A DNA stretch of 64,000 nucleotides, from positions 5,248 through 69,247 of the forward strand of contig LSSJ01000021.1 in assembly GCA_001595785.1 (NCBI GenBank), read 5' to 3'. Below are positions 1-64,000 of this stretch, in pieces. This DNA comes from Euryarchaeota archaeon SM23-78. Its GTDB lineage: Archaea; Nanobdellota; Nanobdellia; Woesearchaeales; SM23-78. The translations under genes and the position numbers were made by a program. Numbering within the stretch: position 1 is the stretch's first letter; each line of letters starts with the position of its first letter. Under the pieces are notes generated by a model that worked only from the letters and a program-made list of their open reading frames with translations, was not told the origin of the DNA and did not search any database.

Positions 1-9
1 ACCAGTCAT

Positions 10-63
10 GCGTCTTGTCAGTGAAGCAGTCCTGAACAGTACAGACAAGGCGCCTGCCTTGAG
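10..63 (+). promoter_or_regulatory. conserved upstream block W1 (GCGTCTTGTCA..TGAACAG..GGCGCCTGCCTTGAG), paralog of 11628-11685
   Basis: The same three sub-blocks recur in the same order at 11628-11685. Both copies end 47-48 nt before the first ATG of a long co-directional gene block. GG-N8-TTGA spacing matches sigma-54 -24/-12 geometry, but the -12 element reads TTGA, not TTGC. Confidence 0.35.
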
Positions 64-110
64 AATTATTCAGATAATAACATATAAAAAACAAAAAAGG
101 AGGAACTATC

Positions 111-557
111 ATGGAATTCTTTATTATTTTCTTAAGTATTAGTGTCCTATGTGCTGTGCTCGGTTATATTTTCAGCACCAGCAAAGAGCGTCTTTGGATC
201 GGTATCGGTATTGGGTTCTGGATTATTTGCGTTATATCAGCTTTTTGCTTGATTGGCTGGCTCGCTACATGCATAGATGATGCAAGTCAGTATGCACAAC
301 TCAATGCACGCCGAGAACATCTTATCATGATATACAATGAAGTTGCAAAGACCAACACTTCACCAACCATACATTATGTGGTGAGAATCGAGCAGATTGA
401 TGGTAGCTTCCAAGTCGCTACTCTCGGCGATATCATTGAGGAGTACAATAGCGACGTAGGGGCTGAGCTCAACAAGTGGAAGAATTTCTGGTGGAGAATG
501 TTCAAGCAAGAACCACCCGAGGACCTAAGACAGATCACAAGCAGGGATTTACAGTAA
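111..557 (+). CDS. hypothetical small membrane protein
   Basis: 148-aa ORF with AAGGAGG upstream of the ATG. Two hydrophobic helices (FIIFLSISVLCAVLGYIF, WIGIGIGFWIICVISAFCLIGWL). No recognisable family. Confidence 0.55.
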   Translation: MEFFIIFLSISVLCAVLGYIFSTSKERLWIGIGIGFWIICVISAFCLIGWLATCIDDASQYAQLNARREHLIMIYNEVAKTNTSPTIHYVVRIEQIDGSFQVATLGDIIEEYNSDVGAELNKWKNFWWRMFKQEPPEDLRQITSRDLQ

Positions 558-584
558 AAAAGGAAACAAAGGAGGATATCTGTT

Positions 585-1001
585 ATGAAAAAATTCTTTG
601 TTTTAATGGTTATTTTGTGTTTTGCCTTGATTGTTTTCACAGCTTGTGAAGGCATTAATGAGGCAGAGCAGGGCAAGGAACAACAGGTGGTAGAAGAGAA
701 AGTAGAACTCACTCCTGTCGAAGAGGCTGTTGAGGACATACAGAACGGCAGATATAAATATTACTATGGTGATATTCGATACTATGATGTTCAGACCTTT
801 GGACCAGACACAGTAGTTACGTGCAGAGTGATTGAGAACCCCTACAGTTATGTCAATGACTTCTCAACTTTTATCCAAGCTCATCAAAAAATCTTAAGAG
901 ATAAAGGGCGTAGAATCCTGAAAACAGAAATGATTTTCAGTGCTTCCTATGGTGACTTGGAAGCCTTTCTCATCTTCTACGAAGGAACTATGGAAGAGTA
1001 A
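585..1001 (+). CDS. putative lipoprotein, unknown function
   Basis: 138-aa ORF with AAAGGAGG upstream. Signal peptide ends in a lipobox-like LIVFTAC. Confidence 0.55.
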   Translation: MKKFFVLMVILCFALIVFTACEGINEAEQGKEQQVVEEKVELTPVEEAVEDIQNGRYKYYYGDIRYYDVQTFGPDTVVTCRVIENPYSYVNDFSTFIQAHQKILRDKGRRILKTEMIFSASYGDLEAFLIFYEGTMEE

Positions 1002-1012
1002 GGAGGACCAAC

Positions 1013-1402
1013 ATGAGAAAGTATAGTTTTTGGGTCTTAACAGTTTTTCTTCTCACACTCATGTTCAACTTTGGATGCCAAGTCACCAATTCTGATGAAT
1101 ATGGTGAAAAAGGAGTTGAAAAGCCCAAGGAAGAAGTTGAAGAAAAACCTGAAAAAAAACATTACAAAATCGTGGTTATTGAACCTGACAAACTCATTGC
1201 TGTGGTTGGTATGGATATCCGTGGTTGGAAATCATGGGATGATGTTGATGGATATTCAAAATCTATCATAGAAGGACAAACAGAGCTTGCTGAAACATAC
1301 GAAATCATACGCGTTCAGTATAAAATCGCAGATGAATTATATGATGCTGCAGTAACCAGAGTTGTTGTCTTTGAAGTCAAGCCCAAATACCAGGACCGAT
1401 AG
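1013..1402 (+). CDS. putative lipoprotein, unknown function
   Basis: 129-aa ORF with TAAGGAGG upstream. Signal peptide with MFNFGC lipobox-like cysteine. Confidence 0.55.
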   Translation: MRKYSFWVLTVFLLTLMFNFGCQVTNSDEYGEKGVEKPKEEVEEKPEKKHYKIVVIEPDKLIAVVGMDIRGWKSWDDVDGYSKSIIEGQTELAETYEIIRVQYKIADELYDAAVTRVVVFEVKPKYQDR

Positions 1403-1514
1403 TAAACTTGATCTGAATAAAAAAATCCTAAAGACAAAGGAGGTGTCACACAAGGGGGAAAAGCATAACTGAGTATTTGATTCAAAATTAAAGCAAATTA
1501 TAAAGGAGGTTAGC

Positions 1515-2195
1515 TTGAAAAAACTTCTCTCTATCATTATTGTTCTTGGAATGGTTTCAGTCACATCAGTTCTGGCAAATGGTGTTGAAATCATTTCAGA
1601 GTTCAAGGTTACCAACTCGTATCTTTACCGTGGGTTGAGCTTTGCTACACCAGATGAAGAGGTGTTTCTCCCAGCTGTTGTCTTTATTGTAGGAGATGAT
1701 CTGGAAATCGTTACTTACGGTGCGCTTGGCATTGGAGATGACCCTTACAATGAATGGGGTTTTGAAGCCAAGAAATCATTCTTTGGCCATCTTGAAATCC
1801 TTGCTTCTGGATTCATTTGGCGATTGGATGATGCATCTTCCTGGGATAAAGGGTTTATCACTGGTGCCAAAGGCTTTTTTGAAGCTGGTGGTATTGAATT
1901 AGCTGGTGGATTCCTTTGGGGAACTGACCAAGACATCCCTGAGTTCAAAGGCTTCTACTATTATGCAAGTGCCAGCAAACCATCAGTCATCCTTGGAATT
2001 GATATTGCTGTTGAGGTTGGCTACAATGCTGGATTCTACAGCGAAGGCAAAGGAGCCTTGGCTTTGTTTGACTTTTCCCGAGCTTTCAAAGTGTGGAACA
2101 CGAACCTGATCTTTGGACTAACTATTCCATTAGTGAACAAGGAAGTCAACCCACTCGAACCTGGGCCAGCCTTGAACATCAAACTGGCTTGGTAG
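1515..2195 (+). CDS. TorF/Gcw_chp-family-like putative outer-membrane beta-barrel protein
   Basis: TTG start 6 nt after AAAGGAGG, followed by a signal peptide. The stretch VTNSYLYRGLSFA resembles the SxYxFRG signature of the Gcw_chp/TorF family. C-terminal aromatic residue (..NIKLAW) is typical of OM barrels. Confidence 0.5.
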   Translation: MKKLLSIIIVLGMVSVTSVLANGVEIISEFKVTNSYLYRGLSFATPDEEVFLPAVVFIVGDDLEIVTYGALGIGDDPYNEWGFEAKKSFFGHLEILASGFIWRLDDASSWDKGFITGAKGFFEAGGIELAGGFLWGTDQDIPEFKGFYYYASASKPSVILGIDIAVEVGYNAGFYSEGKGALALFDFSRAFKVWNTNLIFGLTIPLVNKEVNPLEPGPALNIKLAW

Positions 2196-2374
2196 GTTGT
2201 TGAGATTCTAAAAAAGGAGGTGCAATAGAAAAAGAGGGTAAAGCATAATTTGAGAAAAAAATCCTACATACTGAGGAGGTGTCTATCGAATCATGTTTCT
2301 GTCTTAAGGTTGCTTCTTTGAAGCAGGATTTACCTTTAAACAATCCAAAAATACAAGAAAAAGGAGAAAACAAA

Positions 2375-4090
2375 GTGAAAAAGTTTTTTGTGATTCTCGC
2401 TTTGGTGTGTTTGTTTGGTTTTCAGGCATTCGCACAACAGGCCGAGTATCTACAACCCCAACCCTTGTCTCAGGTAGTCAAGGTGAGTGTGCGGCCAGTA
2501 AGTACCACTGGTGCTACCAAGGTTCCAACCATTACCTGGGGTGGTGATATTGCCACTGTTTTGGCTGAGATGGAAGGTTTCTTCCGCGACGAAGGCTGGA
2601 ATGTTACGCTTTTTCGCGAAGACAACTTTGCCAAACAAGTTGAGATGTGTTTATCCGGCGAAACTCCATTTCTGCGTGGAACCATGGGCATGATCAATGC
2701 AGCTGCTGATGCTTTTAAAGCTCATGGCCAGGAACTGGTAGTTATCTATCAGATGACTTGGTCTGTTGGTGGCGACGCCATGGTTGTGCGTAAAGGCAAA
2801 AAACTGAGCAACATCAAGACAGTTGCCTTGCAGCTGTATGGTCCGCACATGGATTATGCTGCTAATCTTTTTGCCAATGCCAAGCGCCTGGATAAGGTTC
2901 AGTTCAAGTATCTGAAAGAACTGTACGAACCTGACTATGATACGCGTGGCAAAATCGTTGACCCGGTTTCTGCTTTTAGAGCAGACTCAAGCCTTGACGC
3001 CGTGATGTGTATTATTCCTGATGCCTTGGCTTTGAGTTCTGGAGGAACTGTTGGCGATGGTTCTGAGGGTTCAGTTAAGGGAGCAAAAATCGAGCTCTCC
3101 ACCAAGACTGCCTCAAGAATCATTTCCGATGTATACGCAGTGCGAAAGGACTATTTTGATGCCAATCGCAGCAAAGTTCAGGGTTATGTCAAGGCCTTGA
3201 TGAGAGGAGAAGAAGCTCTTCGGGATTTACTAGCTGACAAAGCCAGTAACCAGGCCAAGTATAGGCAGCTCATATCCAAGTCAGCAACTCTGTTGCTGGG
3301 TGCTCCTACACTAACAGGAGATACCGAAGCCTTGCTAGGTGACTGTGAGTATGTTGGCCATGCAGGCAATATTGCTTTCTTCACAGGCAAAGGCACCAGT
3401 CGTACCTTGGCAACCTTGACCAAGGAAATCCAGGCTTCTTTCAGAACCCTGGGCTTGATGACAGGTACAGTTCCTATTGCCTCTGCTGGCTGGGATTACA
3501 ATGCCCTGGGAAGCGGATTAAAGTATGCTGTTGCAGCTGCTGCACCAGCACCTGCTCCTAAGAAGGCATTTGATACCAAGAAAGTGGCCAGGTATGTGGA
3601 AAGTAAAGTTGCTGCAGAAGCAGCCACTTGGGAAGAAGAAGGCACTCTTTTCAAGGTTGAAATCTTCTTTGACCCTAACCAGAATGAATTCCCGGTTTCG
3701 CGCTATTCCAATGACTATCAAGAAGCTCTGAGTCTTGTGGACACAAACAGAGGCGCTCTTATAACCATTGAAGGCCACACCAACCCTTACAATTTCCAAA
3801 AACGCGAACAAGAAGGTGCCTCTAGCCAGGAACTGGCTCAGATCAAGCAGACTGGTAAAAACCTTTCCTTGCAGCGCGCCCAAGCAGTTCGTAACACTTT
3901 TCTGGCGTTTGCCAAGAATAAAGGTGTTGTTCTTGACGAAACCCGGTTCTATGCCACTGGTCGAGGGATTGATGCACCCAAGCACCCTGAGATGAAGACC
4001 AAACAGCAGTGGAATGAAAACCGGCGCGTAGTCTTCTTGGTCAAACAAATCGAGGCTGAAGCAGAAGAATTCGTGCCCTTAAAAAAATAG
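2375..4090 (+). CDS. periplasmic substrate-binding-like domain fused to OmpA_C-like peptidoglycan-binding domain
   Basis: I prefer the GTG start at 2375 (AAGGAG 8 nt upstream), which gives signal peptide VKKFFVILALVCLFGFQAFA. The C-terminus carries OmpA_C motifs (IEGHTNPY.., LSLQRAQAVRNTFL, GRGIDAP, NRRVVFLV). The N-terminal two-thirds looks NMT1/SBP-like. Confidence 0.7.
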   Translation: MKKFFVILALVCLFGFQAFAQQAEYLQPQPLSQVVKVSVRPVSTTGATKVPTITWGGDIATVLAEMEGFFRDEGWNVTLFREDNFAKQVEMCLSGETPFLRGTMGMINAAADAFKAHGQELVVIYQMTWSVGGDAMVVRKGKKLSNIKTVALQLYGPHMDYAANLFANAKRLDKVQFKYLKELYEPDYDTRGKIVDPVSAFRADSSLDAVMCIIPDALALSSGGTVGDGSEGSVKGAKIELSTKTASRIISDVYAVRKDYFDANRSKVQGYVKALMRGEEALRDLLADKASNQAKYRQLISKSATLLLGAPTLTGDTEALLGDCEYVGHAGNIAFFTGKGTSRTLATLTKEIQASFRTLGLMTGTVPIASAGWDYNALGSGLKYAVAAAAPAPAPKKAFDTKKVARYVESKVAAEAATWEEEGTLFKVEIFFDPNQNEFPVSRYSNDYQEALSLVDTNRGALITIEGHTNPYNFQKREQEGASSQELAQIKQTGKNLSLQRAQAVRNTFLAFAKNKGVVLDETRFYATGRGIDAPKHPEMKTKQQWNENRRVVFLVKQIEAEAEEFVPLKK

Positions 4091-4101
4091 GGGAGGAAAT
4101 A

Positions 4102-4839
4102 ATGAAACAGGAAAAAGTTTTCAACAAATTGTTCCTTTTCAGCCTCCTCTGTATCTGTGTGCTCGCTTTCATCTCTAACTATGCTTGCATATCAGAAACC
4201 CCTCGGGATGCACAGACCGCTGAAGCAGAAGTTGAAGAGATTCCTTTTGATGATACTGCTGGCGAGCAATCGCTTACCCGGAATTGCTATTTCATTTTTG
4301 ACGGCAGTGGAAGCATGGGAGACAACTGCGCTGGCCAGAAAAAGATTGACGGAGCTAAAGAAGCTCTTCGAAGATTTATGTCCAAAGTACCTGATGATGT
4401 GAATCTGGGCCTCTATGTCTTTGACGGTCGTGGTGATCGAGAAGTTGTAGCTCTAGGCTCTGGAAATCGAGTTGAGTTTATGCAAGCTATTGAAGACATC
4501 AGAGACGGTGGCGGTACTCCTCTGGCTGAAGCCATTCGTACAGGCACTGACCAATTAATTGCTCAATACAAGAAGCAGCTGGGATATGGTGCTTACGGGA
4601 TGATAATTGTGAGTGACGGAGAAGCCAGTGGCCTTGAGAGAGCTGCTCGAGAAACCAAAAGCTTTGGTGTGATCATCATGCATACCATTGCCTTGTGCAT
4701 GGAGAGAGGCCATCCGCTCAAAGAATATTCTCATGCCTACTATGAAGCAGATGATTATGAAGCCCTTGAAAAAGCACTTGTAGAAGCAGTGGCAGAGGCA
4801 GAGGTCTTTGAGCCAACAGAATTCGTGGAAAAAAAATAA
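4102..4839 (+). CDS. von Willebrand factor type A (VWA) domain lipoprotein
   Basis: Lipobox ISNYAC. MIDAS motif DGSGSMGD, plus GGTPLAEAI and IIVSDGEA. Confidence 0.75.
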   Translation: MKQEKVFNKLFLFSLLCICVLAFISNYACISETPRDAQTAEAEVEEIPFDDTAGEQSLTRNCYFIFDGSGSMGDNCAGQKKIDGAKEALRRFMSKVPDDVNLGLYVFDGRGDREVVALGSGNRVEFMQAIEDIRDGGGTPLAEAIRTGTDQLIAQYKKQLGYGAYGMIIVSDGEASGLERAARETKSFGVIIMHTIALCMERGHPLKEYSHAYYEADDYEALEKALVEAVAEAEVFEPTEFVEKK

Positions 4840-4848
4840 GTAAAGTCA

Positions 4849-4910
4849 AGGGGCAACAGATGGAACTTGTCTGGATATAATATATCTAGATGAAACCTGT
4901 CTGTTGCCCT
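4849..4910 (+). promoter_or_regulatory. long extended hairpin between VWA gene and next gene
   Basis: AGGGGCAACAGA (4849-4860) pairs perfectly with TCTGTTGCCCT (4900-4910). An inner arm TCTGGATATA/TATATCTAGA also pairs. No U-tract follows. Confidence 0.3.
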
Positions 4911-4942
4911 AGGCTTACTCACAAAGGAGGTGAGTATAAACA

Positions 4943-6517
4943 ATGAACAAAAAAATTCTAGGACCTATACTGATATTCGCTATTGTTGCTATTGTAGCTG
5001 TAGCGATTAAATTCATCAGCCCAATAGTGTTCAAAAAGAAGCAGATTTCTACTTCAAGAGCCCAGGACACTGAACTCATCAAATGGGCTGGAGACAGCTA
5101 TCTAGGTTACTGGTTTCTTAAGTCGCCTGATATGCGAATCTATGCTCCTCGTAATGGCATTGAACTCTCGTTCCATGATGACGGTGGTGCATATGCAGAG
5201 AGGCTGGAGAAATTCAATGACGGTGAATATGATTTCATTGTCCTACCAGTAGCTGAGTACCTCAAGCATGGGTTCAGGCACAAGTACCCTGGTGTTATTG
5301 TGGCCTCAATTTCTGAGTCCAAAGGCGCTGATGCCATGGTTGCTTTTGCAGACGTGCTGCCAACAGGAAGAATCAATGATCTGAATAATCCAGCTCTGCG
5401 TTTCGTCTACACTTCTGAATCACCCAGCAGTTTCTTGATCGACCTAACCATTGCTGACTTTGATTTTGACAGGCTCCAAGCAGACAACAGCTGGCGTTCC
5501 GAGGTTGGCAGCTCAGAGGAAGCCTATGAGAGAGCCAAAAAAGCACAAAAAGATCGGAGTATTGGCGACGTCTTTGTCATGTGGGAACCTGAGGTCTCTA
5601 GAGCTGTTGACAAGTTGGGTATGAAAGTTATTTGGGGTTCAGACAAATTTGCTGGCTATATCATTGATGTGTTTGTTTTTCATCGTGATTTTGTTCAGAG
5701 GAAGCCGGCTATACTCCAAAAATTCCTTAACACCTACTTTATGGTACTCGACCGCTATGCAACAGACAAGGAGCGCATGATCAAGGAAATGTCCAGAACA
5801 GCTGATCTGAATGAGGATGTGGTAGAGACTATGCTTAAAAAAATCGATTGGTATGACCTTCAAGAAAACTGCGCTTTACAATTCGGTATTCAAATCAGTG
5901 GAGTGAGCGCACCTGACATGGGCATTGTCAAAACCATAGTTGCTTGTTCAGATGTAATGATCCGATCTAATCAAGAGCCAAAACAAGGTGATTTCACTGC
6001 TGATAGTCTCCGCGACCCCTATCTGATTGTTAATGACAGCTTTTTGTCTCAGTTAGCCAGTTCAAGTGTAAGGGCTGTTGGTGCAGGAGCTATTTCTACT
6101 GTGGTTGATTTTGAGCCATTGGACGACGCAGGTTGGGCAAACTTAAGAGAGATCGGTACTATGCGTATTGAACCAATTACCTTTCAACAAGGAACCAACC
6201 GCCTAGATGATCAGGGTAAAGACGTAGTTGATAGAGTGGCTCAGATGCTGGTTACTAACTATCCCAATTACAGAGTGATTGTTGGTGGTCACACTGGTCC
6301 TGGTGATGAAGAAGCCAACAAAAAGCTGTCAACTGAACGAGCTCAAGTTGTTGCCCAAAGATTAATTGCTGTTCATGGTATTGACCCTGATCGTCTTCGA
6401 CCAAATGGCTATGGAGCTACTCGTCAGCCTCAGAGAAAACCAGATGAATCAACTCGCTTGTGGCGTTTGCGAATGTCAAGAGTGGAATTTGTCCTATTAG
6501 CAGGAAGCACCTTGTAG
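4943..6517 (+). CDS. membrane-anchored substrate-binding-like domain / OmpA_C-like fusion protein
   Basis: N-terminal TM helix (ILGPILIFAIVAIVAVAI). C-terminal OmpA_C motifs (VGGHTGPGDEEANKKLSTERAQVVAQRL, GYGATRQP, RVEFVL). Same architecture as 2375-4090. Confidence 0.7.
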   Translation: MNKKILGPILIFAIVAIVAVAIKFISPIVFKKKQISTSRAQDTELIKWAGDSYLGYWFLKSPDMRIYAPRNGIELSFHDDGGAYAERLEKFNDGEYDFIVLPVAEYLKHGFRHKYPGVIVASISESKGADAMVAFADVLPTGRINDLNNPALRFVYTSESPSSFLIDLTIADFDFDRLQADNSWRSEVGSSEEAYERAKKAQKDRSIGDVFVMWEPEVSRAVDKLGMKVIWGSDKFAGYIIDVFVFHRDFVQRKPAILQKFLNTYFMVLDRYATDKERMIKEMSRTADLNEDVVETMLKKIDWYDLQENCALQFGIQISGVSAPDMGIVKTIVACSDVMIRSNQEPKQGDFTADSLRDPYLIVNDSFLSQLASSSVRAVGAGAISTVVDFEPLDDAGWANLREIGTMRIEPITFQQGTNRLDDQGKDVVDRVAQMLVTNYPNYRVIVGGHTGPGDEEANKKLSTERAQVVAQRLIAVHGIDPDRLRPNGYGATRQPQRKPDESTRLWRLRMSRVEFVLLAGSTL

Positions 6518-6544
6518 GCAAAAAATAAACAAAGGAGGTTGTCT

Positions 6545-7267
6545 ATGCCTAAACCAAAACACTCGGAAAAGAATGGCAAGAAATCGACTGCTGATTCTGC
6601 ACTTACGGTTCGTGATTTTTCAACTCCAGAGATGAGAAAGAAAGCGTTGTTAAAAAAAGCTTTTACTCATCCGACCACTACGTGTCCAGCCGCAGGTTTT
6701 GCAGGATCAGTCTTGTGGGCAATTGTTCTTGGTCTAAGTCCAACCCTCTTCCTTATAGGTTTTGCTACCTTTGGAGCAACTTGCATTTCCTTTGTGTGGC
6801 ATTATTTTTTGTCACCCAGACCTGTAGATCCCTATGAAAAGCTTCTCGCCAGGGGTGTGACAGTAGAGGATCTGAATAATTTTCTAAGACCCTCAGTTCA
6901 AACACTTCAAAAGATCAATGATCTTCTAAAAGAATTCAGCGGCGAGTTCAAAAGAAAAGTGGAGAATTTGAGAGATATCATTCAAGCCATTCTCGAGAAC
7001 TGTGCACAAGATGATCCGAGTGATATCCGTAGAATAGCAACCTTTCCTAATCACATCCAAAGAACTGCCAAGCTGCTGGAAAAATATGCAGAGCTCCAAA
7101 GAAAAGCAGGCTGGTCAGAGACCATTCGCAAATCACTTTCTGACATAGAGGCAAGCATAACAAACTTGCATACTCACTATGTCAATCTTTTCGATCGGCT
7201 TCAACAGAACGACTTAGATGGTCTACAAGTTGAAGCTGAAACCCTTGAAAAAATTTTAGAATCCTAA
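6545..7267 (+). CDS. xpaC: XpaC-like (5-bromo-4-chloroindolyl phosphate hydrolysis family) membrane protein
   Basis: ATG lies 6 nt after AAAGGAGG. Two adjacent TM helices are followed by a helical C-terminal domain. It sits immediately upstream of a TelA-like gene, as in the known xpaC-yaaN(telA) pairing. Confidence 0.45.
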   Translation: MPKPKHSEKNGKKSTADSALTVRDFSTPEMRKKALLKKAFTHPTTTCPAAGFAGSVLWAIVLGLSPTLFLIGFATFGATCISFVWHYFLSPRPVDPYEKLLARGVTVEDLNNFLRPSVQTLQKINDLLKEFSGEFKRKVENLRDIIQAILENCAQDDPSDIRRIATFPNHIQRTAKLLEKYAELQRKAGWSETIRKSLSDIEASITNLHTHYVNLFDRLQQNDLDGLQVEAETLEKILES

Positions 7268-7279
7268 AAGGAGGTAAGT

Positions 7280-8443
7280 ATGGCTGAAAAAGAAGCCAAG
7301 CAAAGCAAGGAAAGAGTTAGTGTCAAGCTTCCTGTCATTACCTTGGATCAAGGTACCGGCGAAGCAGAACCTCTGGTGGATCCCACTAAGTTCTCTGAGG
7401 AACAGCATGCCTGGGCAAATCAACAAGCCAATGCCCTGGACTGGAGTGACAGCAACGATGTTATGCTGTTCGCGTCCGCGCCCCAGAAAAAGATGAGCGC
7501 ATTCTTAGACACCCTGCTTGACGGTGTCAATGCCATGGAAGCAGGGCCTGCAGGAGACCTAGTCATTGCTCTTTCCGAAGGAGTCAAAAAGACCAAACTG
7601 GAAGATTTCCAGAAAATGGCTAAAAAAGCCATGGAAGGCGGTATGGTCGGAAAGTTCCTAAGGAAACTCTGGAAGATGGCCAAGATCTTCCTCAAGAAGT
7701 ACAAAGACCTGGACAAGCTCCTATCAGAAATCGAGAAAAGAGTCGAGAAACGGAAGGATGAGCTCATCGGGGAGAATGTCAAACTGGACAAGCTTCACGA
7801 TAACAACTCCGAATTCCAGGATGAGATGGCCCTCTGGATCATCGCTGGTGAATATGCCCTGCAGATCGGCAAGGAGAAACTGGCAGAGCTGCAAAAGATT
7901 GCTCAGGAAAGCAGTGACCCCAAGGACGGCGAGAAAGCCAATGACTTCAAGGAACAGGTCACCAGCTTTGAAGTGAGACTGATCGACATGAAGACCGCGT
8001 ACTTACGCGCCATGATGAACGGGCCACAGATCCGTACCACTCAAAGGGCTACCAAGATCGAACTACAAAACATAACACGTACTATTCTGAACCACATTCC
8101 TGTTTTAAAGAACGCTATTGCGCACGCAGTAAGCCTCTATCTGTTAGCTAAGGCCCAAGGTGATCGTCAGGCCCGGGAAACTGCCATCCGCAAAATCGAG
8201 AATTTAAATGCTGATGGATTGAGGCAGGCCTTTATCGCAGCCAAGAGATCCCAAGGACAGGATTTGCTCGAGGAAGTCACCCATGTCGCTGGACTCACCC
8301 AGAAACTTCTGGAAACCCTGGAAGCAGGACGCCAGCTCGATGAGGAGAACAAACAGAAACGCGCCGAGGCTACTGTGAAATTAAGTGAAGCCAAGAAACA
8401 GTTGCGTGAAGGTCTGAGCAAACTGGAAGCTGTGCAGGCGTAA
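7280..8443 (+). CDS. telA: TelA/YaaN-family toxic anion resistance protein
   Basis: 387 aa, the typical TelA length. The N-terminal region LFASAPQKKMSAFLDTLLDGV..AGPAGDLVIALSEGVKK resembles the conserved TelA core. The rest is long coiled-coil. Confidence 0.6.
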   Translation: MAEKEAKQSKERVSVKLPVITLDQGTGEAEPLVDPTKFSEEQHAWANQQANALDWSDSNDVMLFASAPQKKMSAFLDTLLDGVNAMEAGPAGDLVIALSEGVKKTKLEDFQKMAKKAMEGGMVGKFLRKLWKMAKIFLKKYKDLDKLLSEIEKRVEKRKDELIGENVKLDKLHDNNSEFQDEMALWIIAGEYALQIGKEKLAELQKIAQESSDPKDGEKANDFKEQVTSFEVRLIDMKTAYLRAMMNGPQIRTTQRATKIELQNITRTILNHIPVLKNAIAHAVSLYLLAKAQGDRQARETAIRKIENLNADGLRQAFIAAKRSQGQDLLEEVTHVAGLTQKLLETLEAGRQLDEENKQKRAEATVKLSEAKKQLREGLSKLEAVQA

Positions 8444-8605
8444 GGTAATAGGTGAGCTCTCCCCTTTCCAAGGATTGGTTTGAGCTCTCCTATTCTTTCA
8501 CTCTTAACAAACAAAAAGGAGGGAAAACACGAAAAGAGATTGAAAAACACAAAACATCAGTCTTTTCAAATCCAAAACAAAAAACCAAAAAAAAGGAGAA
8601 AAATT

Positions 8606-9691
8606 ATGAAATCGATGTTTATGAAAGGTTTTGCAATCGCTTTGGCGGTTGCTCTTGTCGTTTCTTTCATGACGCCGACCAATATCTGGGCTGCCAAGAA
8701 GACCAAATTCATCCTGGCCGGGTCGATCTATGCAGGCTGGATGCCTTGGTACTATGCAAATCAGTCCGGAATCCTCAAGAAATGGGCTAACAAGTACGGT
8801 ATTCAGATCGAATTTCGTCACATGGATTACATTCCTTCGGTTGTGGCATTCGTCGCCAAAAGAGCCGATGCTTGTGTGATGACCAACATGGAAGCCCTGG
8901 ACATGCCGGCTGCTGCAGGAGTATCAACCACAGTCATCATTCTCGGAGACTTTTCCAATGGCAATGACGCAGGTCTGGGTAGAGAGGGTTGTGAAACCAT
9001 ACAGCAATGGAAAGGAAAAGAAGTCTATTTGGTTGAATTTTCTGTTTCACACTATAGTGTGGTTCGAATTCTTGAAGAGAATGGGATGAAGGAATCTGAC
9101 ATAAAAATTGTTAATGTCAGTGATAGTGACATCGCTCCGGCCTTTATTGCCAACACCAGTCAGAAGGCTGTTGTTACCTGGAATCCCTTGGTTATGGAGA
9201 TTCTTCAGGAACCAGGCATCACTAAGGTCTTTGACTCTTCTGAGATACCTGGAGAGATTCTTGATCTGTGTGTGGTTCGCACCGAAGTTCTTGAGGACAA
9301 TCCTGACTTTGCCGAGGCCTTGACCGGAGCATGGTACGAAGTAATGGGCATCATGTCCAAACGCGGATCAACTGCAGATAACGCAATGGAGTCGATGGCT
9401 GAATCTGCTGGCTGTTCTTTGACAGAATACAAGAACCAGCTCAAAACCACGATGATGTATTACACGCCGGAATCAGCAGCAGAGTACATGTCAAGCGCAG
9501 AAGTCAGGAAGAATATGGACTATGTCCGGAACTTCTGCTTCAAACACAACCTGCTCGGCGAAAATGCCAGTTCGGTCGACGAAGTCGGTATTCAGTATCC
9601 CGACGGCACAGTTCAGGGTGACAGGAACAATATCCAGTTCATCTTTGACGCTTCGTTCATGCGCAAAGCAGCTGAAGGCAAACTGAAGTAA
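8606..9691 (+). CDS. ABC transporter substrate-binding protein (NitT/TauT, NMT1-like)
   Basis: ATG at 8606 follows AAAGGAG and gives signal peptide MKSMFMKGFAIALAVALVVSF. NMT1-like SBP features are present. Permease and ATPase genes follow. Confidence 0.65.
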   Translation: MKSMFMKGFAIALAVALVVSFMTPTNIWAAKKTKFILAGSIYAGWMPWYYANQSGILKKWANKYGIQIEFRHMDYIPSVVAFVAKRADACVMTNMEALDMPAAAGVSTTVIILGDFSNGNDAGLGREGCETIQQWKGKEVYLVEFSVSHYSVVRILEENGMKESDIKIVNVSDSDIAPAFIANTSQKAVVTWNPLVMEILQEPGITKVFDSSEIPGEILDLCVVRTEVLEDNPDFAEALTGAWYEVMGIMSKRGSTADNAMESMAESAGCSLTEYKNQLKTTMMYYTPESAAEYMSSAEVRKNMDYVRNFCFKHNLLGENASSVDEVGIQYPDGTVQGDRNNIQFIFDASFMRKAAEGKLK

Positions 9692-9782
9692 AGTTCAAGT
9701 GCAGTTCAAGGAAGGGCGTTGTTGGTTAATTTAATCTTCAGCGCCCTTTCCTATTTCTCAATTCTAAAAAAGGAGGTGATGT

Positions 9783-10625
9783 ATGAAGTTCTTCAAAGTC
9801 AATGCTACACCAAGCAGAGCTGTCAAGATAATCGTCCCATGGGTGCTTTTTGTTCTCTTCTTCATGCTCTACGTAAGAACTGCTGATGTCAGGCACAAAG
9901 CAAATCCAAAGGAAAAACTGACTCCGAAGATTTCCCAAATGATCGATGGATTTAAAAGATCGGTTTTTGATCCAGAAACCAGGGACCCAGACATGGTCAA
10001 GGAGGCAGAAGATAAATTCCGTCTTGCATTTGACACCTATGCCAGTCTGCGCCGTTGCTTTATTGCTTTAGCTATCATTTTCCTAGGAGTGGTCATTGGT
10101 TTAAATATGGGCACACTCCCATATTTAGAATTGCTCCTATATCGTTTTGTGCTTTTCTTTGATAAAACGCCAGCTTTAGCAATACTGCCTATTTTGTTTA
10201 TTGTCTTTGGCCTGGGAGAGGTATCTAAAATTGCTCTGATTGTCATCGGAGTGATGCCGACCATTATTCTCGATACTTATCTAAGAGCAAAGGCTTTTCC
10301 CAGAGAATTGATCACCAAGGCAATGACTCTAGGCGCTAGTCATGGCGAAATTGTCTATCGAATTGTTAAGCCAAACATTTACCCATTGGTATTAGATACC
10401 ATCCGCCTGAACTTCAAAGCTGTATTCTTGTTCCTAATTGCTGGAGAGTCTCTGGCTGCTACTGTGGGTCTGGGTTACCGGATCTTTGTCATCCGCCGCT
10501 ATGTAGCCATGGATATCATCATTCCCTATGTTTTATGGATCAGTCTGATTGCTTTCACAGCTGACCTAATCGTAAGAGTGTGGATCAATAAACGATACCG
10601 TAATCGTTGGCTACACAACAGGTGA
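9783..10625 (+). CDS. ABC transporter permease (binding-protein-dependent, NitT/TauT type)
   Basis: Multi-TM protein with an EAA-like loop (ELITKAMTLGASHGEIVYRIVKPNIYPLV). Confidence 0.8.
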   Translation: MKFFKVNATPSRAVKIIVPWVLFVLFFMLYVRTADVRHKANPKEKLTPKISQMIDGFKRSVFDPETRDPDMVKEAEDKFRLAFDTYASLRRCFIALAIIFLGVVIGLNMGTLPYLELLLYRFVLFFDKTPALAILPILFIVFGLGEVSKIALIVIGVMPTIILDTYLRAKAFPRELITKAMTLGASHGEIVYRIVKPNIYPLVLDTIRLNFKAVFLFLIAGESLAATVGLGYRIFVIRRYVAMDIIIPYVLWISLIAFTADLIVRVWINKRYRNRWLHNR

Positions 10626-10635
10626 GGAGGAAAAC

Positions 10636-11520
10636 ATGAGTGAATACGTCATAAATGTAGAAGGCGTTTATCAGAAGTACCCGGATAGGTACGGGAAAAA
10701 AAGAAAGATGCGCACAGTTCTGAATGATATCAACCTCAAAATCAGATGTGGAGAATTTGTTACCATGGTTGGGCCTACTGGCTGTGGCAAATCATCACTG
10801 TTAAGGTTGATCCTAGGCTCTGAAAGGCCTTTTTCTGGCAAGGTCTTGATGAACAATGTTGAAATCAAAGAACCTGATCGCAATCGCGGAGTTGTTTTTC
10901 AGCATTACTCCTTGTTCCCTAATCTCACAGTGCTTGAAAATGTGGTTTTTGGCCTGGAGCTGGAGCAGTTTGACCTTTCTCATCGGATTTTCAAACGTGG
11001 TTATGTCGAAGAAAAATCCAAAGAGTTCAGAGAACTAGCTACGGATTACCTTGAAAAAGTTGGCTTAGGAGAGCATCTAGATAAGTATCCTCATCAACTC
11101 TCAGGGGGTATGAGGCAGAGAGCAGCAATTGCTCAAGCAATGATCATGGAGCCACAAGTTCTGCTGATGGATGAGCCGCATGGAGCCCTTGATGTGGGGA
11201 CGCGCGAGGAGATGCAGATTTTTTTGATAGAGCAATGGGAATGTGAAAAGCAAACCATCATCTTTGTGACTCATGACCTAGAAGAAGCTATCTATCTTGG
11301 CTCCAGAATTATTGTTCTTTCCCCATTTTACTCTTGCGATGAAGGAGAAGAAGATGGTTCAAGAATCGTGAAAGACGTACCCATTGAATGGCCTCTTCCA
11401 AGACCAACAGACATGAAGCATTCAAGAGAATTCAATGATCTGATGCAAGCTATCCGAAGAGAAGGACTTGATCCTGGATATCTACAGCACATCAAAGAGT
11501 TTGACTTGAGGCACAAGTAA
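10636..11520 (+). CDS. ABC transporter ATP-binding protein
   Basis: Walker A GPTGCGKSS, signature LSGGMRQR, Walker B LLMDEP, H-loop VTHD. Confidence 0.9.
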   Translation: MSEYVINVEGVYQKYPDRYGKKRKMRTVLNDINLKIRCGEFVTMVGPTGCGKSSLLRLILGSERPFSGKVLMNNVEIKEPDRNRGVVFQHYSLFPNLTVLENVVFGLELEQFDLSHRIFKRGYVEEKSKEFRELATDYLEKVGLGEHLDKYPHQLSGGMRQRAAIAQAMIMEPQVLLMDEPHGALDVGTREEMQIFLIEQWECEKQTIIFVTHDLEEAIYLGSRIIVLSPFYSCDEGEEDGSRIVKDVPIEWPLPRPTDMKHSREFNDLMQAIRREGLDPGYLQHIKEFDLRHK

Positions 11521-11627
11521 GGATGTAAGTAGGATGCAAGTCTGGATGCTAAAACACAAGGGGGCTCCCTGACAATACCAATGCAAATATTTGGAATGTC
11601 AAAGCCCCATTTCCCCTCTGAAAAACT

Positions 11628-11685
11628 GCGCCTTGTCAAATAATTGAACAGACAGAACTGAGCCGGACGAGGCGCTTGCCTTGAA
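11628..11685 (+). promoter_or_regulatory. conserved upstream block W2 (GCGCCTTGTCA..TGAACAG..GGCGCTTGCCTTGAA), paralog of 10-63
   Basis: See W1. It ends 48 nt before ATG 11734, the first gene of the ORFan block. Confidence 0.35.
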
Positions 11686-11733
11686 AAAAACAGAGAAAAA
11701 TTTCTCGATTATAAATTATATAAGGAGAATGAA

Positions 11734-12420
11734 ATGCAAAGATATAAACTTGTTAGAATCTTTCTCTTAACTACTACTCTTTTAATCAATACCCCTTTGT
11801 TCTCTCAGTGCTTTGACTTAATCCCTAATAAGTCTGCTGATGAAGATAGAATTCTTAAATTGTTAGTAGTGGCTGATTCTGGGTACAGGGTTGAAGTAGT
11901 TAATTGGAGAAAAGAAATATCTAGAATAATTTCTACGATGTCTATGCTGCTTTCGGTTCAGAAAACAGGTCTTAGTTTAGAGATTACTAGATATGCACAC
12001 TGGCAGAGAGAAACAGAGAGTGATAAAGGCTTTTTATCTGTGCTCATTGAGTTAGAAAAAGATTTTCCCAGAGATAAGAACCAAGGTGTTGATATAATCA
12101 TGGGATTAACTTCTCATGGATTACAAGAAGCCCAAGCATGCGCTGATTCACAAAAGGGTTATATAGTATTAAGTAATAAGACCTTGGTCTCACCTTCTGA
12201 CCGACCAATACTGTTGGTTCCTGTTCTGATTCACGAACTAGGACATATCTTTGGGTGTAATGATGTTGATGGTAAAGACTCAGTAATGAAAAGAGCTATA
12301 ACCCTGATAAAAGGTCAACCCACTCCTGTGTTATACGACCAGAAGAGCCTAGAAAAAATAAGGGTAAATAAGTGGAGAAAGTTCCCAAGTAAGGTTAATT
12401 GGAGGGAATACCTAAACTAA
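11734..12420 (+). CDS. secreted zinc metalloprotease-like protein (HExxHxxGxxD, metzincin/snapalysin-like)
   Basis: Signal peptide present. Motif LIHELGHIFGCNDVDGKDSVM, that is HExxH followed by G, D and a possible Met-turn. Confidence 0.5.
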   Translation: MQRYKLVRIFLLTTTLLINTPLFSQCFDLIPNKSADEDRILKLLVVADSGYRVEVVNWRKEISRIISTMSMLLSVQKTGLSLEITRYAHWQRETESDKGFLSVLIELEKDFPRDKNQGVDIIMGLTSHGLQEAQACADSQKGYIVLSNKTLVSPSDRPILLVPVLIHELGHIFGCNDVDGKDSVMKRAITLIKGQPTPVLYDQKSLEKIRVNKWRKFPSKVNWREYLN

Positions 12421-12484
12421 AAATGTCTTTTAAAAGGTTTTTGAATAAAAAACTTTGGCCTAAAGCCAAGAAAGGAGAATAATA

Positions 12485-12889
12485 ATGAAAGAACTCTTTG
12501 AAATAACTTATCATTGGTTTCTGGTTGCCCTGTACCTAGTCACAATAGCCATTGTTTTTCTTTGGGCTAAACGATTAAGAAAATTTGAGGAAATAAAAAA
12601 AGGTGGCGTTGTACGATTTTTTATAGATGCAGGGTATAATCTTACAATCCTATCATTCCTCTACACCTTTTTCACATCTATTTCAGAACTAGTATTTAAG
12701 AATTACTCAAATTTCTGGACTTATTTTACCATAGGTTGCGGTATGTTGGGATTAGGTGTTCTTCTTCTCGGATTTGCTTCATTAAAAATTAAAAAGTATC
12801 TTGGAGACTCTCCTTACAGAGCAGAAATGAGCTTAAAAGAATTAGAGAAGAGGAACAAGGCTGAGTTAAAAAAATTAGGGTTGAAATAG
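12485..12889 (+). CDS. hypothetical membrane protein
   Basis: 134-aa ORF with AAAGGAG upstream and 3-4 hydrophobic helices. Confidence 0.5.
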   Translation: MKELFEITYHWFLVALYLVTIAIVFLWAKRLRKFEEIKKGGVVRFFIDAGYNLTILSFLYTFFTSISELVFKNYSNFWTYFTIGCGMLGLGVLLLGFASLKIKKYLGDSPYRAEMSLKELEKRNKAELKKLGLK

Positions 12890-12898
12890 GAAAGAAAC

Positions 12899-13066
12899 AT
12901 GAAACTAGGACTATTACCAATTCTTATGGTGATTGTTACAGTTATTTACATACTTTTCCTGAAATACATGAAACGAAAACAAGATTCTGAGTTCAAAAAA
13001 ATCAATAAAGATTTTGAGGAAAGAGATAAACTACTTCCAAAAAACAAGAAAGGAGAAAACAAATGA
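12899..13066 (+). CDS. hypothetical small membrane protein (55 aa, below the ORF-track cutoff)
   Basis: Manual translation MKLGLLPILMVIVTVIYILFLKYMKRKQDSEFKK..KGENK. One TM helix. Its stop overlaps the next ATG (ATGA). Confidence 0.35.
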   Translation: MKLGLLPILMVIVTVIYILFLKYMKRKQDSEFKKINKDFEERDKLLPKNKKGENK

Positions 13067-13278
13067 ACATCTTAACAGGATCAGTATTAATTTTGCTGGG
13101 AGCAATTGTTCTTGCTGTTGACTTATATGTCGGTACTATTCTAATAAAAAGTGAAAAAAGGTCTAAAAAACAGAGATACGGAAAGATTCGAAATACTGTA
13201 ATTGGTGCACTCTCCCTAGGCGCAGCTTGTACTGTGGTTATTGTGCTGGGAATCCTCAGATTGCTTGATAAATGGTAA
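13063..13278 (+). CDS. hypothetical small membrane protein
   Basis: 71 aa with two TM helices. AAAGGAG upstream. Confidence 0.45.
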   Translation: MNILTGSVLILLGAIVLAVDLYVGTILIKSEKRSKKQRYGKIRNTVIGALSLGAACTVVIVLGILRLLDKW

Positions 13279-13330
13279 AAAGAGGAACAGGGTTTAGAAA
13301 AAAGGAGGCGCTAAAGGAGGTGAATGAGTA

Positions 13331-13422
13331 TGAGGGCCCTGTAAGGCGCTTTCAGAGCTCCTGTTGTTACTCAGGGGATGGGTATCTTGTAGATTCCACC
13401 GCTGGTACAAGCAGGGCCCTCA
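13331..13422 (+). ncRNA. structured element E1 (paralog of 16193-16290)
   Basis: A perfect 11-nt closing inverted repeat TGAGGGCCCTG/CAGGGCCCTCA encloses about 70 nt. E1 shares with E2 the flanks TATGAGGG..CCCTCACCA.GCA..AAACAATT and an internal GGGTATYT. Confidence 0.3.
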
Positions 13423-13492
13423 CCAGCAAAGAAAACAATTCTGTCAAAAGCTTGACAATTAACATAAATAAAAATATTAATAGGAGGTTATT

Positions 13493-14059
13493 ATGAGTCC
13501 AAAAACATGGTATTGGATATTTTTCTTTGTATGCTCATTCGTGGGCATTGCTTTGATCATCTGGAGTTTGGTATTGGATAGAAAAGCAAGAAAGATGAGT
13601 GATTCTCTTCCTGGTCTAGGACTCGCTATTGCATCTATTCTAACACTCATATTTGGGTCAATTACCTATGTCCTTTTAAAGGCACAAGAAGAGCCTGACT
13701 TGTTCTCAATGATTAAAACATCCTTAATCATCTGGGGAGTTGGCTTGTTGATTGCTATTCTGATTACTGTTGCAGGATACTCACGATATGTTGACGAGAA
13801 AGGCAGAACCTCAAATCTTGGCTTTAATGTTATTGTAGTTCTGTCTCCTTTCTTCATAGTTGGTGTTTACTATGCGCTCTGGTTCTTGTTCTCCAGAATA
13901 GGAATGCTTGTCAGAAAGATATTCCCTGGTACAAGGTTTTTTTATGGCTGGTTTGGAACATCTGTGTTGGGCTTTATTGCTTTTTTATTAGCAGCATTCT
14001 TCATATTGATGTTCATAGAAATAGCCCGAGATTTCAGAGTTGAGAATAACTCTGCCTAG
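13493..14059 (+). CDS. hypothetical polytopic membrane protein
   Basis: 188 aa with TAGGAGG upstream and about 5 TM helices. Confidence 0.55.
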   Translation: MSPKTWYWIFFFVCSFVGIALIIWSLVLDRKARKMSDSLPGLGLAIASILTLIFGSITYVLLKAQEEPDLFSMIKTSLIIWGVGLLIAILITVAGYSRYVDEKGRTSNLGFNVIVVLSPFFIVGVYYALWFLFSRIGMLVRKIFPGTRFFYGWFGTSVLGFIAFLLAAFFILMFIEIARDFRVENNSA

Positions 14060-14068
14060 GAGGATAAA

Positions 14069-14812
14069 ATGACAATTGTTTTTATCATCCTTGTTGGAGT
14101 TGTAGTTGCTATTGTCTGGGAATTTGGGATAACTGGTTTTCTTATCCTTGTAGGATTGGTAGTGGCTGTTATCTGGGGCTTGGTGCTAGCAGGAGGGAGT
14201 GCTCATCTAACCACTTATCAAAAAAGAATCATTTTTAATCCTCCTCAAAAACCTGAAGAGGAAGAGATAAAAACAGAAAATGATACAGAGCAGAAAAAGC
14301 AGGCAAAAAGAAAAGAGGATTCCAAGAAGAAAAAAGTGGTTCAACAAGAGCAGAACAATGAGATAAAGCTAAATCTGACTGAATTAATTGAAAGTAAAAG
14401 AAAAGAGTGGTATAAGCTGAGAAGAAAGCATAAAGTACGCTATATATCTTACCGAAGAATTGTGCAGAGTTCAGAGCTAAAGTGCATCTGTTGCCAACAC
14501 AATGAATTTGTTTATTGCGGCCCTTACTACAACTGTGATTGTGAAGCTCACTTCTTTCTATGTACTCAATGTAAAAGAAGTTTTATCCTGGACAGAAAAC
14601 AAATAAGCAGCATATTCTGGGAGCGAAAAAAGAAGTATCAATTGATGAAGGAGAAAAAACAAGCATCAGCAGAAGTATCTGAAAAAGAGACAATATCCAT
14701 GCCTAATTCAGCGCCAGTAGTTGTCAAACCAAAGCAGAAACCTAGATCCAAACCAAGACGTGTAAAACAAGTCAGGATGATCATAGAGATGAAAAGAAGA
14801 TTATTTTTCTAA
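14069..14812 (+). CDS. hypothetical membrane-anchored protein with Lys-rich linker and Cys-rich (zinc-ribbon-like) domain
   Basis: Two N-terminal TM helices, a K/E-rich segment, and cysteine pairs CICCQH..CGPYYNCDCEAHFFLCTQCK. Confidence 0.5.
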   Translation: MTIVFIILVGVVVAIVWEFGITGFLILVGLVVAVIWGLVLAGGSAHLTTYQKRIIFNPPQKPEEEEIKTENDTEQKKQAKRKEDSKKKKVVQQEQNNEIKLNLTELIESKRKEWYKLRRKHKVRYISYRRIVQSSELKCICCQHNEFVYCGPYYNCDCEAHFFLCTQCKRSFILDRKQISSIFWERKKKYQLMKEKKQASAEVSEKETISMPNSAPVVVKPKQKPRSKPRRVKQVRMIIEMKRRLFF

Positions 14813-14823
14813 GGAGGGAAAAA

Positions 14824-15165
14824 ATGTCGAATAAAAAATCAAAAAAGCAAAGAGAATTCGAAGCTTGGGAAGAGCTTGATAGGCTTCTAGAAGAAATCTT
14901 TTGCGATCGTCGTTTAGCTATAAAACAAGAAGAAATAGAACAAGACTTAGAAGCCTACCGAGAAGAAAGAGCTCGGATTCTCAAAGACCCAGAAAGCACA
15001 GACCCTGAAGAGCTAGAACAACTCTCAAAAAAACTCATAAGCCACTTAGAGTTTCTCAAAAGGTCAGAGCACCCAAAAGCCCAAAGCTCGGCAAGAATGC
15101 TGGAAATCATTCTCAAACAGAACGGAATTCTAGATTTACACAAACCAAAATCAGAGGAGGGATAA
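14824..15165 (+). CDS. hypothetical acidic coiled-coil protein
   Basis: 113-aa ORF with AAGGAGGG upstream. No recognisable family. Confidence 0.45.
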   Translation: MSNKKSKKQREFEAWEELDRLLEEIFCDRRLAIKQEEIEQDLEAYREERARILKDPESTDPEELEQLSKKLISHLEFLKRSEHPKAQSSARMLEIILKQNGILDLHKPKSEEG

Positions 15166-15166
15166 A

Positions 15167-15409
15167 ATGCAAAAAGTTAACAAGCACACAATTGAAGATT
15201 TAGGAGAGTACATCATATTATGTCTCAAAGAGCTGAAAAAACAAGGTACAACAAAAGTGCCCCTCTCTAAAATATACAAAATGCTAGTGGAAAAAGGTTT
15301 GTTGTTTAGAGAGGACGAATTGAAAATAGAAATGGATGACCTCTACTGCAGGGTAAAAATAGTTGACATTGTATGTATACACCCAGAGCTGACCTACATT
15401 CTGAAATGA
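15167..15409 (+). CDS. hypothetical protein
   Basis: 80-aa ORF with GAGGAGGG upstream, tightly packed after the previous gene. Confidence 0.4.
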   Translation: MQKVNKHTIEDLGEYIILCLKELKKQGTTKVPLSKIYKMLVEKGLLFREDELKIEMDDLYCRVKIVDIVCIHPELTYILK

Positions 15410-15855
15410 AGAAACTCCTTAATCATAAATCACCTGATATGATGTTTACTTTTCAGCAACTCTTGAACACACTGGGAGGCAGCCCTTTGCTCCACGTCAG
15501 TGAGGTTAGACCCTCCTTCCCTCCTGACAAAAGGGTCTGTCTCCCTATCCCATCTATTTTTAAGGAGAAAAACATGAGTGAAAATAATGAAAATCTCAAA
15601 GAAAAGAAGGAACTTGATTGGATTGAGGTGGAAGAGGTTGAATCTATTTTCAACTTAATCCTAAAAGAAGAAGAACCACAAAAGAACAAGGCCTTAACTG
15701 TAATGGGTCAAATCCTCTTAACCTGCTGTCCTCATGCTGAGGATGATATAAAGAGAGTGGCAGATGAAAATCTGAAAGAGGAAAAACTTACTCAGCAAGA
15801 GTACGATAAAATCATGGTTTTCATAAAAATACTTGCAAATGGAGGACCTAAATGA
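15406..15855 (+). CDS. hypothetical protein (start uncertain; alternative ATG at 15574 after AAGGAG)
   Basis: ATGA overlap with the upstream stop at 15406. An SD-preceded internal ATG at 15574 gives MSENNENLKEKK... Confidence 0.4.
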   Translation: MKKLLNHKSPDMMFTFQQLLNTLGGSPLLHVSEVRPSFPPDKRVCLPIPSIFKEKNMSENNENLKEKKELDWIEVEEVESIFNLILKEEEPQKNKALTVMGQILLTCCPHAEDDIKRVADENLKEEKLTQQEYDKIMVFIKILANGGPK

Positions 15856-16192
15856 AACAGATAAGTGATCTAACCAGAATGGCGGGAATAAGAAAGAAGA
15901 GTAGAGTGAGAAAAAGAAACAAAAAACACTTTCCTATTCCATCTAACGATAGAACCCGTCCAACTCGAATTAAAAGGTATCGCATAGTCCAGCTCTACCA
16001 CGACCGCCACATCATCTTCTAGCCCAGGAAAAGAGCATGGCCAACAACAAACATACATGCATCAAGAAAAGCAAAAAGAAAAAGAAGAACCATATAGAGC
16101 CAGAGGAAATGGTAAAAAACAAAAGGCTGGTTAATAATTCCAGAAATAAGTAATTATATAACCAAAATACTCTGGCTCAACTTTTTCTAATA

Positions 16193-16290
16193 TGAGGGAG
16201 CAAGGGCAGGCAGGGCCAACACCCCCTTTTTGGGTATTTCAACCCAATCCCCCTTTGCTGATAAAAAGAGTCCGCGTCCAAGCTCCCTCA
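16193..16290 (+). ncRNA. structured element E2 (paralog of 13331-13422)
   Basis: Closing stem TGAGGGAGC/GCTCCCTCA. Inner pairs AGCAAGGG/CCCTTTGCT and TTGGGT/ACCCAA. Same flanks as E1. Confidence 0.3.
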
Positions 16291-16358
16291 CCAAGCATGC
16301 AAACAATTAGGCAAACGCCATTTTAATCCAATACATATCTTAATGAAGGAGGACTAAA

Positions 16359-16763
16359 ATGAAAAAACCATTCTTTATCATTGTTCTGTTAATCCTTGTC
16401 TACTCTGCTATTGCTCAAGTTGAAGAACTTAAGCCTAGTATTCTTTTTCAAGAATCAACCCAGGTTAGCAGTTTCTCATTTCAGAGAGGTTCGCTCTATG
16501 TTGTAATGACTAATCCTGCGATTGTAGAGATACAATACATGTCTCGAAAAGATTATACCACCCCAGGATGGAAGAACATCTTGGTATTCATTGATGTGGG
16601 TGAAAAAGAAAACGAGTGGATAGTGTGGAACACAGAAGAAGAGGACCCAGAAAAACAGTACTTTGAAGTTCACATAAAGAAAAGCACTTTTGAAAAAATC
16701 GATACCATAGTAAAGTCTGAGTTGGATAATAGAGGCTTGATTCATAAAGAAAATAATCTGTGA
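16359..16763 (+). CDS. hypothetical secreted protein
   Basis: 134 aa with GAAGGAGG upstream and signal peptide MKKPFFIIVLLILVYSAIA. Confidence 0.5.
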   Translation: MKKPFFIIVLLILVYSAIAQVEELKPSILFQESTQVSSFSFQRGSLYVVMTNPAIVEIQYMSRKDYTTPGWKNILVFIDVGEKENEWIVWNTEEEDPEKQYFEVHIKKSTFEKIDTIVKSELDNRGLIHKENNL

Positions 16764-16850
16764 GAAAAAAATAAATCCAGAAAGGAGGTGTTGTTAACAA
16801 CAAATATTTTTCCCTAACCACACCAAAAATCCATTAGAGGAGGAAAAACT

Positions 16851-17102
16851 ATGTGGTGGAATTTATTAATCAGTCCGGTCTTAGGGATTGGTTGTGTCTT
16901 ATTGAACCTTCTTGAAGAAAAGGTTCAATTTGCTGCTGTCGGCATAGTCATATTCTTTACGAACTGGGCTTTTCGCGGTGTAGGCCACTTCTTCGAAGGC
17001 CTGTTGTTTGGAGCCGTGTTCATCGCAGTATGCGTTGGTACGCAGGCTCTTAAAAGCGGTCAAACCCAAAAAGCACCGGCAAAAAGTCAAAAAAAAACCT
17101 GA
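16851..17102 (+). CDS. hypothetical small membrane protein
   Basis: 83 aa with GAGGAGG upstream and 2-3 TM helices. Confidence 0.45.
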   Translation: MWWNLLISPVLGIGCVLLNLLEEKVQFAAVGIVIFFTNWAFRGVGHFFEGLLFGAVFIAVCVGTQALKSGQTQKAPAKSQKKT

Positions 17103-17290
17103 TCAATCCTGGCGGTCAGAACCACAATCCAACAGAGAAAAAGGCTTGACTCACTTCTTGACCTTAGTTGTTAGAATTTGAGGAAGGCCTTTTTCTCTCT
17201 TCAAAAAGCTAAATGGGTGGGGCTAACAAAAAAACCAAACTCGTCTGAGTATTAAATAAAATAAAAAACTAAAGGAAAGGAATAAAAAAA

Positions 17291-17848
17291 TTGGAAAAAG
17301 AAAAAACAAAAAGCAAAGGTGAAGGTGAGTTCAGAGAACTCCTTCCTGGGGAAAAGGTTGCTATTATGAGACAGATAAGAGAAGCTGAGAGTCATACTTC
17401 TGCAGAAATCGCCACTGCTTTTGTGCCTGATTCCAGCAAGTTCTACTCTAAATTCAGGAGTGGGAATCCTAGTCTTAAAGACCTGACCAAGCATGAGGTT
17501 GAGCTAGCAGTTTATTTCAAAGCCAAAGAGGTTTTTGAAAAGCTAATAGAAGCAGAAAATCTTTCAGATGAAGTGGCTGGTCGCACAGTCCTGATTCTTT
17601 GGTCACACAAAGAGAGGAAGATACAGATTGTTGGAGGCACGCTCATCAGGCAGGAATTGTTAAAGCCAGACAAGATGCAACCCATTATTGAGATGATTGA
17701 AAAAGGGATTGAAGCTTCTCAAAGAGACATTGACATCAGCACTATTCAAGAGGTAATCATAGCCTTGGAAGAGAAGCTTAAAAACCTCTTGCCTTGGTGG
17801 TCTGGAGATGTGGATGAGGTCACAGACAAACCATTCGAGACAGAATAA
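17291..17848 (+). CDS. hypothetical protein, weak TPM-domain-like N-terminus
   Basis: 185-aa ORF (TTG start, uncertain). IMRQIREAESHTSAEIATAFVPDS is loosely reminiscent of TPM/YgcG-type domains. Confidence 0.35.
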   Translation: MEKEKTKSKGEGEFRELLPGEKVAIMRQIREAESHTSAEIATAFVPDSSKFYSKFRSGNPSLKDLTKHEVELAVYFKAKEVFEKLIEAENLSDEVAGRTVLILWSHKERKIQIVGGTLIRQELLKPDKMQPIIEMIEKGIEASQRDIDISTIQEVIIALEEKLKNLLPWWSGDVDEVTDKPFETE

Positions 17849-17918
17849 GTAGTGCGATAAAAAAAATCTTGTCTCAATAAATCACTCTTAAAATCAAAGG
17901 AATCAAAGGAGGTTATCT

Positions 17919-18269
17919 ATGTTTTCACAAATTCTTGATTATCTTAGCTTGGACAATCCTCTAACCAAGGTTATTGCTCTCGCGTTCATAGTAGGAGCAG
18001 CTCATTTCATCATCACCAAGTTCTTCACCAAGTTAAAACTGCACACCAGGTTGTTCACTGCTTTTCTAGCAGCAGGGCTGACCTTTTTAGCCCAGCAGTT
18101 CGTGATGATCAACAATACTTATGTGTACTTTGCACTCGGTTTTATTGGGTTAATCTTTCTGATCATGATATTCACAAAGATATCTAGGGCACAGGAAAGA
18201 AAAAAGGCAAAGAAGGAATACATAAGTCGACCAGAGCCACCATTGACAGAGGAAAAACCAGAATCCTAA
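17919..18269 (+). CDS. hypothetical membrane protein
   Basis: 116 aa with AAAGGAGG upstream and three TM helices. Confidence 0.5.
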   Translation: MFSQILDYLSLDNPLTKVIALAFIVGAAHFIITKFFTKLKLHTRLFTAFLAAGLTFLAQQFVMINNTYVYFALGFIGLIFLIMIFTKISRAQERKKAKKEYISRPEPPLTEEKPES

Positions 18270-18418
18270 GGCCAAGGGGTTGGATTATTCTTTTAGAGTG
18301 ATTCAGCCCCTGCTTCTCTTCAAAATCAAAAAGGGGATGCTTAACAAAGAAGAACTAAGCTGACCCATTAACATAATATTCTTTAGAGTAAAAATTGTTT
18401 GAAAGGGAGGTTTCTGAC

Positions 18419-19516
18419 GTGATTAAATTCTCGATTGACAAAAAACAAAAGGAGCACAATGAAGAAGGGCAGCCTTGGTATGACACCAAGGAAGGTATTC
18501 TCAACTCCCTCAAATCATTTCCAGATTTAGTTCAGATGATTGAGGAACGTCATACAGCTGGCTATTGCAGAAATGAAAGGCTGAACCAATTCTACGTGCT
18601 GGGACGGTATTGGCTGGATAGTTGCGGAAACTGCTGCAAGGCCCAGGGCTTTATTCCCAAGGAGCAGTTCGCTGATATTCCTGATGTCCTGACTAAGGAT
18701 GAATTCTGGGATTTCATTAAAAAGCATCAGGAAGACAAAGAACTAATGATTTCATTCGTATTGCAAAGCGATATGCCTCTTCCTAACATCACCTGCCCGG
18801 TCTGTGGAAAAGGATGGGACATCCAAAACTGCCATGACACAGTTGTGTGGCACAAAACAGATGCTATATCGCTTACTGATTTTGTCGGTAAGACACTGGG
18901 ACAAGTCAAGCAGCACTATAACCAGCTCACCAATGCTATCTACAGGATGCAGTCAGACATTCTCATCCGCAATGACAGGTTCATTGATTTGTCACCCAAG
19001 TATCCCAAACCCGAACATGACTGGCAGAAGAGAATCGTGAAAAACCAAAATGGATGGGTCTCTGAAAAGGATGGGATCACAGATGACTATGTCATCCAGA
19101 AAGGCGATGAAGGCTTTTTCAACATCTGGGCCTACTATCATGGTGTGTGCAACCGCGAGCATCTGGAGAAGACAGAAGAGCAGGAATTCAGGAAAATCTT
19201 TGAGAAAGCAGGCTTCCAAGACATAAGGATGAGTGCCATTCTCAACCAGTACTGCGGATGCGACCACTGTGCTCCATGGTTCAATGTAAACACAGAGTTC
19301 GGCACAATTACGATTGGCTGGAGAAAAAGAGTTATCAACATTGACTGGAGCAAAGTTGAAGAAGCATCGCAAGCATGTGGTGAATTCCCTAAGCCCAACA
19401 TCATATCATTATTTGCAGATGAAGATGTAACAAAGGGCCAAGCCTACATTCATGCCTGGGGATGGGAGAAAGCTCAGGATTACCTGTCACGTATTCATTC
19501 TCATCTTGCTAGCTAA
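18419..19516 (+). CDS. hypothetical Cys-rich protein
   Basis: I prefer the GTG at 18419, which lies 8 nt after AAGGGAGG. Several Cys clusters (CGNCCKAQG, CPVCGKGW..NCH, CGCDHC). No family recognised. Confidence 0.5.
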   Translation: MIKFSIDKKQKEHNEEGQPWYDTKEGILNSLKSFPDLVQMIEERHTAGYCRNERLNQFYVLGRYWLDSCGNCCKAQGFIPKEQFADIPDVLTKDEFWDFIKKHQEDKELMISFVLQSDMPLPNITCPVCGKGWDIQNCHDTVVWHKTDAISLTDFVGKTLGQVKQHYNQLTNAIYRMQSDILIRNDRFIDLSPKYPKPEHDWQKRIVKNQNGWVSEKDGITDDYVIQKGDEGFFNIWAYYHGVCNREHLEKTEEQEFRKIFEKAGFQDIRMSAILNQYCGCDHCAPWFNVNTEFGTITIGWRKRVINIDWSKVEEASQACGEFPKPNIISLFADEDVTKGQAYIHAWGWEKAQDYLSRIHSHLAS

Positions 19517-19648
19517 TCTGGCAAAAAAAGTAGAACAGAATAAGAAGGGAGGAAGTACGATAGTCCTAGGGGAGCTATCTGGGTCAGTTGACTTGTGATA
19601 AGGGAAGTCCTGGCCCCTTCCTCTCTCTTCAAAACTAAAGGAGGTATT

Positions 19649-21034
19649 ATGAGAAGATTTGATTATGAGGGCCCAGTGGTTTCCTCTTTTTGGGACAAAT
19701 TCAAACACACCCTGAGAACAACTTCTATTGAGATCCTTATTCTTGCCTTAATCGGAGGAGGTATTGGTTTTTATCTCTCCTTTAAGGCAGAAAAAAGAAG
19801 AGAGGGTAATATTCCTATTGGCTTCTCTGAAATCTCTCAGATTGAAAGAGATGCTGTAGCAAAGGATAGCCAACTCTCAGAGCTGAACAAATTCCTTCCT
19901 CTTGTGAATGATTTCTTCATGAAGATAGCAGAGAGCTGGAACAACGCCCATCAAAAGAAAAGCACTGTTCCAATAAGTGATATTTATGCTGGCTCTGAAA
20001 AACCAAGCAAAAGAACTCTGTACACTCGATTTGCTGAAAACCTTTATCCTCGAATGAACATTCAATTCAGACAATACCATTACGAGTTAAAGGATATTGT
20101 AGACCTACTACCTGTACTCGCAAATGCTGTCATTAAAGGACTCTCTGATTATCGCACTGTTTGCCAAAGTCTTCCTGCTGTTATTAACAACTTTGACAGA
20201 GCCTGGGATTATGACCCAGACCATAAGTATAAAACTGAGGTTAGAACCAGGACAGGTATAGATATGGACGGCAATCCAACAGTTGAGATTTATACAGAAG
20301 AAGTGTATTCACACACCATCCACACTTATGACTATCACCAGGAATACGGTAATAAAGCCTCTTATCAGTTAACAGCGCTGGTATCCAAATACCCTGTGCT
20401 TAAGCTGAAGAAAGGATTAATGATAGCGTCTGAAACTCATGAGGAAGGAAGAAGAGCTGCTGCTGAAAGCAGAAGAAAAAAATCTCCTGAAACAGAAGAA
20501 GAATACAGGATGATAGCAAGCATTTGGAGAAAAGGCTCAACCCTAAAAATTGCAGTTGATAATATAAATCCTGTATGGCCAGTACTTGTACGTGGAGCAG
20601 ACAATTGGAGCTCTGTAAAAGATAATGTCTGGAAAAATACTAATGGCAAAAACAGGTATCGTTACAGAACTAACAGAAGAAGCAATCCAGGTCCAAAAGA
20701 ATACCAAGTAGCAGAAACAAACCTGCAAAATGCAAGACAAGTAAAGCAAAACATAGACCAAATGTTCCAAGGCATCAATTATGTCAAAACCCAGATTCCT
20801 CTTCTTGAACAAAAAATCAAAGAGATAATTGATATTGAAGTTGAGCGTGTAATACAAGGTGACAGCAAAAAGCTCACAGATGATATTATAAGCATTGCAA
20901 GAGAAATGTACGAGCTGAACTTTAGCAAAGGCTTTGATGTGAAAGGTTTCAGAGCTGGTATGGTCGTGCTTTTCAGTTTTCTCGGAATCATTGCTGGGAT
21001 CGGTCTTGGAATTCTCTGGGATCGATTGACATAG
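19649..21034 (+). CDS. hypothetical protein with N- and C-terminal TM anchors
   Basis: ATG at 19649 lies 5 nt after AAAGGAGG. TM helices at ILILALIGGGIGFYLSF and MVVLFSFLGIIAGIGLGILW. No family recognised. Confidence 0.5.
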   Translation: MRRFDYEGPVVSSFWDKFKHTLRTTSIEILILALIGGGIGFYLSFKAEKRREGNIPIGFSEISQIERDAVAKDSQLSELNKFLPLVNDFFMKIAESWNNAHQKKSTVPISDIYAGSEKPSKRTLYTRFAENLYPRMNIQFRQYHYELKDIVDLLPVLANAVIKGLSDYRTVCQSLPAVINNFDRAWDYDPDHKYKTEVRTRTGIDMDGNPTVEIYTEEVYSHTIHTYDYHQEYGNKASYQLTALVSKYPVLKLKKGLMIASETHEEGRRAAAESRRKKSPETEEEYRMIASIWRKGSTLKIAVDNINPVWPVLVRGADNWSSVKDNVWKNTNGKNRYRYRTNRRSNPGPKEYQVAETNLQNARQVKQNIDQMFQGINYVKTQIPLLEQKIKEIIDIEVERVIQGDSKKLTDDIISIAREMYELNFSKGFDVKGFRAGMVVLFSFLGIIAGIGLGILWDRLT

Positions 21035-21057
21035 AGACCAAAAAAAGGAGGAATATC

Positions 21058-21288
21058 ATGAATATTTTCATTGCTTTGCTTCTTTCTGTAGTCATCGGAT
21101 TTGTAGTCGGAAAAATCCTAGGACCAGGTAAGGATTTTTCATGGCTTGCATTTGGTGTTGCACTATTTGTTTGCCTTGGAGGTGTGGGCCTGATCTTTGG
21201 GCTTGCCTGGTGGATTATCAAAATCATCTTCTTTGGGTGTTTGGTTGTCCTGTTGATCTTGATCATCAGGAAAATCTTTGGCAAATAG
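21058..21288 (+). CDS. hypothetical small membrane protein
   Basis: 76 aa with AAAGGAGG upstream and three hydrophobic helices. Confidence 0.5.
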   Translation: MNIFIALLLSVVIGFVVGKILGPGKDFSWLAFGVALFVCLGGVGLIFGLAWWIIKIIFFGCLVVLLILIIRKIFGK

Positions 21289-21442
21289 AAAGAAGCAGAA
21301 ACCTTAAGAGTGAAATTAGGGGTGTTCTTTTTTGTCTTATGATAAGAGAGACGCCCCTTTCCTCTTTTCAAAAAATCAAAGAGAAAGTAATCTGGCATTC
21401 TATGCTATTGATATAGATAATCTACAAGTATAGGAAGAAAAT

Positions 21443-21679
21443 GTGAATATTCCTTTTGATTTTATTGCTGATCATTGGTGGGTTTGGCTTATCTGTTTTG
21501 TTGTCTGCATCATTCTTACCATAATCCTTTTTGTTAAATCTCGTGTAACCAATTTATCTGGCACAGTAGATATCAAGTTCTCTGTGTTTATGTTTATTGG
21601 TCTTCTTAATCTGGCAAGCGTGGCACTGCTATTCATAGCCGTGGTTGTGCAGATAATCAGGTATGCCAAGACTTTGTAA
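21443..21679 (+). CDS. hypothetical small membrane protein
   Basis: 78 aa with a GTG start and a weak SD. Two TM helices. Confidence 0.35.
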   Translation: MNIPFDFIADHWWVWLICFVVCIILTIILFVKSRVTNLSGTVDIKFSVFMFIGLLNLASVALLFIAVVVQIIRYAKTL

Positions 21680-21893
21680 GAAGACAAAATACAATGTGCT
21701 ACTTGATGTGTAGAGGCGGAGAGTACATAGGAAATTTGGTCTGGAAAAAGGATGAACCTGAAAACTCAGAAGGTTAAGAACAAGCGGGCTGGAATCAATT
21801 TCTTAATTTTTAAGATTTTGATGAAGGCCCTTTCTCTCTCAGTTTTTTTTTGAAATATTTGTTTTCTATATAGAAAATAATAATCTGTTTTAC

Positions 21894-21917
21894 CTCGCGA
21901 GCTTTGCGAGCGAGCAA
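21894..21917 (+). repeat. GA-flanked hairpin repeat, solo copy 1 (CTCGC-GA-GC-TTT-GC-GA-GCGAG-CAA)
   Basis: Identical over 25 nt to the copy at 63707-63731. First element of the archaeal-side repeat family, 45 nt upstream of the RHH gene. Confidence 0.7.
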
Positions 21918-21961
21918 ATCCAAAACATTTATATATACTAAAACATTACAATTCAATTACA

Positions 21962-22231
21962 ATGGTAATGGATACTTTGCAAATAAGATTAACACAGGAA
22001 ATGATAAAACTAATAGATTCGTTTGTAAAAAAAGGCATATACAACAGCAGATCTGATGTGATAAGAGATGCTGTCAGAAGACTTGTGTGGAAGAAAGAAG
22101 TAGGAACAATCCCAAACACAGGAGACTCTGTCAAAGAAATAAGAGAGATAAGAAAAAAGCTTTCAAAAGAAATAAAGAGCTTCAAAGACATAGAAAAAAT
22201 CAATAAAGAATTCAAACATCTAATCAAATAA
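21962..22231 (+). CDS. CopG/RHH-family DNA-binding protein (antitoxin-like)
   Basis: N-terminal ribbon-helix-helix pattern LQIRLTQEMIKLIDSFVKKGIYNSRSDVIRDAVRRLV. Confidence 0.65.
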   Translation: MVMDTLQIRLTQEMIKLIDSFVKKGIYNSRSDVIRDAVRRLVWKKEVGTIPNTGDSVKEIREIRKKLSKEIKSFKDIEKINKEFKHLIK

Positions 22232-22667
22232 AGTCCTCTGGCATGCCTACTCTAATAATTTTTTTTGCAACTTTAATTAATTTTTTATCTCTAGTTACAA
22301 GTGTAAAGTTAAATCTCTTACATACTGCTATGTGTAAACAATCCATAAAGCTTATGTCATAACAAGAATTAGATTCTAATTCCCTAGCAAAGGCATAATC
22401 TTCTTTAGTAGCCTTCACAAATCTAAAATATTTCTCCTTATTAAACAGAGATGTTTTTTGTTTAAACAATTCCTTATTTTTAATCTTAAACCACAATTCT
22501 TTAAGAACAAAACCCGAGTATATTACTTCTTTATTATTTGAACAAGAAACATTTTCAAGAAAATTCCTTGACATTTCCCAAAAGAGCTTATTTTTATCTT
22601 TACCTATTTCCTTCCACCAAATATTAAGGTAAACACAAGCATCTAGATAATAAGATTCTTTATTCAT
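22224..22667 (-). CDS. PIN-domain protein (VapC-like)
   Basis: YYLDACVYLN (first acidic residue) and DCLHIAVCKRFNFTLVTRDKKL (C-terminal TxD). 147 aa. Confidence 0.6.
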   Translation of the reverse strand: MNKESYYLDACVYLNIWWKEIGKDKNKLFWEMSRNFLENVSCSNNKEVIYSGFVLKELWFKIKNKELFKQKTSLFNKEKYFRFVKATKEDYAFARELESNSCYDISFMDCLHIAVCKRFNFTLVTRDKKLIKVAKKIIRVGMPEDFI

Positions 22668-22746
22668 GCCAAGAATCAGTCAGCCAAGTGCTTAATATAT
22701 TCTTCACATAATTTTTCGAAACAAAAAAGAATTATTCGTAACTTTT

Positions 22747-24066
22747 TCAAAAGAAATCTCCTAACCCCGTCTGACTCTTCTTAACAGGCTCTTGCGGCTC
22801 TGCCGCAAGCTCAGAATCTTGTTTTGATTCTGTTGCTGGTTTAGGTTTGTCTTCCTTAAAAGCCTCTTCTCCATTAAGCAAAGGAACCCCGTATTCACCA
22901 TCAAAGCCAGGCTTAATCTCAAGTTTGCCTTCTCTGTTCTTTAAAATGGTATCAACCATCTTTTCATCAGCAACCTTGATAAGTTCTTCCTTAGGAACCT
23001 TAAGCAAGATGTCAAACTCATTCTTACCAGCCTTTAAGATTTCATAATACTTTACCCATACCTTCTTAGTAGCCATCCCGCTTTTTAGAACAAGCGATAA
23101 TATTTCATGCAAAGGAATAATCTTTTTAAAAGGCTTAGCATCTTTAGATTTTTCACCTATTTTTCTATCAGCTAATTCATCAACACGATTAAGAACACCA
23201 ATAGTTAAGGGGCGCTTACAAACAGGACACATACCATTATGCTTCTTACTTTCTTCAGGACTAAAACTAATCCCACAGTTCCTATGCCCATCAAAATGAT
23301 ACTTGCCATAGTTAGGGTCAACCTCTATGGTTTCAACTAATCCTTCATCTGTGCGTAAGGCTTTGATAAGGTTATTGTAAGTCAACTCTTTTAACTCAAA
23401 AACAGTTGATTCCCGCCCGATACGCCAAGGCCAAAAACTATGACTATCAGAAAAACTAACAAGACGATACTTATCAAGCTTTGATAAGCGCCAATTCATC
23501 TCAGGGTCACTGCTAAGACCTGTCTCTAAAGCATGAATATACTTTGCTTTATCACCAAAGCACTCCTCAACACTGTCAAAACCAGATTTAGAACCAAACA
23601 AGCTAAACCAAGGAGTCCAGATATGAGCAGGAATAATCTCAATATCTTCACTTATCTTCATCAATGCTTCAACAAACTCAGAGCAAGGAATATTAAACAT
23701 AGGTCTACCATCATAATCAACTCTTCCCTTAGATTTAAGATACTCAGTAATCTTATCAACTATCTCAAAGCTAGGAGCAAGCACAACAAGATGGATTCTT
23801 CTACCTTTATACTTCTGAGTATAGATGAGTGATATTTCATTCTGTAAAACAAAAGGAAAGCCATCCTTTGTCTTTAAAATACCAGTGCCATCCTCTTTAA
23901 GCTCTTTTTTCAGCTCCTTCTGCCATTCAGGATGAGAAAAATCACCAGTGCCGAGCAAACCCAAACCCTTAACCTTAGCCCATTTCTCAAGATTAGGAAT
24001 AGATAACTCTGCACTGCAAGCCCTTGAATACCTAGAATGCAGGTGTAAATCAGCTATTATTCTCAT
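22747..24066 (-). CDS. endoQ: endonuclease Q-like PHP-domain nuclease with zinc ribbon
   Basis: N-terminal DLHLHSRYSRA.. PHP motif, GTGD, SFSDSHS, a CPVCKRPLTIGVLNRV zinc finger, and a C-terminal GFDGEYG. Length (439 aa) and motif order match the archaeal EndoQ family. Confidence 0.75.
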   Translation of the reverse strand: MRIIADLHLHSRYSRACSAELSIPNLEKWAKVKGLGLLGTGDFSHPEWQKELKKELKEDGTGILKTKDGFPFVLQNEISLIYTQKYKGRRIHLVVLAPSFEIVDKITEYLKSKGRVDYDGRPMFNIPCSEFVEALMKISEDIEIIPAHIWTPWFSLFGSKSGFDSVEECFGDKAKYIHALETGLSSDPEMNWRLSKLDKYRLVSFSDSHSFWPWRIGRESTVFELKELTYNNLIKALRTDEGLVETIEVDPNYGKYHFDGHRNCGISFSPEESKKHNGMCPVCKRPLTIGVLNRVDELADRKIGEKSKDAKPFKKIIPLHEILSLVLKSGMATKKVWVKYYEILKAGKNEFDILLKVPKEELIKVADEKMVDTILKNREGKLEIKPGFDGEYGVPLLNGEEAFKEDKPKPATESKQDSELAAEPQEPVKKSQTGLGDFF

Positions 24067-24103
24067 AGTTAATTGCAGAATAAGTTATTATATATAAATA
24101 TTT

Positions 24104-26362
24104 TTAACCCTTCACTAACTCACTTATCAAGAACTTAAGCTCAACTATCATATCTTGCTTTTGCTCAGCAGCAACATAGGTGGCTAAGGGCAGTATCTCT
24201 GCTTTTTTATAAAAACCAGCAAACAGTATCTTTAAGAACAAGGGAATACCTGAGGATCTTAGCTTCATATTAAAGATATTATCATCAAACTCTTCTGGCA
24301 AGCCTAGGACTGCAGAATAGATTCTTAGCACTCTCTCATACACCTCTTTATCACCAACATCAAGCCTCTTGCCCAGCTCTGTTAACTCATTAATAAAGCC
24401 TTTAGCAACATCCTCACCAATCACAAGAGACTTTTTTCTCAGCTTTCTAAACAATCTATTCATCTCAATAAGAAAGGTAAAGCTGGTGTTATGTTCATAT
24501 AAGCCTCTAGCCCTCTCAGGATTCGCAAGTAAATAAAAGAAATAAGTGACAAAACCAAGGGGAATAACTGCTATGACTATAATAAGGATCAGAAAGAACA
24601 CAAAGAATCTTTGGAAATAATCATTAAGCGTACACTTCCTACACTCTCCTCCACAATCAACCAACCTTTCATCACCGTTCTTAATCCCATCATCACAAGT
24701 AGGACAAGGCTTGCAAAGCCCTCCACAGTCAACCCCTAATTCTCCACCGTTCTGAATACCATCAAAACAAGTACCACAACGCTTAGCACAAGGACCACCA
24801 CAATCAATACCCTCCTCACCCTGATTCCGGATACTATCATTACAGCTAGGAAAACTGCACACTAAATACTCACACCTCAGACTCTCACAGTCCTTGTTCT
24901 TTAAACAACTCTTACCTCCAGGGCACCTAGAACAAGGACCACCACAATCAATATCGCTCTCATTCTGGTTCTTAAGGCCATCAGTACAAGAAGGACAAGG
25001 CTCACAAGGACCACCACAATCAACACCCCCCTCACCCTGATTCTGGATACTATCATTACAAGTAGGACAAGGCTCACAAGGACCACCACAATCAACACCC
25101 TCCTCAATCCCGTTTTTTAAGCCATCATCACAAGTGGCATTGTAATCACACTGCCTTATCTCATCAGGCTTGGTTCGATTATCATTACAGTCATTAAGAT
25201 CAGTACAGTTTCTGAACATAAAACCTGCAGGCATACAAGGACTCCACTCAGTACAGTTCCAATCAGGGTCACACCCAACATGGTCTTGCTCTTCACACAC
25301 ACCACAATCAAAAGGACAAGTATGGCAGTCTTCTACTAAACTACACACATAGTCACCGCAGAAATCAGTTGTAGAAGTCTCTCTTAAGTCATTGAATTGG
25401 TCAGAAGTAACTACATCAACCCCTACAATATTACTCTCAGTGCTTAGATTCAGAATATCATAAGCAGTAAAAACAAAATAAGCACGACCCTTAGTGTTAT
25501 TCATAGGAGAATAAGTAATAAAGCCAGTTCTATCAATAATCACACTTATATTAGCATAAACAATTCCTGGTAATTCATAAGCAGGATTAACCTGTTTATA
25601 CTCAAATCTAAGTCGTCCACCATCAGGGTCTGCAAAGTAATCATTAAGATTATAAGCACCCGCATCTGTATTCTTAAAAAGAATAAAGCCAGGAATAAAG
25701 AACATTAACACAGGGGGTCTATTAACCTTTGATATCTGAACATACCATGTTTCAGTGTCAGAGAGGTTATGAGTATCAGTCACTCTTACACTAATCTCAT
25801 GTACCCCTGCATATTTATAACCTGGTCTAAAAGTAAAAACTGTTTCATTAATTGATTCATTAAAAAGGTCAGAGTCAATAAACCATTCATAAGTAAGAGA
25901 GTCATTAACATCCCTGTCCCTTGCTTTTGCACTAAAATCCAGATGTTGGGTCTGATTAATCTCAACAGTAGAATTAATGGGTTTATAAGAAGTAAACTCA
26001 GGTCTATCCCAGACTTTAAGCGTAATCACCAAGGTATATGCACAATCCTCTATAACAGCAATCAAGCCTATCCTCGCACTCCCAACATCATCAGAGCTAG
26101 GAGTAAACTTCATAACACCATCATTATTAATATATATTCCTGTTAATCTCCTATCAAGGAAAGCAATATTGTAAGAAACATTTTCTTCATCCATATTGGA
26201 AAGATTAAAATCATACTCAAACAATTCATCTTCTGCTAGTTCAAAATAATTAATAGGCTTAATTATAGGAGTGTTCTTTGAGTCACACACAGCAGATAAC
26301 AGGCCTAAGCCTAATAAGAATAAAATTAGTAATACACCTATCAAAAAGGCATTCTTGTTCAC
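24104..26362 (-). CDS. large surface protein: signal/TM, Ig-like region, six Cys-rich DCGG modules, TM helix, cytoplasmic tail
   Basis: 752 aa. Six units of about 24 aa, CxDG(I/L)(K/Q)N(G/Q)xExxxDCGGxCxxC. TM helix FFVFFLILIIVIAVIPLGFVTYFFYLL near residue 600. Confidence 0.7.
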   Translation of the reverse strand: MNKNAFLIGVLLILFLLGLGLLSAVCDSKNTPIIKPINYFELAEDELFEYDFNLSNMDEENVSYNIAFLDRRLTGIYINNDGVMKFTPSSDDVGSARIGLIAVIEDCAYTLVITLKVWDRPEFTSYKPINSTVEINQTQHLDFSAKARDRDVNDSLTYEWFIDSDLFNESINETVFTFRPGYKYAGVHEISVRVTDTHNLSDTETWYVQISKVNRPPVLMFFIPGFILFKNTDAGAYNLNDYFADPDGGRLRFEYKQVNPAYELPGIVYANISVIIDRTGFITYSPMNNTKGRAYFVFTAYDILNLSTESNIVGVDVVTSDQFNDLRETSTTDFCGDYVCSLVEDCHTCPFDCGVCEEQDHVGCDPDWNCTEWSPCMPAGFMFRNCTDLNDCNDNRTKPDEIRQCDYNATCDDGLKNGIEEGVDCGGPCEPCPTCNDSIQNQGEGGVDCGGPCEPCPSCTDGLKNQNESDIDCGGPCSRCPGGKSCLKNKDCESLRCEYLVCSFPSCNDSIRNQGEEGIDCGGPCAKRCGTCFDGIQNGGELGVDCGGLCKPCPTCDDGIKNGDERLVDCGGECRKCTLNDYFQRFFVFFLILIIVIAVIPLGFVTYFFYLLANPERARGLYEHNTSFTFLIEMNRLFRKLRKKSLVIGEDVAKGFINELTELGKRLDVGDKEVYERVLRIYSAVLGLPEEFDDNIFNMKLRSSGIPLFLKILFAGFYKKAEILPLATYVAAEQKQDMIVELKFLISELVKG
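24632..25132 (-). repeat. tandem coding repeat (about 72-nt units) encoding DCGG Cys-rich modules
   Basis: Six modules from CDDGLKNGIEEGVDCGGPCEPCPT to CDDGIKNGDERLVDCGGECRKC. The off-frame ORF 24901-25107 shows the same periodicity (VLIVVVLVSLVLLV x3). Confidence 0.75.
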
Positions 26363-26522
26363 TACTATACCTCTTTTTTTATTATATACCTTTCCTTGGC
26401 ATCAGAAATATATAAAGATAATGGTTTTAGCATAGAAAATAAAAATTAAAGCAAAACATTAATAAACATCCCATAATAATTTATTTGCAAGGAAAGAGGT
26501 GAGCCTTAACTTGTACTACAAC

Positions 26523-29267
26523 ATGCCTTCTAAAGAGGTGATTGAGCACTTTGCTAGCTCAGAAGAAAAAGGTCTTACTAGCAAAGAGGTTGAGTTCAGA
26601 CTTAAGAAGTTTGGCAAGAACAAGCTCACTGCCAAGAAAAAAGAAACCATTCTGCACAGGTTCATAAACCAATTCAAAGAATTAATGATAATCATCTTAA
26701 TCATAGCAGGCATTATTGCTCTTGTTCTTGGACTGGTAGAGCACTCAACAGAGGAGATGATTGATGCAGGTATCATCTTATTCATTGTGCTTGCCAATGC
26801 TGTGATAGGGGTTCTCCAGGAGTACAAGGCAGAGAAGGCTGTGGAAGCCTTGAAAAAAATGATGACTCCTCATGCCACTGTTATAAGAGATGATAAAGAA
26901 GAAATAATTAATGCAGAAGACCTAGTACCAGGAGACATCCTAATCCTTGAAGAAGGCACGCGTGTACCATCAGATGCAAGAGTGATAGAGGTTGCCATGC
27001 TCAAAGTGGATGAGGCAGTGCTAACAGGAGAAAGCGTGCCTAGAAGTAAGAATGAGTTAGTGATAAAAACAGAGCACGTGGCTCTTGGAGACAGGCATAA
27101 CATGCTCTTCATGGGCACAAACATTACAAGTGGAAGAGCCAAGGCAATAGTAACAGCTAGTGGCATGACCACAGAGTTTGGCAAGATAGCAGGTTTAACA
27201 GCAGAGATAAAAGAAGAGAAGAGTCCTTTGCAAAAAGAGCTTATAAGAGTGGGTAAGTTCATAGCCAAGGCTGCTCTTGTTATATGCGTTGTTGTTTTTA
27301 TTCTTGGCATCCTAAGTGGCAAGGAATTGGTTGATATGTTCTTGTTCGCTGTTAGTCTAGGAGTGGCTGCTGTTCCAGAAGGCTTACCAGCAACCATGAC
27401 CATCTCTTTAGCCCTAGGAGTGCAGAGAATGGCTAAGAGAAAAGCTATTATGAGAAAGCTATCAAGCGTTGAGACTCTGGGAAGCACCACAGTTATATGC
27501 ACTGATAAGACAGGCACACTAACCAAGAATGAGATGACAGTAAGAAAGATATGGGTTAATAATAAAACCATAGATGTTCAAGGAGAGGGATATGATCCTA
27601 AAGGAAGCTTCTTATATAGTAATAAGCCTTATTCTGAAACCACTCTTACCAAGCTTTTAAGAACAGGATTGCTCTGCAACAACGCAGTTCTTCAAAAAGA
27701 TGAAGCCAACAAATGGGCAATTGTAGGTGACCCTACAGAAGGAGCCCTTGTGGTAAGTGCTGTAAAAGCAGGTATTAATGAGCAACAAGAAGAAAAGGAT
27801 TATGCAAGGGTGTTTGAGCTTCCTTTTAGTAGTGATGCCAAGCGCATGATAACTATGCACAAAGATAAGGAAGGGAAAGGCTTAACTGCTTATATAAAAG
27901 GAGCAACAGCTGTTGTAATTGACAAATGTTCTTATATAGAAGTTGATGGCAAGATAAAAAAGCTTAGTGCAAAGCAAAAAGAGGAAATAAAAGTTATTAG
28001 CAGACAAATGGCTGAGCAAGCCTTAAGAGTGCTGGGCTTTGCTTATAAAAAACTACAAGGAATCGAGGCAAAGAACTATAAAAAAGTAAAAGAGGAAGGC
28101 TTTGTGTTCCTGGGCTTGCAAGGCATGATAGACCCTCCAAGACTAGAGGTAAAAGAAGCTGTTGCTAAGTGCAGAAAAGCAGGCATAAGAATCTTTGTGG
28201 TAACAGGAGACCATGGCTTAACAGCAAGAGCCATAGCTAAAGAGATAGGCCTAGCAACAGATAAGACCAGAATTATCAAAGGAGTGGAGCTTGAAAAGAT
28301 GAATGACCAAGCCCTAAGCCTTGCCCTAAGAGAGGAAGTAATCTTTGCAAGGGTAAGCCCTGAGCACAAGATGCGCATAGCAAGCCTGCTCATGAAACAC
28401 CAAGAGATAGTAGCCATGACAGGTGATGGAGTGAATGATGCTCCTGCCCTGAAAAAAGCAGATATAGGAGTGGCCATGGGAATCACAGGAACAGATGTGA
28501 GCAAAGAAGCTAGTGAGATGGTGCTAACAGATGACTCTTTTGCAACCATTGTTAATGCTGTTGAAGAAGGAAGAAGCATCTATTCAAACATTACTAAATT
28601 TATCAGATACATGTTCTCTACTAATCTAGGAGAGATAATCGCAATAGTGCTAGGCATGTTAATCCTGTCCCTCCATCCCCTTTACCACCACGCATTAACC
28701 TTCTTAGAGCAAGAAGGATTCATACTAATAGTAACAGCTGTCCAGATACTCTGGATAAACCTAGGCACAGACTTGCTACCAGCTCTAGCCCTAGGAGTTG
28801 AACCTCCAGAGCAAGGAATAATGAATAAACCTCCAAGAAACCCTAAGGAAAAGATAATCAACACCAGTCGATTCCTGCACTGGTTAATGACAGGCATGGT
28901 AATAGGTGTAGGAACCATTATGATGTTCATGACAAACATGGCAGAGCCAGTAAAAGCAAGAACCATGGCTTTCTCAGTGCTAGTCTTCTTCCAGCTAGCC
29001 AATGTTTTTAACTGCAGGCATGAGACTAAATCAATATTTGAGTTAAAGCCTTTTTCTAATAAATACATAATTTATGCAGTTATTGTCTCAATCATCTTAC
29101 AAGTAATGGTAATCCAGGTGCCCTTCCTACAGACCTTGTTCAAGACAACTGCTCTTGGGCTAAAGGAATGGGGCGCAGTGGTCCTCCTTAGTCTAATCAT
29201 TATTGTTTATGATGAGATAAGAAAGGCTTTTGCAAGGAGACATACTCACCGCTCTGCTCATTCTTAG
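26523..29267 (+). CDS. P-type cation-transporting ATPase (type II, Ca2+/Mg2+-like)
   Basis: DKTGTLT phosphorylation motif, TGES, TGDGVNDAPALKKADIG, and 10-TM topology. The start is ambiguous (GTG 26499, TTG 26511 or ATG 26523). Confidence 0.9.
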   Translation: MPSKEVIEHFASSEEKGLTSKEVEFRLKKFGKNKLTAKKKETILHRFINQFKELMIIILIIAGIIALVLGLVEHSTEEMIDAGIILFIVLANAVIGVLQEYKAEKAVEALKKMMTPHATVIRDDKEEIINAEDLVPGDILILEEGTRVPSDARVIEVAMLKVDEAVLTGESVPRSKNELVIKTEHVALGDRHNMLFMGTNITSGRAKAIVTASGMTTEFGKIAGLTAEIKEEKSPLQKELIRVGKFIAKAALVICVVVFILGILSGKELVDMFLFAVSLGVAAVPEGLPATMTISLALGVQRMAKRKAIMRKLSSVETLGSTTVICTDKTGTLTKNEMTVRKIWVNNKTIDVQGEGYDPKGSFLYSNKPYSETTLTKLLRTGLLCNNAVLQKDEANKWAIVGDPTEGALVVSAVKAGINEQQEEKDYARVFELPFSSDAKRMITMHKDKEGKGLTAYIKGATAVVIDKCSYIEVDGKIKKLSAKQKEEIKVISRQMAEQALRVLGFAYKKLQGIEAKNYKKVKEEGFVFLGLQGMIDPPRLEVKEAVAKCRKAGIRIFVVTGDHGLTARAIAKEIGLATDKTRIIKGVELEKMNDQALSLALREEVIFARVSPEHKMRIASLLMKHQEIVAMTGDGVNDAPALKKADIGVAMGITGTDVSKEASEMVLTDDSFATIVNAVEEGRSIYSNITKFIRYMFSTNLGEIIAIVLGMLILSLHPLYHHALTFLEQEGFILIVTAVQILWINLGTDLLPALALGVEPPEQGIMNKPPRNPKEKIINTSRFLHWLMTGMVIGVGTIMMFMTNMAEPVKARTMAFSVLVFFQLANVFNCRHETKSIFELKPFSNKYIIYAVIVSIILQVMVIQVPFLQTLFKTTALGLKEWGAVVLLSLIIIVYDEIRKAFARRHTHRSAHS

Positions 29268-29309
29268 CAAAAACTTTATAACCTTCTTTAGAATCTCTTA
29301 AATACAGAA

Positions 29310-29840
29310 ATGGTTTTGCCTAAAGGTTTTAACATAGAAGAAGTGGAAAAGGGGATAAGAGAGTTAGTCATAAACTTAAACAGAATTCCTGGTGTAAGAA
29401 CAATAATCCCTACATGCGAAGGACATGTTTATTATTATGATTTTGAGGAGTGGCCTGCTAAGGAGGGAATAATAAGCTTTTGCGCAGAAAAACATCATTC
29501 TGAGTGGCTTGTCGAAACAATAAAGGACTTTTGTGGCAGAATAGAATATTTTGAATTTAAAGGACCTCAAAACCAATTTGGAAAAACTTATTATGAGATA
29601 ATTGCTTCTTTTGAATCTCATCATGATGATAAACTCAATGATTTGTTCGGAAAAATGGGTGTAAGAGAGCAAATGGGGTATGTGAAAAGGGCTAAGAAGA
29701 GGAAGAACAGAATCCTTGCTGGATGGAAAAGATTGAATGATTTAGTTGAAGATTATATAAAACAGAATATTTCAGAAGATGTTGAGTCTTTACCTTATAG
29801 AGAACCAGATTATGTACTACATGAAGCTATACATGCATAA
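29310..29840 (+). CDS. hypothetical protein
   Basis: 176-aa ORF. No recognisable motifs. Confidence 0.4.
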   Translation: MVLPKGFNIEEVEKGIRELVINLNRIPGVRTIIPTCEGHVYYYDFEEWPAKEGIISFCAEKHHSEWLVETIKDFCGRIEYFEFKGPQNQFGKTYYEIIASFESHHDDKLNDLFGKMGVREQMGYVKRAKKRKNRILAGWKRLNDLVEDYIKQNISEDVESLPYREPDYVLHEAIHA

Positions 29841-30828
29841 AGAACACGACCTTGATTAGCACGAATAAAACATAGAATCCAATAAGGATTATTCCTTCTT
29901 TTTTCTCAGTCTTGTCAACAGTCATGTTCTTCTTTAAAAGAGACATTACTATTAATACACTCAAACCCCAAAAAGGAAGGTCAAAGAACAATAAGCTTTT
30001 ATTAAAACTAAAATTAGAAATAGTTGCTCCTATGCCAAGAGAGAGCAAAGGATTAGTAATGTTTGAACCTATTAAGGTGCCAAGAGAGATATCATGAGCC
30101 TTTCTAAACATGCCTTTAAGAGCTGTTGATAACTCAGGCAAACACCCTCCAATACCAATGATGATAACACCTACAAAGGTCTGAGCAAGGTTAAGACCAG
30201 AGGCTATTATAAGGGCATTGTCAACCACAAACTTACCTCCAAGGATTAATAAGCCAAGCCCTCCAAGCATGATAAGACTCACAATAACAGGGTGGTGTCT
30301 TAGTTTTCTTGATTTAAGCTCAATAGCATCAACAGGCTCTGCTAATAAAGGACTCTCTCTTCTATCATTCCTTTCATCCATGCTTAAAAAAATCAGATAA
30401 ACAATATAAGCAAGGATTAGAATGATTCCTTCAATTCTTGATACAGAGCCTGTTAGACCAATAAGGAAGACTAAAAAGATTGAGAACAGGATAGCAACCC
30501 CATCCCTACTAAGCGTCTTTTTAGTGGCTCGAAGAGTGCCTGCTAAGGCTACTAAACCAACCACCAAGGTCATCTGAGTGATAGAAGAACCAATATTAAC
30601 ACCCACAGCTAATCCACTTGCAGGAATCCCTTTGAGATTTGAAATACCTGAATATATATTAGTGAATATTTCTGGCAGAGAAGTGCCTATGGATACAACT
30701 GTTAGCCCAATAAAAACATGAGAAAGCCTAAATCTCTGAGCCAGTTTCTTAGCACTCTCAATAACAAAGTCAGAGCCAAACCAGAGTAGGGCAAGACCGA
30801 ATAAGAGTAAGAGGATTGGGATTATCAT
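29827..30828 (-). CDS. CaCA-family sodium/calcium exchanger (YrbG-like)
   Basis: Alpha-repeat signatures GLTVVSIGTSLPE and IGIGGCLPELSTA. About 10 TM helices. Confidence 0.85.
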   Translation of the reverse strand: MIIPILLLLFGLALLWFGSDFVIESAKKLAQRFRLSHVFIGLTVVSIGTSLPEIFTNIYSGISNLKGIPASGLAVGVNIGSSITQMTLVVGLVALAGTLRATKKTLSRDGVAILFSIFLVFLIGLTGSVSRIEGIILILAYIVYLIFLSMDERNDRRESPLLAEPVDAIELKSRKLRHHPVIVSLIMLGGLGLLILGGKFVVDNALIIASGLNLAQTFVGVIIIGIGGCLPELSTALKGMFRKAHDISLGTLIGSNITNPLLSLGIGATISNFSFNKSLLFFDLPFWGLSVLIVMSLLKKNMTVDKTEKKEGIILIGFYVLFVLIKVVFFMHV

Positions 30829-30904
30829 AGAAAGAATAATAGAACTAAAGGTTTTTAAAGTTAGCGAAAAAGTTTAATAAGTCAATGCTTTTCCTAAAAG
30901 CAAA

Positions 30905-31552
30905 ATGTATAATAAAGAAATAATAAATCAAACCCAGGAATATGTGAAAGCAACCTTGAAAGGAGAAACCACTGGCCATGACTGGTGGCATACCTACATG
31001 GTATTAAAGAATGCCAAAACAATACAAAAACATGAAGGAGGAGATATATATGTTATTGAGCTTGGCTCTCTTCTGCATGATATTGCTGACTGGAAGTTCA
31101 ATGAAGAGAAGGCAGGCTCAAGAACAGCCAGGCTTTTCCTGCAATCCAAGGAGGTTCCGGAAAGCATCATTAGTCATGTATGCCACATAGTTGATAATGT
31201 TTCATTCAAAGGAGCACAATTTGAAAACAAGATAGCCACTCTTGAAGGAAAGATTGTTCAAGACGCTGACAGGCTTGATGCTATGGGCGCAAGGGGAATA
31301 GCAAGGGCCCGTACTTATGGAGAGCACAGAGGAAAAGAGATATACAATCCAGATATAGCCCCTGTAATGCATCAGACCTCTGAGGAATACAGGAATCATG
31401 TTGGTACCATCATAAACCATTTCTATGAAAAATTATTATTGCTAAAAGACAGGATGAATACAAAGACAGCAAGGAAGATAGCAGAGGGAAGACACAAATT
31501 CATGGAATTATACTTAGAACAATTCTTTAAGGAATGGGAGGGCAAGGCTTAG
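30905..31552 (+). CDS. HD-domain metal-dependent phosphohydrolase
   Basis: GHDWWH.., LLHDIADWK, QDADRLDAMGA. Confidence 0.75.
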   Translation: MYNKEIINQTQEYVKATLKGETTGHDWWHTYMVLKNAKTIQKHEGGDIYVIELGSLLHDIADWKFNEEKAGSRTARLFLQSKEVPESIISHVCHIVDNVSFKGAQFENKIATLEGKIVQDADRLDAMGARGIARARTYGEHRGKEIYNPDIAPVMHQTSEEYRNHVGTIINHFYEKLLLLKDRMNTKTARKIAEGRHKFMELYLEQFFKEWEGKA

Positions 31553-31594
31553 TTTTGCAAATGCTTTAAAAACCCTGCACCACCTCTTAATTTC

Positions 31595-33256
31595 ATGGAT
31601 TTTTTCAAGGAAATAATTACATACATTAAGCAGAACAAGCCTGGCAAGGATAAGCTTTCAAAGCAAAAGGTTAGACTCTGCTCTAAGCACAAGCTTAAGA
31701 GAATACCTACTGACATTGAAATATTAATGCATGCTGATAAAAAAGATATTTCTTTCTTAAAAAAATATCTGCACACCAAGCCTACCAGAACTATTAGTGG
31801 AGTTGCTGTTGTTGCTGTTATGAGCGCTCCTTTTGCCTGCCCTCATGGTAAATGCACTCCTTGTCCAGGAGGACCTAAGAGTTTCTTTGGAACTATTCCT
31901 CAGAGCTATACTGGTAGAGAACCAGCTACTATGAGAGCAATAAGGAACAAGTATGATTCCTATCTCCAAATCTTTAACAGATTAGAGCAGTATGTTGTGC
32001 TTGGCCAGAGTCCAGAAAAAGTAGAACTTATCATTATGGGAGGTACGTTTCCTAGTTTTCCAAAAAAATATCAGGAAGAATTTGTGTATTATGCTTTTAA
32101 AGCAATGAATGAGTTCTCAAAGTTGTTCTATAAAAAAGGAAAGTTTGATATTGTTAAGTTCAAGGAGTTTTTTGAATTGCCAGGAAAAGTAGGTGATAAG
32201 AAGAGGGTGAGGAATATTCACAAAAAACTCCTTTCAATGAAGAAAAAAGGAAAAAGGAGTCTTGAACAAGAGCAAAGATTAAACGAAAAATCAAACATAA
32301 GATGTGTAGGACTAACCATTGAGACCAGGCCTGACTATGCAAGGCTAGAACATGCAAATGAGATGCTAAGATTAGGATGCACCAGAGTAGAACTAGGAGT
32401 GCAGAGTGTTTATGATAAAGCCCTGGAGAACATTAAAAGAGGGCATGATGCAAATGAATCCATAAAAGCAACCAAGACTTTGAAAGACCTAGGCTTTAAA
32501 ATCAACTATCATATGATGCTTGGACTGCCAGGGATTGATTTTCTGCAGGAAATAACTGGCTTAAAAGAGGTGTTTGATAACTCTGACTTTAGACCTGACA
32601 TGTTAAAGCTCTACCCGTGCATGGTGTTAAAAGGAACCAACCTATATGATGAGTGGAAAAAAGGGTTTTACAAACCTTTAACCACAGAACAAGCAGCAAA
32701 ACTAATCATAGAATTTAAAAAACACCTACCTGAGTATGTAAGAATCATGAGAGTGCAAAGAGATATTCCTACTAAGATGACAGAAGCAGGTGTGGACAGG
32801 ACTAATCTAAGACAGTATATACATGAAAAAGGAGTGAAGTGCAGATGTATTAGATGTAGAGAGATAAAAGATAAAGAAATCAAAGGAAAAATTAAATTAA
32901 AAATTAATAATTATTTAGCCTCTGGTAGTGAGGAGTATTTTATTAGTCTTGAGAACAGAGATAATCTTATAGGTTTTTGCAGATTAAGGTTTCCAAGTCA
33001 AGTCCTTAGAAAAGAAATAACCCAAGACTCTGCTCTTATCAGAGAACTACATGTGTATGGAACAGCTGCAACTATTAGAAGAAAAGGAAGAGTGCAGCAC
33101 AAAGGCTTTGGCAGGAGATTATTGAAAAAAGCAGAGAGTATTGCCATCAAAGCAAGAAAGAAAAAGATGATAATCATCTCAGGAATAGGAGTAAGGGACT
33201 ACTACAAAAGATTCAGTTATAAAAAGCAAGGGCCTTATATGGTTAAGAAATTATAA
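31595..33256 (+). CDS. elp3: Elp3-type tRNA uridine(34) modification radical SAM/GNAT enzyme
   Basis: ISGVAVVAVMSAPFACPHGKCTPCPGG (radical SAM cluster region). C-terminal GNAT (RELHVYG..HKGFGRRLL). Confidence 0.9.
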   Translation: MDFFKEIITYIKQNKPGKDKLSKQKVRLCSKHKLKRIPTDIEILMHADKKDISFLKKYLHTKPTRTISGVAVVAVMSAPFACPHGKCTPCPGGPKSFFGTIPQSYTGREPATMRAIRNKYDSYLQIFNRLEQYVVLGQSPEKVELIIMGGTFPSFPKKYQEEFVYYAFKAMNEFSKLFYKKGKFDIVKFKEFFELPGKVGDKKRVRNIHKKLLSMKKKGKRSLEQEQRLNEKSNIRCVGLTIETRPDYARLEHANEMLRLGCTRVELGVQSVYDKALENIKRGHDANESIKATKTLKDLGFKINYHMMLGLPGIDFLQEITGLKEVFDNSDFRPDMLKLYPCMVLKGTNLYDEWKKGFYKPLTTEQAAKLIIEFKKHLPEYVRIMRVQRDIPTKMTEAGVDRTNLRQYIHEKGVKCRCIRCREIKDKEIKGKIKLKINNYLASGSEEYFISLENRDNLIGFCRLRFPSQVLRKEITQDSALIRELHVYGTAATIRRKGRVQHKGFGRRLLKKAESIAIKARKKKMIIISGIGVRDYYKRFSYKKQGPYMVKKL

Positions 33257-34288
33257 TCCTCTAGTGTGCATTGCAACATCATGGTAATGGTCAAGGCTGT
33301 GAGACAAATTCTTTTCATAAATCATTTTTCGTCTTATATAATTAAGATCTCTTTGTTTTCCATACTTTAAAAAGGATACAACCCTGGCAATTACTTCTTT
33401 ATAAAACTTCTCTCCTCTGGTAGTTGACTCAATATCAGATAGTTTACCAGTGCTCATCCAGTTCTCATTACACACTAGTATATTCTTTCTCTCCAAAACT
33501 CTGAGTGATTGTCTAATAGAATGAAAGTTATAATCCTCAGAATAAATTTCTTTTAACCTTCTCCGTAAGTCCTCAGCAGAATACCAAACCTTGGGGTTGG
33601 GTTGTGTAATATCCACAATTTTTTGTATTAGTAAAGGATGCTTATATATGGTGCCATTAACAGTTATCCTTCTCTTCCCTCTCCTATTCCATCTGAACTT
33701 AATATTGCCTTTACCTGTGTCAGAGTAGAACGTAGAGAGAGTGAGTAAATTACACTCCTCAAGTTTTCTGAGCTTTGAAATAATAGTTGAAGTTGCAAGC
33801 CCCAATCGTTTTCTTAATCCATCAGTTGTATTCACATGGTCTTTTACAACTAAATCTAGTATTTTAACATTAGTGTAAGGACCATCTGCCTGACTTTTTC
33901 CAAGCCAGGAAAACAAGCTCATATTAAATTTTATAGCGGACTGATATAAAAAGAATCTTGCAATATCATCGTGGTTAGGTATAAATTCAAAACTTCTTCT
34001 CCACTTAAGAGGATGCTCTCTTTCTTCTACTAGATACTGAAGCTTTGCCTTAGGAAGCTTATGTTTAAGATGATTCTGTATTGTTCTGTTCCCATTACGA
34101 GGATTTTTACCACCAGGAGTGAAATCTGGCCCAACCAATTCTATTGATTTATAATACAAATCTGTTGCAGTTAGGTATTTATCATTCTCAAGCAGGAATC
34201 CATCTATAAATGCTTTGGACTCTGTATTAAAAGCATTGAAAAGTATCCTTATTTTTTCTTCAAGCTTTAAATTCTTATTTGTCATCAT
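33251..34288 (-). CDS. hypothetical protein with winged-helix-like segments
   Basis: 345 aa. TTDGLRKRLGLATSTIISKLRKLEECNLLTL looks wHTH-like. No family recognised. Confidence 0.4.
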   Translation of the reverse strand: MMTNKNLKLEEKIRILFNAFNTESKAFIDGFLLENDKYLTATDLYYKSIELVGPDFTPGGKNPRNGNRTIQNHLKHKLPKAKLQYLVEEREHPLKWRRSFEFIPNHDDIARFFLYQSAIKFNMSLFSWLGKSQADGPYTNVKILDLVVKDHVNTTDGLRKRLGLATSTIISKLRKLEECNLLTLSTFYSDTGKGNIKFRWNRRGKRRITVNGTIYKHPLLIQKIVDITQPNPKVWYSAEDLRRRLKEIYSEDYNFHSIRQSLRVLERKNILVCNENWMSTGKLSDIESTTRGEKFYKEVIARVVSFLKYGKQRDLNYIRRKMIYEKNLSHSLDHYHDVAMHTRGL

Positions 34289-34359
34289 TGCAGAGATTTC
34301 TTGTAGTTTTATATAAGTTTCTGTAAATCTTTAAAAATGATTAAGATTTCTTTATTTGT

Positions 34360-35304
34360 ATGCAAGAAATCCCAGCTTTCAAACCCAGGTTCATAGAGAG
34401 ATACCAAGAATTAACAGATTTTGAAGAGTTTAAAATATTTTCTCTTAGATATATTAGAAAGTCAATCCGAGTCAATACTCTAAAAATCTCTGTTAATGAG
34501 TTAAAGAAAAGACTAGAAAAAAACTGGAACCTAGAACAGATACCCTGGTGCAAGCAAGGATTCTGGATTGACCATAAAGGAGAGGATGATGATAAAAGAT
34601 ACGACATAGGTAATGTATTAGAGCACCAGCTAGGCTATATATATGTCCAGGAAGCAGCAAGCATGATACCACCTGTAGTGCTAGAACCAAAACCAGGAGA
34701 AGCAGTGCTGGATATGTGCTCTGCTCCTGGGAGCAAGGCAAGCCAGATAGCAGCCATGATGCAAAACCAAGGCTTACTCATAGCTAATGATGCACAAGGA
34801 GACAGGCTAAAACCTCTAGGAATCAATCTTCAGAGAATGGGAGTGAGTAATGCCTTAATCACACAGATGCCTGGCCATAAATTTAAGAAAACAAGCCTAA
34901 GCTTTGACAAAGTACTAGTAGATGCTCCTTGCTCAGGAACAGGAACAATAAGGCGCTCATATAAAACAATAACCATGTGGGGCCCTAACATGATAAGAAA
35001 GCTTGCTAGCCAGCAAAAGCAACTAGCAGCTGCAGGCTTTGAAATTCTGAAACCAGGTGGGGTGATGGTTTACTCCACATGCACTATGGAGCCAGAAGAA
35101 AACGAGGGGGTGGTGAACTGGCTCGTCGAGAAATACCCGAATGCAAAAGTAGAAAAAATAGATTTAAATATAAAAAGAAGTCCAGCAATAATGGAGTTTG
35201 GAAAAGAAAAATACAATCCCCAAGTCAAAGAATGCCTAAGAATCTGGCCCCAGGATAATGATACAGAAGGTTTTTTCGTAGCGAAAATAAGGAAGGTAAA
35301 ATGA
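34360..35304 (+). CDS. NOL1/NOP2/Sun-family RNA cytosine-C5 methyltransferase
   Basis: VLDMCSAPGSKASQIA (SAM motif), DAPCSGTGT, YSTCTMEPEENE. Confidence 0.85.
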   Translation: MQEIPAFKPRFIERYQELTDFEEFKIFSLRYIRKSIRVNTLKISVNELKKRLEKNWNLEQIPWCKQGFWIDHKGEDDDKRYDIGNVLEHQLGYIYVQEAASMIPPVVLEPKPGEAVLDMCSAPGSKASQIAAMMQNQGLLIANDAQGDRLKPLGINLQRMGVSNALITQMPGHKFKKTSLSFDKVLVDAPCSGTGTIRRSYKTITMWGPNMIRKLASQQKQLAAAGFEILKPGGVMVYSTCTMEPEENEGVVNWLVEKYPNAKVEKIDLNIKRSPAIMEFGKEKYNPQVKECLRIWPQDNDTEGFFVAKIRKVK

Positions 35305-35327
35305 AAAAGGCATAATATAAAAACTAA

Positions 35328-35927
35328 TTATTTACCTTTTCTCTGAAATAGTTTAGAAAAATGAAGGTATTTTCTCCTAACAAGTTTTTCTTCATCACCA
35401 GCCTTCACATGACTCACATACTTCACATCTTCGACTGAGAAGAATGCCTTGGGATTAAATCTCTTTATGATGCTGATTACATTTTTAATGTCTTTTCTTT
35501 TTATTATTGTAAAAACTATGTGCGACTTGGTTGTTTCATCTTGCGACTCGATGCGTGTGGCCCTGTAACCAGCTTCTCTTAAAGAATCGACTAATTCAGT
35601 AACATCTTTTCTAGTGATAATCCTAATAATAACATGACCAACAGATATTCTCTCTTCAACATATATACCTATAAAGGTTCCGAGGCCAAAACCAAGAGCA
35701 TAAGCAACATAATAAATCCAGTGAGTAAGATTCTTCATAATCTGGGTTATTGCAAGAAGCCAAATTAGAACCTCGAAAAAACCAAGGATAGGAGCCAGGA
35801 ATCTCATACCTTTGGAAACATATATAATCCTAAGTGTTCCTATGGTAACATCAACTATCCTTGCAATACAGATAAGAAGAGGAATAATAATCCAATTCAC
35901 AACCTCAGGACTAATGAATTCAAGCAT
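35328..35927 (-). CDS. UPF0316/DUF2179-family membrane protein
   Basis: Three N-terminal TM helices (ARIVDVTIGTLRIIYVSKG..) plus a C-terminal soluble DUF2179-like domain. Confidence 0.6.
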   Translation of the reverse strand: MLEFISPEVVNWIIIPLLICIARIVDVTIGTLRIIYVSKGMRFLAPILGFFEVLIWLLAITQIMKNLTHWIYYVAYALGFGLGTFIGIYVEERISVGHVIIRIITRKDVTELVDSLREAGYRATRIESQDETTKSHIVFTIIKRKDIKNVISIIKRFNPKAFFSVEDVKYVSHVKAGDEEKLVRRKYLHFSKLFQRKGK

Positions 35928-35972
35928 ATAATTAGAATTTTAGAAACTGCTATAAAAAAATTTCGATTATAA

Positions 35973-36416
35973 TTATTTCCTTGCCTTCTCCAGCTTTCCA
36001 CTGAGAAGCGCTTTTAAACTCTGATCATTGACTTTTATCACTTGCCATCTGACTCCTGGAATGTCTCCTTTTGCCCTGCCCATTTTCCCGCCAATGCATT
36101 CAACAACTACCTCGTCATGTTCATCAATCAATTTGGTTGCTCCGTCTCCTGGGCAAAAAGCAGTCACCTGCTTACCGTTCTTTACCAGCTGCACTCTCAC
36201 ACATTTCCTCATAGCAGAGTTAGGCTGTTTAGCCTCTAGTTGTACTTTCTCAAGAACAATACCTGAGGCCTGACTAGCTCCTCCAAGAGGGTCTGACTTC
36301 TGCTTTAATCTCTTGGCTTTCTTAACAAACCATTTATTATGCCATCTACCTTTTTTACCTCTCTTCTTCAACTTCTTCGCAGCATTCAAGCCTTTACTCT
36401 TCTTAGCCATTTTCAC
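35973..36416 (-). CDS. rps12: 30S ribosomal protein S12 (uS12)
   Basis: [53 protein letters not shown]. Confidence 0.95.
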
Positions 36417-36838
36417 ACAACCTTTATCTCTTCAACCTTAAAGTACTTACCAACCACTTTTTCAAGGTTTCTTAAATTCTGGGCTTTTATTCCTATTATT
36501 AAACCTTTTGTTTTTGTGTCTGCTCCAGTAACAATGACCACGTCTCCTTCCTCCTTAATATCTGTTATTCTTAGCGGAGCTAAGTAGTTGGTGATGAACT
36601 GCAACCTACTAAGATTGAACTCCACTATTTTAATCTTTCTATTAAGCATCTTCTCAAGCTTAACAACATTAGTCTTATTCTTGCCAAGAGCCTTGCCCAT
36701 CTCTCCCTGCTCTACCAGGAAGACTAGTTTTTCCCTGTCAAAAAAGCAGTCTCTAAGCCTTGCATGAGTGACTTTCTCGAACAATGCCATGAATTTCAGC
36801 ATGTCTGTGTCAAATGTGATTTTTTGTGTTGTTATCAT
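36413..36838 (-). CDS. nusA: archaeal NusA-like transcription termination/antitermination protein (KH domains only)
   Basis: 141 aa with two KH-like segments. Canonical position between L30e and S12. Confidence 0.85.
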
Positions 36839-36870
36839 TTTCTAGAATTAGAAAAATTTTATCCTCCTAA

Positions 36871-37152
36871 TTAATACTTTTTTTTCTCAACCACTCTCTT
36901 CATACCAATACACGCTATTGAGAACGGCTTTTTACAAACCACTCCTAGCTCATCATTGGGTATGTCAAGTTTCTCCACATCTATCTTTGTAACAGAAGCA
37001 TAGTACTCAATGTCTTTTATCATCTCTTCAGGAGCATTGCTTGCCAAAAACACCTTTACAAGCTCATTATTCCTAAGAGCCTTCAGAGTCTTATCTTTTC
37101 CTATCACTAAGTTCGAGGTTTTCAAGTGTTTCTTGATTTCTGCAATACTCAT
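36871..37152 (-). CDS. rpl30e: 50S ribosomal protein L30e
   Basis: 93 aa (GKDKTLKALRNNELVKVFLASNAP..). Canonical position after rpoA''. Confidence 0.85.
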   Translation of the reverse strand: MSIAEIKKHLKTSNLVIGKDKTLKALRNNELVKVFLASNAPEEMIKDIEYYASVTKIDVEKLDIPNDELGVVCKKPFSIACIGMKRVVEKKKY

Positions 37153-37163
37153 TTTCTTTTTCT

Positions 37164-37255
37164 CTCGCGAGCAAGGCGAGCGAGCAAAGTTATTATTATT
37201 TTATTTTTATTATTTTAAACTTAAATTCATTAGTCCTCAAACGCCGGACGGGCTT
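37164..37255 (+). repeat. composite intergenic repeat (GA-hairpin copy 2 + AT-rich spacer + TTCATTAGTCCTCAAACGCCGGACGGGC)
   Basis: Hairpin CTCGCGAGCAAGGCGAGCGAGCAA at 37164-37187. The end block matches 47257-47280 (reverse complement) and 48949-48968 (reverse complement). Confidence 0.65.
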
Positions 37256-37257
37256 AA

Positions 37258-41006
<3,749 letters not shown>

Positions 41007-41029
41007 TTTTTGCTTTTAACTTTTTAATT

Positions 41030-42832
41030 CTAATACTTACTCTTCAACTTTAACTTTGGATAAATCGTCATGCTCTTGAACTCATCAAGTATTAACTTGA
41101 AAGCATAACTCATCTCAACATTGCTTATCTCAACGTTCTCACCACACACAGGGCAATGAAAATTATTTCTACGAGTATCATAAACTGCTATTAACCCACA
41201 GTTCTCACACACAGGAACCTCGGTCTTGTCACTGTCAAACCTCTCTTTTAAGAGCAGGCTTGCACCATGAGCAACAAAGGTGTCTTTCTCCATCTCTCCA
41301 AGTCTTAGACCTCCTTCTTTGGCTCTTCCCTCTGTTGGTTGTCTTGTGAGCAGCTGTATAGGACCACGAGCTCTGCTATGTATCTTGTTTGCAACCATGT
41401 GTTTGAGCTTTAAGTAGTACATGTTACCTACAAAGATTTTTGCTTGGTACTGTTCCCCTGTAATTCCATTGTACATGGTTTCTGTACCATTATCTCTGAA
41501 ACCCATTTTTAGCAGCTCAAGTCTAATATCTGCTTCTTTTTCTCCTTCAAAGGTGGTGCCATCAATGTATCTTCCACTCAAAGCCCCTGTCTTAGCAGCC
41601 AGTAACTCTATAAGATGACTCACTGTCATTCTGCTAGGAACACCATAAGGACTAAAGATGATATCAGGCTTTATACCTGATGCTGTGAAAGGAACATCTG
41701 CTTCTGGGATTACAAGGCTAATAACCCCTTTTTGTCCATGCCTAGAGGTGAACTTATCTCCTATCTCAGGGATTCTCTGGTCTCTGAGCCTTACCTGGAC
41801 CAATTTATTTCCTTCCTCGCTTTCAGTAAGCATCACAAAGTCAACTATTCCTTTCTCGCCATGCTTAAGAGCACTGCTTGACTCTCTCCTAGAAGTTGTG
41901 GCTAGGTTGTACTCTTCTAAGCTGCTCAGGAACCTTGGAGGACTGGTCTTACCAATTATTACATCTCCTTCCTCAACAACTCCTTCTGAATAGATAATTC
42001 CATCTTCCTCAAGGAATCTGTAGTCATGTTCTGTTCTATAACCCTTAACATCTTTGTCAGGAATACTTATCTCATCTGTTAAGCCTCCTGAGTATCTAAG
42101 TTCTTCTGTAATCACAGGCCTATAATAAGTACTCCTACCAAAGCCCCTGTCAATGCTACCCTTGTTAATAACAATAGCATCTTCCATGTTATATCCTTTG
42201 TAAGACATTATGGCTACAACAATGTTCTGACCAGAGGGGTGTCTGTCCATATCAAGAATCTCATTAGTAACAGTTGTCACAACAGGTCTCTGCGGGTAGT
42301 GAAGGAGGTTAACATCCATGTCCATTCTTGCAAAGAAGTTTGCAGTATAAAATCCTACTGCTTGCTTCTGATTCTTTGAGCCCTGGGTGAGTCTTACTCC
42401 TTGGTTATAGTTGCCAAAGGGAACAAGGCTTGAGGTTAAGCCAAAAATATCAATAGGGCTTATGTCTAGATGGGTATCATCTTGAGTAAGATTTGATTCT
42501 TTTAAGGAGACTATTGAACTTTCCTCTTCCAAGCTGTCAAGATACTCAACAACTCCTTGTTTTAAAAGGTCTGACCATTTTACCTCATTTTTTTCAAGCT
42601 TCTCAACATGTGTTTCTGTTAATGCTGACTTGCTGTCCTTAATTACTATCAGAGGTCTTATGCATCTGCCACTGCTTGTCTCAACAAAGATCTGATCTGT
42701 CTTATCGTGATATAAGAAATTAATATTTATAGAAAACTTGTTATTCCGTCTTTGCTCTAAGAGCTGATTAACAAACTCTTTCCCATTATCCACTTTTCCA
42801 ATATATTTATTGTTTAGGAATAGTTCGCTCAT
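41030..42832 (-). CDS. rpoB1: DNA-directed RNA polymerase subunit B' (C-terminal half of split RpoB)
   Basis: SRHGQKGV, GLRLGEMEKD, and a C-terminal zinc ribbon CENCG..CPVCG. 600 aa. Confidence 0.97.
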   Translation of the reverse strand: MSELFLNNKYIGKVDNGKEFVNQLLEQRRNNKFSININFLYHDKTDQIFVETSSGRCIRPLIVIKDSKSALTETHVEKLEKNEVKWSDLLKQGVVEYLDSLEEESSIVSLKESNLTQDDTHLDISPIDIFGLTSSLVPFGNYNQGVRLTQGSKNQKQAVGFYTANFFARMDMDVNLLHYPQRPVVTTVTNEILDMDRHPSGQNIVVAIMSYKGYNMEDAIVINKGSIDRGFGRSTYYRPVITEELRYSGGLTDEISIPDKDVKGYRTEHDYRFLEEDGIIYSEGVVEEGDVIIGKTSPPRFLSSLEEYNLATTSRRESSSALKHGEKGIVDFVMLTESEEGNKLVQVRLRDQRIPEIGDKFTSRHGQKGVISLVIPEADVPFTASGIKPDIIFSPYGVPSRMTVSHLIELLAAKTGALSGRYIDGTTFEGEKEADIRLELLKMGFRDNGTETMYNGITGEQYQAKIFVGNMYYLKLKHMVANKIHSRARGPIQLLTRQPTEGRAKEGGLRLGEMEKDTFVAHGASLLLKERFDSDKTEVPVCENCGLIAVYDTRRNNFHCPVCGENVEISNVEMSYAFKLILDEFKSMTIYPKLKLKSKY

Positions 42833-42834
42833 CT

Positions 42835-44337
42835 TTATTTCTTTTTCCTCCCGCTACTAACCTTCTCCACTTCTAAGCCTGCTTTCTGCAGCATAGGAAG
42901 GACTTCTTCTTCTGGAGTTGTCTGTGAAACACTGGCCATTAAAGCAAGGTTTTTTCTAAGACCAATATTGGTTCCTTCAGGGGTCTCACTCGTACATAAC
43001 CTTCCCATGTGAGTGCTGTGCAGGCTTCTAGCCTCAAAGTTTTCTTGTGAAGATGATAAAGGACTCACAACCCTTTGTAAATGGGATAAGGTTTGTAAGA
43101 AGTTAAGCCTCTCAATCCTCTGGCTAACCCCTTTTCTTCCTCCAACCCAGTTCCCTGTTGCCATGCTTGAATAAATTCTCTGGGTTAAGAGCTTCTCACG
43201 AATAATGACTTTGATACTGGGGAACTTACCACGCTTAACAATCCTCTGAAAATTATAAAGCAAGTCTCCGATTAATACTTTAAGATTAACTCTGAACAAG
43301 TCTGCTAGTAAGTCTCCACTCATCTTTAACCGCTTGTTCATGTAATGATCCTTATCATCTTCTCTTTCTTCTCTTATAGTAATTATCATCTTTTTAAGCA
43401 TCTTACACAGATTATAAGCCTTCCACAACCTATCCTCACGTCCTGTTCCTATATGAGGAAGCAGATACTTGTCCAGGATTTCTTGCATTCTCTGAATTCT
43501 AATCTCTCTTGCCTGGGTTATCCCTATCTTCTTTGCAATGTAATCAACTGTGTCCTCAGCGTTCTTCATGTCAACAAACTCATAGAGATTGATAAGCACC
43601 TCTGCATCATCTTCCAAACTAATGAAGCGCATGATATCTTCGTCTTTTATTAGACCAAGCGCCTTGATAATAGCAATAACAGGCACCCTCTTAACCCTTG
43701 TGAAGGTGAGATAAAATAACCCGTCTTTTAGCTTCTCGAACTGGTGAGGAATCTTGTAAGAGCCTTTCTCTGAAAAAAGTTTTCCTACATAATCACTAAC
43801 GCCTGTAGTCTGCTTCTCAACCATAAACCTGTTAGAAGCCAGATCTTCTATGTTTACAATTGCTTTTTCAGTGCCATTAATAATAAAGTAGCCCCCAGGA
43901 TCATCAGGGTCCTCGTTGTTCTTTATAAGCTCCTCTCTGCTTAGTCCATGAAGATGACAGTACTTTGACTTAAGCATAATAGGAATGTTAGCAATCTGGG
44001 TTGTAAAGCTCTCTCTTTGAACACCATTAATATGAGCACTCACCTCAAGGAACAATGGAACAGAATAACTTAGCTTTCTAAGCCTAGCCTCAATAGGATA
44101 GATGCTTCTCTTAGAACCATCAGCCTCTGTTATTTCAGGTTTAGTCACCCATACATTATCTAAGCGTATCTTGAACTCATCAATATTAGGAGGAATAATG
44201 GTTGGCTCTATATCCTTGTTCTCCTCAATTATTACTTTCAACTCATTGTCAATAAAATTGTTAAAGGACTCAATATTAGCCTTAATAATACTGTTCTCTT
44301 CAAAATACTTTTTTAGCAAAGTATAGGACTTCTTCAT
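42835..44337 (-). CDS. rpoB2: DNA-directed RNA polymerase subunit B'' (N-terminal half of split RpoB)
   Basis: 500 aa. GGYFIINGTEKAIV and the C-terminal LCTSETPEGTNIGLRKNLA. Confidence 0.97.
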   Translation of the reverse strand: MKKSYTLLKKYFEENSIIKANIESFNNFIDNELKVIIEENKDIEPTIIPPNIDEFKIRLDNVWVTKPEITEADGSKRSIYPIEARLRKLSYSVPLFLEVSAHINGVQRESFTTQIANIPIMLKSKYCHLHGLSREELIKNNEDPDDPGGYFIINGTEKAIVNIEDLASNRFMVEKQTTGVSDYVGKLFSEKGSYKIPHQFEKLKDGLFYLTFTRVKRVPVIAIIKALGLIKDEDIMRFISLEDDAEVLINLYEFVDMKNAEDTVDYIAKKIGITQAREIRIQRMQEILDKYLLPHIGTGREDRLWKAYNLCKMLKKMIITIREEREDDKDHYMNKRLKMSGDLLADLFRVNLKVLIGDLLYNFQRIVKRGKFPSIKVIIREKLLTQRIYSSMATGNWVGGRKGVSQRIERLNFLQTLSHLQRVVSPLSSSQENFEARSLHSTHMGRLCTSETPEGTNIGLRKNLALMASVSQTTPEEEVLPMLQKAGLEVEKVSSGRKKK

Positions 44338-44344
44338 TTTATGA

Positions 44345-44584
44345 TTACTCCTTAATAACCCCTCTATAAAATACTATCTCTCCAGCAGTCCTGCTCTTAC
44401 GACTGATCTTAATAATATCTCCTTCTTTTACATTTAGATTCGCAATTGCAGGATCATTTATAAGAATCTTAGGAATCTCCCTAATAGTAATATTAAATTT
44501 TTTTAGTAGAGCCTTTACTTCGTTCTCAGAGAGCTTGGTGTGCTCAGGAATTAATTCATGATTGATTTGTGCTTTTGCGCTCAT
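44345..44584 (-). CDS. rpoH: DNA-directed RNA polymerase subunit H (Rpb5-like)
   Basis: 79 aa from the internal ATG at 44584 (MSAKAQINHELIPEHTKLSENEVKALLKKFNI..). The longer tracked ORF (to 44650) overlaps tRNA-Lys and was trimmed. Confidence 0.85.
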   Translation of the reverse strand: MSAKAQINHELIPEHTKLSENEVKALLKKFNITIREIPKILINDPAIANLNVKEGDIIKISRKSRTAGEIVFYRGVIKE

Positions 44585-44599
44585 TTTCAAATCTTGAAT

Positions 44600-44742
44600 G
44601 GGCCGGACGAGACTTTCCAGGAAATAATTCCCTTTTGAACTCGCGACCACACGATTACTTTTCCTTATGATTAAAAGTCGTGTGCTCTAACTCCCAAGCA
44701 ATGCAAAATTGCAAAGGCTTACCAGGCTGAGCTACCGGCCCA
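44600..44742 (-). tRNA. tRNA-Lys(UUU) with three introns (D-loop, canonical 37/38, T-loop 59/60)
   Basis: Manual fold. Acceptor GGGCCGG/CCGGCCC plus discriminator A; D stem GCTC/GAGC; anticodon stem CACGA/TCGTG with loop CTTTTA|A; T stem GCGAG/CTCGT with loop TTCAAA|T. Intervening blocks lie at about 44691-44720, 44657-44672 and 44614-44634. No encoded CCA. Confidence 0.75.
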
Positions 44743-44807
44743 GATTCTCTGGCCGGCAAACAAAAATCGCTGAGCGATTTTTGGGCCGTCCAGTTCGCTT
44801 TTCAAGC

Positions 44808-44961
44808 GCCCTGGCCGGGATTCGAACCCGGGTCGAAGCCTTACCACGACTCAAAAATCATTAATGAATAATGATTATAAGTTCTCGACAGGGCTTCATG
44901 ATAGTTGCTGCAGGGAACCCCCGGACGGGTTACCGCTGGGCCAGACTACACCACCAGGGCT
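44808..44961 (-). tRNA. tRNA-Asp(GUC) with two introns (D-loop and anticodon loop)
   Basis: Acceptor GCCCTGG/CCAGGGC plus discriminator G; GGTGTAGTCTGG..TCATG D-arm; anticodon stem AAGCC/GGCTT with loop CTGTCG|A; T arm CCGGG-TTCGAAT-CCCGG. Exon sequence closely follows typical archaeal tRNA-Asp. Introns at about 44905-44940 and 44843-44886; D-loop boundary is +/- a few nt. Confidence 0.7.
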
Positions 44962-45089
44962 TGCTTCGCAATCCCTGCTGGGCGTTCAAAAGCAAGTTTT
45001 GAACACACCAAAAGCTTTTGCTTTTGGGCACCAAAAACTTTGTTTTTGATGCACCATCAGGGCAGCTTACCTTTAACCATGAAGCAAGT
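44962..45089. other. multi-hairpin structured element upstream of tRNA-Asp
   Basis: Outer stem CTTGCTTC/GAAGCAAG and second stem CCCTGCTGG/CCATCAGGG enclose three 7-8 bp A/U-rich hairpins (GTTCAAAA..TTTTGAAC, CCAAAAGC..GCTTTTGG, CAAAAAC..GTTTTTG). Confidence 0.3.
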
Positions 45090-45310
45090 TATTGATAGTA
45101 TGTGAAAAGAGCAGTGGCTCACAAGCTCTTATATATTACGTCTCTAGAACCCTCCTGCCCTCAAAAAAATTTTGTTCTCCGTCATGTTATATCCTTTGAT
45201 ATGATATTATTATGACTATCCGTGATTAATTAATACCAATAACCCTTAAAAGAGTAATTAACTATTTATAAAGGTTACTGTTTTAGGGTTGTTTTTAAAA
45301 TTAATACGTA

Positions 45311-45321
45311 AATTTTATAAA
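45311..45321 (+). promoter_or_regulatory. TATA-box-like element for rpoL (leaderless-type spacing)
   Basis: AATTTTATAAA ends about 26 nt before ATG 45347. Confidence 0.35.
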
Positions 45322-45346
45322 CCCCTTACTACTCTGCTTTATAAAA

Positions 45347-45622
45347 ATGGAATTAAAGGTTCATGAGCATACCAAGAAAAGAATGGTCTTTGAGTTCATT
45401 GGAGCAGACCACACCTTCTGTAATGCTCTAAAAAAAGAGTTATGGAATGACAGCACTGTAAGAGCAGCAGCTTACAAGATTGAGCATCCGCTTATTGGTA
45501 TTCCAAAATTCATAGTTGAGACTAATGGTCAGAAGGATGCAAAGGCTGTTCTAAAAACAGCTGCTACTAGACTTAAAAAGCATAACAAAGATTTCTTGAG
45601 TTTGTTTAAGAAGGCTAGATAA
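45347..45622 (+). CDS. rpoL: DNA-directed RNA polymerase subunit L (Rpb11-like)
   Basis: 91 aa. FEFIGADHTFCNALKKELWNDSTVRAAAYKIEHPLIGIPKFIVET. Confidence 0.85.
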   Translation: MELKVHEHTKKRMVFEFIGADHTFCNALKKELWNDSTVRAAAYKIEHPLIGIPKFIVETNGQKDAKAVLKTAATRLKKHNKDFLSLFKKAR

Positions 45623-45627
45623 GGATA

Positions 45628-46596
45628 TTATTTCTCAAACTCCATTCCTAAGGTTAAGCCTAGCTTGGCTACTGCATCACTTATCTCTGATGCTTTTTTT
45701 AGACCAATATTTTTGTATGTACTCCTTAATTCTTTTTCTGATTTTGCTACAAGGTCTTTGATTGTGTTAATGCGGTGTTTAGGAGAAGAATGACTGCCTG
45801 ATCTTATTAAAGCATTGAAAGCTGGAGTGGATAAATATGGCTGCAAAATATTTATTGGCTCATTAAGATATCCATCTGGTCCCGGGCCTGGTTTTTCCTT
45901 TAGTCTTTTTTCTATTTCACCTATATGTCCCTCTACTTTTCTGATAAGAGCATCCAACCTAGGAATTATTACAGTTTCTTTGATATTTGCTTTAGAATCA
46001 ATACTTGCATATTTCTCAGCTAAACTTGCTAATCCAGAATCTCTAAACTTTTTTAAGGCTCTGTTTTTTATATCATTTACTCTTTGTTTGGAAATATTCA
46101 TCTCTCCTGCAATGTATTCAGTACTGTAAGATATACCATCCTCTGTTAAACCATAATACATTCTTAGTGCTTTTTGGTGATTCTGATTAGTAATAATATT
46201 AAGTAAATCTTCTATATCCTTATAAGCATAATACGGCAGTATATGCCCGAGAGAGTATTGCCCTGCATTAAAAGAATATCTGAATGATTCAAGAACATCA
46301 TTAGCTACTTTTTTTATGTATTCAGTATTATTAACAAACTCACTCATATCTTGATTTATGGTTTGTAAAACATAGCTCTTGGAAATTTCCAGCAGAGCTT
46401 TACTAGGTATGGGTATGTCAAAAAGGTCTCTAAAGAATTTTTTATATTTTCTTTGTAATGGGTCTCCAGACAATAAAAGGTTCTTCTCAAGTTTCTTAAC
46501 CTTAAATCCCAGAGTTCTCTCTACTTCATCTACAACTGAATGAGCTAACTTGCTTAAGAGTCTGGTTCTTTCTTGCTTATTCGCCATCTTGTACAC
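45628..46596 (-). CDS. protein with sigma-70 region-4-like HTH and RNAP alpha-subunit CTD-like helix-hairpin-helix domain
   Basis: HQKALRMYYGLTEDGISYSTEYIAGEMNISKQRVNDIKNRALKKFR fits the sigma region 4 pattern. The C-terminal LSTPAFNALIRSG..INTIKDLVAKSEKELRSTYKNIGLKKASEISDAVAKLGLTL fits the alpha-CTD pattern. Confidence 0.55.
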   Translation of the reverse strand: MYKMANKQERTRLLSKLAHSVVDEVERTLGFKVKKLEKNLLLSGDPLQRKYKKFFRDLFDIPIPSKALLEISKSYVLQTINQDMSEFVNNTEYIKKVANDVLESFRYSFNAGQYSLGHILPYYAYKDIEDLLNIITNQNHQKALRMYYGLTEDGISYSTEYIAGEMNISKQRVNDIKNRALKKFRDSGLASLAEKYASIDSKANIKETVIIPRLDALIRKVEGHIGEIEKRLKEKPGPGPDGYLNEPINILQPYLSTPAFNALIRSGSHSSPKHRINTIKDLVAKSEKELRSTYKNIGLKKASEISDAVAKLGLTLGMEFEK

Positions 46597-46690
46597 AGGG
46601 ATAATAACCCAATATTTATAACTTTCCTTATTTTTTAGTAGTAATACAATTAAGGTAAATTATTAAAACAAGTCACCATTCACCTCTTTC

Positions 46691-47251
46691 ATGGACAATC
46701 CTGATAAAAAACTTCTGCTTAAACTAGCAAGAGAATCCATAAAGACCTATTTTAAAGCAGAGAAGCCTAGCCTGGAAAAAGTAAAGCATCTCAAAGAAAA
46801 GAGAGGAGTGTTTGTAACCTTACATGAAGATGGAGAGCTAAAAGGATGCATAGGCTTTCCAATGCCAGTATACTCACTAAACACAGCAATTGTAGAAGCA
46901 GCCAGGAGTGCTGCCTTTCATGACCCAAGATTCCCGCCCTTAGAAGAAGATGAGCTTGACAAAATAGAGATAGAAATCTCAGTGCTAACAGTACCTGAAG
47001 AGATAAAGGTAAGCCATTCCAATGAATATATGGAAAAGATAAAGATAGGAGAAGACGGACTTATCATACAAGGGCCTTTTGGCTCAGGCTTGCTACTGCC
47101 TCAAGTAGCAACAGAGCAAGGCTTTAATGTTCCTCAATTCCTCAACTGCTTATGCCAGAAAGCAGGCATGGGCTTTAACTGCTGGAAAGACCTGCACAAC
47201 AAGATTTTTAAGTTTCAAGCAGAGGTTTTTAATGAGAAGGAATTGAAATGA
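46691..47251 (+). CDS. AMMECR1-domain protein
   Basis: RGVFVTLHEDGELKGCIGFP and PRFPPL, the AMMECR1 signature. Confidence 0.85.
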   Translation: MDNPDKKLLLKLARESIKTYFKAEKPSLEKVKHLKEKRGVFVTLHEDGELKGCIGFPMPVYSLNTAIVEAARSAAFHDPRFPPLEEDELDKIEIEISVLTVPEEIKVSHSNEYMEKIKIGEDGLIIQGPFGSGLLLPQVATEQGFNVPQFLNCLCQKAGMGFNCWKDLHNKIFKFQAEVFNEKELK

Positions 47252-47256
47252 AAAAT

Positions 47257-47342
47257 AAGCCTGTCCGGTGTTTGAGAACTCGAGATTTATTATTTAAAAT
47301 TTAAAAGAAAATTATTATTTGCTCGCTCACTACGTTCGCGAG
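47257..47342 (-). repeat. composite intergenic repeat (GA-hairpin copy 3 + AT spacer + end block), between convergent genes
   Basis: The minus strand reads CTCGCGAACGTAGTGAGCGAGCAA (47319-47342), then a T-rich spacer, then ..GTTCTCAAACACCGGACAGGCTT. It lies directly 3' of the uppS stop. Confidence 0.65.
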
Positions 47343-47349
47343 AGAAAAA

Positions 47350-48060
47350 CTATTTACCAAACCTCCTCTTCCTCTTAGCATACTCTTCAAGACATGCCTT
47401 AAAGTCTGCTTTGGTGAACTCTGGCCAGTGCTTGTTTTTTAAGAATATAATCTCACTATAGATTCCTTGCCATGGAAACAAGCCACTAAGTCTTTGCTCA
47501 CTGGTTCTTATAATTAAGTCAGGCTCATTCTGCAAGAATAAATTCTTTTCAAACACGTCAGGAGTAATGTCTTCTATACTTAACTCTCCAGCCTTAACTT
47601 TGTTCGCAACTTTCTTTGCTGCCTGTGTTATCTCCCATCTACCACCATAATTAACCAACATGTTAAGCTTATAATCATCATTCTCTTTGGTAAGCTCCAT
47701 TACTTTATTCATTTTTTCTCTTAATTTATTAGGAAGTCTTTTAAGGTCTCCTATGAATCTTATATTAACTTTATCCTTAATCTTTTTATCCTTATTATCT
47801 TTTAGAAATTTATCACACATATCATCAAACAACTTTAACAGAAAATCAACTTCTTTTTTCTCTCTTTCAAGGTTATCAGTGCTAGCAGCCCAGAAAGAAA
47901 CTTCTTCAATACCAACTTCTTTGCACCACTCAAGAAAATCTTCAAAAACCTTTGCTCCTTCTTTATGACCCAGACAAGGCTTCCAACCCTTCTCCCTTGC
48001 ATATCTCCTGTTACCATCAGGAATAACAGCTATGTGCCTGGGAAGCTTAGTGTCACCCAT
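47350..48060 (-). CDS. uppS: cis-prenyltransferase (undecaprenyl diphosphate synthase family)
   Basis: HIAVIPDGNRRYAREKG, NYGGRWEI, RTSEQRLSGLFPWQ. Confidence 0.9.
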   Translation of the reverse strand: MGDTKLPRHIAVIPDGNRRYAREKGWKPCLGHKEGAKVFEDFLEWCKEVGIEEVSFWAASTDNLEREKKEVDFLLKLFDDMCDKFLKDNKDKKIKDKVNIRFIGDLKRLPNKLREKMNKVMELTKENDDYKLNMLVNYGGRWEITQAAKKVANKVKAGELSIEDITPDVFEKNLFLQNEPDLIIRTSEQRLSGLFPWQGIYSEIIFLKNKHWPEFTKADFKACLEEYAKRKRRFGK

Positions 48061-48126
48061 TTTCCTATTTTGAGAAAAAAGATGATTTATAAAGATTATG
48101 AATGAAGAAGTAATAAAACTATTTTC

Positions 48127-48678
48127 TTATATTGTATCCTTGCACTCAGAACACACCTTTGAGCCATCACTTGCTTCTTCTAGCTGAGGCGTATAGTTAC
48201 CGCAAACCTCGCATATGCCTTCGTTCTCATCACCGCCAAATACAGGCTTTCTGGCTTCTTCTCTTAACTCAAACTTCTCAACAATTATTTCAAAGAGCTG
48301 AGGCTCAATCTTAAGAATATCTTTTATGGTTAGGAAACCAACGAATTTATCATTATCAAGAACAGGCAGATGCCTGATGTTATGGTCTCTCATAATCTTA
48401 AGAGCATCATAAATATCTTTTTTAGGACTTACAGTCAAAATCTCTGTTTCCATGATCTTCTTAATAGGAGTTTTAGCAGGGTCTAATAGCTTGGCCATGC
48501 CTTTCCTTACCATATCCTGTTCTGTAACAATCCCAACGATTTTGCCTTTCTTCTCAATGAGCAAACTACCAACATGTTTACCAGCCATTATATCAGCACA
48601 TTTTTTTAGAGTGGTATCTTCATTAATAGTCACTGGCTTCTTGGTCATGGCATCGCCTACTTTATAACCTGTTTTCAT
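48127..48678 (-). CDS. CBS-pair domain protein with C-terminal zinc ribbon
   Basis: Two CBS motifs (..GSLLIEKKGKIVGIVTEQD.., ..HLPVLDNDKFVGFLTIKD..). CEVCGN..CSECK at the C-terminus. Confidence 0.8.
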   Translation of the reverse strand: MKTGYKVGDAMTKKPVTINEDTTLKKCADIMAGKHVGSLLIEKKGKIVGIVTEQDMVRKGMAKLLDPAKTPIKKIMETEILTVSPKKDIYDALKIMRDHNIRHLPVLDNDKFVGFLTIKDILKIEPQLFEIIVEKFELREEARKPVFGGDENEGICEVCGNYTPQLEEASDGSKVCSECKDTI

Positions 48679-48725
48679 CTTAGTAAGAGAAATTTAGTTC
48701 TATTTAAAAAGTTAGCGTAATTATT

Positions 48726-48946
48726 AAAAAGCCCGTCCGGCGCAAGTTTTACGAAAACTTGACTAAAGTGTACTACACTCGCAACAAAAACGTTGCTCGG
48801 TAGCACGGATAGGGGACTCCGGCCGAAGGCTAGGAGTCGCCTGCCTTTTGTAAACTCATCAGAAATGCTTAGCATTTCTGGAAGTCCCAAAAAGCTTTGC
48901 TTTTTGATGACTTTTGGTAATGAGCGTTAGCGAACGGGCGAAAAGT
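48726..48946 (-). ncRNA. candidate structured ncRNA A (paralog of 60920-61145), class unknown
   Basis: TATA-like TTTAAATTAAAT lies about 30 nt upstream. The 5' GCCCGT can pair with the 3' ACGGGC, followed by TTTTT. Internal hairpins are present. It shares a 35-nt 5' block and a covarying hairpin with element B. The downstream CBS gene has its own TATA. Confidence 0.35.
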
Positions 48947-48948
48947 TT

Positions 48949-49072
48949 GGCGTTTGAGGACTGATGAAAAATTTAATTTAAAATTAAAAAAACAAAGTTA
49001 AAATAAAATTTCAAAATTAAAAATTTAAAAAAAAATAATAATAACTGTGCTCGCTCACCTTCGGTTCGCGAG
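48949..49072 (-). repeat. composite intergenic repeat (GA-hairpin copy 4 + long AT spacer + end block)
   Basis: The minus strand reads CTCGCGAACCGAAGGTGAGCGAGCA (49048-49072), then a T-rich spacer, then TTCATCAGTCCTCAAACGCC. It lies directly 3' of the stop of gene 49087-50970. Confidence 0.65.
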
Positions 49073-49086
49073 AGAAAAAAGAAAAT

Positions 49087-50970
49087 TTAATAATTAATCA
49101 TTATCTCAACATCCTTGCCGAATATACTCTTCAAATCCTCGAATATGGGCTCTTTGATAAACACTTTTTCTGGCATCTCAAGTCCTGTCAAGGCCTTCTC
49201 ATATTCTTCCAGAGAACTTGATTTTATGTTCTTCAATGAACCTTGTGCTGTGATGTCTGCCTTTGAGATGTCTTTATCCTCATTATCAATATCATGAATA
49301 ATAAAGGCCTTTTTACCTAGCAACACTACTTCTCCGAACTTATTGCCGTGCTTTACTCTTATCCTTGCTTTCTCAAGCTCTAAGCCTCTTTTTCTCTGGA
49401 TGTATTCTACCAGAAATCTTAAGAGTTCTCTTGAATCCTTTTGCACACTATGCACTTCTGCTTTGGTGAGCTTCTTAGCATCATAATCCTTTTTAGCCTT
49501 CTCAATCTCTTTAAGGATTCTTAGGTACTTCTCAGGCATGAGTCCTTTATGAACTACTTCCTCTTCAAAGGTCTTTATTATGGCAGTATCCCTGACTTTC
49601 TCAACTCCTTCCATTCTTAGGATGTCTCTAACAACTGTAACAATATTTTCATAGCTGTGAAGCACACTCTCCTCTTCTTTCTTCTTCTCAATGGCTTTGA
49701 ACAATTCTTCTAAACGCTTAAGATACTTCTCAGCATCCTTTAGCAGTTTATCAACCTCTGCTCCTGTGAGCTCCTTTTTAGTGCCGTGCTCAAGCTCTTT
49801 TCTAATCTCAATGTTTCTCTTTAGAATATCAATGTACTCTTTTTCTAAAAGCTTTTCCTTGTTAACAAAGATATCAGTCATAACCTCAGGAGTCTCCTTA
49901 GGGGTTGGTGGTGGTATACCGTACATCATAAGAGCTGCTTGGCTTGGGGTAAGGATTGCATAAAAGGTGTCTTCCATACCAATATCCTTTATCTTGAACT
50001 TAATCCTCTCAAGCATCTGTTCTCCTGTGCTCATAAACATGTCAATGGCTTCTGGGCTTGGCTTGATTCTTCCCATCTGCAACAGCAGCTTCCAGGGCAT
50101 GAATATGCCTCTGTCATAAAAAGGAATACCATCTCTAAGAAAAGTAAAGAAGATAGGATTAGCCTCTTTAATGCCCTCCCAGAAATCAGTAAGAATCCAG
50201 ACCTGAATATTTATCTTGTTCTCAATGCCTGTGAGCTTACCAGCTTCAAAGCCCATGCTAATAATTATAGCCCTAAGCTTATCCTTGAGTTCAGCCCTGG
50301 TCATCTTCTTAACATCAGTATCATCAACAATGATGCACACATCAATATCACTGGTATGAGTTGCTTTGCCCTGAACAATGCTTCCTGCTAATATATAAGA
50401 GACAATGTACTTCTCAAACTTCTTAAGCACCATGTTCTTATGAATCTCAGCTATCTTAATAGCTGCAAGCATGCCAGTATCATGCACAGGAGCACTCAAA
50501 GCAATCATCTGCAATATCTCATACTTGGCATCATAACAAGCCTGCCACACTTCTGTTAATATAATTGTCTTAGGAGCCAGGTTCTTATCCACCTCTTCTG
50601 CCATCTTATCAATAATACCGCTCAGTCTTTCCTTAAGCTCCTCCTTGGTCATTTTCTGAGAATCAGAATCATCAACTAATACAAGCACATTAATCTTTTC
50701 TTTTTTCTCATCTTCTTTGTCAGGTGGTAGAAGAGCAACCCCCATTATATAGCCTTCAAACTTGCTTACAATCTTGTCCTTAAAAGCCTCTAGCTTGTCC
50801 TTAATCTCTTCTAATCTCTTCTTAGCCTCATCAGGAATCTTCTCAGCCATTTTATCAAGTTCCTTGTTAAGAACACCATCCTTTTTCTTCTCTTCCTGCT
50901 TCTTAAGCACTTTTTCTGCTTCCTCTTTCTTAACAGCAGCTACTTTTTTTGCCTTCATCTTCTTTGCCAA
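49087..50970 (-). CDS. fused nucleotidyltransferase (degenerate + active minimal NTase) protein with possible HEPN-like C-terminal region
   Basis: GSIVQGKATHTSDIDVCIIVDD is a classic minimal NTase motif. An earlier NVLVLVDDSD segment lacks the GS/DxD residues. One Rx4H (RKELEH) lies in the helical C-terminal part. Confidence 0.45.
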   Translation of the reverse strand: MAKKMKAKKVAAVKKEEAEKVLKKQEEKKKDGVLNKELDKMAEKIPDEAKKRLEEIKDKLEAFKDKIVSKFEGYIMGVALLPPDKEDEKKEKINVLVLVDDSDSQKMTKEELKERLSGIIDKMAEEVDKNLAPKTIILTEVWQACYDAKYEILQMIALSAPVHDTGMLAAIKIAEIHKNMVLKKFEKYIVSYILAGSIVQGKATHTSDIDVCIIVDDTDVKKMTRAELKDKLRAIIISMGFEAGKLTGIENKINIQVWILTDFWEGIKEANPIFFTFLRDGIPFYDRGIFMPWKLLLQMGRIKPSPEAIDMFMSTGEQMLERIKFKIKDIGMEDTFYAILTPSQAALMMYGIPPPTPKETPEVMTDIFVNKEKLLEKEYIDILKRNIEIRKELEHGTKKELTGAEVDKLLKDAEKYLKRLEELFKAIEKKKEEESVLHSYENIVTVVRDILRMEGVEKVRDTAIIKTFEEEVVHKGLMPEKYLRILKEIEKAKKDYDAKKLTKAEVHSVQKDSRELLRFLVEYIQRKRGLELEKARIRVKHGNKFGEVVLLGKKAFIIHDIDNEDKDISKADITAQGSLKNIKSSSLEEYEKALTGLEMPEKVFIKEPIFEDLKSIFGKDVEIMINY

Positions 50971-51104
50971 GAAAAACCACCTCTTTAGCCTTGTACAGCA
51001 TTATGATTATTACGAAAAGTAGAGAGTAGAAAAGGTTTATAAAGGTTATGCTTGAGAATAAGAAAAAAAGAGAAAACAAATTTTTATTTGTTTTCTTAAG
51101 TTTT

Positions 51105-51944
51105 CTATTCTTTCTTTAAAGGCAGGTACTCTTCTTCAGCCTCTTTACCTAATAGCCTACCATATTTACTTAATAAATCTGTGTGACCAAGGTGTGCTAT
51201 GGTCTCCTTAGGCTGTAAGTTCCTTTCCTCTAGTTGTTTTATAAAGTATTTCTTAATCTTGGGTGCATCTTCTAACCTAAAGTAGTGGTCCATGATACGC
51301 TGCTGAGTATGCATTGAATAGCCTGTAATAGTATCCTCACTAAGAGTATCAAGGTAACTTTCAACCTCAACTCTTTGTTTTCCTTTTAATGTGTTGGCAA
51401 GTGCTTGGATACTCATTATTCTCTGCCCTTTTCCCTTGTCTGCTCCAGCAGCTATCATACGATCAAAAAGTGCGGCTTTAAACTTAAATATCTCTTCTTC
51501 TGTGTAAAGCGTTCCATCAGATTTTCCTTTTTTCAGGTCTTCTTCAAGCTCCTTCCAGTGCTCATAAGTGGTATGTTTTAAGAACTCATCCATAAACGGA
51601 CCCAGCACTTTTCTAATATCTTCCTCTCTTTCTAATTTATCAGTATCCCTCCCTAATATTTTATAAAGCGAATTCAAGGCATAGTACTTGGCACCTTTCT
51701 CTTTGGTAGGATGCCCTCCTCTGACAATTGCACCTAAGTCCTTCATAAATCTTTCCTGAAACTTGTGTTCAGGATGATGATAATACTCAAACAGTTTTAA
51801 TTTATCTTCTAGTGACTCAGGGGGTTTTTCCTTGAAGCCAGCTTCTTTCTCAAGAAGCCCTTTTATATTGTAGAATCTGTCAGGATGTTTTCCAATATCA
51901 TCATCAATTTGTGGTATTTTTTTCTCTTCAGCCATAAGTATCAC
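51105..51944 (-). CDS. hypothetical protein
   Basis: 279-aa ORF. No recognisable motifs. Confidence 0.4.
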   Translation of the reverse strand: MILMAEEKKIPQIDDDIGKHPDRFYNIKGLLEKEAGFKEKPPESLEDKLKLFEYYHHPEHKFQERFMKDLGAIVRGGHPTKEKGAKYYALNSLYKILGRDTDKLEREEDIRKVLGPFMDEFLKHTTYEHWKELEEDLKKGKSDGTLYTEEEIFKFKAALFDRMIAAGADKGKGQRIMSIQALANTLKGKQRVEVESYLDTLSEDTITGYSMHTQQRIMDHYFRLEDAPKIKKYFIKQLEERNLQPKETIAHLGHTDLLSKYGRLLGKEAEEEYLPLKKE

Positions 51945-52069
51945 CCATTATTTTTATTATTATTTTAGAACTAGTATTCTTTGATTTAAATCTTTCGATT
52001 CTCAAGCCCTTTTTTCGTTAAATTTATATATCCTCAACCTTATTTTTAAGGAGAGGTGAGTAATTTATC

Positions 52070-53272
52070 ATGGCAGACACTCTTCTGAAATATGTTGAGG
52101 AGCAGCTAAAAAAGGGTTATAAACCAGATGCTATTAAGGCTTCGCTTATCAGGCAGGGCTACAGCCCAAGCCTGGTTGAGGGAGTGATTGATTCTGTGAT
52201 GATGAAGCAAACCTCTGCTAAAGGAGCTTCTACTCTGACTGGGGTGAGCCATGAGAAAACTGTTCTCTCAAAAGTACTCATTATCTTTGGATTCTTGGTG
52301 ATTGTGATTCTTGGAATTGTTTTTCTCCCAGACATAATAAAAGGAAAAGAGGCCTTGCTAGATGTAGAGGCAAGCCCTAACAAGCTCATATATTATCAAG
52401 GAGAAGAGCTAGGCTTTGATGTGAAGATTACTAACATGGGCTCTACCAAGGATCCCTTTGATACCAATCTTATCTATAGGCTGCTAGATGAGGATGAGAA
52501 CACTGTTCTAAGCAAGGAAGAGACTATTGCTGTAAGCACAACCATGAGTCATTATAAAACCCTTGAGTTGCCTCTTAATATAAGACCTGGAAGTTATACT
52601 CTAAAAATATTTGCTAATTATGAACAAAAAGTAGCTACTGCTTCCTTCTCTTTTAATGTAGAGGAAAAAACCACGGTTGTTGAGAGTTGCCATGACAATG
52701 TTAAGAACCAGAACGAGATAGCACCAGACTGCGGAGGAGTGTGCACAAGCATAAACGGAGCTTATTGGTATGATGGAGCGTGTCACAAGGAGCCAAAACC
52801 AGGGCCGCCTCCAAAAGAGACTTGTAATGATGGTATTAAGAATCAGGATGAGGTAGGACCTGATTGTGGAGGAGTGTGCGGAGGCTATTGGTATGATGAC
52901 TCTTGCCATTTATCTCCTAAACCTAAACCTAGCGATGAGCCTAGTGTGGCAGAAAAGATTATGCAAGCAAGTAGCCTTGCAAAGACTAACCCTGAGCAAG
53001 CAAAGAATATTTGTCTAAGCTTGGAAAACACTAATGATAAGGATAGGTGTTTGAAAACAATAGCTTCAATTAGTATGAAGAAAGAGTACTGTGATTTAAT
53101 AGTAAATGTAAATGAGAGAGATGAGTGCTATATTCCCTTCTTTATGCAAAACGATTTCTCTGTTTGTGAAAAAATAACTGACCCTCAGAGCAGAGCAGCT
53201 TGTGAGCAAATGAGAGATATATATCGAGTATTACAAGAGTTGAATCAGACGAATCAGACCAACCCTACATAA
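52070..53272 (+). CDS. membrane-anchored surface protein with Ig/CARDB-like domain and two DCGG Cys modules
   Basis: GGAGAGGTGA upstream. TM helix VLIIFGFLVIVILGIVFL. CHDNVKNQNEIAPDCGGVC and CNDGIKNQDEVGPDCGGVC (about 52688-52880). Confidence 0.6.
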   Translation: MADTLLKYVEEQLKKGYKPDAIKASLIRQGYSPSLVEGVIDSVMMKQTSAKGASTLTGVSHEKTVLSKVLIIFGFLVIVILGIVFLPDIIKGKEALLDVEASPNKLIYYQGEELGFDVKITNMGSTKDPFDTNLIYRLLDEDENTVLSKEETIAVSTTMSHYKTLELPLNIRPGSYTLKIFANYEQKVATASFSFNVEEKTTVVESCHDNVKNQNEIAPDCGGVCTSINGAYWYDGACHKEPKPGPPPKETCNDGIKNQDEVGPDCGGVCGGYWYDDSCHLSPKPKPSDEPSVAEKIMQASSLAKTNPEQAKNICLSLENTNDKDRCLKTIASISMKKEYCDLIVNVNERDECYIPFFMQNDFSVCEKITDPQSRAACEQMRDIYRVLQELNQTNQTNPT

Positions 53273-53303
53273 CTTCCCCTGCATAACTTATTAAACACAT
53301 AAA

Positions 53304-55610
53304 TTACTTAAACACAGGCATTACTTCTGCTTTATAAGTTCTAGAATAATCATCTATTTTATCCATCTCTTCCAATTGTTCTAGACATGCTCCTGGAGGA
53401 ACACTGTTTTGTAGGTTGGGTAGTTTTAACACTCTGAAATCAAGCTCTTGGCTGTTGTCAAGCTGTGCTGAGGTTATTTTTAACAAACCTGTTGTACTAG
53501 TTTTTATCTCTACTCCTCCCCAAGGAGCCGGATCTAAAACAACCTCTGGGTCAGGGAAATAGGTATGCTCTGTACACCCAATACCAAGTAAACCTCTCTT
53601 GCTACACACCCTTGAGCAGTTTGCAGGGATAGTAACACCATTATAATCAATAAGATTAGCTGTTACCTCATACTCACTAGGCACTAGTTTTATAGCGCCC
53701 TTACTAACACCTTCCCTTCCAAATATTATTGTATTTGTTAACGGACTGGTTCCTGCTTCAAACCCTGTCTGAGTAATGGTCAGTATTACTTGTTCAGCTC
53801 CCTCATCAATACCCTGTAATAAACCTATGCTGTCAGGCCCTGGTTCCCATTCCCAATCATCATTCCTATTAAATATTTTCTGTATCTCAAGCTTCTTAAC
53901 ACTAGCATTAATCTCTCTTATTATCTCAAGCTTTTGAGTTGGGAGCAAAGCCCCTTTTCCTTCCTGGGTGCTGAGCATAATTGTTTTTGAACCATACCCC
54001 TCCTTACTGAGAGCAAGGTATCCTCCTTGACATATTGGAAGCTTGCCTTTCCACTCACCTGCTGTGTCTGTTATACCCGCCCAGCACTCATCATAATCAC
54101 CACAGCCATAACTCACACTTACTCCTTCAAGAGGAGCTTTATGCTTTGCATCAGTTGCTCTTAAACTAACCTCTCCTGATAACCAAGTGGCTTCATCACA
54201 GAACAAGCTCTTAGTGGTGCTTCTTGGTTTTAAATTAATTGGATTACCATCAGCATCATGAATACTATCTTCTGGAAAGGTGAAGGTTGTATTAATATAG
54301 GAATAATCCCAGTCAACTGTTCCTAGCCCAAGATTCCATGCTAACACTCCTTTATTCTCAATTAGATTACTTTCCAAGGCAAACAGGAAGCTGTACTCTG
54401 GGATGTCTGTTGTTGGCTCATAACCCCTTATCTCAACAATAACAGGGTAAGCAACATCATAGTAGAACTTATAAGTATTGAATTCTCTCTTAGGAATATA
54501 CTGGTTACCTTCTTGTACCTCAATATTTGGCTTTATACGGTCTCCTTTTGAAGGCTGAACCCTCATGCTTAGAGTGTTATCAGGATAAAAAAAGGTTATT
54601 GCTATGTTTGGCAGGCTCTCATTGAATATCTCCATGCTTAGACTCTTATAAAAAGAAGCCTCAACATCATCTCCTTGAACTGTTATTGGTTCATAACCCT
54701 TTGTGCCTACTACTTGTAGAGTAGGGGTATAGCTCCTTAAGAGCCCACTAAAATCAGTCCAAACCTTGATGTTGCTCCAGGTAATCACATAAGGTACATT
54801 GGTGTAGTCTATCATTGGTGGAAGCATGTTAGAGTCAAGCCCTGAGTAATAAGATATAAGGCTGAGGGTAAAGCTTTCTAAGAACTGGCTTATTAGTTCT
54901 GCACCCATCATGTTAAGAGCAAGCTCATAATATTTTTTAAAAGGAAACCTTACTATGTTATGGTGTTGTTTAATCCTTGCCTTAACATTCTCTTTGGTCA
55001 GGTTTAACTCATAGTTAACATAGAATTCTATCTTATCATCTTTTATATAAGTGGTTGTTTTAATATTATCATCATCAGCATCAACATCATATTGTTTTTC
55101 TAATTCTTTAAATCCTCTAGTGCATTTAGGGAGTTCTCTGCTCATATACACGCTAAGCTGATACTCCATGCTCTGAATAGTTGGAGCAAATGAACCTAAT
55201 CTGTAGTTAAGATAATCTGATTTGCCAGGAACATGTAGATAGTAAGGCACAAGCCCATCCTCATCCCCTGTTAATGAGGTTAGTTCATAGCTTGTTGGTG
55301 CACTAGGATTATACCGCAGGAGGACTGGTGTAAGCTCAGAGTCTAATGGATCAATGTATCCTCCATGCATACCCATCTCCTTTAATGCTTTTATTCCAAC
55401 ATCATGTATACAGGCTTCTACATAGGAACTTACAACCTTGAATTCTTCTGGCACCTCTTCTACTTCAGAACCGTCTTCAATAGAAAGTCTTCTAAAAACA
55501 GCAAAGTATAATATCAGGAATGCTATTAAAATGACTAATGCAAGAATCACAAACAAGGTAATCTGAGCCTTTCTTTCACCTCTTTTTTGAAGCATTTTTG
55601 CACCGTCCAA
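53304..55610 (-). CDS. large extracellular protein with type IV pilin-like (class III) signal peptide
   Basis: N-terminus ..KRGERKA|QITLFVILALVILIAFLILYF shows basic residues, a small residue, Q, then a hydrophobic helix. 768 aa. Alternative start at 55595. Confidence 0.55.
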   Translation of the reverse strand: MDGAKMLQKRGERKAQITLFVILALVILIAFLILYFAVFRRLSIEDGSEVEEVPEEFKVVSSYVEACIHDVGIKALKEMGMHGGYIDPLDSELTPVLLRYNPSAPTSYELTSLTGDEDGLVPYYLHVPGKSDYLNYRLGSFAPTIQSMEYQLSVYMSRELPKCTRGFKELEKQYDVDADDDNIKTTTYIKDDKIEFYVNYELNLTKENVKARIKQHHNIVRFPFKKYYELALNMMGAELISQFLESFTLSLISYYSGLDSNMLPPMIDYTNVPYVITWSNIKVWTDFSGLLRSYTPTLQVVGTKGYEPITVQGDDVEASFYKSLSMEIFNESLPNIAITFFYPDNTLSMRVQPSKGDRIKPNIEVQEGNQYIPKREFNTYKFYYDVAYPVIVEIRGYEPTTDIPEYSFLFALESNLIENKGVLAWNLGLGTVDWDYSYINTTFTFPEDSIHDADGNPINLKPRSTTKSLFCDEATWLSGEVSLRATDAKHKAPLEGVSVSYGCGDYDECWAGITDTAGEWKGKLPICQGGYLALSKEGYGSKTIMLSTQEGKGALLPTQKLEIIREINASVKKLEIQKIFNRNDDWEWEPGPDSIGLLQGIDEGAEQVILTITQTGFEAGTSPLTNTIIFGREGVSKGAIKLVPSEYEVTANLIDYNGVTIPANCSRVCSKRGLLGIGCTEHTYFPDPEVVLDPAPWGGVEIKTSTTGLLKITSAQLDNSQELDFRVLKLPNLQNSVPPGACLEQLEEMDKIDDYSRTYKAEVMPVFK

Positions 55611-55615
55611 AGTTT

Positions 55616-56440
55616 TTAATTTTTTATGTGCTTAGTAATATTAATAATATATATAATATAATTCCTTACCCACCCCATGAAAAACAGGGCAAATATTAAG
55701 GTGATTATTGCGAATAAAACAGGGATTTCAATGAACAAACCAGTGATTAAGAGCAGGATTAACATTAGTAGAATGGCTGTGATTAAGAAAAATATAAACC
55801 AATGAACTCTCTTAATACATTTAAAGAACTTGGAAAAGTTCTGTCTTAGAGTTTTCTTTTCATCAAAAACAGTTCTAAGGGCAGGGTCAGAGTAGAGGAA
55901 GAACAAGAATTCAATTAGAATAAAAAAGGTTGCTACTGGAATTACAAAAACATTTATGGTTATAATAAGAATTATTATCCAAGCAATTAACCACACAAAA
56001 TTCAGTAAAAAATATTTTCTAAAAGCAAGTGTACTGAACTTTTTCTTCAATCTTATACTCCAAGCCTTGCCATAGAACAAAGAGATAAAGAAGACTAAGA
56101 GTAAGCAGGTAATAATAGAGATGATAAGGGACAGCCATAAAACCCTGTTAAGCACAGGAGCAAACTCTACTATTGCTTGTTGAAAAACCTCTTCATTACC
56201 ATTTTGCCCTAACTGATAAACATTTAATAATTTAGGAAAGGCTGGTACACTTACAAGATTGATGAATAAGGCACCTATATTCAGGACAATAAGAATGGCT
56301 ATTAAGGTTAAGAAGTCATAAAGCATGGCTTTAAAAAAAGCCTTGTTAGGAATATTCCTAAAACTCGCTAATAAGGCGTCTCTTTGAGTAAGCCAGTACT
56401 TAGTGCTCTTGCTCTTTTTTTGTTTTCTAATCATCCTCAT
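55616..56440 (-). CDS. hypothetical polytopic membrane protein
   Basis: 274 aa with about 6 TM helices. 4-nt overlap with the upstream gene. Confidence 0.55.
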   Translation of the reverse strand: MRMIRKQKKSKSTKYWLTQRDALLASFRNIPNKAFFKAMLYDFLTLIAILIVLNIGALFINLVSVPAFPKLLNVYQLGQNGNEEVFQQAIVEFAPVLNRVLWLSLIISIITCLLLVFFISLFYGKAWSIRLKKKFSTLAFRKYFLLNFVWLIAWIIILIITINVFVIPVATFFILIEFLFFLYSDPALRTVFDEKKTLRQNFSKFFKCIKRVHWFIFFLITAILLMLILLLITGLFIEIPVLFAIITLIFALFFMGWVRNYIIYIINITKHIKN

Positions 56441-57099
56441 TTTTCCACAACACTAACAATCACCTCATTAACCACAGTACTTCCATAATCCCTGTACTCA
56501 AGCACAACCTTATCATACTCTTTTTTAAGGTAACGAGCATCAAAGCCACTATCACCAACATATCTACTCACATCTTCCCAATCAGTATCCTTAGTGCCTT
56601 TCTTGCCAACAAAATACTCTTGATCAGAGTCTTTTTTAAGATAAACCCTGTACAAAGCATCATTACTATAAGGCATGATATACCAAGAAACTGAGTAAAG
56701 ATAGGTATTGTTAAAGCCTTTCTGCTTTATAGCAGAGACTGTGACGGTAGTTGTATAAATTCTCCACTCCTCCTCAATATCTTCCATAACAACATTCCTA
56801 ATATTCATTACATCAGTTGTAAGACCAATAAGACACACCTCTCTCTCCCAGTTAGCCAAGCCAAAGAAAGTATCATTATACCAACCATAAACATCAGCAT
56901 TATCATAAGGGTTTATCTCGCCTTTGGGAGGAATAAAAGGCCATAAAGAGTACCAGAAATTATGAAGAACATTTGATTGATTCCCACCATAATCCTTAAA
57001 CCATCCAGGCCTATAATCATCAACAGACACTCCTATTACAAGGAAACAATTAATCATGAACAATAATACAGTTATTACTACAAGTTTCTTAATCATCAT
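56437..57099 (-). CDS. hypothetical membrane-anchored protein
   Basis: I prefer the start at MMIKKLVVITVLLFMINCFLVIGV (57099), which overlaps the upstream stop (ATGATGATTAA). The tracked ORF extends to 57192. Confidence 0.5.
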   Translation of the reverse strand: MMIKKLVVITVLLFMINCFLVIGVSVDDYRPGWFKDYGGNQSNVLHNFWYSLWPFIPPKGEINPYDNADVYGWYNDTFFGLANWEREVCLIGLTTDVMNIRNVVMEDIEEEWRIYTTTVTVSAIKQKGFNNTYLYSVSWYIMPYSNDALYRVYLKKDSDQEYFVGKKGTKDTDWEDVSRYVGDSGFDARYLKKEYDKVVLEYRDYGSTVVNEVIVSVVEK

Positions 57100-60000
57100 A
57101 ATCCACCCCATAACAAAAGTCCATCCCAGTAGCAGGAATATCAACAGGTGCATTGCCTGCAAGAGGGTTAAAACGATTCTTAGCAAAAGCAATTATTTCT
57201 CTTAAACTAAGTAAGCTGCCAGAAACACCGCAAGCAGCAGCTCTCCAGCCTTTGAGCACACCTCCAAAGTCAAGGGTTGCACCACCAGGCACCTGATAAT
57301 GCACACACCCAGGCATCACAAACAAGTAAGTAGTTGTTACGCCAAGACCTAAAAGGTTGCTAAAGAACACTCTTTTAATACTTCCAAGAATATTTCCTAG
57401 ATTAGCAGGACCCTCAATCTTATACCTAGCACTCTCAACATACAAGCACATATCTAGATTATACTCAAAATCACAAGCCTCTAAAGGACCTCCTTCCTTA
57501 ACCATCTGCTCAATACAACCAAGACGCTTACACAATATCTGTCTCTCCTTCCTATCATTAAACAAAATAGCAGGAGCACAGAACTTATCATAATGCTTGC
57601 TCTTATAAGGATTATAAATCCAGCTGCCATCATCACCCAAGAAAGCATCTATAGCATTCTGCATCCTGGTGTTAAGATTAAACCATTCTTTATTAGAGCC
57701 ATATAAATCAAAATTCTTAAAAGGATTAGTAACCCTGCCAGTGATTGAGTCTGAGTAAACAACATTACCTCCAAATAATTGGCTAATCCCTTTTTCAAAG
57801 CCCTTATATATCTTAGTATAATCTGTGTAGACTGGATATAACACATCATAAAGAGTGGTGAGCCCATATGCCTTTAAAAACCCATTTTGAACAGTTTTAA
57901 GTGATATAGACAATGAAGGGGTCTGCTTAGAGGGTTGTGGGGGGGTAACCTCATTGCTAACAACAGCTTTATTAGTCGTAGCAGGGTTAGGATTGCCAGA
58001 AGAGGGTGACGAAGGAGTTGTGGGTGAAGGGCCTGGGTATGTAAGTGGGTCTTCAAATACTTCTGGAGCTTGACTTTGGAGATTATTGAATTCTCTTGCA
58101 GGAGGTAAAGGTGTTAAAGGATTCCCTTCCATATCATATTTTTGAGATATTCCATTAGAGTTTGTTATTGTGTAAGTATTATCATCATTGTATTTTTTAG
58201 TGTAGGATACCTTGCCATTATCATCATAATATGCTACTGTTTTCCCGTCTCCTGAGATGTATTGTTTTATTTTGCCATTAGCATCATAGACAGTGACCTC
58301 TCCTGTTTGCCCATTATATATCTGGGTTTCTCCTGTTTCTTTATCTACTTGCTCTATTGTTCCATCTTCATAAACAGTTATGCACTCCTCATCATCACAT
58401 TGCCTGTCTGTAATTATTATATTATTCCTTGTCGCATAATACGCACCTATACTCACACCTATGTCTACATAGGTGTTGAAGTCATATAATTTGCATGTGT
58501 AGATTGCACAGGTTCCTTTTAAGAGTAATCCCACAGTGTTTCCTCCTGTTGGCACCCATCCTTGAGGCCAGGTGAATGAATCAACAAAGTTCTCAATGCC
58601 TGAGAGAAAAGGATTTACTGTGTTCCATATTACTTCTCCTATGCCTAGTGGTTCAAGAGCAACGCATAAACCCCAAAGAGCTGATTTAAGTGATTGTAGT
58701 ACTTGATTAACCTTGGCTATTCCTTCTGCAAGATTACACAGGGTTCCAAGATAGGTGTACACCTTTGCATACTTATCTATTTGTTTGTCAAGTCTTATTA
58801 TCTGTTTTTTTATCTCATCCACTTTTTTCTGATAAGATTCATTAAGAGTGCCTAAGGGTTGATTAAACACCTCTAGCTCTGCTGTTATGTGTTCTTCTTC
58901 TGGCAAGGTATATATCTTGTTACCATGCTTTATCATGAACTCTTGAGTGCAGTTAACTTTTACCTTATCATCCTCATCCCACTCTTCATCATATTTTAAA
59001 GGAATGATAAGGATTGGTTTTAGGTCTTCATCATTCATCATATAAGCCTGACCTGCCATACCAGGAGTGTCTGAACAATCAACAATGGTAGTCTGCGTTA
59101 TCTCAACATCCTTGTTCTTTTTTATTATCTCAAGAGATAAGGGTGTTTTCACTGTTATCCTACTAGCTGTTCTTCTATCAATCTTAGGCAGCTTTCCCTT
59201 TGTTATTATCTTATCAATTAAGACAGGGACTTGGGCAAGTTCAACACATATACTTACAGGAACACTCTTGATTAACTGGTTACCTGCAAAGTCCTCCACT
59301 ACAAGGTTTAAGTTAGTGTTTATCTCCTGGGCTTTTAGATTGCTTATGCTCAGAGTGCATGCCCAGTTATTACTTGTACCTATTTGTACACAACTAGCTT
59401 TGCTCTCATTATCACTACTAATACCAAGAGTATAAGCACTTGCTGTTACTCCTAAGCTCTGGGCTTCAGTAACATTAAAGGTTATATAAAGGGTTTCTGT
59501 ACTTGTTGGACACTCTGGTGTTGTGTTAATCTCTCCTAATATATTAGGAGGTGTTGAGTCAATCACAATGATTAGGTCTGATTCTGCTGTGAGATGGTTT
59601 CCTAAGTCATCAAAGCCTTCTAAGTTTAGCTTACCACTAAAACTACTAACATCTGCTGTGCAAACCCAGGTCTGGTTATAGGTACAAGCAGCCTGAGTGT
59701 CTTCTATCCTTACCTTGCTCTCATTAAAGCTGCTGCTAGTAGAAATTTCTGCGGTTATCTCATTAGCACCTGATTTTAAGTAGCAGGTATCTTGGTAACA
59801 CTTATCAAGGGCTGGTCCAAGCCTGGTAACACTACCAGCATCATTAACCACTGTGAAGCTTAGCACAAGTGATTGATTAGCACTATTATCCATTTGATCA
59901 GTTGCTTTTACAGTGCATCTTGTGCTACTGCTGGCAGGGCTTAGCTTAATATTTTTAAAAGTGCATATATGTGTGTTGTTCCAGCCTTGTCTTAAACAAT

Positions 60001-60877
60001 CAGCACTAACCCCGCTCTGGTCTTTGCTCCTAGTTTTGTCAAGCTCTGAGAAATTACCACTAGCACTAACACTCATGGTATCCTCTTCAACCACTACTTC
60101 TACATCAACATCTATCACTCTTGAGCTATTAGTTGATATCTTACTAACCACTTCTTTGGTGCCTGCTTGGTAGACCTGTGCACTACTACTAATCTTTGGA
60201 GGAACAGTGTCAATAAACACTTGACTCTCACTAGTATTTGCTACTAGTCCTACATAGTCATAAGCTTTTAGACTAGCATTAACCTTTCCTATAAAGTTAG
60301 GAATGGTTCCAATAAGAAACCCACTAACACTGCACTGCCCTACAAGGTGATTAGTTGTGTTAATAACCTGTCTATTAAGGATTAGTTCTACTTTTTCAAT
60401 TCCAGAACATTTATTCAAGAAGTACTGGTTAGCCTGGTCTGTAATAGCATAACTTGCTTTTACTTTGTTCTTAAGGCTAGTAGGAGTAAACGATGATATC
60501 TTAGGCCCAAGGTTATCCACATAAGCCTCCACATTTTTCTCTGATTGAGACACATCCTCTTTTACAGTAGCGCTTACTTTACCCGTTACATTGGTAATAG
60601 GATGAGTGTATGTGCACTCCCAAGCAGTTGCTGGCTGAATACAAGTCATACTTTCATAAGTATTATTAGTAAAATCAGCTTTTACACTACATTTCATGGT
60701 AGACCTGGTGTTTATCACAAGAGTATCATCAGATCTTGTAATCCCTGGCACTTTATCTGTATCTCCATAAGCCTCTGCTTTGAAGATACTTGCAAATACA
60801 AGAGAGCTAAAAAAAGTCAATGATATTACAAGATAAATCATTAACAATGCTATTAGTTTACTACTCCTCACCTTCAA
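57089..60877 (-). CDS. giant secreted surface protein (1262 aa) with Ig-like repeats, YD-repeat-like stretch, PST linker and Cys-containing C-terminal domain
   Basis: Signal peptide MKVRSSKLIALLMIYLVISLTFFSSLVFA. VTVYDANGKIKQY, VAYYDDNGKVSYT and QKYDMEGNPL (about 58125-58400). Linker PGPSPTTPSSPSSGNPNPATT. Confidence 0.65.
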   Translation of the reverse strand: MKVRSSKLIALLMIYLVISLTFFSSLVFASIFKAEAYGDTDKVPGITRSDDTLVINTRSTMKCSVKADFTNNTYESMTCIQPATAWECTYTHPITNVTGKVSATVKEDVSQSEKNVEAYVDNLGPKISSFTPTSLKNKVKASYAITDQANQYFLNKCSGIEKVELILNRQVINTTNHLVGQCSVSGFLIGTIPNFIGKVNASLKAYDYVGLVANTSESQVFIDTVPPKISSSAQVYQAGTKEVVSKISTNSSRVIDVDVEVVVEEDTMSVSASGNFSELDKTRSKDQSGVSADCLRQGWNNTHICTFKNIKLSPASSSTRCTVKATDQMDNSANQSLVLSFTVVNDAGSVTRLGPALDKCYQDTCYLKSGANEITAEISTSSSFNESKVRIEDTQAACTYNQTWVCTADVSSFSGKLNLEGFDDLGNHLTAESDLIIVIDSTPPNILGEINTTPECPTSTETLYITFNVTEAQSLGVTASAYTLGISSDNESKASCVQIGTSNNWACTLSISNLKAQEINTNLNLVVEDFAGNQLIKSVPVSICVELAQVPVLIDKIITKGKLPKIDRRTASRITVKTPLSLEIIKKNKDVEITQTTIVDCSDTPGMAGQAYMMNDEDLKPILIIPLKYDEEWDEDDKVKVNCTQEFMIKHGNKIYTLPEEEHITAELEVFNQPLGTLNESYQKKVDEIKKQIIRLDKQIDKYAKVYTYLGTLCNLAEGIAKVNQVLQSLKSALWGLCVALEPLGIGEVIWNTVNPFLSGIENFVDSFTWPQGWVPTGGNTVGLLLKGTCAIYTCKLYDFNTYVDIGVSIGAYYATRNNIIITDRQCDDEECITVYEDGTIEQVDKETGETQIYNGQTGEVTVYDANGKIKQYISGDGKTVAYYDDNGKVSYTKKYNDDNTYTITNSNGISQKYDMEGNPLTPLPPAREFNNLQSQAPEVFEDPLTYPGPSPTTPSSPSSGNPNPATTNKAVVSNEVTPPQPSKQTPSLSISLKTVQNGFLKAYGLTTLYDVLYPVYTDYTKIYKGFEKGISQLFGGNVVYSDSITGRVTNPFKNFDLYGSNKEWFNLNTRMQNAIDAFLGDDGSWIYNPYKSKHYDKFCAPAILFNDRKERQILCKRLGCIEQMVKEGGPLEACDFEYNLDMCLYVESARYKIEGPANLGNILGSIKRVFFSNLLGLGVTTTYLFVMPGCVHYQVPGGATLDFGGVLKGWRAAACGVSGSLLSLREIIAFAKNRFNPLAGNAPVDIPATGMDFCYGVDYDD

Positions 60878-60919
60878 ATTAGATTTTAAGAATTGACGTA
60901 TTTAAATGTTGCGATTAAC

Positions 60920-61145
60920 TTTTCGCCCGTTCGCTACGCTCACTACCAAAAGTTAACAAAAGGCAAGCGGTTCCTAGCACAAAAACGTGCCGGAACCCCT
61001 TATAGGCTGAGCAAGGGTGGGTGAGGCCTATTTGCGAGGGCAACATCTACTTTATAATCAAAGCGGAACAGGGGGACGCCCCATCCGGGGAGGTGAAGCT
61101 CTCGGTTAAGTAAACGTGCCTGAGCTGGCCCCACCCTTGCGAAGC
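60920..61145 (+). ncRNA. candidate structured ncRNA B (paralog of 48726-48946), class unknown
   Basis: TATA-like ATTTAAAT lies about 14 nt upstream. It shares the 5' block TTTTCGCCCGTTCGCTACGCTCACTACCAAAAGT and hairpin GGTTCC..GGAACC with element A. In the 3' domain, GCT-GA-GCAAGGGTGGG pairs with CCCACCCTTGC-GA-AGC. Confidence 0.35.
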
Positions 61146-61204
61146 ATAATCATACCAGAACTCAATGCTAATCCTCAATACAAAAATAACAACCCAAATC
61201 AAAA

Positions 61205-61216
61205 AGTTTAAATAAA
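61205..61216 (+). promoter_or_regulatory. TATA-box-like element for hppA (leaderless-type spacing)
   Basis: AGTTTAAATAAA ends about 24 nt before ATG 61240. Confidence 0.35.
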
Positions 61217-61239
61217 TACCTTAACAGCTATGAACTAAA

Positions 61240-63213
61240 ATGGCATCATATATATTCACTTGGGTTTCTGGTTTGGTTGCACTGATAGGGTTGGGTTTTG
61301 CAGTTTACACTGCTCTTTCTCTTAGCAAGATTAAAGTAAGTTCAGAAAAGGTCAAAGAGTTAAGTAGGTTTATTCAAAAAGGAGCAATGACTTATCTTAA
61401 CAAGCAGTACTTGGTGCTTGCACTGTTTGTTATCACTGTATTCTTTGTCATCTTTTTTCTTATTAACTCAAGAACAGCTTGGGCTTTTCTTATAGGATCT
61501 GTGTTCTCTGCTCTTGCAGGCAATATTGGCATGAGGATTGCTACTTCTTCTAATGCTAAGACTGCTGAGGGTTGTAAAAATTCTCTTAACACTGGTTTAA
61601 GAATTGCTTTTTCCTCAGGCACTGTTATGGGTATGTGTGTTGTTGGTCTTGGTCTTTTTGGTGTTTCTCTCCTCTACTTAATCTTTAAGAGCCCTGAAAT
61701 CATTTATGGCTTTGGGTTTGGAGCAAGCTCAATAGCTTTGTTCGCAAGGGTTGGTGGTGGTATCTTTACCAAGGCTGCTGATGTAGGAGCAGACCTGGTT
61801 GGCAAGGTTGAGAAAGGCATCCCTGAGGATGATCCTAGGAATCCAGCTGTTATTGCTGATAATGTGGGTGATAATGTGGGTGATGTTGCTGGTATGGGAG
61901 CTGACTTGTTTGAGAGCTATGTTGACTCTATTATTGCAGCAATGGCAATAGGGGTGCTTACCATATCCATTGCTAATGCTGTTGCTCTTCCAATGATGCT
62001 TGCAGGCCTTGGTATCATTGTATCCATTATCGGAACCTTTTTTGTAAGGGTTGGTAAGCGCAGGAATCCTCATAGAGCTCTTAACAAGGGTATCTTTACA
62101 GCAGCAGCTCTTATGTTTGTGCTTTCCTTTGCATTAATAATTCTTACTTCAGGATTAAGAGCTATTACTGTGTGGTATGCAAGTATTTCTGGCTTAATCA
62201 CAGGGGTGATTATTGGGTTAATCACAGAGTACTACACTGCTGATAATAGAAAACCTGCTCAGGGCATTGCAAAGGCTTCTGAGACAGGGGCAGCAACAAA
62301 TATCATTTCTGGTCTTGCTGTTGGTATGAAGAGCACAGCCATCCCAATACTAGCAGTTGTTATAGCAATCCTGGTCTCATACTATTTTGCTGGTCTTTAT
62401 GGTATTGCAATAGCTGCTGTTGGTATGCTATCCACTCTTGGAATAACTTTAGCAACTGATACTTATGGTCCAGTGGCTGATAATGCTGCAGGCATTGCTG
62501 AGATGAGTAAAATGGGAGGAGTGGTTAGGAAGAGGTGTGAGACTCTTGATGCTGTTGGTAACACCACTGCTGCTATTGGCAAAGGCTTTGCTATTGGCTC
62601 AGCAGCTCTAACAGCTCTTGCATTGTTTGCTGTTTATGGCAAAACAGTGAACTTAAGAGTAATCTCGCTCCTTGACCCAGTGGTTATTGCAGGACTTTTC
62701 ATAGGCGCTCTGCTGCCCTTCTTGTTCTCAGCCTTTACCATGAGTGCTGTTGGCAAAGCAGCCTTTGACATTGTAAAAGAGGTTAGAAGACAGTTCAAGA
62801 GGATTAAGGGCTTGATGAGTGGTAAGGCAAAACCTAATTATACCAGATGCATAGAAATATCCACTAATGCTGCTCTTAGACAAATGATTATTCCTAGTCT
62901 TCTAGCAATACTAGCACCAATAATCATAGGGCTTGTACTAGGAGCAGAGGCTCTTGGAGGCTTACTAGCAGGTGCTATTGCTTCTGGTTTCTTACTAGCC
63001 TTGTTCATGGCTAACAGTGGAGGAGCCTGGGATAATGCCAAGAAATACATAGAAAAAGGCAATCTTGGTGGTAAGGGCAGTGATGCTCATAAAGCAGCAG
63101 TTATTGGAGATACAGTAGGAGACCCTTTCAAAGATACAGCAGGACCCAGTCTTAATATATTGATTAAGCTAATGTCAATCATTGCATTGGTGTTTGCGCC
63201 GATTTTTATTTAG
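61240..63213 (+). CDS. hppA: membrane-bound ion-translocating pyrophosphatase
   Basis: [53 protein letters not shown]. 657 aa with about 16 TM helices. Confidence 0.95.
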
Positions 63214-63236
63214 AAAAAATATAAATTATTTTTTAT

Positions 63237-64000
63237 TTACCTTATCTTCCCCTCAACTCCTTTCTCTACTATTAGCTCTTCATCACCTGCTTTCATTACT
63301 TTATCTTCAGAATAAGATTTTCCTTCTTTTGCCCTCATCTTCACACTTTTGAATTCTTCGAGTGTAATGATTTCATTGTTTGGCTTTGCTCCTTCTATCA
63401 GTACTTGTGTGCCTGGCTCTGCTTTCTTAACTGTTACTAAGCCTAGTTTTCCTGCTTTTTCAACAGCTAATAGCATTCCATTTGATTTTTCTCCTCTTAG
63501 CTCTGCTGGCTGCAAATTGGTTACTACAATTATTTTCTTATCTTTTAATTCTTCATTCTTATACCAAACCTTTATTCCAGCAACAATTTGTCTCTCCTCC
63601 CTGCCAAGATCAAGTTTTAGTATGATTAACTTATCAGCTTTGGGATGGTCTTTTACCTCTTTTATCTTCGCAACTTTGAGGTTGAGCAGGTTAAAACCCT
63701 TTTTTTCCTCGCGAGCTTTGCGAGCGAGCAATGAAGATTTTTCTTTCTTTTCTTTTTCTTCTTTTTTACCAACACCACTGAACTGCTCTTTCATCTTCTT
63801 CTTCTCATCATCAACTAACTTATTAAACAACACTTCTGCTTTTCCTATCTTGTGTCCTTTATCCAGGCTAAGAACTCCTAGGTTATCCCATTTCTGAGGT
63901 TCAATATTTAGTTGCTTAAAAATCTTCTCTGATGTGAATGGCAGGTAAGGCTCGCACAGGATTCCTATGTCTTTCACAAGATTAGCAAGGATGTATAATG
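63237..64000 (-). CDS. metG: methionyl-tRNA synthetase, C-terminal part (gene continues beyond the window end)
   Basis: The frame is open to position 64000 (..NLVKDIGILCEPYLPFTSEKIF). C-terminal Trbp111/EMAP-like tRNA-binding domain (LNLKVAKIKEVKDHPKADKLIILKLDLG..GEKSNGMLLA). Confidence 0.85.
   Translation of the reverse strand, partial: LYILANLVKDIGILCEPYLPFTSEKIFKQLNIEPQKWDNLGVLSLDKGHKIGKAEVLFNKLVDDEKKKMKEQFSGVGKKEEKEKKEKSSLLARKAREEKKGFNLLNLKVAKIKEVKDHPKADKLIILKLDLGREERQIVAGIKVWYKNEELKDKKIIVVTNLQPAELRGEKSNGMLLAVEKAGKLGLVTVKKAEPGTQVLIEGAKPNNEIITLEEFKSVKMRAKEGKSYSEDKVMKAGDEELIVEKGVEGKIR
63708..63731 (+). repeat. GA-flanked hairpin repeat, copy 5, inside the metG coding sequence (antisense orientation)
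   Basis: CTCGCGAGCTTTGCGAGCGAGCAA is identical to copy 1. In the metG frame it encodes LLARKAREE within the K/E-rich linker. Confidence 0.7.

Follow-up and report, generated by a model that had tools for sequence, protein, structure and literature searches.

A clade-conserved island of envelope genes, probably of largely bacterial origin, beside endoQ in Woesearchaeota

Introduction

A long, one-directional array of bacterial-looking genes adjoins clearly archaeal genes in a 64,000-nucleotide stretch of DNA (the window) from an archaeon of the Woesearchaeota (DPANN/Nanoarchaeota). The array probably represents an old, clade-conserved island of envelope genes, largely of bacterial origin, which ends at a genuine conserved boundary at about 21,843-21,883. 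Among three options raised in a first-pass annotation of the sequence, the one that the findings support is a large island, derived from bacteria, within an archaeal genome.

Bacterial genes are abundant in Woesearchaeota and Pacearchaeota, and transfer of membrane-associated genes and ABC transporters from CPR to DPANN has been described (Castelle et al. 2021, PMC8204110; Gios et al. 2025, PMC12455944). The type of transfer is thus already known; what is new is the scale, together with a strictly one-directional, SD-led layout, a fixed locus and a boundary motif that is conserved.

The switch near 21.85 kb

The abrupt change from bacterial-looking to archaeal content near 21.85 kb is genuine, with SD use, strand and composition all shifting (Table 1). 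Credible genes upstream of ~21.85 kb all lie on the + strand, as had been claimed, and strong AGGAGG-type SDs precede 19 of the 30 genes on the left vs 3 of the 35 on the right (Fisher p=3.7e-6). The host does employ SDs within operons, for they precede RpoB' and RpoB'' inside the RNAP operon to the right, and the SD contrast may therefore reflect operon architecture besides ancestry. Scans for sigma-70 promoter and intrinsic-terminator consensus sequences gave an excess of about 2 sd on the left and are uninformative. The archaeal genes listed for the right-hand side (EndoQ, Elp3, RpoH, RpoB''/RpoB', RpoA'/RpoA'', L30e and NusA(KH)) are all found. The multi-intron tRNAs also placed there are not: ARAGORN and Rfam detect zero tRNA, and no other RNA gene, across the whole window.

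The right side is indeed AT-richer, with a GC of 0.380 vs 0.415 on the left. Comparison of GC, tetranucleotide and codon usage, as the first-pass annotation proposed, yields a difference that is present but moderate, not drastic. GC3 is 0.39-0.43 on the left and 0.32-0.37 on the right. Tetranucleotide correlations are 0.47-0.88 between left and right and 0.76-0.91 within the right side, and the corresponding RSCU correlations are r 0.66-0.87 and 0.93-0.97. Arg CGN codons stand at 26-51% in the block vs 9-12% on the host side, and the half of the block closer to the junction has the more host-like codon usage. The RSCU of the window block correlates at about 0 with that of two sampled CPR loci, and its likeness to the host is partly mere shared AT bias.

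The host is a Woesearchaeota archaeon. The RpoA' of the window falls in a 90% cluster with MBW2991303.1, named 'Candidatus Woesearchaeota archaeon', and close relatives of EndoQ, in the hundreds, carry Woesearchaeota or Nanoarchaeota names. The proteins tested, which come from both sides, are all recorded on one 70,454-bp NCBI contig, and the archaeal RNAP operon on that same contig supports an archaeal host.

Contigs from four separately assembled samples, retrieved by exact-protein look-up in public data, cross 21.85-21.9 kb with 99.8-100% identity to the window in BLAST (Table 1). Their names imply at least three assembly pipelines. The same six samples yield both left-hand and right-hand contigs. 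At the join, exact repeats reach no more than 25 nt (the hairpin core), a length too short to mislead a de Bruijn assembler, and this disfavours a chimera.

Table 1. Features of the window and public contigs that cross the join (positions in the window)
Feature	Position	Strand	Remarks
Co-directional SD-led array	1..21679	+	right-hand 21.7 kb of a block of at least 27 kb
Envelope/transport cluster	2375..11520	+	conserved; Pfam and NCBIfam
571-aa SBP-like/OmpA-like protein	first gene of the 2375..11520 cluster	+	
VWA	4102-4839	+	Pfam/NCBIfam
SsuA-like SBP and OmpA_C fusion	4943-6517	+	OmpA_C E 4e-15
XpaC	6545-7267	+	Halogen_Hydrol, E 7e-13
TelA	7280-8443	+	E 8e-40
Urea-type SBP (NMT1/urea-type)	8606-9691	+	TIGR03427, 453 bits
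ABC permease	9783-10625	+	
ABC ATPase	10636-11520	+	
365-aa Cys/His-rich protein	18419..19516	+	Patescibacteria (CPR)-type family
78-aa membrane protein	21443..21679	+	last gene of the array; called in public assemblies
Pyrimidine tract GGCCCTTTCTCTCTC	21826..21840	+	one of four gene-end tracts (17188, 19614, 21354, 21828)
Conserved boundary element	21843..21883	+	T9, 5 nt, ATTTGTTTTCTATATAGAAAATAATAA
Hairpin repeat CCTCGCGAGC-TTT-GCGAGCGAGCAA	21892..21918	+	strain-specific insertion
TATA-like box TTTATATATA	21928..21937	+	34 nt before the RHH ATG
RHH (CopG-family)	21962..22231	+	PF01402, E 1.4e-7; first gene on the archaeal-style side
PIN-domain gene	22224..22667	-	PF01850, E 1.8e-12; overlaps RHH by 8 nt, convergent
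endoQ	22747..24066	-	PF27218; anchor gene beside the block in all five lineages
Right-hand gene order			RHH, PIN, EndoQ, Big_9 surface protein, P-type ATPase, Elp3, RNAP operon
RNAP operon	right of the join		RpoH-RpoB''-RpoB'-RpoA'-RpoA''-L30e-NusA(KH)-S12
ERZ27275891 k141_1630945	7,919-23,544		16.4 kb; crosses the join
JGI 3300027901 Ga0209427_10034163	19,755-24,813		~5 kb; crosses the join
Logan SRR5248174_243354	21,543-23,422		crosses the join
JGI 3300028897 Ga0309836_1007127	21,762-32,667		crosses the join

Genes of the block and their relatives

The array reaches at least 5.2 kb beyond the left edge of the window, where contig L017 adds GH17, ankyrin and small SD-led genes. When N-termini were inspected by eye, at least 16 array proteins were found to open with a signal, lipobox or anchor segment, and the products of the array are mostly secreted, lipobox or membrane proteins. 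Pfam and NCBIfam matches bear out the OmpA_C, XpaC and TelA assignments on the left and also support a metalloprotease-like protein there. The OmpA_C domain (PF00691) in the product of 4943-6517 spans residues 413-500 and scores 56.4 bits against a Pfam cutoff of 27.2, and is predicted to bind peptidoglycan; a weak OmpA_C match lies in 2279-4090. No catalytic peptidoglycan hydrolase domain was detected in the window. A putative TorF/Gcw_chp-like porin of 226 aa (1515-2195) has no Pfam match at E<=1, and its single-sequence AF2 model (pLDDT 34) is unusable. From 12.4 to 21.7 kb, no gene has a family match in Pfam or NCBIfam.

Judged by sequence similarity, the nearest relatives of block genes appear to lie in another lineage: CPR for the 365-aa protein, KSB1 nearby for the OmpA fusion, and bacteria for TelA/XpaC. 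The 365-aa protein has 319 homologues, and every named one (45-61% identity) belongs to Patescibacteria/CPR. Identity reaches 60-65% with CPR proteins in core bacterial contexts; the two CPR homologue neighbourhoods inspected were GroES/EL-UvrB-UvrA and MurJ-LepA-RF1-FtsEX-NifSU. A GTDB scan for this family returned 32 loci, mostly CPR, with 2 labelled Nanoarchaeia. Members are also found on large IMG/VR contigs (35-37% identity), and a homologue with 60% identity sits within the block on a 566-kb Woesearchaeota contig. The AF2 model of the protein has a pLDDT of 95, and Foldseek finds no PDB fold match to it. On contig L030, a homologue of the 78-aa gene adjoins a gene of the 365-aa family.

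The SBP-OmpA_C fusion has 237 representative relatives below 1e-30. The best of them (48%) comes from a Nanoarchaeota MAG, where a 253-kb contig encodes it, and the next named ones are KSB1 bacteria. The Nanoarchaeota contig JANLHM010000005.1 (253 kb) carries a similar, partly colinear cluster consisting of 570 aa-VWA-OmpA-281 aa-TelA-SBP plus permease and ATPase, six proteins of which are 42-59% identical to their window counterparts. This contig is compositionally homogeneous, OmpA/TelA cluster included. A related VWA-XpaC-x-TelA cluster occurs in a flagellated bacterium (contig L019), and a phage- or plasmid-like contig (L020) carries TelA and XpaC as a pair. A homologue search with TelA returned 8 matches, all weak and unnamed. 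Ten orphan block proteins had no match in PHROG (0/10), and scanning IMG/VR with the 479-aa gene brought up no relative.

The content of the block had been called diderm-bacterial, a label that proves too narrow, as the content is not specifically diderm and the best-sampled gene is of Patescibacteria/CPR type. Best-hit taxonomy could be assigned for a few genes, to CPR, KSB1 and Nanoarchaeota, while most block genes are orphans; donor assignment draws on MAG labels and these few genes.

The boundary element

The pyrimidine tract, T9, palindrome and hairpin sit exactly where they had first been placed. T9 occupies 21843-21851, and the palindrome TTTTCTATATAGAAAA lies at 21862-21877. In each relative, the signature beside endoQ is a run of T8-11, 5 nt and ATTTATTTTCTATATAGAA. 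An alignment of six junction sequences from five lineages shows an invariant T8, 5 nt and ATTTATTT(T/A)C(T/C)ATAT(A/G)GAA, and the sequence left of the element is unalignable across the six junctions. The conserved T-run and palindrome, whose conservation the first-pass annotation had not recognised, are on this alignment the marker of the true boundary. In three lineages, 100-200 nt separate the element from the stop codon of endoQ, which is convergent; in the window and in L021, RHH and the PIN gene that converges on it lie in between. An integron-like cassette array was rejected, as the motif is found only once per locus. The palindrome was also considered as an RHH operator and discarded, since the element is kept in lineages without RHH.

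Two known classes of signal compare with the T-run, the archaeal oligo-T transcription terminators and the bacterial intrinsic terminators. As in both, a run of T8-T11 comes after the final array gene, and it does so in every lineage. L021 resembles intrinsic terminators further in having a very stable hairpin before the T-run (-48 kcal/mol, z -6.2), as a bacterial intrinsic terminator would. In the window the T9 run is present, but the fold at 21765-21851 is weak (-20.8 kcal/mol, z -1.35). The T-run is best read as a putative oligo-T terminator of the array, and the palindrome may be an additional site.

A left-hand sequence motif had been described as recurring up to the junction. As a fixed 15-mer it is unenriched (5 matches at <=3 mismatches vs 2.4 expected), but it does exist as a loosely related set of pyrimidine tracts that form the 3' arms of hairpins at gene ends. 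Tract-bearing gene-end hairpins are found at 17135-17197 (z -3.6) and 21306-21366 (z -5.6), with a further gene-end hairpin at 18270-18314 (z -5.4). The other gene-end hairpins in the block precede YCUUCAAAA, not a U-tract.

The family of hairpins on the right-hand side is real, with 3 copies on the + strand vs 0 expected and one on the - strand. The copy nearest the join, CTCGCGAGCTTTGCGAGCGAG, is at 21894-21914, and further copies are at 37164 (+), 63708 (+) and 47317 (-). The hairpin is missing at the homologous position in both L021 and a variant strain (L005/L007), pointing to a recent insertion of a short repeat. Instead of bracketing the join, as had been proposed, it is a small strain-specific insertion outside the join proper.

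Beyond the hairpin, the TATA-like box TTTATATATA is probably a leaderless-type archaeal promoter, judging from its sequence and placement, and the RHH promoter region is conserved in L021 and the variant strain. RHH is present in the window lineage and L021 only and is absent from L024, L066 and L065, where the element abuts endoQ. The PIN protein is merely 41% identical to its L021 homologue vs 85% for EndoQ. The RHH and PIN genes do not form a VapBC-like type II toxin-antitoxin operon, being convergent and not co-directional. An RHH/PIN module common to two genomes was also considered as the source of a repeat-induced chimera and discarded, because the adjacency is the same in lineages that have no RHH/PIN.

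The junction in related genomes

Relatives were found through the gene contexts of EndoQ relatives and a pattern scan of metagenome contigs. The same junction, sought as a check on the join, recurs in four other Woesearchaeota lineages, in each of which the block adjoins endoQ (EndoQ identity 67-85%). In L021/L022 (GCA_019322375.1; EndoQ 85%), right-side synteny is kept, and past RHH/PIN lie SD-led genes for an OMP_b-brl protein (E 1e-10) and a 598-aa protein. L024/L026/L063 (566/570-kb contig; EndoQ 77%) carries at least 19 kb of one-strand SD-led genes; the L026 block ends directly at the endoQ 3' end and encodes lipobox, membrane and pilin-like proteins. The block, element and endoQ are arranged likewise in L066 (EndoQ 78%) and L065 (67%). 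Typically bacterial envelope domains are found in the blocks of relatives, namely OMP_b-brl, N_methyl and LysM (the last in L061).

Gene content varies between these blocks. Three block genes of the window and L017 have homologues in the L026 block (58%, 27% and 60% identity), and they are not colinear. Compared with its own backbone, the L026 block has a GC3 of 0.59 vs 0.44 and an RSCU correlation of r=0.40; a distance this large is better explained by recent or repeated import than by long residence. In the variant strain, whose backbone is 99.7% identical, the sequence directly left of the element cannot be aligned to the window, and such an unrelated flank in so close a strain indicates turnover right at the boundary. 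A 43-nt sequence specific to that strain gave 0 matches in a search of metagenome contigs. In L023 (EndoQ 82%), neither the block nor the boundary motif is found beside endoQ.

Origin of the island

The block has the hallmarks of a genomic island, namely atypical composition and signal usage and presence or absence among relatives (L023 lacks it). In the favoured explanation, the island would have become fixed beside endoQ in the ancestor of this Woesearchaeota clade, and the gene content of the array would turn over rapidly while the locus stays. Archaeal RNA polymerase would transcribe the array as long polycistronic units. Internal cistrons would consequently depend on SD-mediated initiation, and the mono- or bicistronic genes on the right would mostly be leaderless. 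Transcription of the array would halt at the oligo-T run, and the adjacent palindrome (core CTATATAG) could serve as a putative boundary, protein-binding or TATA-like site. Later insertions between the element and endoQ, in the lineage of the window, would have brought in RHH and its leaderless-type promoter, the PIN gene convergent with it and the hairpin repeat.

A recent import is contradicted by gene clusters common to other DPANN genomes and by a codon usage far nearer to the host than to the two CPR loci. Three observations count against the favoured explanation, these being the lack of a block in L023, the composition of the L026 block and the replaced left flank of the variant strain.

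An unlikely alternative is that a recent site-specific mobile element (an integrative plasmid, ICE or provirus) entered each lineage independently beside endoQ, with the T-run and palindrome as its attachment or terminal site. Such an element would explain why block and backbone differ in composition in every genome, and do so strongly in L026, and why the block is present or absent among close relatives. The replaced flank to the left of the boundary element in a strain otherwise 99.7% identical, the variable, non-colinear content behind a conserved terminal motif, the 365-aa family on IMG/VR contigs and the TelA/XpaC pair on a phage- or plasmid-like contig would also suit it. However, a Pfam search of 27 kb (the 21.8 kb of the window left of the join plus 5.2 kb of L017) finds no domain of an integrase, transposase, relaxase or capsid protein, and the PHROG and IMG/VR searches with block proteins came back empty. 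The window has no tRNA, and each locus has one copy of the motif, with no second att in the DNA examined (the right-hand 27 kb of the block). The first-pass annotation had already recorded the absence of an integrase and a tRNA at the boundary, and no att-like direct repeat is found in the visible part either. Furthermore, the OmpA/TelA cluster lies inside a compositionally homogeneous Nanoarchaeota contig of 253 kb, and the codon usage of the window block is much nearer to the host side than to the two CPR loci.

Native DPANN DNA is a still less probable source. The bacterial look would then come from operon architecture and envelope-protein composition, with families that are ancient or that moved from DPANN to CPR and bacteria. 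SDs are indeed found on genes internal to the RNAP operon, the OmpA fusion finds its top match in Nanoarchaeota, bacterial homologues went undetected for most block genes, and the block is present in five lineages. Yet the 365-aa family is deeply diversified across many CPR classes in core bacterial contexts and archaeal in 2 of the 32 GTDB loci. OmpA_C, OMP_b-brl, N_methyl and LysM are typically bacterial envelope domains, TelA/XpaC clusters occur in bacteria too, and GC3 and Arg-codon usage differ from the backbone.

Fusion of a bacterial (CPR-like) contig to an archaeal one by assembly or binning, an option held open at first, would fit the abrupt change in SD usage, strand bias and composition, the public contigs that stop no further than 0.3 kb from the join (L002 at 21762, L003 at 22105, L008 at 22084) and a block-like contig, L030, binned as Nanoarchaeia without any archaeal gene, but it is refuted, with scarcely any probability left to it, by four assemblies that cross the join identically, the lack of a shared repeat of misleading size, the co-occurrence of left and right contigs in six samples and the recurrence of adjacency and boundary motif in four other species-level lineages, including on a 566-kb contig.

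Relation to known systems and implications

An old island of largely bacterial envelope genes, the preferred explanation, resembles the laterally acquired gene sets of DPANN archaea (PMC8204110; PMC12455944; Jaffe et al. 2019, PMC6389311) in its Woesearchaeota/Nanoarchaeota host, its donors, which include Patescibacteria, its bias towards membrane proteins and ABC transporters and the hybrid archaeal-bacterial proteome. In contrast to those sets, the genes described here form a single SD-led array of at least 27 kb, contiguous and running strictly in one direction. The array keeps the same chromosomal site in five lineages, each of which retains the 40-nt boundary element. Such an architecture was not found in a non-exhaustive search of the literature, where single genes, pathways and small islands are reported. 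Classical genomic islands share the atypical composition, presence or absence, variable cargo and sharp boundary. Whereas they carry an integrase and att sites and often adjoin a tRNA, the visible part of this one is without integrase, tRNA or direct repeat, and its boundary lies beside endoQ.

Peptidoglycan-binding genes had been thought to make little sense in an archaeon. This objection falls away, as both CPR-to-DPANN transfer (PMC12455944; PMC8204110) and peptidoglycan-targeting proteins that archaea acquired from bacteria (PMC12352652) are documented. In the latter source, a proposal of 'vampiristic' Woesearchaeota is also cited (PMC9723730). Like the proteins described there, those of the blocks contain peptidoglycan-binding modules of bacterial origin, OmpA_C here and LysM in L061. 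They differ in that OmpA_C is fused to a substrate-binding domain within a TelA/XpaC stress-type cluster.

The predicted OmpA_C and LysM modules hint at interaction with bacteria. More speculatively, and with low probability, the island could be a bacterial-type envelope toolkit for attaching to or exploiting bacterial instead of archaeal partners (possibly Patescibacteria or diderms), with the T-run and palindrome as a recombination or insulator site for swapping cassettes with co-resident bacteria. The parts that such a toolkit would comprise are OmpA_C/LysM, an OMP-like beta-barrel, a type-IV-pilin-like protein, lipobox proteins and VWA adhesins.

A genuine contig can resemble a textbook bacterial/archaeal chimera, and automated 'contamination' filters for MAGs would wrongly remove it. 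The bacterial-derived genes of DPANN archaea can form one large unidirectional block with an SD-based translation regime of its own, kept at one locus with a conserved boundary across a clade despite turnover of its content. Its peptidoglycan-binding, adhesin-like, lipoprotein and transporter content provides a testable lead on the interaction partners of Woesearchaeota.

Bacterial envelope domains in archaeal contigs

Bacterial envelope domains recur in blocks within other Woesearchaeota/Nanoarchaeota, that is archaeal, contigs. These comprise a genuine OMP_b-brl beta-barrel protein and an N_methyl-like protein in L021 and L026, respectively, two relatives with a similar block beside endoQ, and a LysM protein in a further contig, L061. 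A contig binned as Nanoarchaeia (L030, JBGOZE010000011.1) consists solely of block-like, SD-led genes with a GC3 of 0.65, and its codon usage closely resembles that of the L026 block (r=0.90). L030 probably represents a further island of this kind, unless the contig was mis-binned. Among non-self relatives of TelA, the second closest (34%) occurs together with XpaC on contig L020 (SRR19237659_3920), and another (47%) lies on a short contig. The 15-kb L020 contig (GC 57%) encodes almost exclusively small, one-strand orphan genes along with a HipA/HTH pair, and is phage- or plasmid-like.

Features of the window and related loci
Feature	Locus	Position	Strand	Remarks
365-aa family gene	window	18419-19516	+	alignment A2; loci L027, L028, L067-L146
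Gene-end hairpins	window	17135-17197, 18270-18314, 21306-21366		long, stable, z -3.6 to -5.6
Hairpin repeat copies	window	21892-21918, 37157-37188, 47317-47349, 63701-63732
RHH and PIN genes	window	21962-22667
Big_9 gene, tandem repeats	window	24640-25142		six copies, ~72 nt
Second gene, related repeats	window	52682-52879		inverted
OMP_b-brl protein	L021	12279-12839	-	PF13505, E 1e-10
N_methyl-like protein	L026	5305-5898		bacterial prepilin-like N-terminus (KKGFSLIE), E 8e-4, below cutoff
LysM protein	L061	16253-16585

Repeats, hairpins and genes around the junction

Three long hairpins at gene ends are confined to the final 5 kb of the block, each followed by YCUUCAAAA rather than a U-tract; a terminator, an RNA stabiliser and an SD-sequestering structure are candidate roles. 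The archaeal side of the window carries a short intergenic hairpin repeat of the form CCTCGCGAGC-(TTT/AAG)-GCGAGCGAGCAA, one copy of which occupies the gap between the rpoA'' and L30e genes. Because a strain 99.7% identical to the window lacks the copy at the junction, this repeat looks recently mobile or insertable, resembling REP or MITE elements. Tandem repeats in the Big_9 surface-protein gene, and their inverted counterparts in a second gene, suggest that two surface proteins share Cys-rich repeat modules.

Between the junction and endoQ lie RHH and PIN genes. While genes of a usual toxin-antitoxin operon are co-directional, these form a convergent pair with an 8-nt overlap. Identity to L021 is just 41% for PIN, 77% for RHH and 85% for EndoQ. 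Multi-intron tRNAs had been reported on the archaeal side by the first-pass annotation, yet no tRNA or other RNA gene was detected across the 64-kb window by ARAGORN or by Rfam, the latter at both its gathering threshold and E<=0.1; if such tRNAs exist here, they evade standard detectors.

The 365-aa protein family

The 365-aa family is widely distributed in CPR genomes, and its C-terminal domain is also carried by many large IMG/VR contigs. An archaeal contig (L050, JAQUSD010000005.1) holds a single, truncated copy of the gene in AT-rich, SD-poor, archaeal surroundings. Across the family alignment, C126, C129, H241 and C244 are fully conserved, and C279, C281, C284 and H345 are invariant or nearly so. 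Searches of Pfam, NCBIfam and PHROG returned no match to the family, nor did a PDB fold search (best TM 0.09) with its very confident AF2 model (pLDDT 95.4, pTM 0.87). The family may represent a new fold or enzyme.

What the first reader, a model, noticed from the sequence alone, without database searches (positions are those of the whole stretch)
45628..46596. Sigma-70 region-4-like HTH fused to an RNAP alpha-CTD-like domain, encoded beside archaeal RNAP genes
This 322-aa protein has a mid-region segment (HQKALRMYYGLTEDGISYSTEYIAGEMNISKQRVNDIKNRALKKFR) that reads like bacterial sigma-70 region 4 (-35 recognition HTH). Its C-terminal segment (LSTPAFNALIRSG..INTIKDLVAKSEKELRSTYKNIGLKKASEISDAVAKLGLTL) reads like the bacterial alpha-subunit C-terminal domain. 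Archaeal transcription uses TBP/TFB, and its RpoD lacks an alpha-CTD. Both modules are bacterial RNAP-associated DNA/activator-contact domains. Finding them fused in one protein between rpoL and the rpoH-B-A operon suggests an unusual transcription factor. The N-terminal 130 aa match nothing I recognise.
Basis: partly seen in the sequence, partly recalled or inferred. Interest (0 to 1): 0.75.

Follow-up and report, generated by a model that had tools for sequence, protein, structure and literature searches.

The report
Archaeal sigma-4/alpha-CTD fusion DNA-binding protein
A Woesearchaeota archaeon encodes, beside its RNA polymerase genes, a fast-evolving protein built from two bacterial promoter-reading modules (sigma region 4 and the alpha-subunit C-terminal domain); it cannot be a sigma factor and most likely acts as a DNA-binding regulator acquired from bacteria, whose relatives turn out to be common in phages.

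Summary
Window 45628-46587 (-) encodes a 319-aa protein; the real start is the ATG at 46587, not the GTG at 46596. It has three modules: an unclassifiable N-terminal helical domain, a sigma-70 region-4 HTH, and an RNAP alpha-CTD after a long helical linker. Pfam, profile-profile and structural comparisons all support both known domains. There is no sigma-2 or sigma-3, so it is not a sigma factor.

The gene sits in a Woesearchaeota core chromosome, has an archaeal TATA promoter, and lies tail-to-tail with rpoL in all six related loci found. The archaeal family is tiny (seven clusters among 1.84 billion representatives) and is unannotated.

It evolves about 3-10 times faster than its neighbours (26-53% identity against 72-89% for RpoL) but stays under net purifying selection (omega about 0.3-0.5).

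The same three-domain architecture occurs in a bacterium with near-canonical RpoD and alpha-CTD determinants. Simpler sigma4-linker-alpha-CTD proteins recur in at least nine IMG/VR viral contigs and in a bacterial chromosome next to type IV secretion genes.

The window copy has lost key canonical DNA and partner contacts (R265P, R588N, Q589D, R603L).

Best reading: a horizontally acquired, repurposed bipartite DNA-binding regulator. This is a new variant of a known kind, and its function is untested.

The parts
45628..46587 (-). Whole CDS (319 aa plus stop) of the N-domain / sigma-4 / linker / alpha-CTD protein.
46613..46621 (-). TTATAAATA TATA box with a purine-rich BRE-like stretch just upstream, about 30 nt before the ATG. 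A TATA box in the same position is present in four further orthologous loci, and implies a leaderless or near-leaderless archaeal transcript.
46243..46587 (-). N-terminal helical domain (residues 1-115; five helices; conserved VEKSLG and FFRDLF motifs). No Pfam match and no structural match. It is shared only with the archaeal orthologues and the bacterial protein P0025.
46009..46242 (-). Sigma-70 region-4 domain (residues 116-193; regions 4.1 and 4.2; recognition helix SKQRVNDIKNRALKKFR starts at residue 166).
45868..46008 (-). Long helical linker (residues 194-240) with a heptad pattern (7 of 11 a/d positions hydrophobic in the best register), ending in a flexible PGPGPDG. A possible coiled-coil dimerisation element (inferred).
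   Evidence: weak bZIP_1 hit in the linker of relative P0015, below Pfam's cut-off
45631..45867 (-). RNAP alpha-subunit C-terminal domain (HhH; residues 241-319). The position equivalent to E. coli Arg265 is Pro255. An 8-residue basic insert, SHSSPKHR (residues 265-272), follows helix 1.
45347..45622 (+). rpoL (Rpb11 homologue, related to the bacterial alpha N-terminal domain), convergent with the gene; 5 bp separate the two stop codons. It is the only neighbour on this side retained in all six related loci.

Best explanation
The gene encodes a cytoplasmic, basic DNA-binding regulator, not a sigma factor. It descends by horizontal transfer from a bacterial three-domain protein.

That bacterial protein belongs to a wider, undescribed class of sigma4-helical linker-alpha-CTD proteins found in phages and bacteria. 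In the ancestral form the two modules probably read DNA together, as the separate RNAP subunits do on UP-element/-35 promoters (PDB 3N97). The sigma-4 HTH sits in the major groove at a TTGACA-like hexamer. The alpha-CTD HhH sits in an adjacent A/T-rich minor groove. The helical linker possibly dimerises the protein. Without sigma-2 or sigma-3 such proteins cannot bind core RNAP productively or open DNA, so they would occupy or mark promoter-like sites.

In the Woesearchaeota lineage there is no bacterial RNAP. The gene is driven by an archaeal TATA promoter and is kept in one chromosomal slot. It has been repurposed and diverges quickly, and its base-contacting residues differ between orthologues. 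The window copy has lost Arg265, Arg588/Gln589 and Arg603.

It most likely acts like other bacterial-type HTH regulators of archaea: it binds DNA with altered specificity near archaeal promoters, and the lineage-specific N-terminal domain supplies a partner contact.

Shown: the domain identities, the absence of sigma-2/3, the archaeal promoter and context, the fast but constrained evolution, and the phage and bacterial relatives.
Inferred: DNA binding in vivo, dimerisation, a regulatory role, and the direction of transfer.
For: Domain identity:
- Pfam, PDB sequence search, Foldseek (TM 0.84-0.86, rmsd 1.2-1.5 A; hits include the 3N97 alpha-CTD/sigma4/UP-35 DNA complex), and hhalign (98.9% to RpoD region 4).

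Not a sigma factor:
- No Sigma70_r2 or r3 hit.
- The N-domain has no fold match.
- hhalign finds no homology N-terminal of residue 123.

Resident archaeal gene:
- It lies on the same contig as rpoH-B''-B'-A'-A''-L30e-NusA-S12.
- It was recovered identically in at least six contigs from JGI, ENA and Logan assemblies.
- A TATA box lies about 30 nt upstream, conserved in five loci.
- A relative's record is titled Candidatus Woesearchaeota.

Functional constraint:
- Intact ORFs of 305-320 aa in five lineages with 32 invariant columns.
- Omega of about 0.3-0.5.
- A confident fold.

Bacterial or phage origin:
- P0025 has the same three domains, an RpoD-like helix and tail (TRERIRQVEAKTLRKLRHPSRS), and alpha-CTD at 91.5 bits.
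- P0025 sits beside MreB and MurA, with a Shine-Dalgarno sequence and a TTGATT-17-TATAAT promoter.
- Short fusions occur in at least nine IMG/VR viral contigs, in phage-like ORFan arrays, and in a bacterial chromosome next to type IV secretion genes.

DNA-binding potential:
- pI is 9.4.
- Backbone-contact positions are retained: R586, K/R593, K596, K597 and R599 in sigma-4; N268, G296 and K298 in alpha-CTD.
Against: - No experiment shows DNA binding.
- The window copy lacks Arg265, the residue most critical for alpha-CTD binding to UP DNA (established knowledge of E. coli alpha). It also lacks R588 and Q589 of the -35 recognition set. Its DNA binding could therefore be weak, non-specific, or replaced by protein binding.
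- No candidate operator could be identified. The upstream regions share only the promoter elements themselves.
- The direction of transfer rests on one bacterial relative (P0025).
- Pfam scores for the window protein itself are only just above the cut-offs.
- The coiled-coil inference is weak: a heptad count, plus a bZIP hit in a relative that is below Pfam's cut-off.
Confidence: 0.55

Rival explanations
1. RNAP-tethered accessory factor. The N-terminal domain docks on the RpoD/RpoL assembly platform (the homologue of the bacterial alpha N-terminal domain). This would give the archaeal RNAP an alpha-CTD and a sigma-4 in trans, which contact DNA upstream of TATA/BRE.
For: The gene lies tail-to-tail with rpoL, with 5-40 bp between stop codons, in all six loci. 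Two of these (L006, L021) have a different gene on the far side of rpoL. The bacterial alpha subunit is an N-terminal domain (Rpb3/11-like) plus a CTD (established knowledge). Lineage-specific DNA-contacting archaeal RNAP subunits have a precedent in Rpo13 of Sulfolobales (my own knowledge).
Against: The two genes are on opposite strands, so they are not co-transcribed. All six genomes are close relatives (RpoL 72-89% identical), so synteny may simply be inherited. Only one rearrangement breakpoint tests the linkage. RpoL is highly conserved while this protein is 26-53% identical, which is unlike a tightly bound subunit. The bacterial relative P0025 has the same N-domain but a bacterial RNAP.
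Confidence: 0.12
2. Conflict or host-interaction factor. The protein would be a mimic or decoy of bacterial promoter-recognition modules, aimed at a bacterial partner's transcription or at a virus, and evolving in an arms race.
For: Non-synonymous divergence is about 3-10 times that of neighbouring genes. Base-contacting residues differ between orthologues. The architecture is common in phages. DPANN archaea are generally predicted symbionts (PMC8204110).
Against: The N-terminus has no signal peptide or hydrophobic stretch (read directly from the sequence). No secretion or defence genes lie nearby. The gene sits in a housekeeping region rather than a variable island. Overall omega is below 1. 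The window copy has lost the very determinants a mimic of bacterial sigma-4/alpha-CTD would need. PADLOC was not run.
Confidence: 0.1
3. Decaying remnant of a horizontally acquired gene, with no current function.
For: dN is high (0.31-0.67). Canonical functional residues are lost. One orthologue (L021) carries an in-frame TAA.
Against: Five lineages keep intact ORFs of 305-320 aa, the same promoter and the same slot. Omega is 0.3-0.5, not about 1. All three domains fold confidently. Streamlined genomes such as those of DPANN archaea tend to lose useless genes (my own knowledge).
Confidence: 0.1
4. A genuine (minimal) sigma factor that directs transcription, in line with the earlier report of sigma-70 genes in Woesearchaeota.
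For: Sigma70_r4 hits. Castelle et al. 2021 list a sigma-70 family as prevalent in Woesearchaeota. Minimal single-HTH sigma factors are described in phages (PMC7824862).
Against: There is no sigma-2 or sigma-3 by Pfam, NCBIfam, hhalign or fold search. The RNAP genes in the window are of the archaeal type, with no bacterial core genes. The gene's own promoter is a TATA box.
Confidence: 0.03

Closest known systems
Region 4 of primary (group 1) sigma-70 factors (RpoD/SigA), Pfam PF04545
   Same: The fold is the same (TM 0.86, rmsd 1.2 A to S. aureus sigma-A region 4). Profile homology covers regions 4.1 and 4.2 and the C-terminal tail. Relatives keep the ERIRQIEAKALRKLRHP helix almost unchanged.
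   Different: There is no sigma-1.1, sigma-2 or sigma-3. The region is embedded mid-protein. In the window copy the -35-reading residues R588 and Q589 are N and D, and R603 (the alpha-CTD contact) is L. The host has no bacterial RNAP (archaeal core genes only in the window).
C-terminal domain of the bacterial RNAP alpha subunit (RpoA alpha-CTD), Pfam PF03118
   Same: The double-HhH fold is the same (TM 0.84, rmsd 1.5 A, 34% identity to E. coli alpha-CTD). N268, G296 and K298 are retained.
   Different: It is not attached to an alpha N-terminal domain. Arg265 is replaced by Pro. An 8-residue insert follows helix 1. The 261 determinant (D258, D259, E261) is not conserved.
Alpha-CTD / sigma-4 / UP-element/-35 DNA ternary complex (PDB 3N97)
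   Same: The same two modules cooperate on adjacent DNA sites in this complex. The fusion joins them covalently, and both chains of 3N97 are among the top structural hits. The bacterial relative P0025 keeps R603 and the D258/E261 equivalents.
   Different: In 3N97 the modules belong to two RNAP subunits within a holoenzyme. Here they sit in one polypeptide with no polymerase attachment, and the window copy has lost the inter-module contact residues.
Unnamed sigma4-linker-alpha-CTD proteins of phages and bacteria (P0009, P0015, P0055, P0063; IMG/VR loci L022-L031)
   Same: The order of modules and the helical linker are the same. They are detected by the same profile.
   Different: They are shorter (about 211-230 aa) or carry unrelated N-terminal extensions. 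They keep near-canonical RpoD/RpoA determinants. They lie in viral contigs or next to type IV secretion genes. The archaeal N-domain is absent from them.
'Sigma-70' family (fam00359) reported in DPANN/Woesearchaeota by Castelle et al. 2021 (PMC8204110)
   Same: A bacterial sigma-like sequence encoded on bona fide Woesearchaeota scaffolds. The authors likewise found its role beside TBP/TFB/TFE unclear.
   Different: The paper gives no domain architecture. I could not establish whether this protein belongs to that family. This protein is demonstrably not a complete sigma factor.

Membership tests
Sigma-70 family sigma factor | Sigma-2 domain (regions 2.1-2.4: core binding, -10 recognition and DNA melting) | tested here: not met
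   No Sigma70_r2 hit in Pfam or NCBIfam. The N-domain model has no PDB fold match. hhalign against full-length RpoD shows no homology N-terminal of residue 123.
Sigma-70 family sigma factor | Sigma-4 domain (regions 4.1-4.2, HTH for the -35 element) | tested here: met
   PF04545 scores 24.3 bits (cut-off 24.1) here and 41-44 bits in orthologues. hhalign gives 98.9%. Foldseek gives TM 0.86.
Sigma-70 family sigma factor | Works with a bacterial-type core RNAP (alpha2-beta-beta'-omega) | tested here: inconclusive
   The window encodes archaeal RpoH, B'', B', A', A'' and L, and no bacterial core genes. Only 64 kb of the genome was visible.
Bacterial RNAP alpha subunit (RpoA) | N-terminal dimerisation and assembly domain (RNA_pol_L / RNA_pol_A_bac) | tested here: not met
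   NCBIfam rpoA models match only residues 255-321 of the 322-aa translation, at 31 bits or less against cut-offs of 228 or more. No PF01193 or PF01000 hit.
Bacterial RNAP alpha subunit (RpoA) | C-terminal HhH domain (alpha-CTD) | tested here: met
   PF03118 scores 25.9 bits (cut-off 23.8) here and up to 55 bits in orthologues. 1lb2_B gives TM 0.84 and rmsd 1.5 A.
Bacterial RNAP alpha subunit (RpoA) | '265 determinant' for UP-element DNA binding (R265, N268, C269, G296, K298, S299) | tested here: not met
   In the window protein R265 is P, C269 is A and S299 is K, while N268, G296 and K298 are kept. R265 is kept in P0003, P0004, P0005, P0025 and the phage-like or bacterial fusions.
Sigma4-linker-alpha-CTD fusion proteins (unnamed class defined here) | Sigma-4 N-terminal to alpha-CTD in one polypeptide, joined by a helical linker of about 50-60 residues | tested here: met
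   The same profile covers both modules in 20 ORFs from viral, bacterial and archaeal loci.
Sigma4-linker-alpha-CTD fusion proteins (unnamed class defined here) | Joint recognition of adjacent major-groove and minor-groove DNA sites | not testable with these tools
   Needs DNA-binding assays or a co-structure. This is inferred only by analogy with PDB 3N97.
Archaeal N-domain subfamily (P0001-P0005, P0007, P0008; bacterial P0025) | Conserved N-terminal helical domain with VEKSLG, FFRDLF and G.Y motifs | tested here: met
   Alignments A1 and A3. An HMM of this domain hits only the archaeal loci and L017/L018. P0025 was part of that HMM, so its hit there is by construction, but phmmer matched it independently over query residues 46-320.

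The most novel reading that the evidence does not exclude
The protein is a lineage-specific, trans-acting appendage of the archaeal RNA polymerase. Its novel N-terminal domain docks on the RpoD/RpoL platform encoded next door. This would graft a bacterial-style alpha-CTD and sigma-4 onto a TBP/TFB-dependent polymerase, so that upstream promoter DNA is read in a hybrid bacterial/archaeal manner.
Probability: 0.1. Interest if true: 0.9.

Novelty: new variant of a known kind. Interest (0 to 1): 0.6.

Why it matters
Sigma region 4 and the alpha-CTD are the two RNAP modules that read upstream promoter DNA and receive activator signals in bacteria. Archaeal transcription is thought to lack both.

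This protein shows the two modules travelling together as a single mobile gene, without a polymerase. They occur in phages, in bacteria, and as a fixed gene in an archaeal lineage.

The work defines an undescribed class of "promoter-reader" proteins. In phages and bacteria they may occupy UP/-35 promoters or compete with the holoenzyme. In the archaeon the protein is a natural experiment in what happens to bacterial promoter-recognition modules placed in a TBP/TFB cell: they are retained, driven by a TATA promoter, and rapidly re-specified.

It also suggests that 'sigma-70' calls made on region-4 similarity alone, as may apply to some reported in DPANN genomes, need not be sigma factors. Finally, it gives archaeal transcription researchers a concrete, small, soluble candidate to test for DNA and RNAP binding.

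Tried and rejected
(1) Degenerate sigma factor. Rejected: there is no sigma-2 or sigma-3 by Pfam/NCBIfam, by fold search of the isolated N-domain or by hhalign against RpoD.

(2) Generic HTH plus generic HhH resemblance. Rejected: the top hits are specifically RpoD region 4 and RpoA alpha-CTD, and intermediates such as P0025 keep RpoD's exact helix and tail.

(3) Bacterial contamination or mis-binning. Rejected: the gene is on the same contig as the archaeal RNAP operon, appears in several independent assemblies, and has an archaeal TATA promoter.

(4) Paralogues in the window. None found with a family HMM.

(5) The archaeal family in IMG/VR viral contigs. None found. The ~229-aa subgroup (A4) also found nothing in IMG/VR, and the first viral scan with A2 failed for lack of a conserved stretch.

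(6) A specific PHROG family for the fusion. None; only the sigma-4 part hits sigma-factor PHROGs.

(7) A conserved operator in the upstream regions. Only the shared TATA/BRE and the divergent AMMECR1 promoter are conserved, so no binding site could be proposed.

(8) Literature on the architecture. Four searches found no description. Iyer & Aravind 2012, the most likely place for one, is not held, so prior mention there cannot be excluded.

(9) Searches of GTDB genomes and JGI metagenomes returned only one additional locus each. The phyletic survey is therefore thin.

(10) An Rfam search of the rpoL-rpoH gap gave only a weak chance-level hit. The gap was explained instead by intron-bearing tRNAs.
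Full report
THE OBSERVATION

The ORF reported at 45628-46596 (minus strand) exists. It is 322 aa if read from a GTG. Gene callers on independent public assemblies start it at the ATG at 46587, giving 319 aa (protein P0001). A TTATAAATA box at 46613-46621, preceded by a purine-rich stretch, lies about 30 nt upstream of that ATG. The GTG is therefore probably upstream of the transcript, and the mRNA is leaderless or nearly so. Residue numbers below refer to the 319-aa protein.

DOMAIN IDENTITIES

Pfam finds RNA_pol_A_CTD (25.9 bits, cut-off 23.8) and Sigma70_r4 (24.3 bits, cut-off 24.1). Both pass, but only just. NCBIfam's best hits are the C-terminal ends of RpoA models and of RpoD/SigA models. 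A sequence search of the PDB returns only alpha-CTD and sigma-A/RpoD region-4 chains.

The marginal scores are rescued by relatives. Orthologues P0003 and P0004 score 55/44 and 54/41 bits for the two domains. A profile of the family aligns to a profile of full-length RpoD proteins over residues 123-193 with 98.9% probability (E = 2e-17).

An AlphaFold2 model built from a five-sequence alignment is confident (mean pLDDT 84.9). Its C-terminal domain superposes on E. coli alpha-CTD (1lb2_B: TM 0.84, rmsd 1.5 A, 34% identity). Its middle domain superposes on S. aureus sigma-A region 4 (4g8x_A: TM 0.86, rmsd 1.2 A). Both chains of 3N97, the alpha-CTD/sigma-4/UP-35 DNA complex, are among the top hits.

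WHAT IT IS NOT

The N-terminal 115-130 residues form a confident helical domain when modelled alone (pLDDT 86, pTM 0.80). It has no structural neighbour in the PDB (best E = 2, TM below 0.35) and no Pfam hit. hhalign finds no similarity to sigma-2 or sigma-3. The protein therefore lacks the domains that define a sigma factor (core binding, -10 recognition, DNA melting). It also lacks the alpha N-terminal domain, so it is neither a sigma factor nor an alpha subunit.

ANATOMY

- N-domain: residues 1-115.
- Sigma-4: residues 116-193. The recognition helix continues into a long helix.
- Linker: a second long helix (196-230) with a heptad pattern (7 of 11 a/d positions hydrophobic in the best register), then a flexible PGPGPDG segment.
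- Alpha-CTD: residues 241-319.

The protein is basic (pI 9.4). Its N-terminus has no hydrophobic or signal-like stretch.

GENOMIC SETTING

The window is core archaeal chromosome. It carries rpoH, split rpoB''/B', rpoA', rpoA'', L30e, NusA-KH and S12, followed by housekeeping genes.

The local gene order is rpoH - two tRNAs - rpoL (+) - target (-) - AMMECR1 (+, divergent) - UPP synthase - CBS. The gene is thus tail-to-tail with rpoL, with 5 bp between the stop codons. It is not between rpoL and rpoH, and it is not part of the RNAP operon.

A related locus comes from a MAG titled Candidatus Woesearchaeota. NCBI calls the protein there 'hypothetical protein'.

THE FAMILY AND ITS EVOLUTION

An exhaustive HMMER scan of 1.84 billion cluster representatives finds only four further full-length clusters (P0002-P0005, 55-32% identical). 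It also finds two partial ones (P0007, P0008) and the more distant P0025. The word-indexed search of 5.8 billion proteins found nothing else.

All six loci that could be recovered (window, L016, L015, L006, L007, L021) place the gene tail-to-tail with rpoL, with 5-40 bp between stops. In L006 and L021 a methyltransferase, rather than the tRNAs and rpoH, lies beyond rpoL. Five of the loci share the TATA box position and the divergent AMMECR1 promoter.

The protein diverges far faster than anything around it:
- Across the six loci RpoL is 72-89% identical, while this protein is 26-53% identical.
- Between the window and L007, eleven neighbouring genes are 68-91% identical, against 30% for the target.
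- Nei-Gojobori estimates give dN of 0.31-0.67 for the target and 0.06-0.2 for neighbours, at similar and nearly saturated dS. Omega is therefore about 0.3-0.5 for the target, against about 0.04-0.1 for most neighbours and up to 0.26 for rpoH.
- All four regions diverge: mean pairwise identity is 35% (N-domain), 38% (sigma-4), 25% (linker) and 30% (alpha-CTD).

The gene is therefore fast-evolving but constrained, not a pseudogene. One orthologue (L021) does carry an in-frame TAA.

FUNCTIONAL RESIDUES

I aligned the modules to E. coli sequences.

The sigma-4 modules of P0025, P0009, P0015 and P0063 keep RpoD's ERIRQIEAKALRKLRHP almost unchanged. Archaeal P0003 and P0004 keep E585, R586, R588 and Q589. 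The window protein has K584, Q585, R586, N588 and D589, and Leu in place of R603.

In the alpha-CTD, Arg265 is kept in P0003, P0004, P0005, P0008, P0025 and the other fusions. It is Pro255 in the window protein and Val in P0002. N268, G296 and K298 are kept in the window protein and most relatives. The window protein has an extra basic insert, SHSSPKHR (residues 265-272).

So the ancestral state looks like a competent reader of a -35-like hexamer plus an A/T-rich minor groove. The window copy has changed or lost that specificity.

WIDER RELATIVES

Sigma4-linker-alpha-CTD proteins without the archaeal N-domain are recurrent and unnamed. They occur in three settings:
- Contigs made of runs of tiny ORFans, which look like phage early regions.
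- At least nine IMG/VR viral contigs of 4.6-100 kb.
- A bacterial chromosome (dnaN-dnaA-rnpA-yidD-yidC-jag) next to VirB4/TraC-like/PrgI/SLT type IV secretion genes.

BFVD also holds phage proteins annotated 'RNA polymerase alpha subunit, C-terminal'.

P0025 carries the archaeal-type N-domain plus near-canonical sigma-4 and alpha-CTD (59.8 and 91.5 bits). Its host is a bacterium: it lies beside MreB and MurA (both above NCBIfam cut-offs), with a GGAGG Shine-Dalgarno sequence and a TTGATT-17-TATAAT promoter. The simplest history is a bacterial or phage invention of the fusion, addition of the N-domain in bacteria, and a single transfer into this Woesearchaeota lineage. This is an inference from one bacterial relative.

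MECHANISM

The best-supported reading (confidence about 0.55) is a non-sigma, DNA-binding regulator.

By analogy with 3N97, the ancestral proteins bind adjacent major-groove and minor-groove sites with the two modules, and they possibly dimerise through the linker. Lacking sigma-2 or sigma-3, they can occupy promoter-like DNA but cannot initiate transcription.

In the archaeon, which shows only archaeal RNAP genes, the protein is expressed from a TATA promoter. It would act as other bacterial-type HTH regulators do in archaea, with re-specified DNA contacts and with the N-domain as a partner-binding surface. Fast divergence would follow from release of the original constraints (bacterial promoters and RNAP contacts) and adaptation to new targets.

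Rivals:
- An RNAP-tethered appendage docking on RpoD/L (0.12). It is supported only by the rpoL linkage. It is weakened by the opposite strand, the close relatedness of the genomes, and the contrast between conserved RpoL and the fast-evolving protein.
- A conflict or host-interaction mimic (0.10). It is supported by rate and phage relatives. It is weakened by the housekeeping location, the lack of secretion signals, omega below 1, and loss of the canonical determinants.
- A decaying remnant (0.10). It is weakened by intact ORFs, the conserved promoter and omega well below 1.
- A true sigma factor (0.03).

COMPARISON WITH WHAT IS KNOWN, AND NOVELTY

Castelle et al. 2021 (PMC8204110) already noted sigma-70-classified genes in Woesearchaeota and found their role unclear. 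That paper gives no architecture, so I could not establish whether this protein belongs to their family.

Four literature searches found no description of a sigma-4/alpha-CTD fusion. The Iyer & Aravind 2012 survey could not be read, so prior mention there cannot be excluded.

The parts are well-known domains. What is new is the architecture, its spread in phages and bacteria, its fixation beside rpoL in an archaeal lineage, its novel N-domain and its evolutionary rate. I rate it a new variant of a known kind, with interest 0.6.

LIMITS

- No binding site, partner or expression data exist.
- dS is near saturation.
- The coiled-coil inference and the direction of transfer are both weak inferences.

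Noticed in passing
window 44599-44741 (-): A tRNA-Lys(UUU) gene interrupted by three introns (31 nt in the D-loop, 16 nt after the anticodon, 21 nt in the T-loop). Standard ARAGORN and Rfam both missed it. Splicing it in silico gives a canonical 75-nt tRNA that ARAGORN recognises. It ends about 15 nt upstream of the rpoH ATG, so the 101-aa GTG-started rpoH ORF in the mechanical list overlaps it and is probably too long (the true rpoH is 79 aa, 44345-44584).
   Followed up: yes
window 44806-44960 (-): A tRNA-Arg(CCT) with a 79-nt intron, found only when ARAGORN is run with introns allowed. Together with the tRNA-Lys it explains the GC-rich (45-59%), apparently empty 700-bp gap between rpoH and rpoL. 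Similar gaps exist in L007 and L015.
   Followed up: yes
window about 2279-9691 (+): A block with 45.6% GC (window mean 39%, target gene 33%) that carries bacterial-type genes in a row: VWA, an OmpA-family protein, an XpaC-like 'Halogen_Hydrol' protein, TelA and an NMT1-like binding protein, followed by ABC transporter genes. It is probably a horizontally acquired island of bacterial origin.
   Followed up: partly
window 51105-51944 (-), compared with L007 4689-5474: A second hypervariable gene in the otherwise conserved syntenic block. This 279-aa ORF has no Pfam hit, and its positional counterpart in L007 shares only 37% identity over 48 residues, while the flanking genes are 69-91% identical.
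   Followed up: no
window 53304-60877 (-): Four consecutive large ORFs (768, 274, 251 and 1262 aa) have no Pfam match at all. They may be lineage-specific surface or interaction proteins of the kind common in DPANN genomes.
   Followed up: no
L021 1-830 (NCBI GCA_017973895.1, JAEMOI010072303.1): The orthologue annotated as the 231-aa protein P0008 continues upstream in the same frame through the family's FFRGLYEVP motif, but is interrupted by one in-frame TAA. The contig start also cuts it off. It is a pseudogene, an assembly error or a recoding event.
   Followed up: partly
P0006, P0010, P0017, P0018: Proteins carrying three to five tandem alpha-CTD copies. P0010 has three alpha-CTDs followed by a sigma-4 (150 bits for PF03118). 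This suggests a broader, unexplored world of free-standing alpha-CTD arrays outside RNAP.
   Followed up: no
L013 5234-7315 (NCBI GCA_024449685.1): A 693-aa protein with sigma-4 and alpha-CTD lies beside an N6/N4 DNA methyltransferase, an SNF2-family helicase and an SMC-like AAA ATPase. The setting looks like a mobile element or defence island.
   Followed up: no
window 49087-50970 (-): A 627-aa protein with a nucleotidyltransferase (Pol-beta-like) domain and long Lys/Glu-rich helical regions. It is 88% identical in L007, so it is strongly conserved, but it is otherwise uncharacterised.
   Followed up: no

Follow-up and report, generated by a model that had tools for sequence, protein, structure and literature searches.

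Two related intergenic elements in a woesearchaeal genome

The window analysed here, a 64,000-nt stretch of genomic DNA from Ca. Woesearchaeota, carries two related non-coding elements, A and B, which lie among core genes (e.g., the rpo operon and CBS-uppS). A precedes a CBS-domain gene within the order NTP-transferase, CBS, prenyltransferase, AMMECR1 and rpoL, and B precedes a pyrophosphatase gene (Table 1). The CBS protein adjoining A has hundreds of homologues labelled Ca. Woesearchaeota or Nanoarchaeota. An earlier inspection of the letters (the sequence-only reading) had proposed that A is a discrete ncRNA gene of ~220 nt with its own TATA box, a closing helix and an oligo-T end, and that B is its paralogue.

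All sequence features listed in that proposal are present at 48948–48726 on the minus strand. The conserved 5′ block of A starts at 48948/48947, the region ends in GCGCCGGACGGGC followed by TTTTT (48743–48726), and both an inverted-repeat check and the fold indicate that the 5′ GCCCGT and the 3′ ACGGGC are able to pair. The minimum-free-energy fold of A (−87.3 kcal/mol, z = −6.9, none of 200 shuffles as stable) contains every named hairpin, six in number. The kinship of A and B is likewise borne out by conserved, covarying modules: their 5′ blocks are identical at 46 of 51 bases, and they have in common a ~90-nt core that consists of a stem-loop (SL1) with a 24–25-nt loop followed by a hairpin (HP), including the ACAAAAGGCA-hairpin module. 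For a pattern built on the 5′ block in A's form, 0 chance matches are expected in the window.

The covariance search against Rfam 15 that had been suggested for A returned no family at gathering threshold in the whole window, in agreement with the reported lack of SRP RNA, RNase P RNA and 5S rRNA signatures; at E ≤ 10 there was only noise around A and nothing around B. A tRNA/tmRNA scan gave nothing at the element, a BLAST search of B against annotated plasmids and phages gave no match, and a literature search for the loop sequence retrieved unrelated primers only. The CBS gene downstream of A has its own TATA box (48711–48701, ~23 nt before the ATG), which is conserved at the orthologous locus, in line with the earlier view that A is not simply the 5′ UTR of this gene.

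Table 1. Positions of the elements, their parts and the companion motifs in the window and on related contigs (L numbers).
Feature	Position	Strand	Basis or remark
Element A proper, tail-to-tail core doublet, 206 nt	48743–48948	−	Comparison with uninterrupted motif X at 37233–37255; covariance-model matches on both strands
SL1 of A, stem ACTTTT/AAAAGT closing the 25-nt loop CGCCCGTTCGCTAACGCTCATTACC (48940–48916)	48910–48948	−	Loop comparison, six family members
Optional two-hairpin insert of A, CATC...GATG, CAAAAAGC/GCTTTTTG and CAGAAATGC/GCATTTCTG	48857–48909	−	Long versus short family forms
HP module of A, AGG-C-GACTCC-TA-GCC(TTC)GGC-C-GGAGTC-C-CCT	48811–48842	−	Fold; covariation in basal, middle and inner stems
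Inverted degenerate second core in the 3′ half of A	48741–48810	+	Model R1, 20.7 bits, E = 0.0025
TATA-like string TTTAAATTAAAT ahead of A	48983–48972	−	
Left half of interrupted motif X, GTCCTCAAACGCC	48949–48961	−	Comparison with uninterrupted X
Second CGCC, then right X half GGACGGGC, then T5	48726–48742	−	Comparison with uninterrupted X
Uninterrupted motif X, empty site, GTCCTCAAACGCC^GGACGGGCTT	37233–37255	+	Between rpoA″ stop and L30e promoter
Second uninterrupted motif X, 3 mismatches	47257–47279	−	Just after AMMECR1 stop codon
Uninterrupted motif X on related contig	L074 2735–2753		
Motif Y, CTCGCTC-loop-TCGCGAG	49050–49072	+	One of 5 copies in the window
Other copies of motif Y in the window	21894–21914, 37164–37184, 47322–47342, 63708–63728		
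Motif Y on related contig	L074 2981–3002, 6914–6935		
Copy B as a whole	60914–61150	+	
Core of B, short form	60914–61005	+	Model R1, 116.8 bits
SL1 of B, stem TTAACTTTT/AAAAGTTAA	Loop 60924–60947	+	
HP module of B	60965–61001	+	
3′ domain of B, separate structured segment	61006–61150	+	Fold; module comparison; metagenome depth
160-nt element of a relative, NTP-transferase/CBS spacer	L086 4788–4960 (= L087 1870–2040)		
Copy L070, short form			Between a 123-aa gene and dnaJ
Copy L073 = L074, long form, tail-to-tail doublet			Core 2–4 nt after stop (L074)
Copies L079 and L081, long form			Core 50–80 nt after stop of unrelated genes
Copy L029, short form			Antisense to both neighbour genes; abuts vapB start (vapBC-type operon)

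A family of cores with covarying structure

An exact scan for the loop pattern in one genome per GTDB species and in JGI metagenomes was used to search for further family members. The GTDB scan gave a single archaeal match, in a Ca. Woesearchaeota MAG (L029), and the JGI scan gave five further archaeal-type loci as well as two contigs identical to A. The copies on these other contigs, which belong to Ca. Woesearchaeota and close relatives, begin 2–80 nt past the stop codon of unrelated genes, the shortest distances (2–4 nt) being those of L070 and L074, and one copy is antisense; some precede dnaJ or an unrelated 217-aa gene. The core is much more strongly conserved than the sequence around it: across contigs with unrelated flanking genes it is 94–99% identical, e.g., 98.8% over 86 nt between B and L029 and 94% over 83 nt between B and L070, and L079 and L081 have the element and ~30 nt of flank in common while their upstream genes differ.

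Each unit is laid out as a terminal SL1 with a 24-nt loop, then ACAAAAGGCA, then the three-tier hairpin HP. Long forms (A, L073/L074 and L079) carry an insert of 53 nt with two hairpins, which is missing in the short forms (B, L029 and L070). Thus, the unit is found alone (B, L029, L070), with the insert, or as a tail-to-tail doublet in which one arm is degenerate (A, L073/L074). When R1, a covariance model of the core, was run over the window, it matched A, B and a third site, the inverted degenerate core within A, and on L073/L074 it recovered the same tail-to-tail architecture (53.5 bits). In the second core of A the SL1 loop has shrunk to 3 nt (CAAGTTTT-ACG-AAAACTTG) and HP reads GTACTAC..GCAAC/GTTGC..GTAGCAC.

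We aligned the 92-nt core of six sequences (A, B and four from other contigs). The SL1 stem AACUUUU/AAAAGUU becomes AGCUUUU/AAAAGCU in L070, and the SL1 loop is invariant in the six members apart from the n position, a single C/U change and one extra nucleotide in A. All three tiers of HP covary, the outer one as AAG/CUU, AGG/CCU and AUG/CAU, the middle one as GGUUCC/GGAACC and GACUCC/GGAGUC, and the inner one as GCAC/GUGC, GUCC/GGAC, GCC/GGC and GCAACA/UGUUGC. Over 21 pairs, 94% of the cells are paired and 8 pairs have changed on both sides; none of 500 shuffles was as good, and controls with slid pairing were 28–59% paired. Because the changes are compensatory and both kinds of control fail, we conclude that the core structure is under constraint, acting on RNA or on single-stranded DNA. 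The module ACAAAAGGCArGCG-hairpin-CCyTAT, whose arms had been described as differing by compensatory changes between A and B, retains this property in the four sequences from other contigs. The comparison of G.U with A.C ended in a tie, with one G.U for each strand, and was therefore dropped as a means of strand assignment. The mini-hairpin of the loop is more stable on the strand opposite to that of the core.

Element A interrupts an intergenic repeat

A short motif, X (consensus GTCCTCAAACGCCGGACrGGCTT), lies directly after stop codons. At A this motif is split by 206 nt with CGCC on both sides: the tetranucleotide closes the left half of X at 48952–48949 and recurs at 48742–48739. Since X is intact at 37233–37255, at 47257–47279 and on contig L074, yet split by a CGCC-flanked segment at A, we interpret A as an insertion into X with a 4-bp duplication. 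Such a duplication was found at this one site only, and L073/L074 shows no clear target duplication. The ends of A form imperfect terminal inverted repeats (AAACTTTTCG... / ...CGTAAAACTTG; 8 of 11 terminal bases match between AAACTTTTCG and CAAGTTTTACG), because the doublet consists of two inverted cores; no terminal inverted repeats are seen at the single cores B, L029 and L070.

These boundaries bear on what had been taken for the signals of an RNA gene. The features marking A are all there, while its extent has to be shortened to 48948–48743, and positions 48742–48726 are the target-site copy and the 3′ half of X, outside the element. The 3′ strand of the supposed closing helix and the T5 that follows coincide with the right half of X, which can pair with the loop only because X resembles the first half of the SL1 loop in opposite orientation.

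A second companion motif, Y, is a hairpin of the form CTCGC-UC-(covarying apical stem-loop)-UC-GCGAG, with a symmetric UC/UC internal loop that reads GA/GA on the other strand, the same design as the GCGNAGC mini-hairpin with tandem G.A. Depending on its orientation, it lies immediately ahead of start codons or immediately behind stop codons. Together, the motifs make up a stop-X-spacer-Y-ATG cassette that recurs at 37.2 kb, 47.3 kb and 49.0 kb and in L074. The cassettes at 37.2 kb and 47.3 kb are without the element, and two cassettes point towards the 3′ end of a convergent gene, with no gene under their control. The TATA-like string credited to A sits in the AT-rich spacer of this cassette, which is also present without the element at 37.2 kb. 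As the comparison of these sites shows, the apparent closing helix, terminator and promoter of the proposed gene are borrowed from X and from the X-spacer-Y cassette.

Orthologous loci

In a relative (L086/L087) the gene order around A is preserved and the CBS protein is 84% identical at the amino acid level. Of the CBS spacer only the promoter aligns, and the position of A is taken by a different structured element of 160 nt (z = −5.1) from which SL1 is missing. There is a common CAAAAAkC/GmUUUUUG-GGAC hairpin with a compensatory change, and the relative's element carries the GGGGnnnCCCCAUCCGGGG module known from the 3′ domain of B. Its start lies 5 nt past the stop codon, and it comprises 4–5 hairpins and a closing helix of 9 bp.

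In the 3′ domain of B, a long-range helix of 11–12 bp (GCAAGGGTGGG/CCCACCCTTGC) encloses other repeated modules; one of them, GGGGGACGCCCCATCCGGGG at 61071–61090, is found again at L086 4909–4928. Metagenome depth is raised in the inner part of the domain only. Modules within this domain recur across the community, and the domain itself is missing upstream of the pyrophosphatase genes of relatives. Since the closest pyrophosphatase orthologues have just 69–112 nt of upstream sequence, B is not a conserved leader of this gene. More generally, the orthologous CBS and pyrophosphatase loci of relatives are without the core.

Copy number, spread and expression

The established copies are the three cores that R1 detects in the 64-kb window, spread over two loci, and at least 5 further distinct contexts on other contigs. 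The sequence-only reading had held that many copies with a transposon-like distribution would mark the element as a MITE. The kind of distribution agrees with this, given the several contexts, the empty site and the inverted doublets; the number established in 64 kb is three cores at two loci, compared with the dozens of copies of which that reading spoke. Four marine-sediment metagenomes (DNA) contain the locus, and their contigs break at the element. The depth summed over the element modules is 5–30 times that of the flanks, with dozens of distinct flanking sequences. In the same runs, however, the T-arm of a tRNA gene (44808–44831) reaches a depth of about 1800 as a control, raised far more than the element, and we therefore dropped depth as proof of copy number per genome, because any sequence conserved across the community behaves likewise. 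The copy number per genome may be low, given that matches to the exact loop pattern are limited to one archaeal genome in GTDB and five distinct archaeal-type loci in JGI.

None of the RNA runs contains the element sequence. Scans of IMG/VR for the HP module and for the ACAAAAGGCA junction were empty, so that the archaeal element was not seen on viral contigs. Near the copies we found no transposase, integrase or HUH gene, and no such domain occurs among the 20 window proteins scanned with Pfam.

Nature of the elements

On balance, A and B appear to be copies of a new, lineage-restricted family of small palindromic repeats that lie between genes of Ca. Woesearchaeota, are constrained in structure and belong to the REP/REPIN or MITE type. 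This anatomy is suggested by the short palindrome, its occurrence as singlets and inverted doublets, the extragenic site after stop codons, the insertion with a short duplication, the compensatory change and the invariant motif. A maintained structure with an invariant loop is expected where a protein or the fold itself is recognised. The unit would spread as DNA, moved by a trans-acting transposase or HUH-type enzyme that recognises its folded ends, or through recombination between copies. Once settled, it would be transcribed together with the upstream gene, and its stable hairpins and the following T-run could then act as a 3′ end or as a terminator/insulator ahead of the next promoter. The element is probably co-transcribed in this manner, as a 3′-UTR or as terminator hairpins.

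An invariant loop and covarying stems are also expected of a functional RNA, and together with recombination-driven cassettes, a small-RNA family is a serious rival to palindromic repeats of the REP/REPIN or MITE kind. A and B would then be paralogous genes for small structured RNAs, each core being transcribed alone, with an invariant 24-nt pyrimidine-rich loop that binds a common target or protein and peripheral domains that vary. The 8 pairs changed on both sides, the very stable fold of A, the plausible T-runs or TATA-like strings beside A, B and L029 and the retention of the sequence across contigs all speak for such genes. However, the L070 and L074 cores start so close to a stop codon that there is no room for a promoter, the region upstream of the L029 core is the coding region of vapB, and the TATA and terminator of A belong to other repeats, so that we reject an independent sRNA gene with its own promoter for each copy. 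Inverted degenerate partners and an empty site would be unexpected for RNA genes, the core is missing from the orthologous loci, and the sequence is absent from the RNA runs. The wobble pairs do not favour either strand, and the opposite strand gives the stabler mini-hairpin in the loop. We therefore regard an RNA-gene family as unlikely, and the proposed ncRNA gene at A is largely replaced by a composite of mobile or duplicative palindromic repeats, in view of the inverted doublet inserted in X, the copies that have no promoter and the orthologous loci that have no core.

The elements could instead be composite terminator/promoter cassettes that were spread and homogenised by homologous recombination or gene conversion without transposition, by analogy with the PeSLs of T4-like phages. 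In favour of this, all copies have a stop codon on one side and, on the other, an AT-rich, TATA-like stretch leading to the next gene, and the stop-X-spacer-Y-ATG order recurs. PeSLs, which combine terminator and promoter in a small unit, mediate modular shuffling (PMC4122927), and an Aeromonas T4-like phage has the loop motif directly behind a stop codon, with an AT-rich stretch following. Against this, the precise interruption of X with its 4-bp duplication resembles an insertion rather than an exchange, and the two cassettes that face a convergent gene have no gene to drive, which leaves recombining cassettes rather improbable. It is far less probable still that A and B are riboswitch-like cis-regulatory leaders of the CBS-domain and pyrophosphatase genes. 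Both copies do lie upstream of a gene on the same strand, and CBS domains and a pyrophosphatase could have a ligand theme in common, but each gene has its own TATA box ~25 nt before the ATG, between element and gene, and the other copies precede dnaJ or an unrelated gene or are antisense. With orthologous CBS and pyrophosphatase loci that do not have the core, a riboswitch or 5′ leader was rejected.

Comparison with known repeat classes

REP elements and their doublets (REPINs) are mobilised by RAYT, an IS200-like Y1 transposase whose gene is usually flanked by REPs. REP sequences are usually species-specific, and REPs are known insertion targets for other elements. Like REPs and REPINs, the woesearchaeal repeats are short imperfect palindromes with conserved mismatches, are restricted to intergenic or 3′-UTR sites, occur singly or as inverted doublets whose fold is a long hairpin, and maintain their structure by compensatory change. 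The reverse complement of the loop, GGTAG-TGAGCGTAGCGAAC-GGGCG, also recalls the GTAG-type head beside the REP hairpin. Just as REPs receive other elements, the woesearchaeal family inserts into another repeat. It differs from REPs in its host, a DPANN archaeon, in its modular and larger unit of ~90 nt with two domains, and in a copy number that appears low. No RAYT or Y1 gene was found among the 20 window proteins, and the conserved motif of the family is found across phyla and domains.

With MITEs the elements have in common that they are non-coding, ~100–200 bp long, intergenic, present in several copies and involved in nested insertion, and the doublet A ends in imperfect terminal inverted repeats and is flanked by a duplication of 4 bp; this duplication was found at A, the one site concerned, and the empty site at 37233–37255. 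In contrast to MITEs, the single cores are without terminal inverted repeats, no IS with matching ends is known as a parent, and an invariant internal loop with covarying stems is atypical for decaying MITEs. In a published census, a woesearchaeal genome is among the most MITE-dense archaeal genomes, with 105 per Mb (PMC11602168).

PeSLs, the promoter/terminator cassettes of T4-like phages, are thought to act via homologous recombination (PMC2839356, PMC4122927). They resemble the woesearchaeal elements as small conserved stem-loops with an AT-rich promoter-like stretch between genes that are tied to differences in gene order, and the loop motif occupies the same position in Aeromonas T4-like phages. 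The archaeal element differs by its insertion-like junction.

Recognising A and B as repeats removes a false ncRNA candidate and illustrates how palindromic repeats nested in one another can give the appearance of an RNA gene with several helices, among them a closing helix, and with a promoter and a terminator. It also documents a structure-constrained repeat family with companion motifs X and Y in small DPANN genomes. Because intergenic space is scarce in these genomes, such elements probably shape the boundaries of transcription units in DPANN archaea.

The loop motif in other taxa

The loop core CCGTTCGCTnCGCTCAC(TA), 17–22 nt long, occurs at 48940–48916 (−) and 60924–60947 (+) in the window and at loci L001–L069, L083–L085 and L092–L099. 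The GTDB scan gave 73 matches, nearly all bacterial, against an estimated 1–3 expected. The motif lies in ~120-nt imperfect palindromes of Desulfuromonadales, Desulfobacterales and Desulfatiglandales, in which both sides of the internal loop are conserved, in ~380-nt tandem units of a Verrucomicrobiota MAG, in a 100-bp element with perfect 22-bp terminal repeats of a Chlamydiae MAG, and in other repeat families of other taxa. On plasmids it occurs as three tandem variants beside rep of Sulfuricurvum pSULKU04, immediately upstream of mobC on Rhodococcus pRDE04 and on Methanothermobacter pFZ1; single plasmid BLAST matches are weak (E = 2–7), and all cover the same 18 bases of the 42-base query. 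Aeromonas T4-like phages carry it three or four times per genome, right after a stop codon. Its 17–18-nt core is also found inside a genuine attC, that of the first cassette of a class 1 integron on P. aeruginosa plasmids. The archaeal copies are not integron attC sites themselves: the ends of A, B, L029 and L070 have no R″ (RYYYAAC) or R′ (GTTRRRY) core sites, and the copies lie among core genes.

Rfam searches with L029 and the bacterial motif elements, covering 15 loci, found no family at the motif, the sole match being a Cobalamin riboswitch elsewhere in L033. ORF clustering around 68 bacterial motif loci showed no protein family that recurs beside the motif; its sole hint was a group of four-helix-bundle ‘IVS’ proteins, which are not adjacent to it.

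On the reverse strand the motif reads GUGAGC-GnA-GCGAAC and corresponds to a GCGNAGC (B) or GCGNNAGC (A) mini-hairpin with tandem G.A flanks. Mini-hairpins of the GCGNAGC and GCGNNAGC types, described at single-strand initiation sites, are DNA folds of exceptional stability (PMC13037366). The likeness is one of sequence only, the loop reverse complement containing GCGTAGC in B and GCGTTAGC in A, so that the indel between the two loops keeps the mini-hairpin consensus. Read on the reverse strand, the HP loop of A is CCGAAGG, which is also given for ssiA of RSF1010 (PMC13037366), again a resemblance in sequence only. The mini-hairpin likeness hints at a role in single-stranded DNA. That the invariant loop core CCGTTCGCTnCGCTCAC is a portable, cross-domain signal of elements passing through single-stranded DNA is a speculative and doubtful proposition. 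If it were true, the woesearchaeal element would represent the archaea within a very widespread, undescribed class whose members are recognised by a common enzyme (a HUH endonuclease, primase or similar) or exploit a common physical property of the fold, and a genuine shared signal would suggest that bacteria, archaea, plasmids, integron cassettes and phages have a mechanism of mobilisation or priming in common. A resemblance of the loop reverse complement to a 23S rRNA helix sequence (AGCGAACGGG), seen by eye, was discarded as too weak.

Other features of the window and related contigs

Two tRNA genes with several introns lie at about 44590–44960 (minus strand) of the window and at L086 7603–7869. 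By eye, one is a Lys(UUU)-like gene with three inserts and the second has one or two. Both were missed by default ARAGORN and by Rfam at gathering threshold, and ARAGORN with introns allowed reported one gene with a 79-nt intron.

From position 1 to 21000 the window has plus-strand genes only, and many of their N termini resemble signal peptides, with no Pfam match in the two that were tested; the style of these genes is unlike that of the archaeal core-gene block at 35–47 kb (rpo operon, L30e, NusA, S12). Toxin-antitoxin pairs were seen at 21962–22667, with an RHH antitoxin and a PIN toxin, and at L029 2950–3538, with an AbrB-type antitoxin and a PIN protein, where the element abuts the start codon of the antitoxin gene on the opposite strand.

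Follow-up and report, generated by a model that had tools for sequence, protein, structure and literature searches.

A conserved operon of unnamed envelope proteins in Woesearchaeota-type archaea, most likely encoding a membrane-anchored cell-surface complex

What is built by four tightly packed minus-strand genes (here g1 to g4) that match no known family and lie among housekeeping genes (MetRS, H+-PPase, RNA polymerase)? Together they occupy 7574 of the 64,000 bases of the window (the whole stretch of DNA analyzed), i.e., 11.8%, in agreement with the estimate of about 12% given by an earlier, sequence-only reading. Each of the four has many homologues of conserved length and order, and they are therefore real genes and not chance open reading frames. 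They form a real operon, which many archaea of the Woesearchaeota type (DPANN) have kept along with a fifth neighboring gene. The most likely product of this module is a membrane-anchored complex on the cell surface, made of unnamed protein families.

The four open reading frames and the junctions described previously were confirmed, with three small corrections regarding the repeats of g1, the anchoring of g2, and the start of g1. The first gene, g1 (57089..60877, minus strand; 1262 aa), overlaps g2 (56437..57099, minus strand; 220 aa counted from the ATG) by ATGATGATTAA, and g2 overlaps g3 (55616..56440, minus strand; 274 aa) by ATGA. The last gene, g4 (53304..55595, minus strand), follows g3 after 5 nt when counted to a TTG and after 20 nt when counted to an ATG. 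The ATG form (763 aa) is present in the protein collection searched, while the form starting from the TTG at 55610 (768 aa) has no exact record there. For g1, the GTG at 60871 is probably the true start, correcting the earlier assignment, since the N-terminus then reads MRSSKLIALLMIYL and agrees with the homologue consensus MRVxKLLALLMIYL. A TATA-box-like element read from the sequence, TTTAAATA (60899..60906, minus strand), precedes the g1 TTG by 21 nt and the GTG by 27 nt. Such a spacing would fit leaderless or nearly leaderless transcription of an archaeal operon.

The previous statement that the locus has no recognizable families is borne out, as g1 to g4 have no significant Pfam or NCBIfam match. 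Scans of the four proteins and their family members returned no PHROGs match and only noise from the profile collections (e.g., MORN_2, DUF3149, and CheD at E 0.03–0.06), and single-sequence and profile searches of the PDB with the module proteins gave nothing below E 0.02. One homologue matched Phlebovirus_G2 (E 0.008), which we judged to be an artefact of its cysteine-rich sequence. A viral or mobile origin of the module was rejected, given the lack of any PHROG match or phage tblastn match and the housekeeping synteny. The g4 family counts 1,657 cluster representatives (50%-identity clusters, E<=1e-30), making it one of the largest unnamed protein families measurable in this analysis, and the module is kept in at least 174 species-level genomes. 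A search for RNA-seq runs covering the locus found none.

Dozens of Woesearchaeota/Nanoarchaeia genomes share the order g1-g2-g3-g4, at identities as low as 25–30%; examples are the loci L001 (g4 identity 46%), L003 (30%), and L007 (28%). Lack of synteny, which had been named as a ground for rejecting the operon, is thus not what the genomes contain. Among 83 non-redundant loci, the full g1-g2-g3 set was found upstream of 31 g4 genes, and a g1-family gene adjoins the g4-family gene in 39 of the 41 cases with enough flanking DNA. The g3 gene always precedes a g4 of the type found in the window, and pairs in the opposite order (g4'-g1', g4 first) also occur with no g3 gene adjacent. Two or three paralogous modules that differ in arrangement are common within one genome. 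In these neighborhoods, the universal core is the g1/g4 pair, in several arrangements, and not the four-gene set.

A convergent neighbor of g4, the DCGG gene (52070..53272, plus strand), was confirmed as well and encodes 400 aa with two PDCGG motifs. Of 26 window-type modules, 20 have a DCGG gene downstream at a distance of up to 2.2 kb; in some relatives it is co-directional with g4 and follows it directly. We count it as a fifth component because it is found after g4 in most genomes. The earlier view of a compact operon whose products are extracytoplasmic and membrane proteins without known families stands, but the unit is larger than described and its core smaller.

Gene fusions point to a physical partnership of the products. 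In P0037/L007 and P0148, g3 forms the N-terminal part of a fusion with g4 that keeps the KKGQ site, and in L062, L050, and L070 g1-family proteins end in a g2 domain (E 1e-36 to 2e-20). We should note that the g3-g4 fusions place a six-TM protein of about 250–280 aa ahead of this site, which would be an unusually long leader and counts against processing.

The g1 protein is cysteine-rich and secreted, with 32 cysteines, 16 N-x-S/T sequons, and a single hydrophobic segment at the N-terminus, belonging to a Sec signal peptide of about residues 1–29 (VFA↓S; the arrow marks cleavage). Repeated beta modules of about 100 aa (36–545) are followed by a conserved beta-sandwich with a long helical region (546–815), by MORN-like beta-hairpin repeats with a variable Pro/Ser linker (816–1060), and by a C-terminal domain with eight invariant cysteines (1061–1262). 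Of the former description as a Sec-secreted protein with Ig-like repeats, the signal holds, while the Ig-like character is weakly supported: three modules of about 100 aa show internal profile similarity (E 2e-4 to 4e-3), and Big_13 matches occur in 3 of 12 g1 homologues and not in g1 of the window. A PG_binding_1 domain is inserted in the variable linker of one homologue, which would fit a binding role. The AF2 model of the C-terminal half is of low confidence (pLDDT 52) and gave no Foldseek match at E<=1e-3, while a profile of the C-terminal domain retrieved 12 unnamed fragments from a collection of 5.8 billion proteins.

The g2 protein also has one N-terminal hydrophobic segment (a Sec signal). 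It had been considered membrane-anchored, but it is more likely secreted, because the signal peptides of its homologues are of the ordinary, cleavable Sec type (ALA↓A, VSA↓A, ATA↓P). The residues W73, W84-E85, C89, and W139-Y140-x-x-P143 are conserved. In g3, the six hydrophobic segments reported previously were found again, behind a Lys/Arg-rich N-terminus. An alignment of 57 family members contains Met1 as the sole residue conserved in at least 80% and no conserved polar or catalytic residue, and we therefore read g3 as a putative scaffold. A role as dedicated prepilin peptidase (Peptidase_A24; GxGD-type with two catalytic Asp) was rejected, given the lack of any conserved Asp or other polar residue in the 57 sequences and of a Pfam match. 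The DCGG protein starts with a small cytoplasmic domain and crosses the membrane once (69–87); its extracellular region combines two PDCGG modules with a cysteine-rich helical tail.

In g4, a short basic leader with a predicted class III-type site (KA↓QITLF) precedes a TM helix of about residues 11–34 (single hydrophobic segment, 15–33), a flexible linker, a new alpha/beta domain (50–425), and three CnaB/transthyretin-like beta-sandwich domains (470–760), and the AF2 model (pLDDT 82.5) comprises the same elements. With this model, Foldseek searches against the PDB and BFVD gave generic beta-sandwich matches only, leaving the N-terminal alpha/beta domain unmatched. The three sandwiches resemble CnaB/transthyretin-like domains of Gram-positive pilins and adhesins, superposing on CnaB2/transthyretin-like domains of sortase-assembled proteins (TM 0.65–0.76 on the target; for multi-domain pilins, E 1e-4 to 2e-6). 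The likeness is restricted to this generic fold; g4 has no sortase signal, and its N-terminal 420 residues are unrelated. No catalytic-looking set of invariant residues was found in an alignment of 26 g4 sequences. Conservation is concentrated near the membrane (g4 6–420 and the C-terminus of g1), with distal parts varying in length and repeat number; the complex thus seems to have a conserved base and variable distal parts, and its role is probably adhesion.

The N-terminus of g4, MLQKRGERKA↓QITLFVILALVILIAFLILYFAVF, has the features of a class III signal, i.e., a short charged leader, a basic residue at -2, a small one at -1, and a hydrophobic H-domain of about 20 residues. The predicted processing motif of the EppA type, K9-A10-Q11-I12-T13-L14-F15 (55551..55571, minus strand), would be cut between A10 and Q11. 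The 26-sequence alignment shows no variation at Q11, T13, or F15. Of the 113 g4-family ORFs, 101 contain the pattern [KR][GAS]Q[IVTA][TS][ILV][FY], which is absent from all other ORFs of the 87 loci. In Methanococcus maripaludis, EppA processes pilins at K/R-G/A-Q-I/V/L sites such as KGQI and RAQI and requires Gln at +1 (PMC4371748), and EppA-type ‘system 1’ machineries have been reported from DPANN (bioRxiv 10.64898/2026.04.22.720090). The EppA substrates of M. maripaludis (Epd pilins; PF04021, Class_IIIsignal/DUF361) share with g4 the short basic leader, the K/R-G/A↓Q-I/V site ahead of a hydrophobic helix of about 22 residues, the invariant +1 Gln, and a Ser/Thr at +3. They differ at +5, where their Glu (QxSxExxxL) is replaced by Phe in the window protein and by Phe or Tyr across the family. 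The score of g4 for PF04021 is also far below threshold: the window protein has no match (gathering threshold 23.7 bits), and 2 of 10 family N-termini reach 9.5–11.5 bits. Tad (PF13400) gave only sub-threshold matches in family N-termini and none in the window protein. The class III signal proposed earlier is thus supported by a near-invariant [KR][GAS]↓Q of the same form as the M. maripaludis sites (PMC4371748) but not by the +5 residue or the Pfam score. Beyond the signal, mature g4 is predicted to have about 750 aa with its new alpha/beta domain, whereas Epd proteins are small pilins, and its gene stands outside any Epd-like locus with ATPase, platform, and EppA.

We combine these observations in a preferred reading, held at slightly less than an even chance, in which g1 to g4 and the DCGG gene specify an envelope complex of Woesearchaeota/Nanoarchaeia that is lineage-specific and purely structural. 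It would be stand-alone and bindosome-like, anchored by a pilin-type helix without a filament motor, and would form an outward spike or fibril binding cells or surfaces. In this scheme, g4 would be inserted via Sec and cleaved between A10 and Q11 by a class III (prepilin-type, EppA-like) signal peptidase, after which its hydrophobic N-terminal helix would stay in the membrane as an anchor, packing against the six-TM scaffold g3. The membrane-proximal alpha/beta domain of g4 may dock the cysteine-rich, conserved C-terminal part of secreted g1, plus g2; we infer this docking purely, because the model of the g1 C-terminus is of low confidence. The variable g4 beta-sandwiches and the g1 repeat modules would then point outward and grip other cells or surfaces. 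Such an assembly would work without a filament motor as the bindosome of Sulfolobus does, and unlike a pilus. Both involve a large, non-pilin extracytoplasmic protein with a pilin-type site (predicted in g4), placed in the envelope without a long filament (PMC4371748). They differ in content, as g1 to g4 and their immediate neighbors have no substrate-binding-protein, ABC, or Bas domains and no adjacent ABC permease, Bas-like ATPase, or Bas-like membrane protein, and the partners of g4 are instead the giant, cysteine-rich g1 and the small g2, both secreted, and the six-TM scaffold g3. In the loci compared, the module was linked to no ATPase, enzyme, or prepilin peptidase.

It is unlikely, on balance, that g4 escapes class III processing altogether and is an uncleaved type II signal-anchor whose invariant Q-x-T-x-F helix face only packs on g3, with any envelope role, e.g., uptake of host material. 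The motif could reflect such helix packing and not peptidase recognition, because it is restricted to the g4 family in the sampled neighborhoods; the constant position of g3 ahead of window-type g4, sometimes fused through a topology-consistent Lys-rich loop, and the unmet Pfam class III models and +5 Glu are also in line with this. On the other hand, the g4'-g1' pairs retain the motif though no g3 gene adjoins, and the basic -2 and small -1 residues, which lie outside the membrane helix, are conserved as well and are exactly what prepilin peptidases need.

A similarly low probability is given to a two-component S-layer or envelope lattice, in which g1 would be a glycosylated beta-sandwich canopy and g4 with g3 a membrane stalk, analogous to SlaA/SlaB of the Sulfolobales. 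There, too, a very large secreted protein rich in beta-sandwiches and a membrane-anchored stalk are encoded together. The module spans a whole order-level lineage beside housekeeping genes, g1 combines a Sec signal and 16 sequons with repeated beta modules, g4 is modelled as a beta-sandwich stack on a membrane anchor, and DPANN S-layers are uncharacterized (PMC6098224). Several paralogous modules per genome with differing arrangements nevertheless disfavor a lattice, as do the unusually high cysteine content of g1, the varying distal lengths, and the peptidoglycan-binding insert. Pfam, PDB profile, and Foldseek searches linked neither g1 nor g4 to an S-layer protein of solved structure, by sequence or by fold. 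The anchor of SlaB is C-terminal. That of g4 is N-terminal, and the module adds g2, g3, the DCGG protein, paralogous copies, and many cysteines. In addition, Woesearchaeota MAGs already have S-layer-annotated genes among their top-expressed ones (PMC11606122).

Less probable again is that the module serves a genuine type IV filament (TFF) as an accessory, forming a tip or minor-pilin complex. A system-1 (Epd-like) machinery with genes elsewhere would then extract processed g4, which would sit at the tip or base, and g1 would be a PilY1-like non-pilin adhesin. The EppA-type motif and the sub-threshold TadE/G-like and Class_IIIsignal matches of several g4-family N-termini would fit, and archaeal TFF loci commonly have large Ig-rich adhesin-like proteins and large SPIII proteins as accessories. 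Minor or modular type IV pilins with PilY1-type tip adhesins and Ig-rich TFF accessories also share with the module a pilin-like N-terminus on bulky adhesive modules, paired with a large Sec-secreted non-pilin protein, but no DUF2341/PilY, vWA, or beta-propeller domain was detected in the module and linkage to TFF core genes is not consistent. In L007 and L029, the module is preceded at about 2 kb by an ATPase and/or platform gene, yet a T2SSE ATPase or platform gene (TadC/PilC-like) occurs within 9 kb in only about 6 of 83 related loci. The 64-kb window has no pilus ATPase or platform gene and no prepilin peptidase (Peptidase_A24) among its scanned ORFs, and 1.2 Mb of neighboring sequence contains no small pilins bearing the g4 motif. 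The size of g4 (763 aa), its modelled disordered linker after the TM helix in place of a continuous pilin alpha-1 helix, and the six-TM fusions, which would impede membrane extraction, argue in the same direction.

Within the preferred reading of a bindosome-like envelope complex, a more specific and rather speculative proposal is that the g1/g4 modules are a class of archaeal surface machine not described before and confined to Nanoarchaeia (Woesearchaeales and relatives), a motorless, disulfide-rich spike on a pilin-type membrane anchor, in two to three paralogous versions per genome for recognizing, holding, or bridging to hosts. Woesearchaeota/DPANN genomes consist mostly of hypothetical proteins, and the module, which fills a noticeable share of very small genomes with a clear internal logic (core pair, fusions, paralogous modules), bears on envelope building and partner attachment in uncultured lineages. 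Its proteins can be targeted directly in metaproteomics, cryo-ET, and heterologous processing assays, and the g4 family supplies candidate ‘missing pilin-like substrates’, a gap noted for the type IV filament ATPases of nanoarchaea. The hosts of these ultra-small archaea could include bacteria, as hinted by the peptidoglycan-binding insert in the one g1 homologue.

The g1-g4 module consists of four minus-strand genes, all present as open reading frames and packed between 53304 and 60877 with the overlaps described in the sequence-only reading. g1 (57089..60877) encodes 1262 aa, g2 (56437..57099) 220 aa counted from its ATG, g3 (55616..56440) 274 aa and g4 (53304..55610) 768 aa from a TTG or 763 aa from the ATG at 55595, the form held in the protein database. 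The g1/g2 junction is ATGATGATTAA and the g2/g3 junction ATGA, while g3 is followed by a 5-nt gap to the TTG of g4 (20 nt to the ATG). Hydropathy profiles give one N-terminal hydrophobic segment each for g1, g2 and g4, and six for g3. The g1 start is preceded at 21-27 nt by a TTTAAATA box, a position that would be compatible with a leaderless archaeal operon. The surrounding genes are archaeal housekeeping genes (split RpoA and RpoB, MetRS, H+-PPase). DNA runs containing the locus originate from marine sediment and seawater metagenomes; no RNA sequencing run containing it was found.

Using an iterative HMM for each protein, we searched the ORFs of 87 loci. Three related loci, L001, L003 and L007 (g4 identity 46, 30 and 28%, respectively), keep the g1-g2-g3-g4 order, and complete or near-complete Woesearchaeales genomes such as GCA_016930415.1 and GCA_053576775.1 also contain the module. 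We found three arrangements, often side by side within one genome: type A (g1-g2-g3-g4 followed by a gene for a protein with PDCGG modules), type B (g4'-g1') and type C (g3''-g4'', optionally with g1''). The window is of type A and holds a single copy of each module gene. Among 106 g4-family genes, 31 have the full g1-g2-g3 set upstream and 42 have g1 directly downstream. A g1-family neighbour adjoins g4 in 39 of the 41 genes with sufficient flanks (6.5 kb or more upstream and 3.5 kb or more downstream of g4). Of 26 type A modules, 20 are followed by the DCGG gene, which abuts g4 in the same direction in L007, L029 and L048. With this order and these neighbours, the lack of synteny that would have spoken against the sequence-only reading is thus not observed. 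The gene order it described is real, but the adjacency and DCGG counts make the unit one of five genes, with the g1/g4 pair as its core.

Gene fusions occur as well. g3 is fused ahead of g4 in two homologous proteins (P0037 of L007, and P0148) with a consistent topology and with the Lys-rich loop and KKGQ site kept, and L062, L050 and L070 have g1-family proteins that carry a g2 domain at their C-terminal end. These fusions indicate putative g3·g4 and g1·g2 sub-complexes.

The earlier impression that none of the four proteins belongs to a recognisable family holds: g1-g4 and their homologues have no significant match in Pfam, NCBIfam or PHROGs, sequence and profile searches of g1-g4 against the PDB gave no match, and the four show no phage similarity. 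Full-length g4 homologues reach down to ~25% identity, all unnamed or labelled Woesearchaeota/Nanoarchaeota. A g4 profile built from 26 sequences matches 9,017 of 1.84 billion cluster representatives at E<=1e-3 and, at the stricter E<=1e-30, 1,657; the best 150 matches all cover the N-terminal ~420 residues. Scanning GTDB species genomes confirmed 174 loci, the best 80 of which are all MAGs of Woesearchaeota or Nanoarchaeia type. Some of these genomes are labelled ‘uncultured Methanosarcinales’, presumably a placeholder because they have the same module synteny. Archaeal surface proteins with pilin-type signals and Ig-rich adhesin-like partners are already known in general. No description of the g1-g4 families, the five-gene module or its paralogous arrangements was found in the searchable literature, and the module has a real chance of representing a new type of surface apparatus in DPANN.

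The AF2 model of g4 (26 sequences, pLDDT 82.5; residues numbered from the ATG) starts with a TM helix (7-37) and a disordered linker. After these come an alpha/beta domain (50-425), a low-confidence loop and three beta-sandwiches (470-760). In Foldseek, the sandwiches alone find matches, namely CnaB2 and transthyretin-like domains and Gram-positive pilins. The 26-sequence alignment shows no catalytic-looking set among the invariant residues, which include Q11, T13 and F15. Of 113 g4-family ORFs, 101 have the motif [KR][GAS]Q[IVTA][TS][ILV][FY], which is absent from every other ORF of the 87 loci. The leaders are short (in most database proteins the Q stands at position 5-13). A basic and then a small residue before a +1 Gln also make up the sites of the Epd pilins of Methanococcus maripaludis (RAQI, KGQV, KGQL, KGQI), which are cut by the dedicated peptidase EppA, an enzyme that requires the +1 Gln (PMC4371748); EppA-type ‘system 1’ clusters have been reported in DPANN (bioRxiv 10.64898/2026.04.22.720090). 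However, g4 carries F/Y at +5, where EppA substrates have E, and PF04021 and Tad (PF13400) match g4-family N-termini only below threshold, the window protein not at all. The class III signal proposed for g4 is therefore plausible but unproven, with processing and non-processing about evenly balanced. The near-invariant site counts against a g4 that stays uncleaved as an anchor and serves the envelope in some other way, a reading which the +5 residue and the Pfam results would favour; we regard it as unlikely. As for g3, its family alignment has no residue conserved at 80% or more apart from Met1, which rules it out as a peptidase; we read it as a probable scaffold.

Sec signal sites of the VFA/VYA/ALA type are found throughout the g1 family. 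The Ig-like repeats ascribed to g1 find weak support: there are ~100-aa modules with weak self-similarity, and Big_13 matches occur in 3 of 12 homologues. The middle part of g1 is conserved and has long helices; it is followed by a MORN-like beta-hairpin stretch, a variable linker and a C-terminal domain with eight invariant cysteines, present in nearly all g1-family members. The C-terminal half gave a low-quality AF2 model (pLDDT 52) for which no structural relatives were found. One g1 homologue, P0053 (Woesearchaeota MAG JAFGRK01, L012), has a peptidoglycan-binding PG_binding_1 domain in the variable linker, after which NCBI named it, an odd domain for an archaeon. It would fit an association of some Woesearchaeota with bacteria, as proposed in PMC8204110.

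The module is a conserved, co-evolving set of proteins that are extracytoplasmic or lie in the membrane and include no enzymes or motors, and its products very probably form one envelope complex. We tentatively propose, giving the whole explanation slightly less than an even chance, that g3·g4 would form a membrane base, that an EppA-like peptidase probably trims g4, which would remain anchored, that conserved membrane-proximal parts would dock g1·g2, and that variable beta modules would point outward and bind targets. The proposed g4 would resemble a bindosome component in being a trimmed pilin-type signal protein retained as an anchor. Adhesion or host contact is a possible but rather doubtful function. 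The same secreted and anchored proteins could instead build an S-layer-type lattice, which seems improbable to us. An accessory of a true pilus, suggested by the pilin-type N-terminus, is the least likely reading. The search for a prepilin peptidase and pilus ATPase that the first note had recommended, run on the scanned window ORFs, revealed no ATPase, platform protein or A24 peptidase, and only ~6 of 83 loci have a T2SSE ATPase or a platform gene within 9 kb.

Several other features of the window were observed. The intergenic region that separates g1 from the divergently oriented H+-PPase gene contains a strongly structured GC-rich element of ~250 nt (60905-61160; 57-59% GC vs ~38% background) with an 11-bp closing stem GCAAGGGTGGG...CCCACCCTTGC and an MFE of -91 kcal/mol (z -2.55) when folded as the minus strand and -86 kcal/mol (z -2.1) as the plus strand. 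No Rfam family is matched even at E<=10; the element may be a long structured leader or an ncRNA not described before. A ~55-nt segment, AACTTTTCGCCCGTTCGCT(A)ACGCTCAyTACCAAAAGT..., recurs at ~90% identity here (60917-60978) and at 48829-48947, upstream of a CBS-domain gene (48127-48678). Both intergenic copies are oriented toward the downstream gene (PPase, CBS), and may represent a common regulatory element or leader. Two GC-rich islands (44711-45019, up to 63% GC) lie between rpoB' / a 101-aa ORF and position 45347, with a perfect tRNA-like acceptor/T-arm CCGGGUUCGAAUCCCGG at 44808-44850 (minus strand), picked up solely through a mascRNA match below threshold. In the whole 64 kb, ARAGORN called no tRNA; the islands are probably DPANN tRNA genes that contain introns or are atypical in another way.

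The first ~12 kb (1-12420) have a raised GC content (0.40-0.46) and bacterial-looking genes (OmpA-family, TelA, VWA, an ABC transporter with NMT1-like binding proteins, an M12-like peptidase), and could reflect a chimeric assembly or horizontal acquisition; the sequence from 22 to 64 kb is clearly archaeal. At 24104-26362 (minus strand), a 752-aa protein with Big_9/Cadherin-like domains matches the DCGG-protein profile (E 9e-17) and is therefore a second DCGG-module surface protein of the window; the adjoining 439-aa ORF (22747-24066) belongs to no family found. Finally, a 627-aa cytoplasmic NTP_transf_2 and HEPN-like protein (49087-50970, minus strand) also occurs in L001, L003, L010, L012, L019 and L020, its gene keeping a position a few kb away from the module. 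The protein is very conserved, with 67-73% identity where g4 is just 30-46% identical between genomes.
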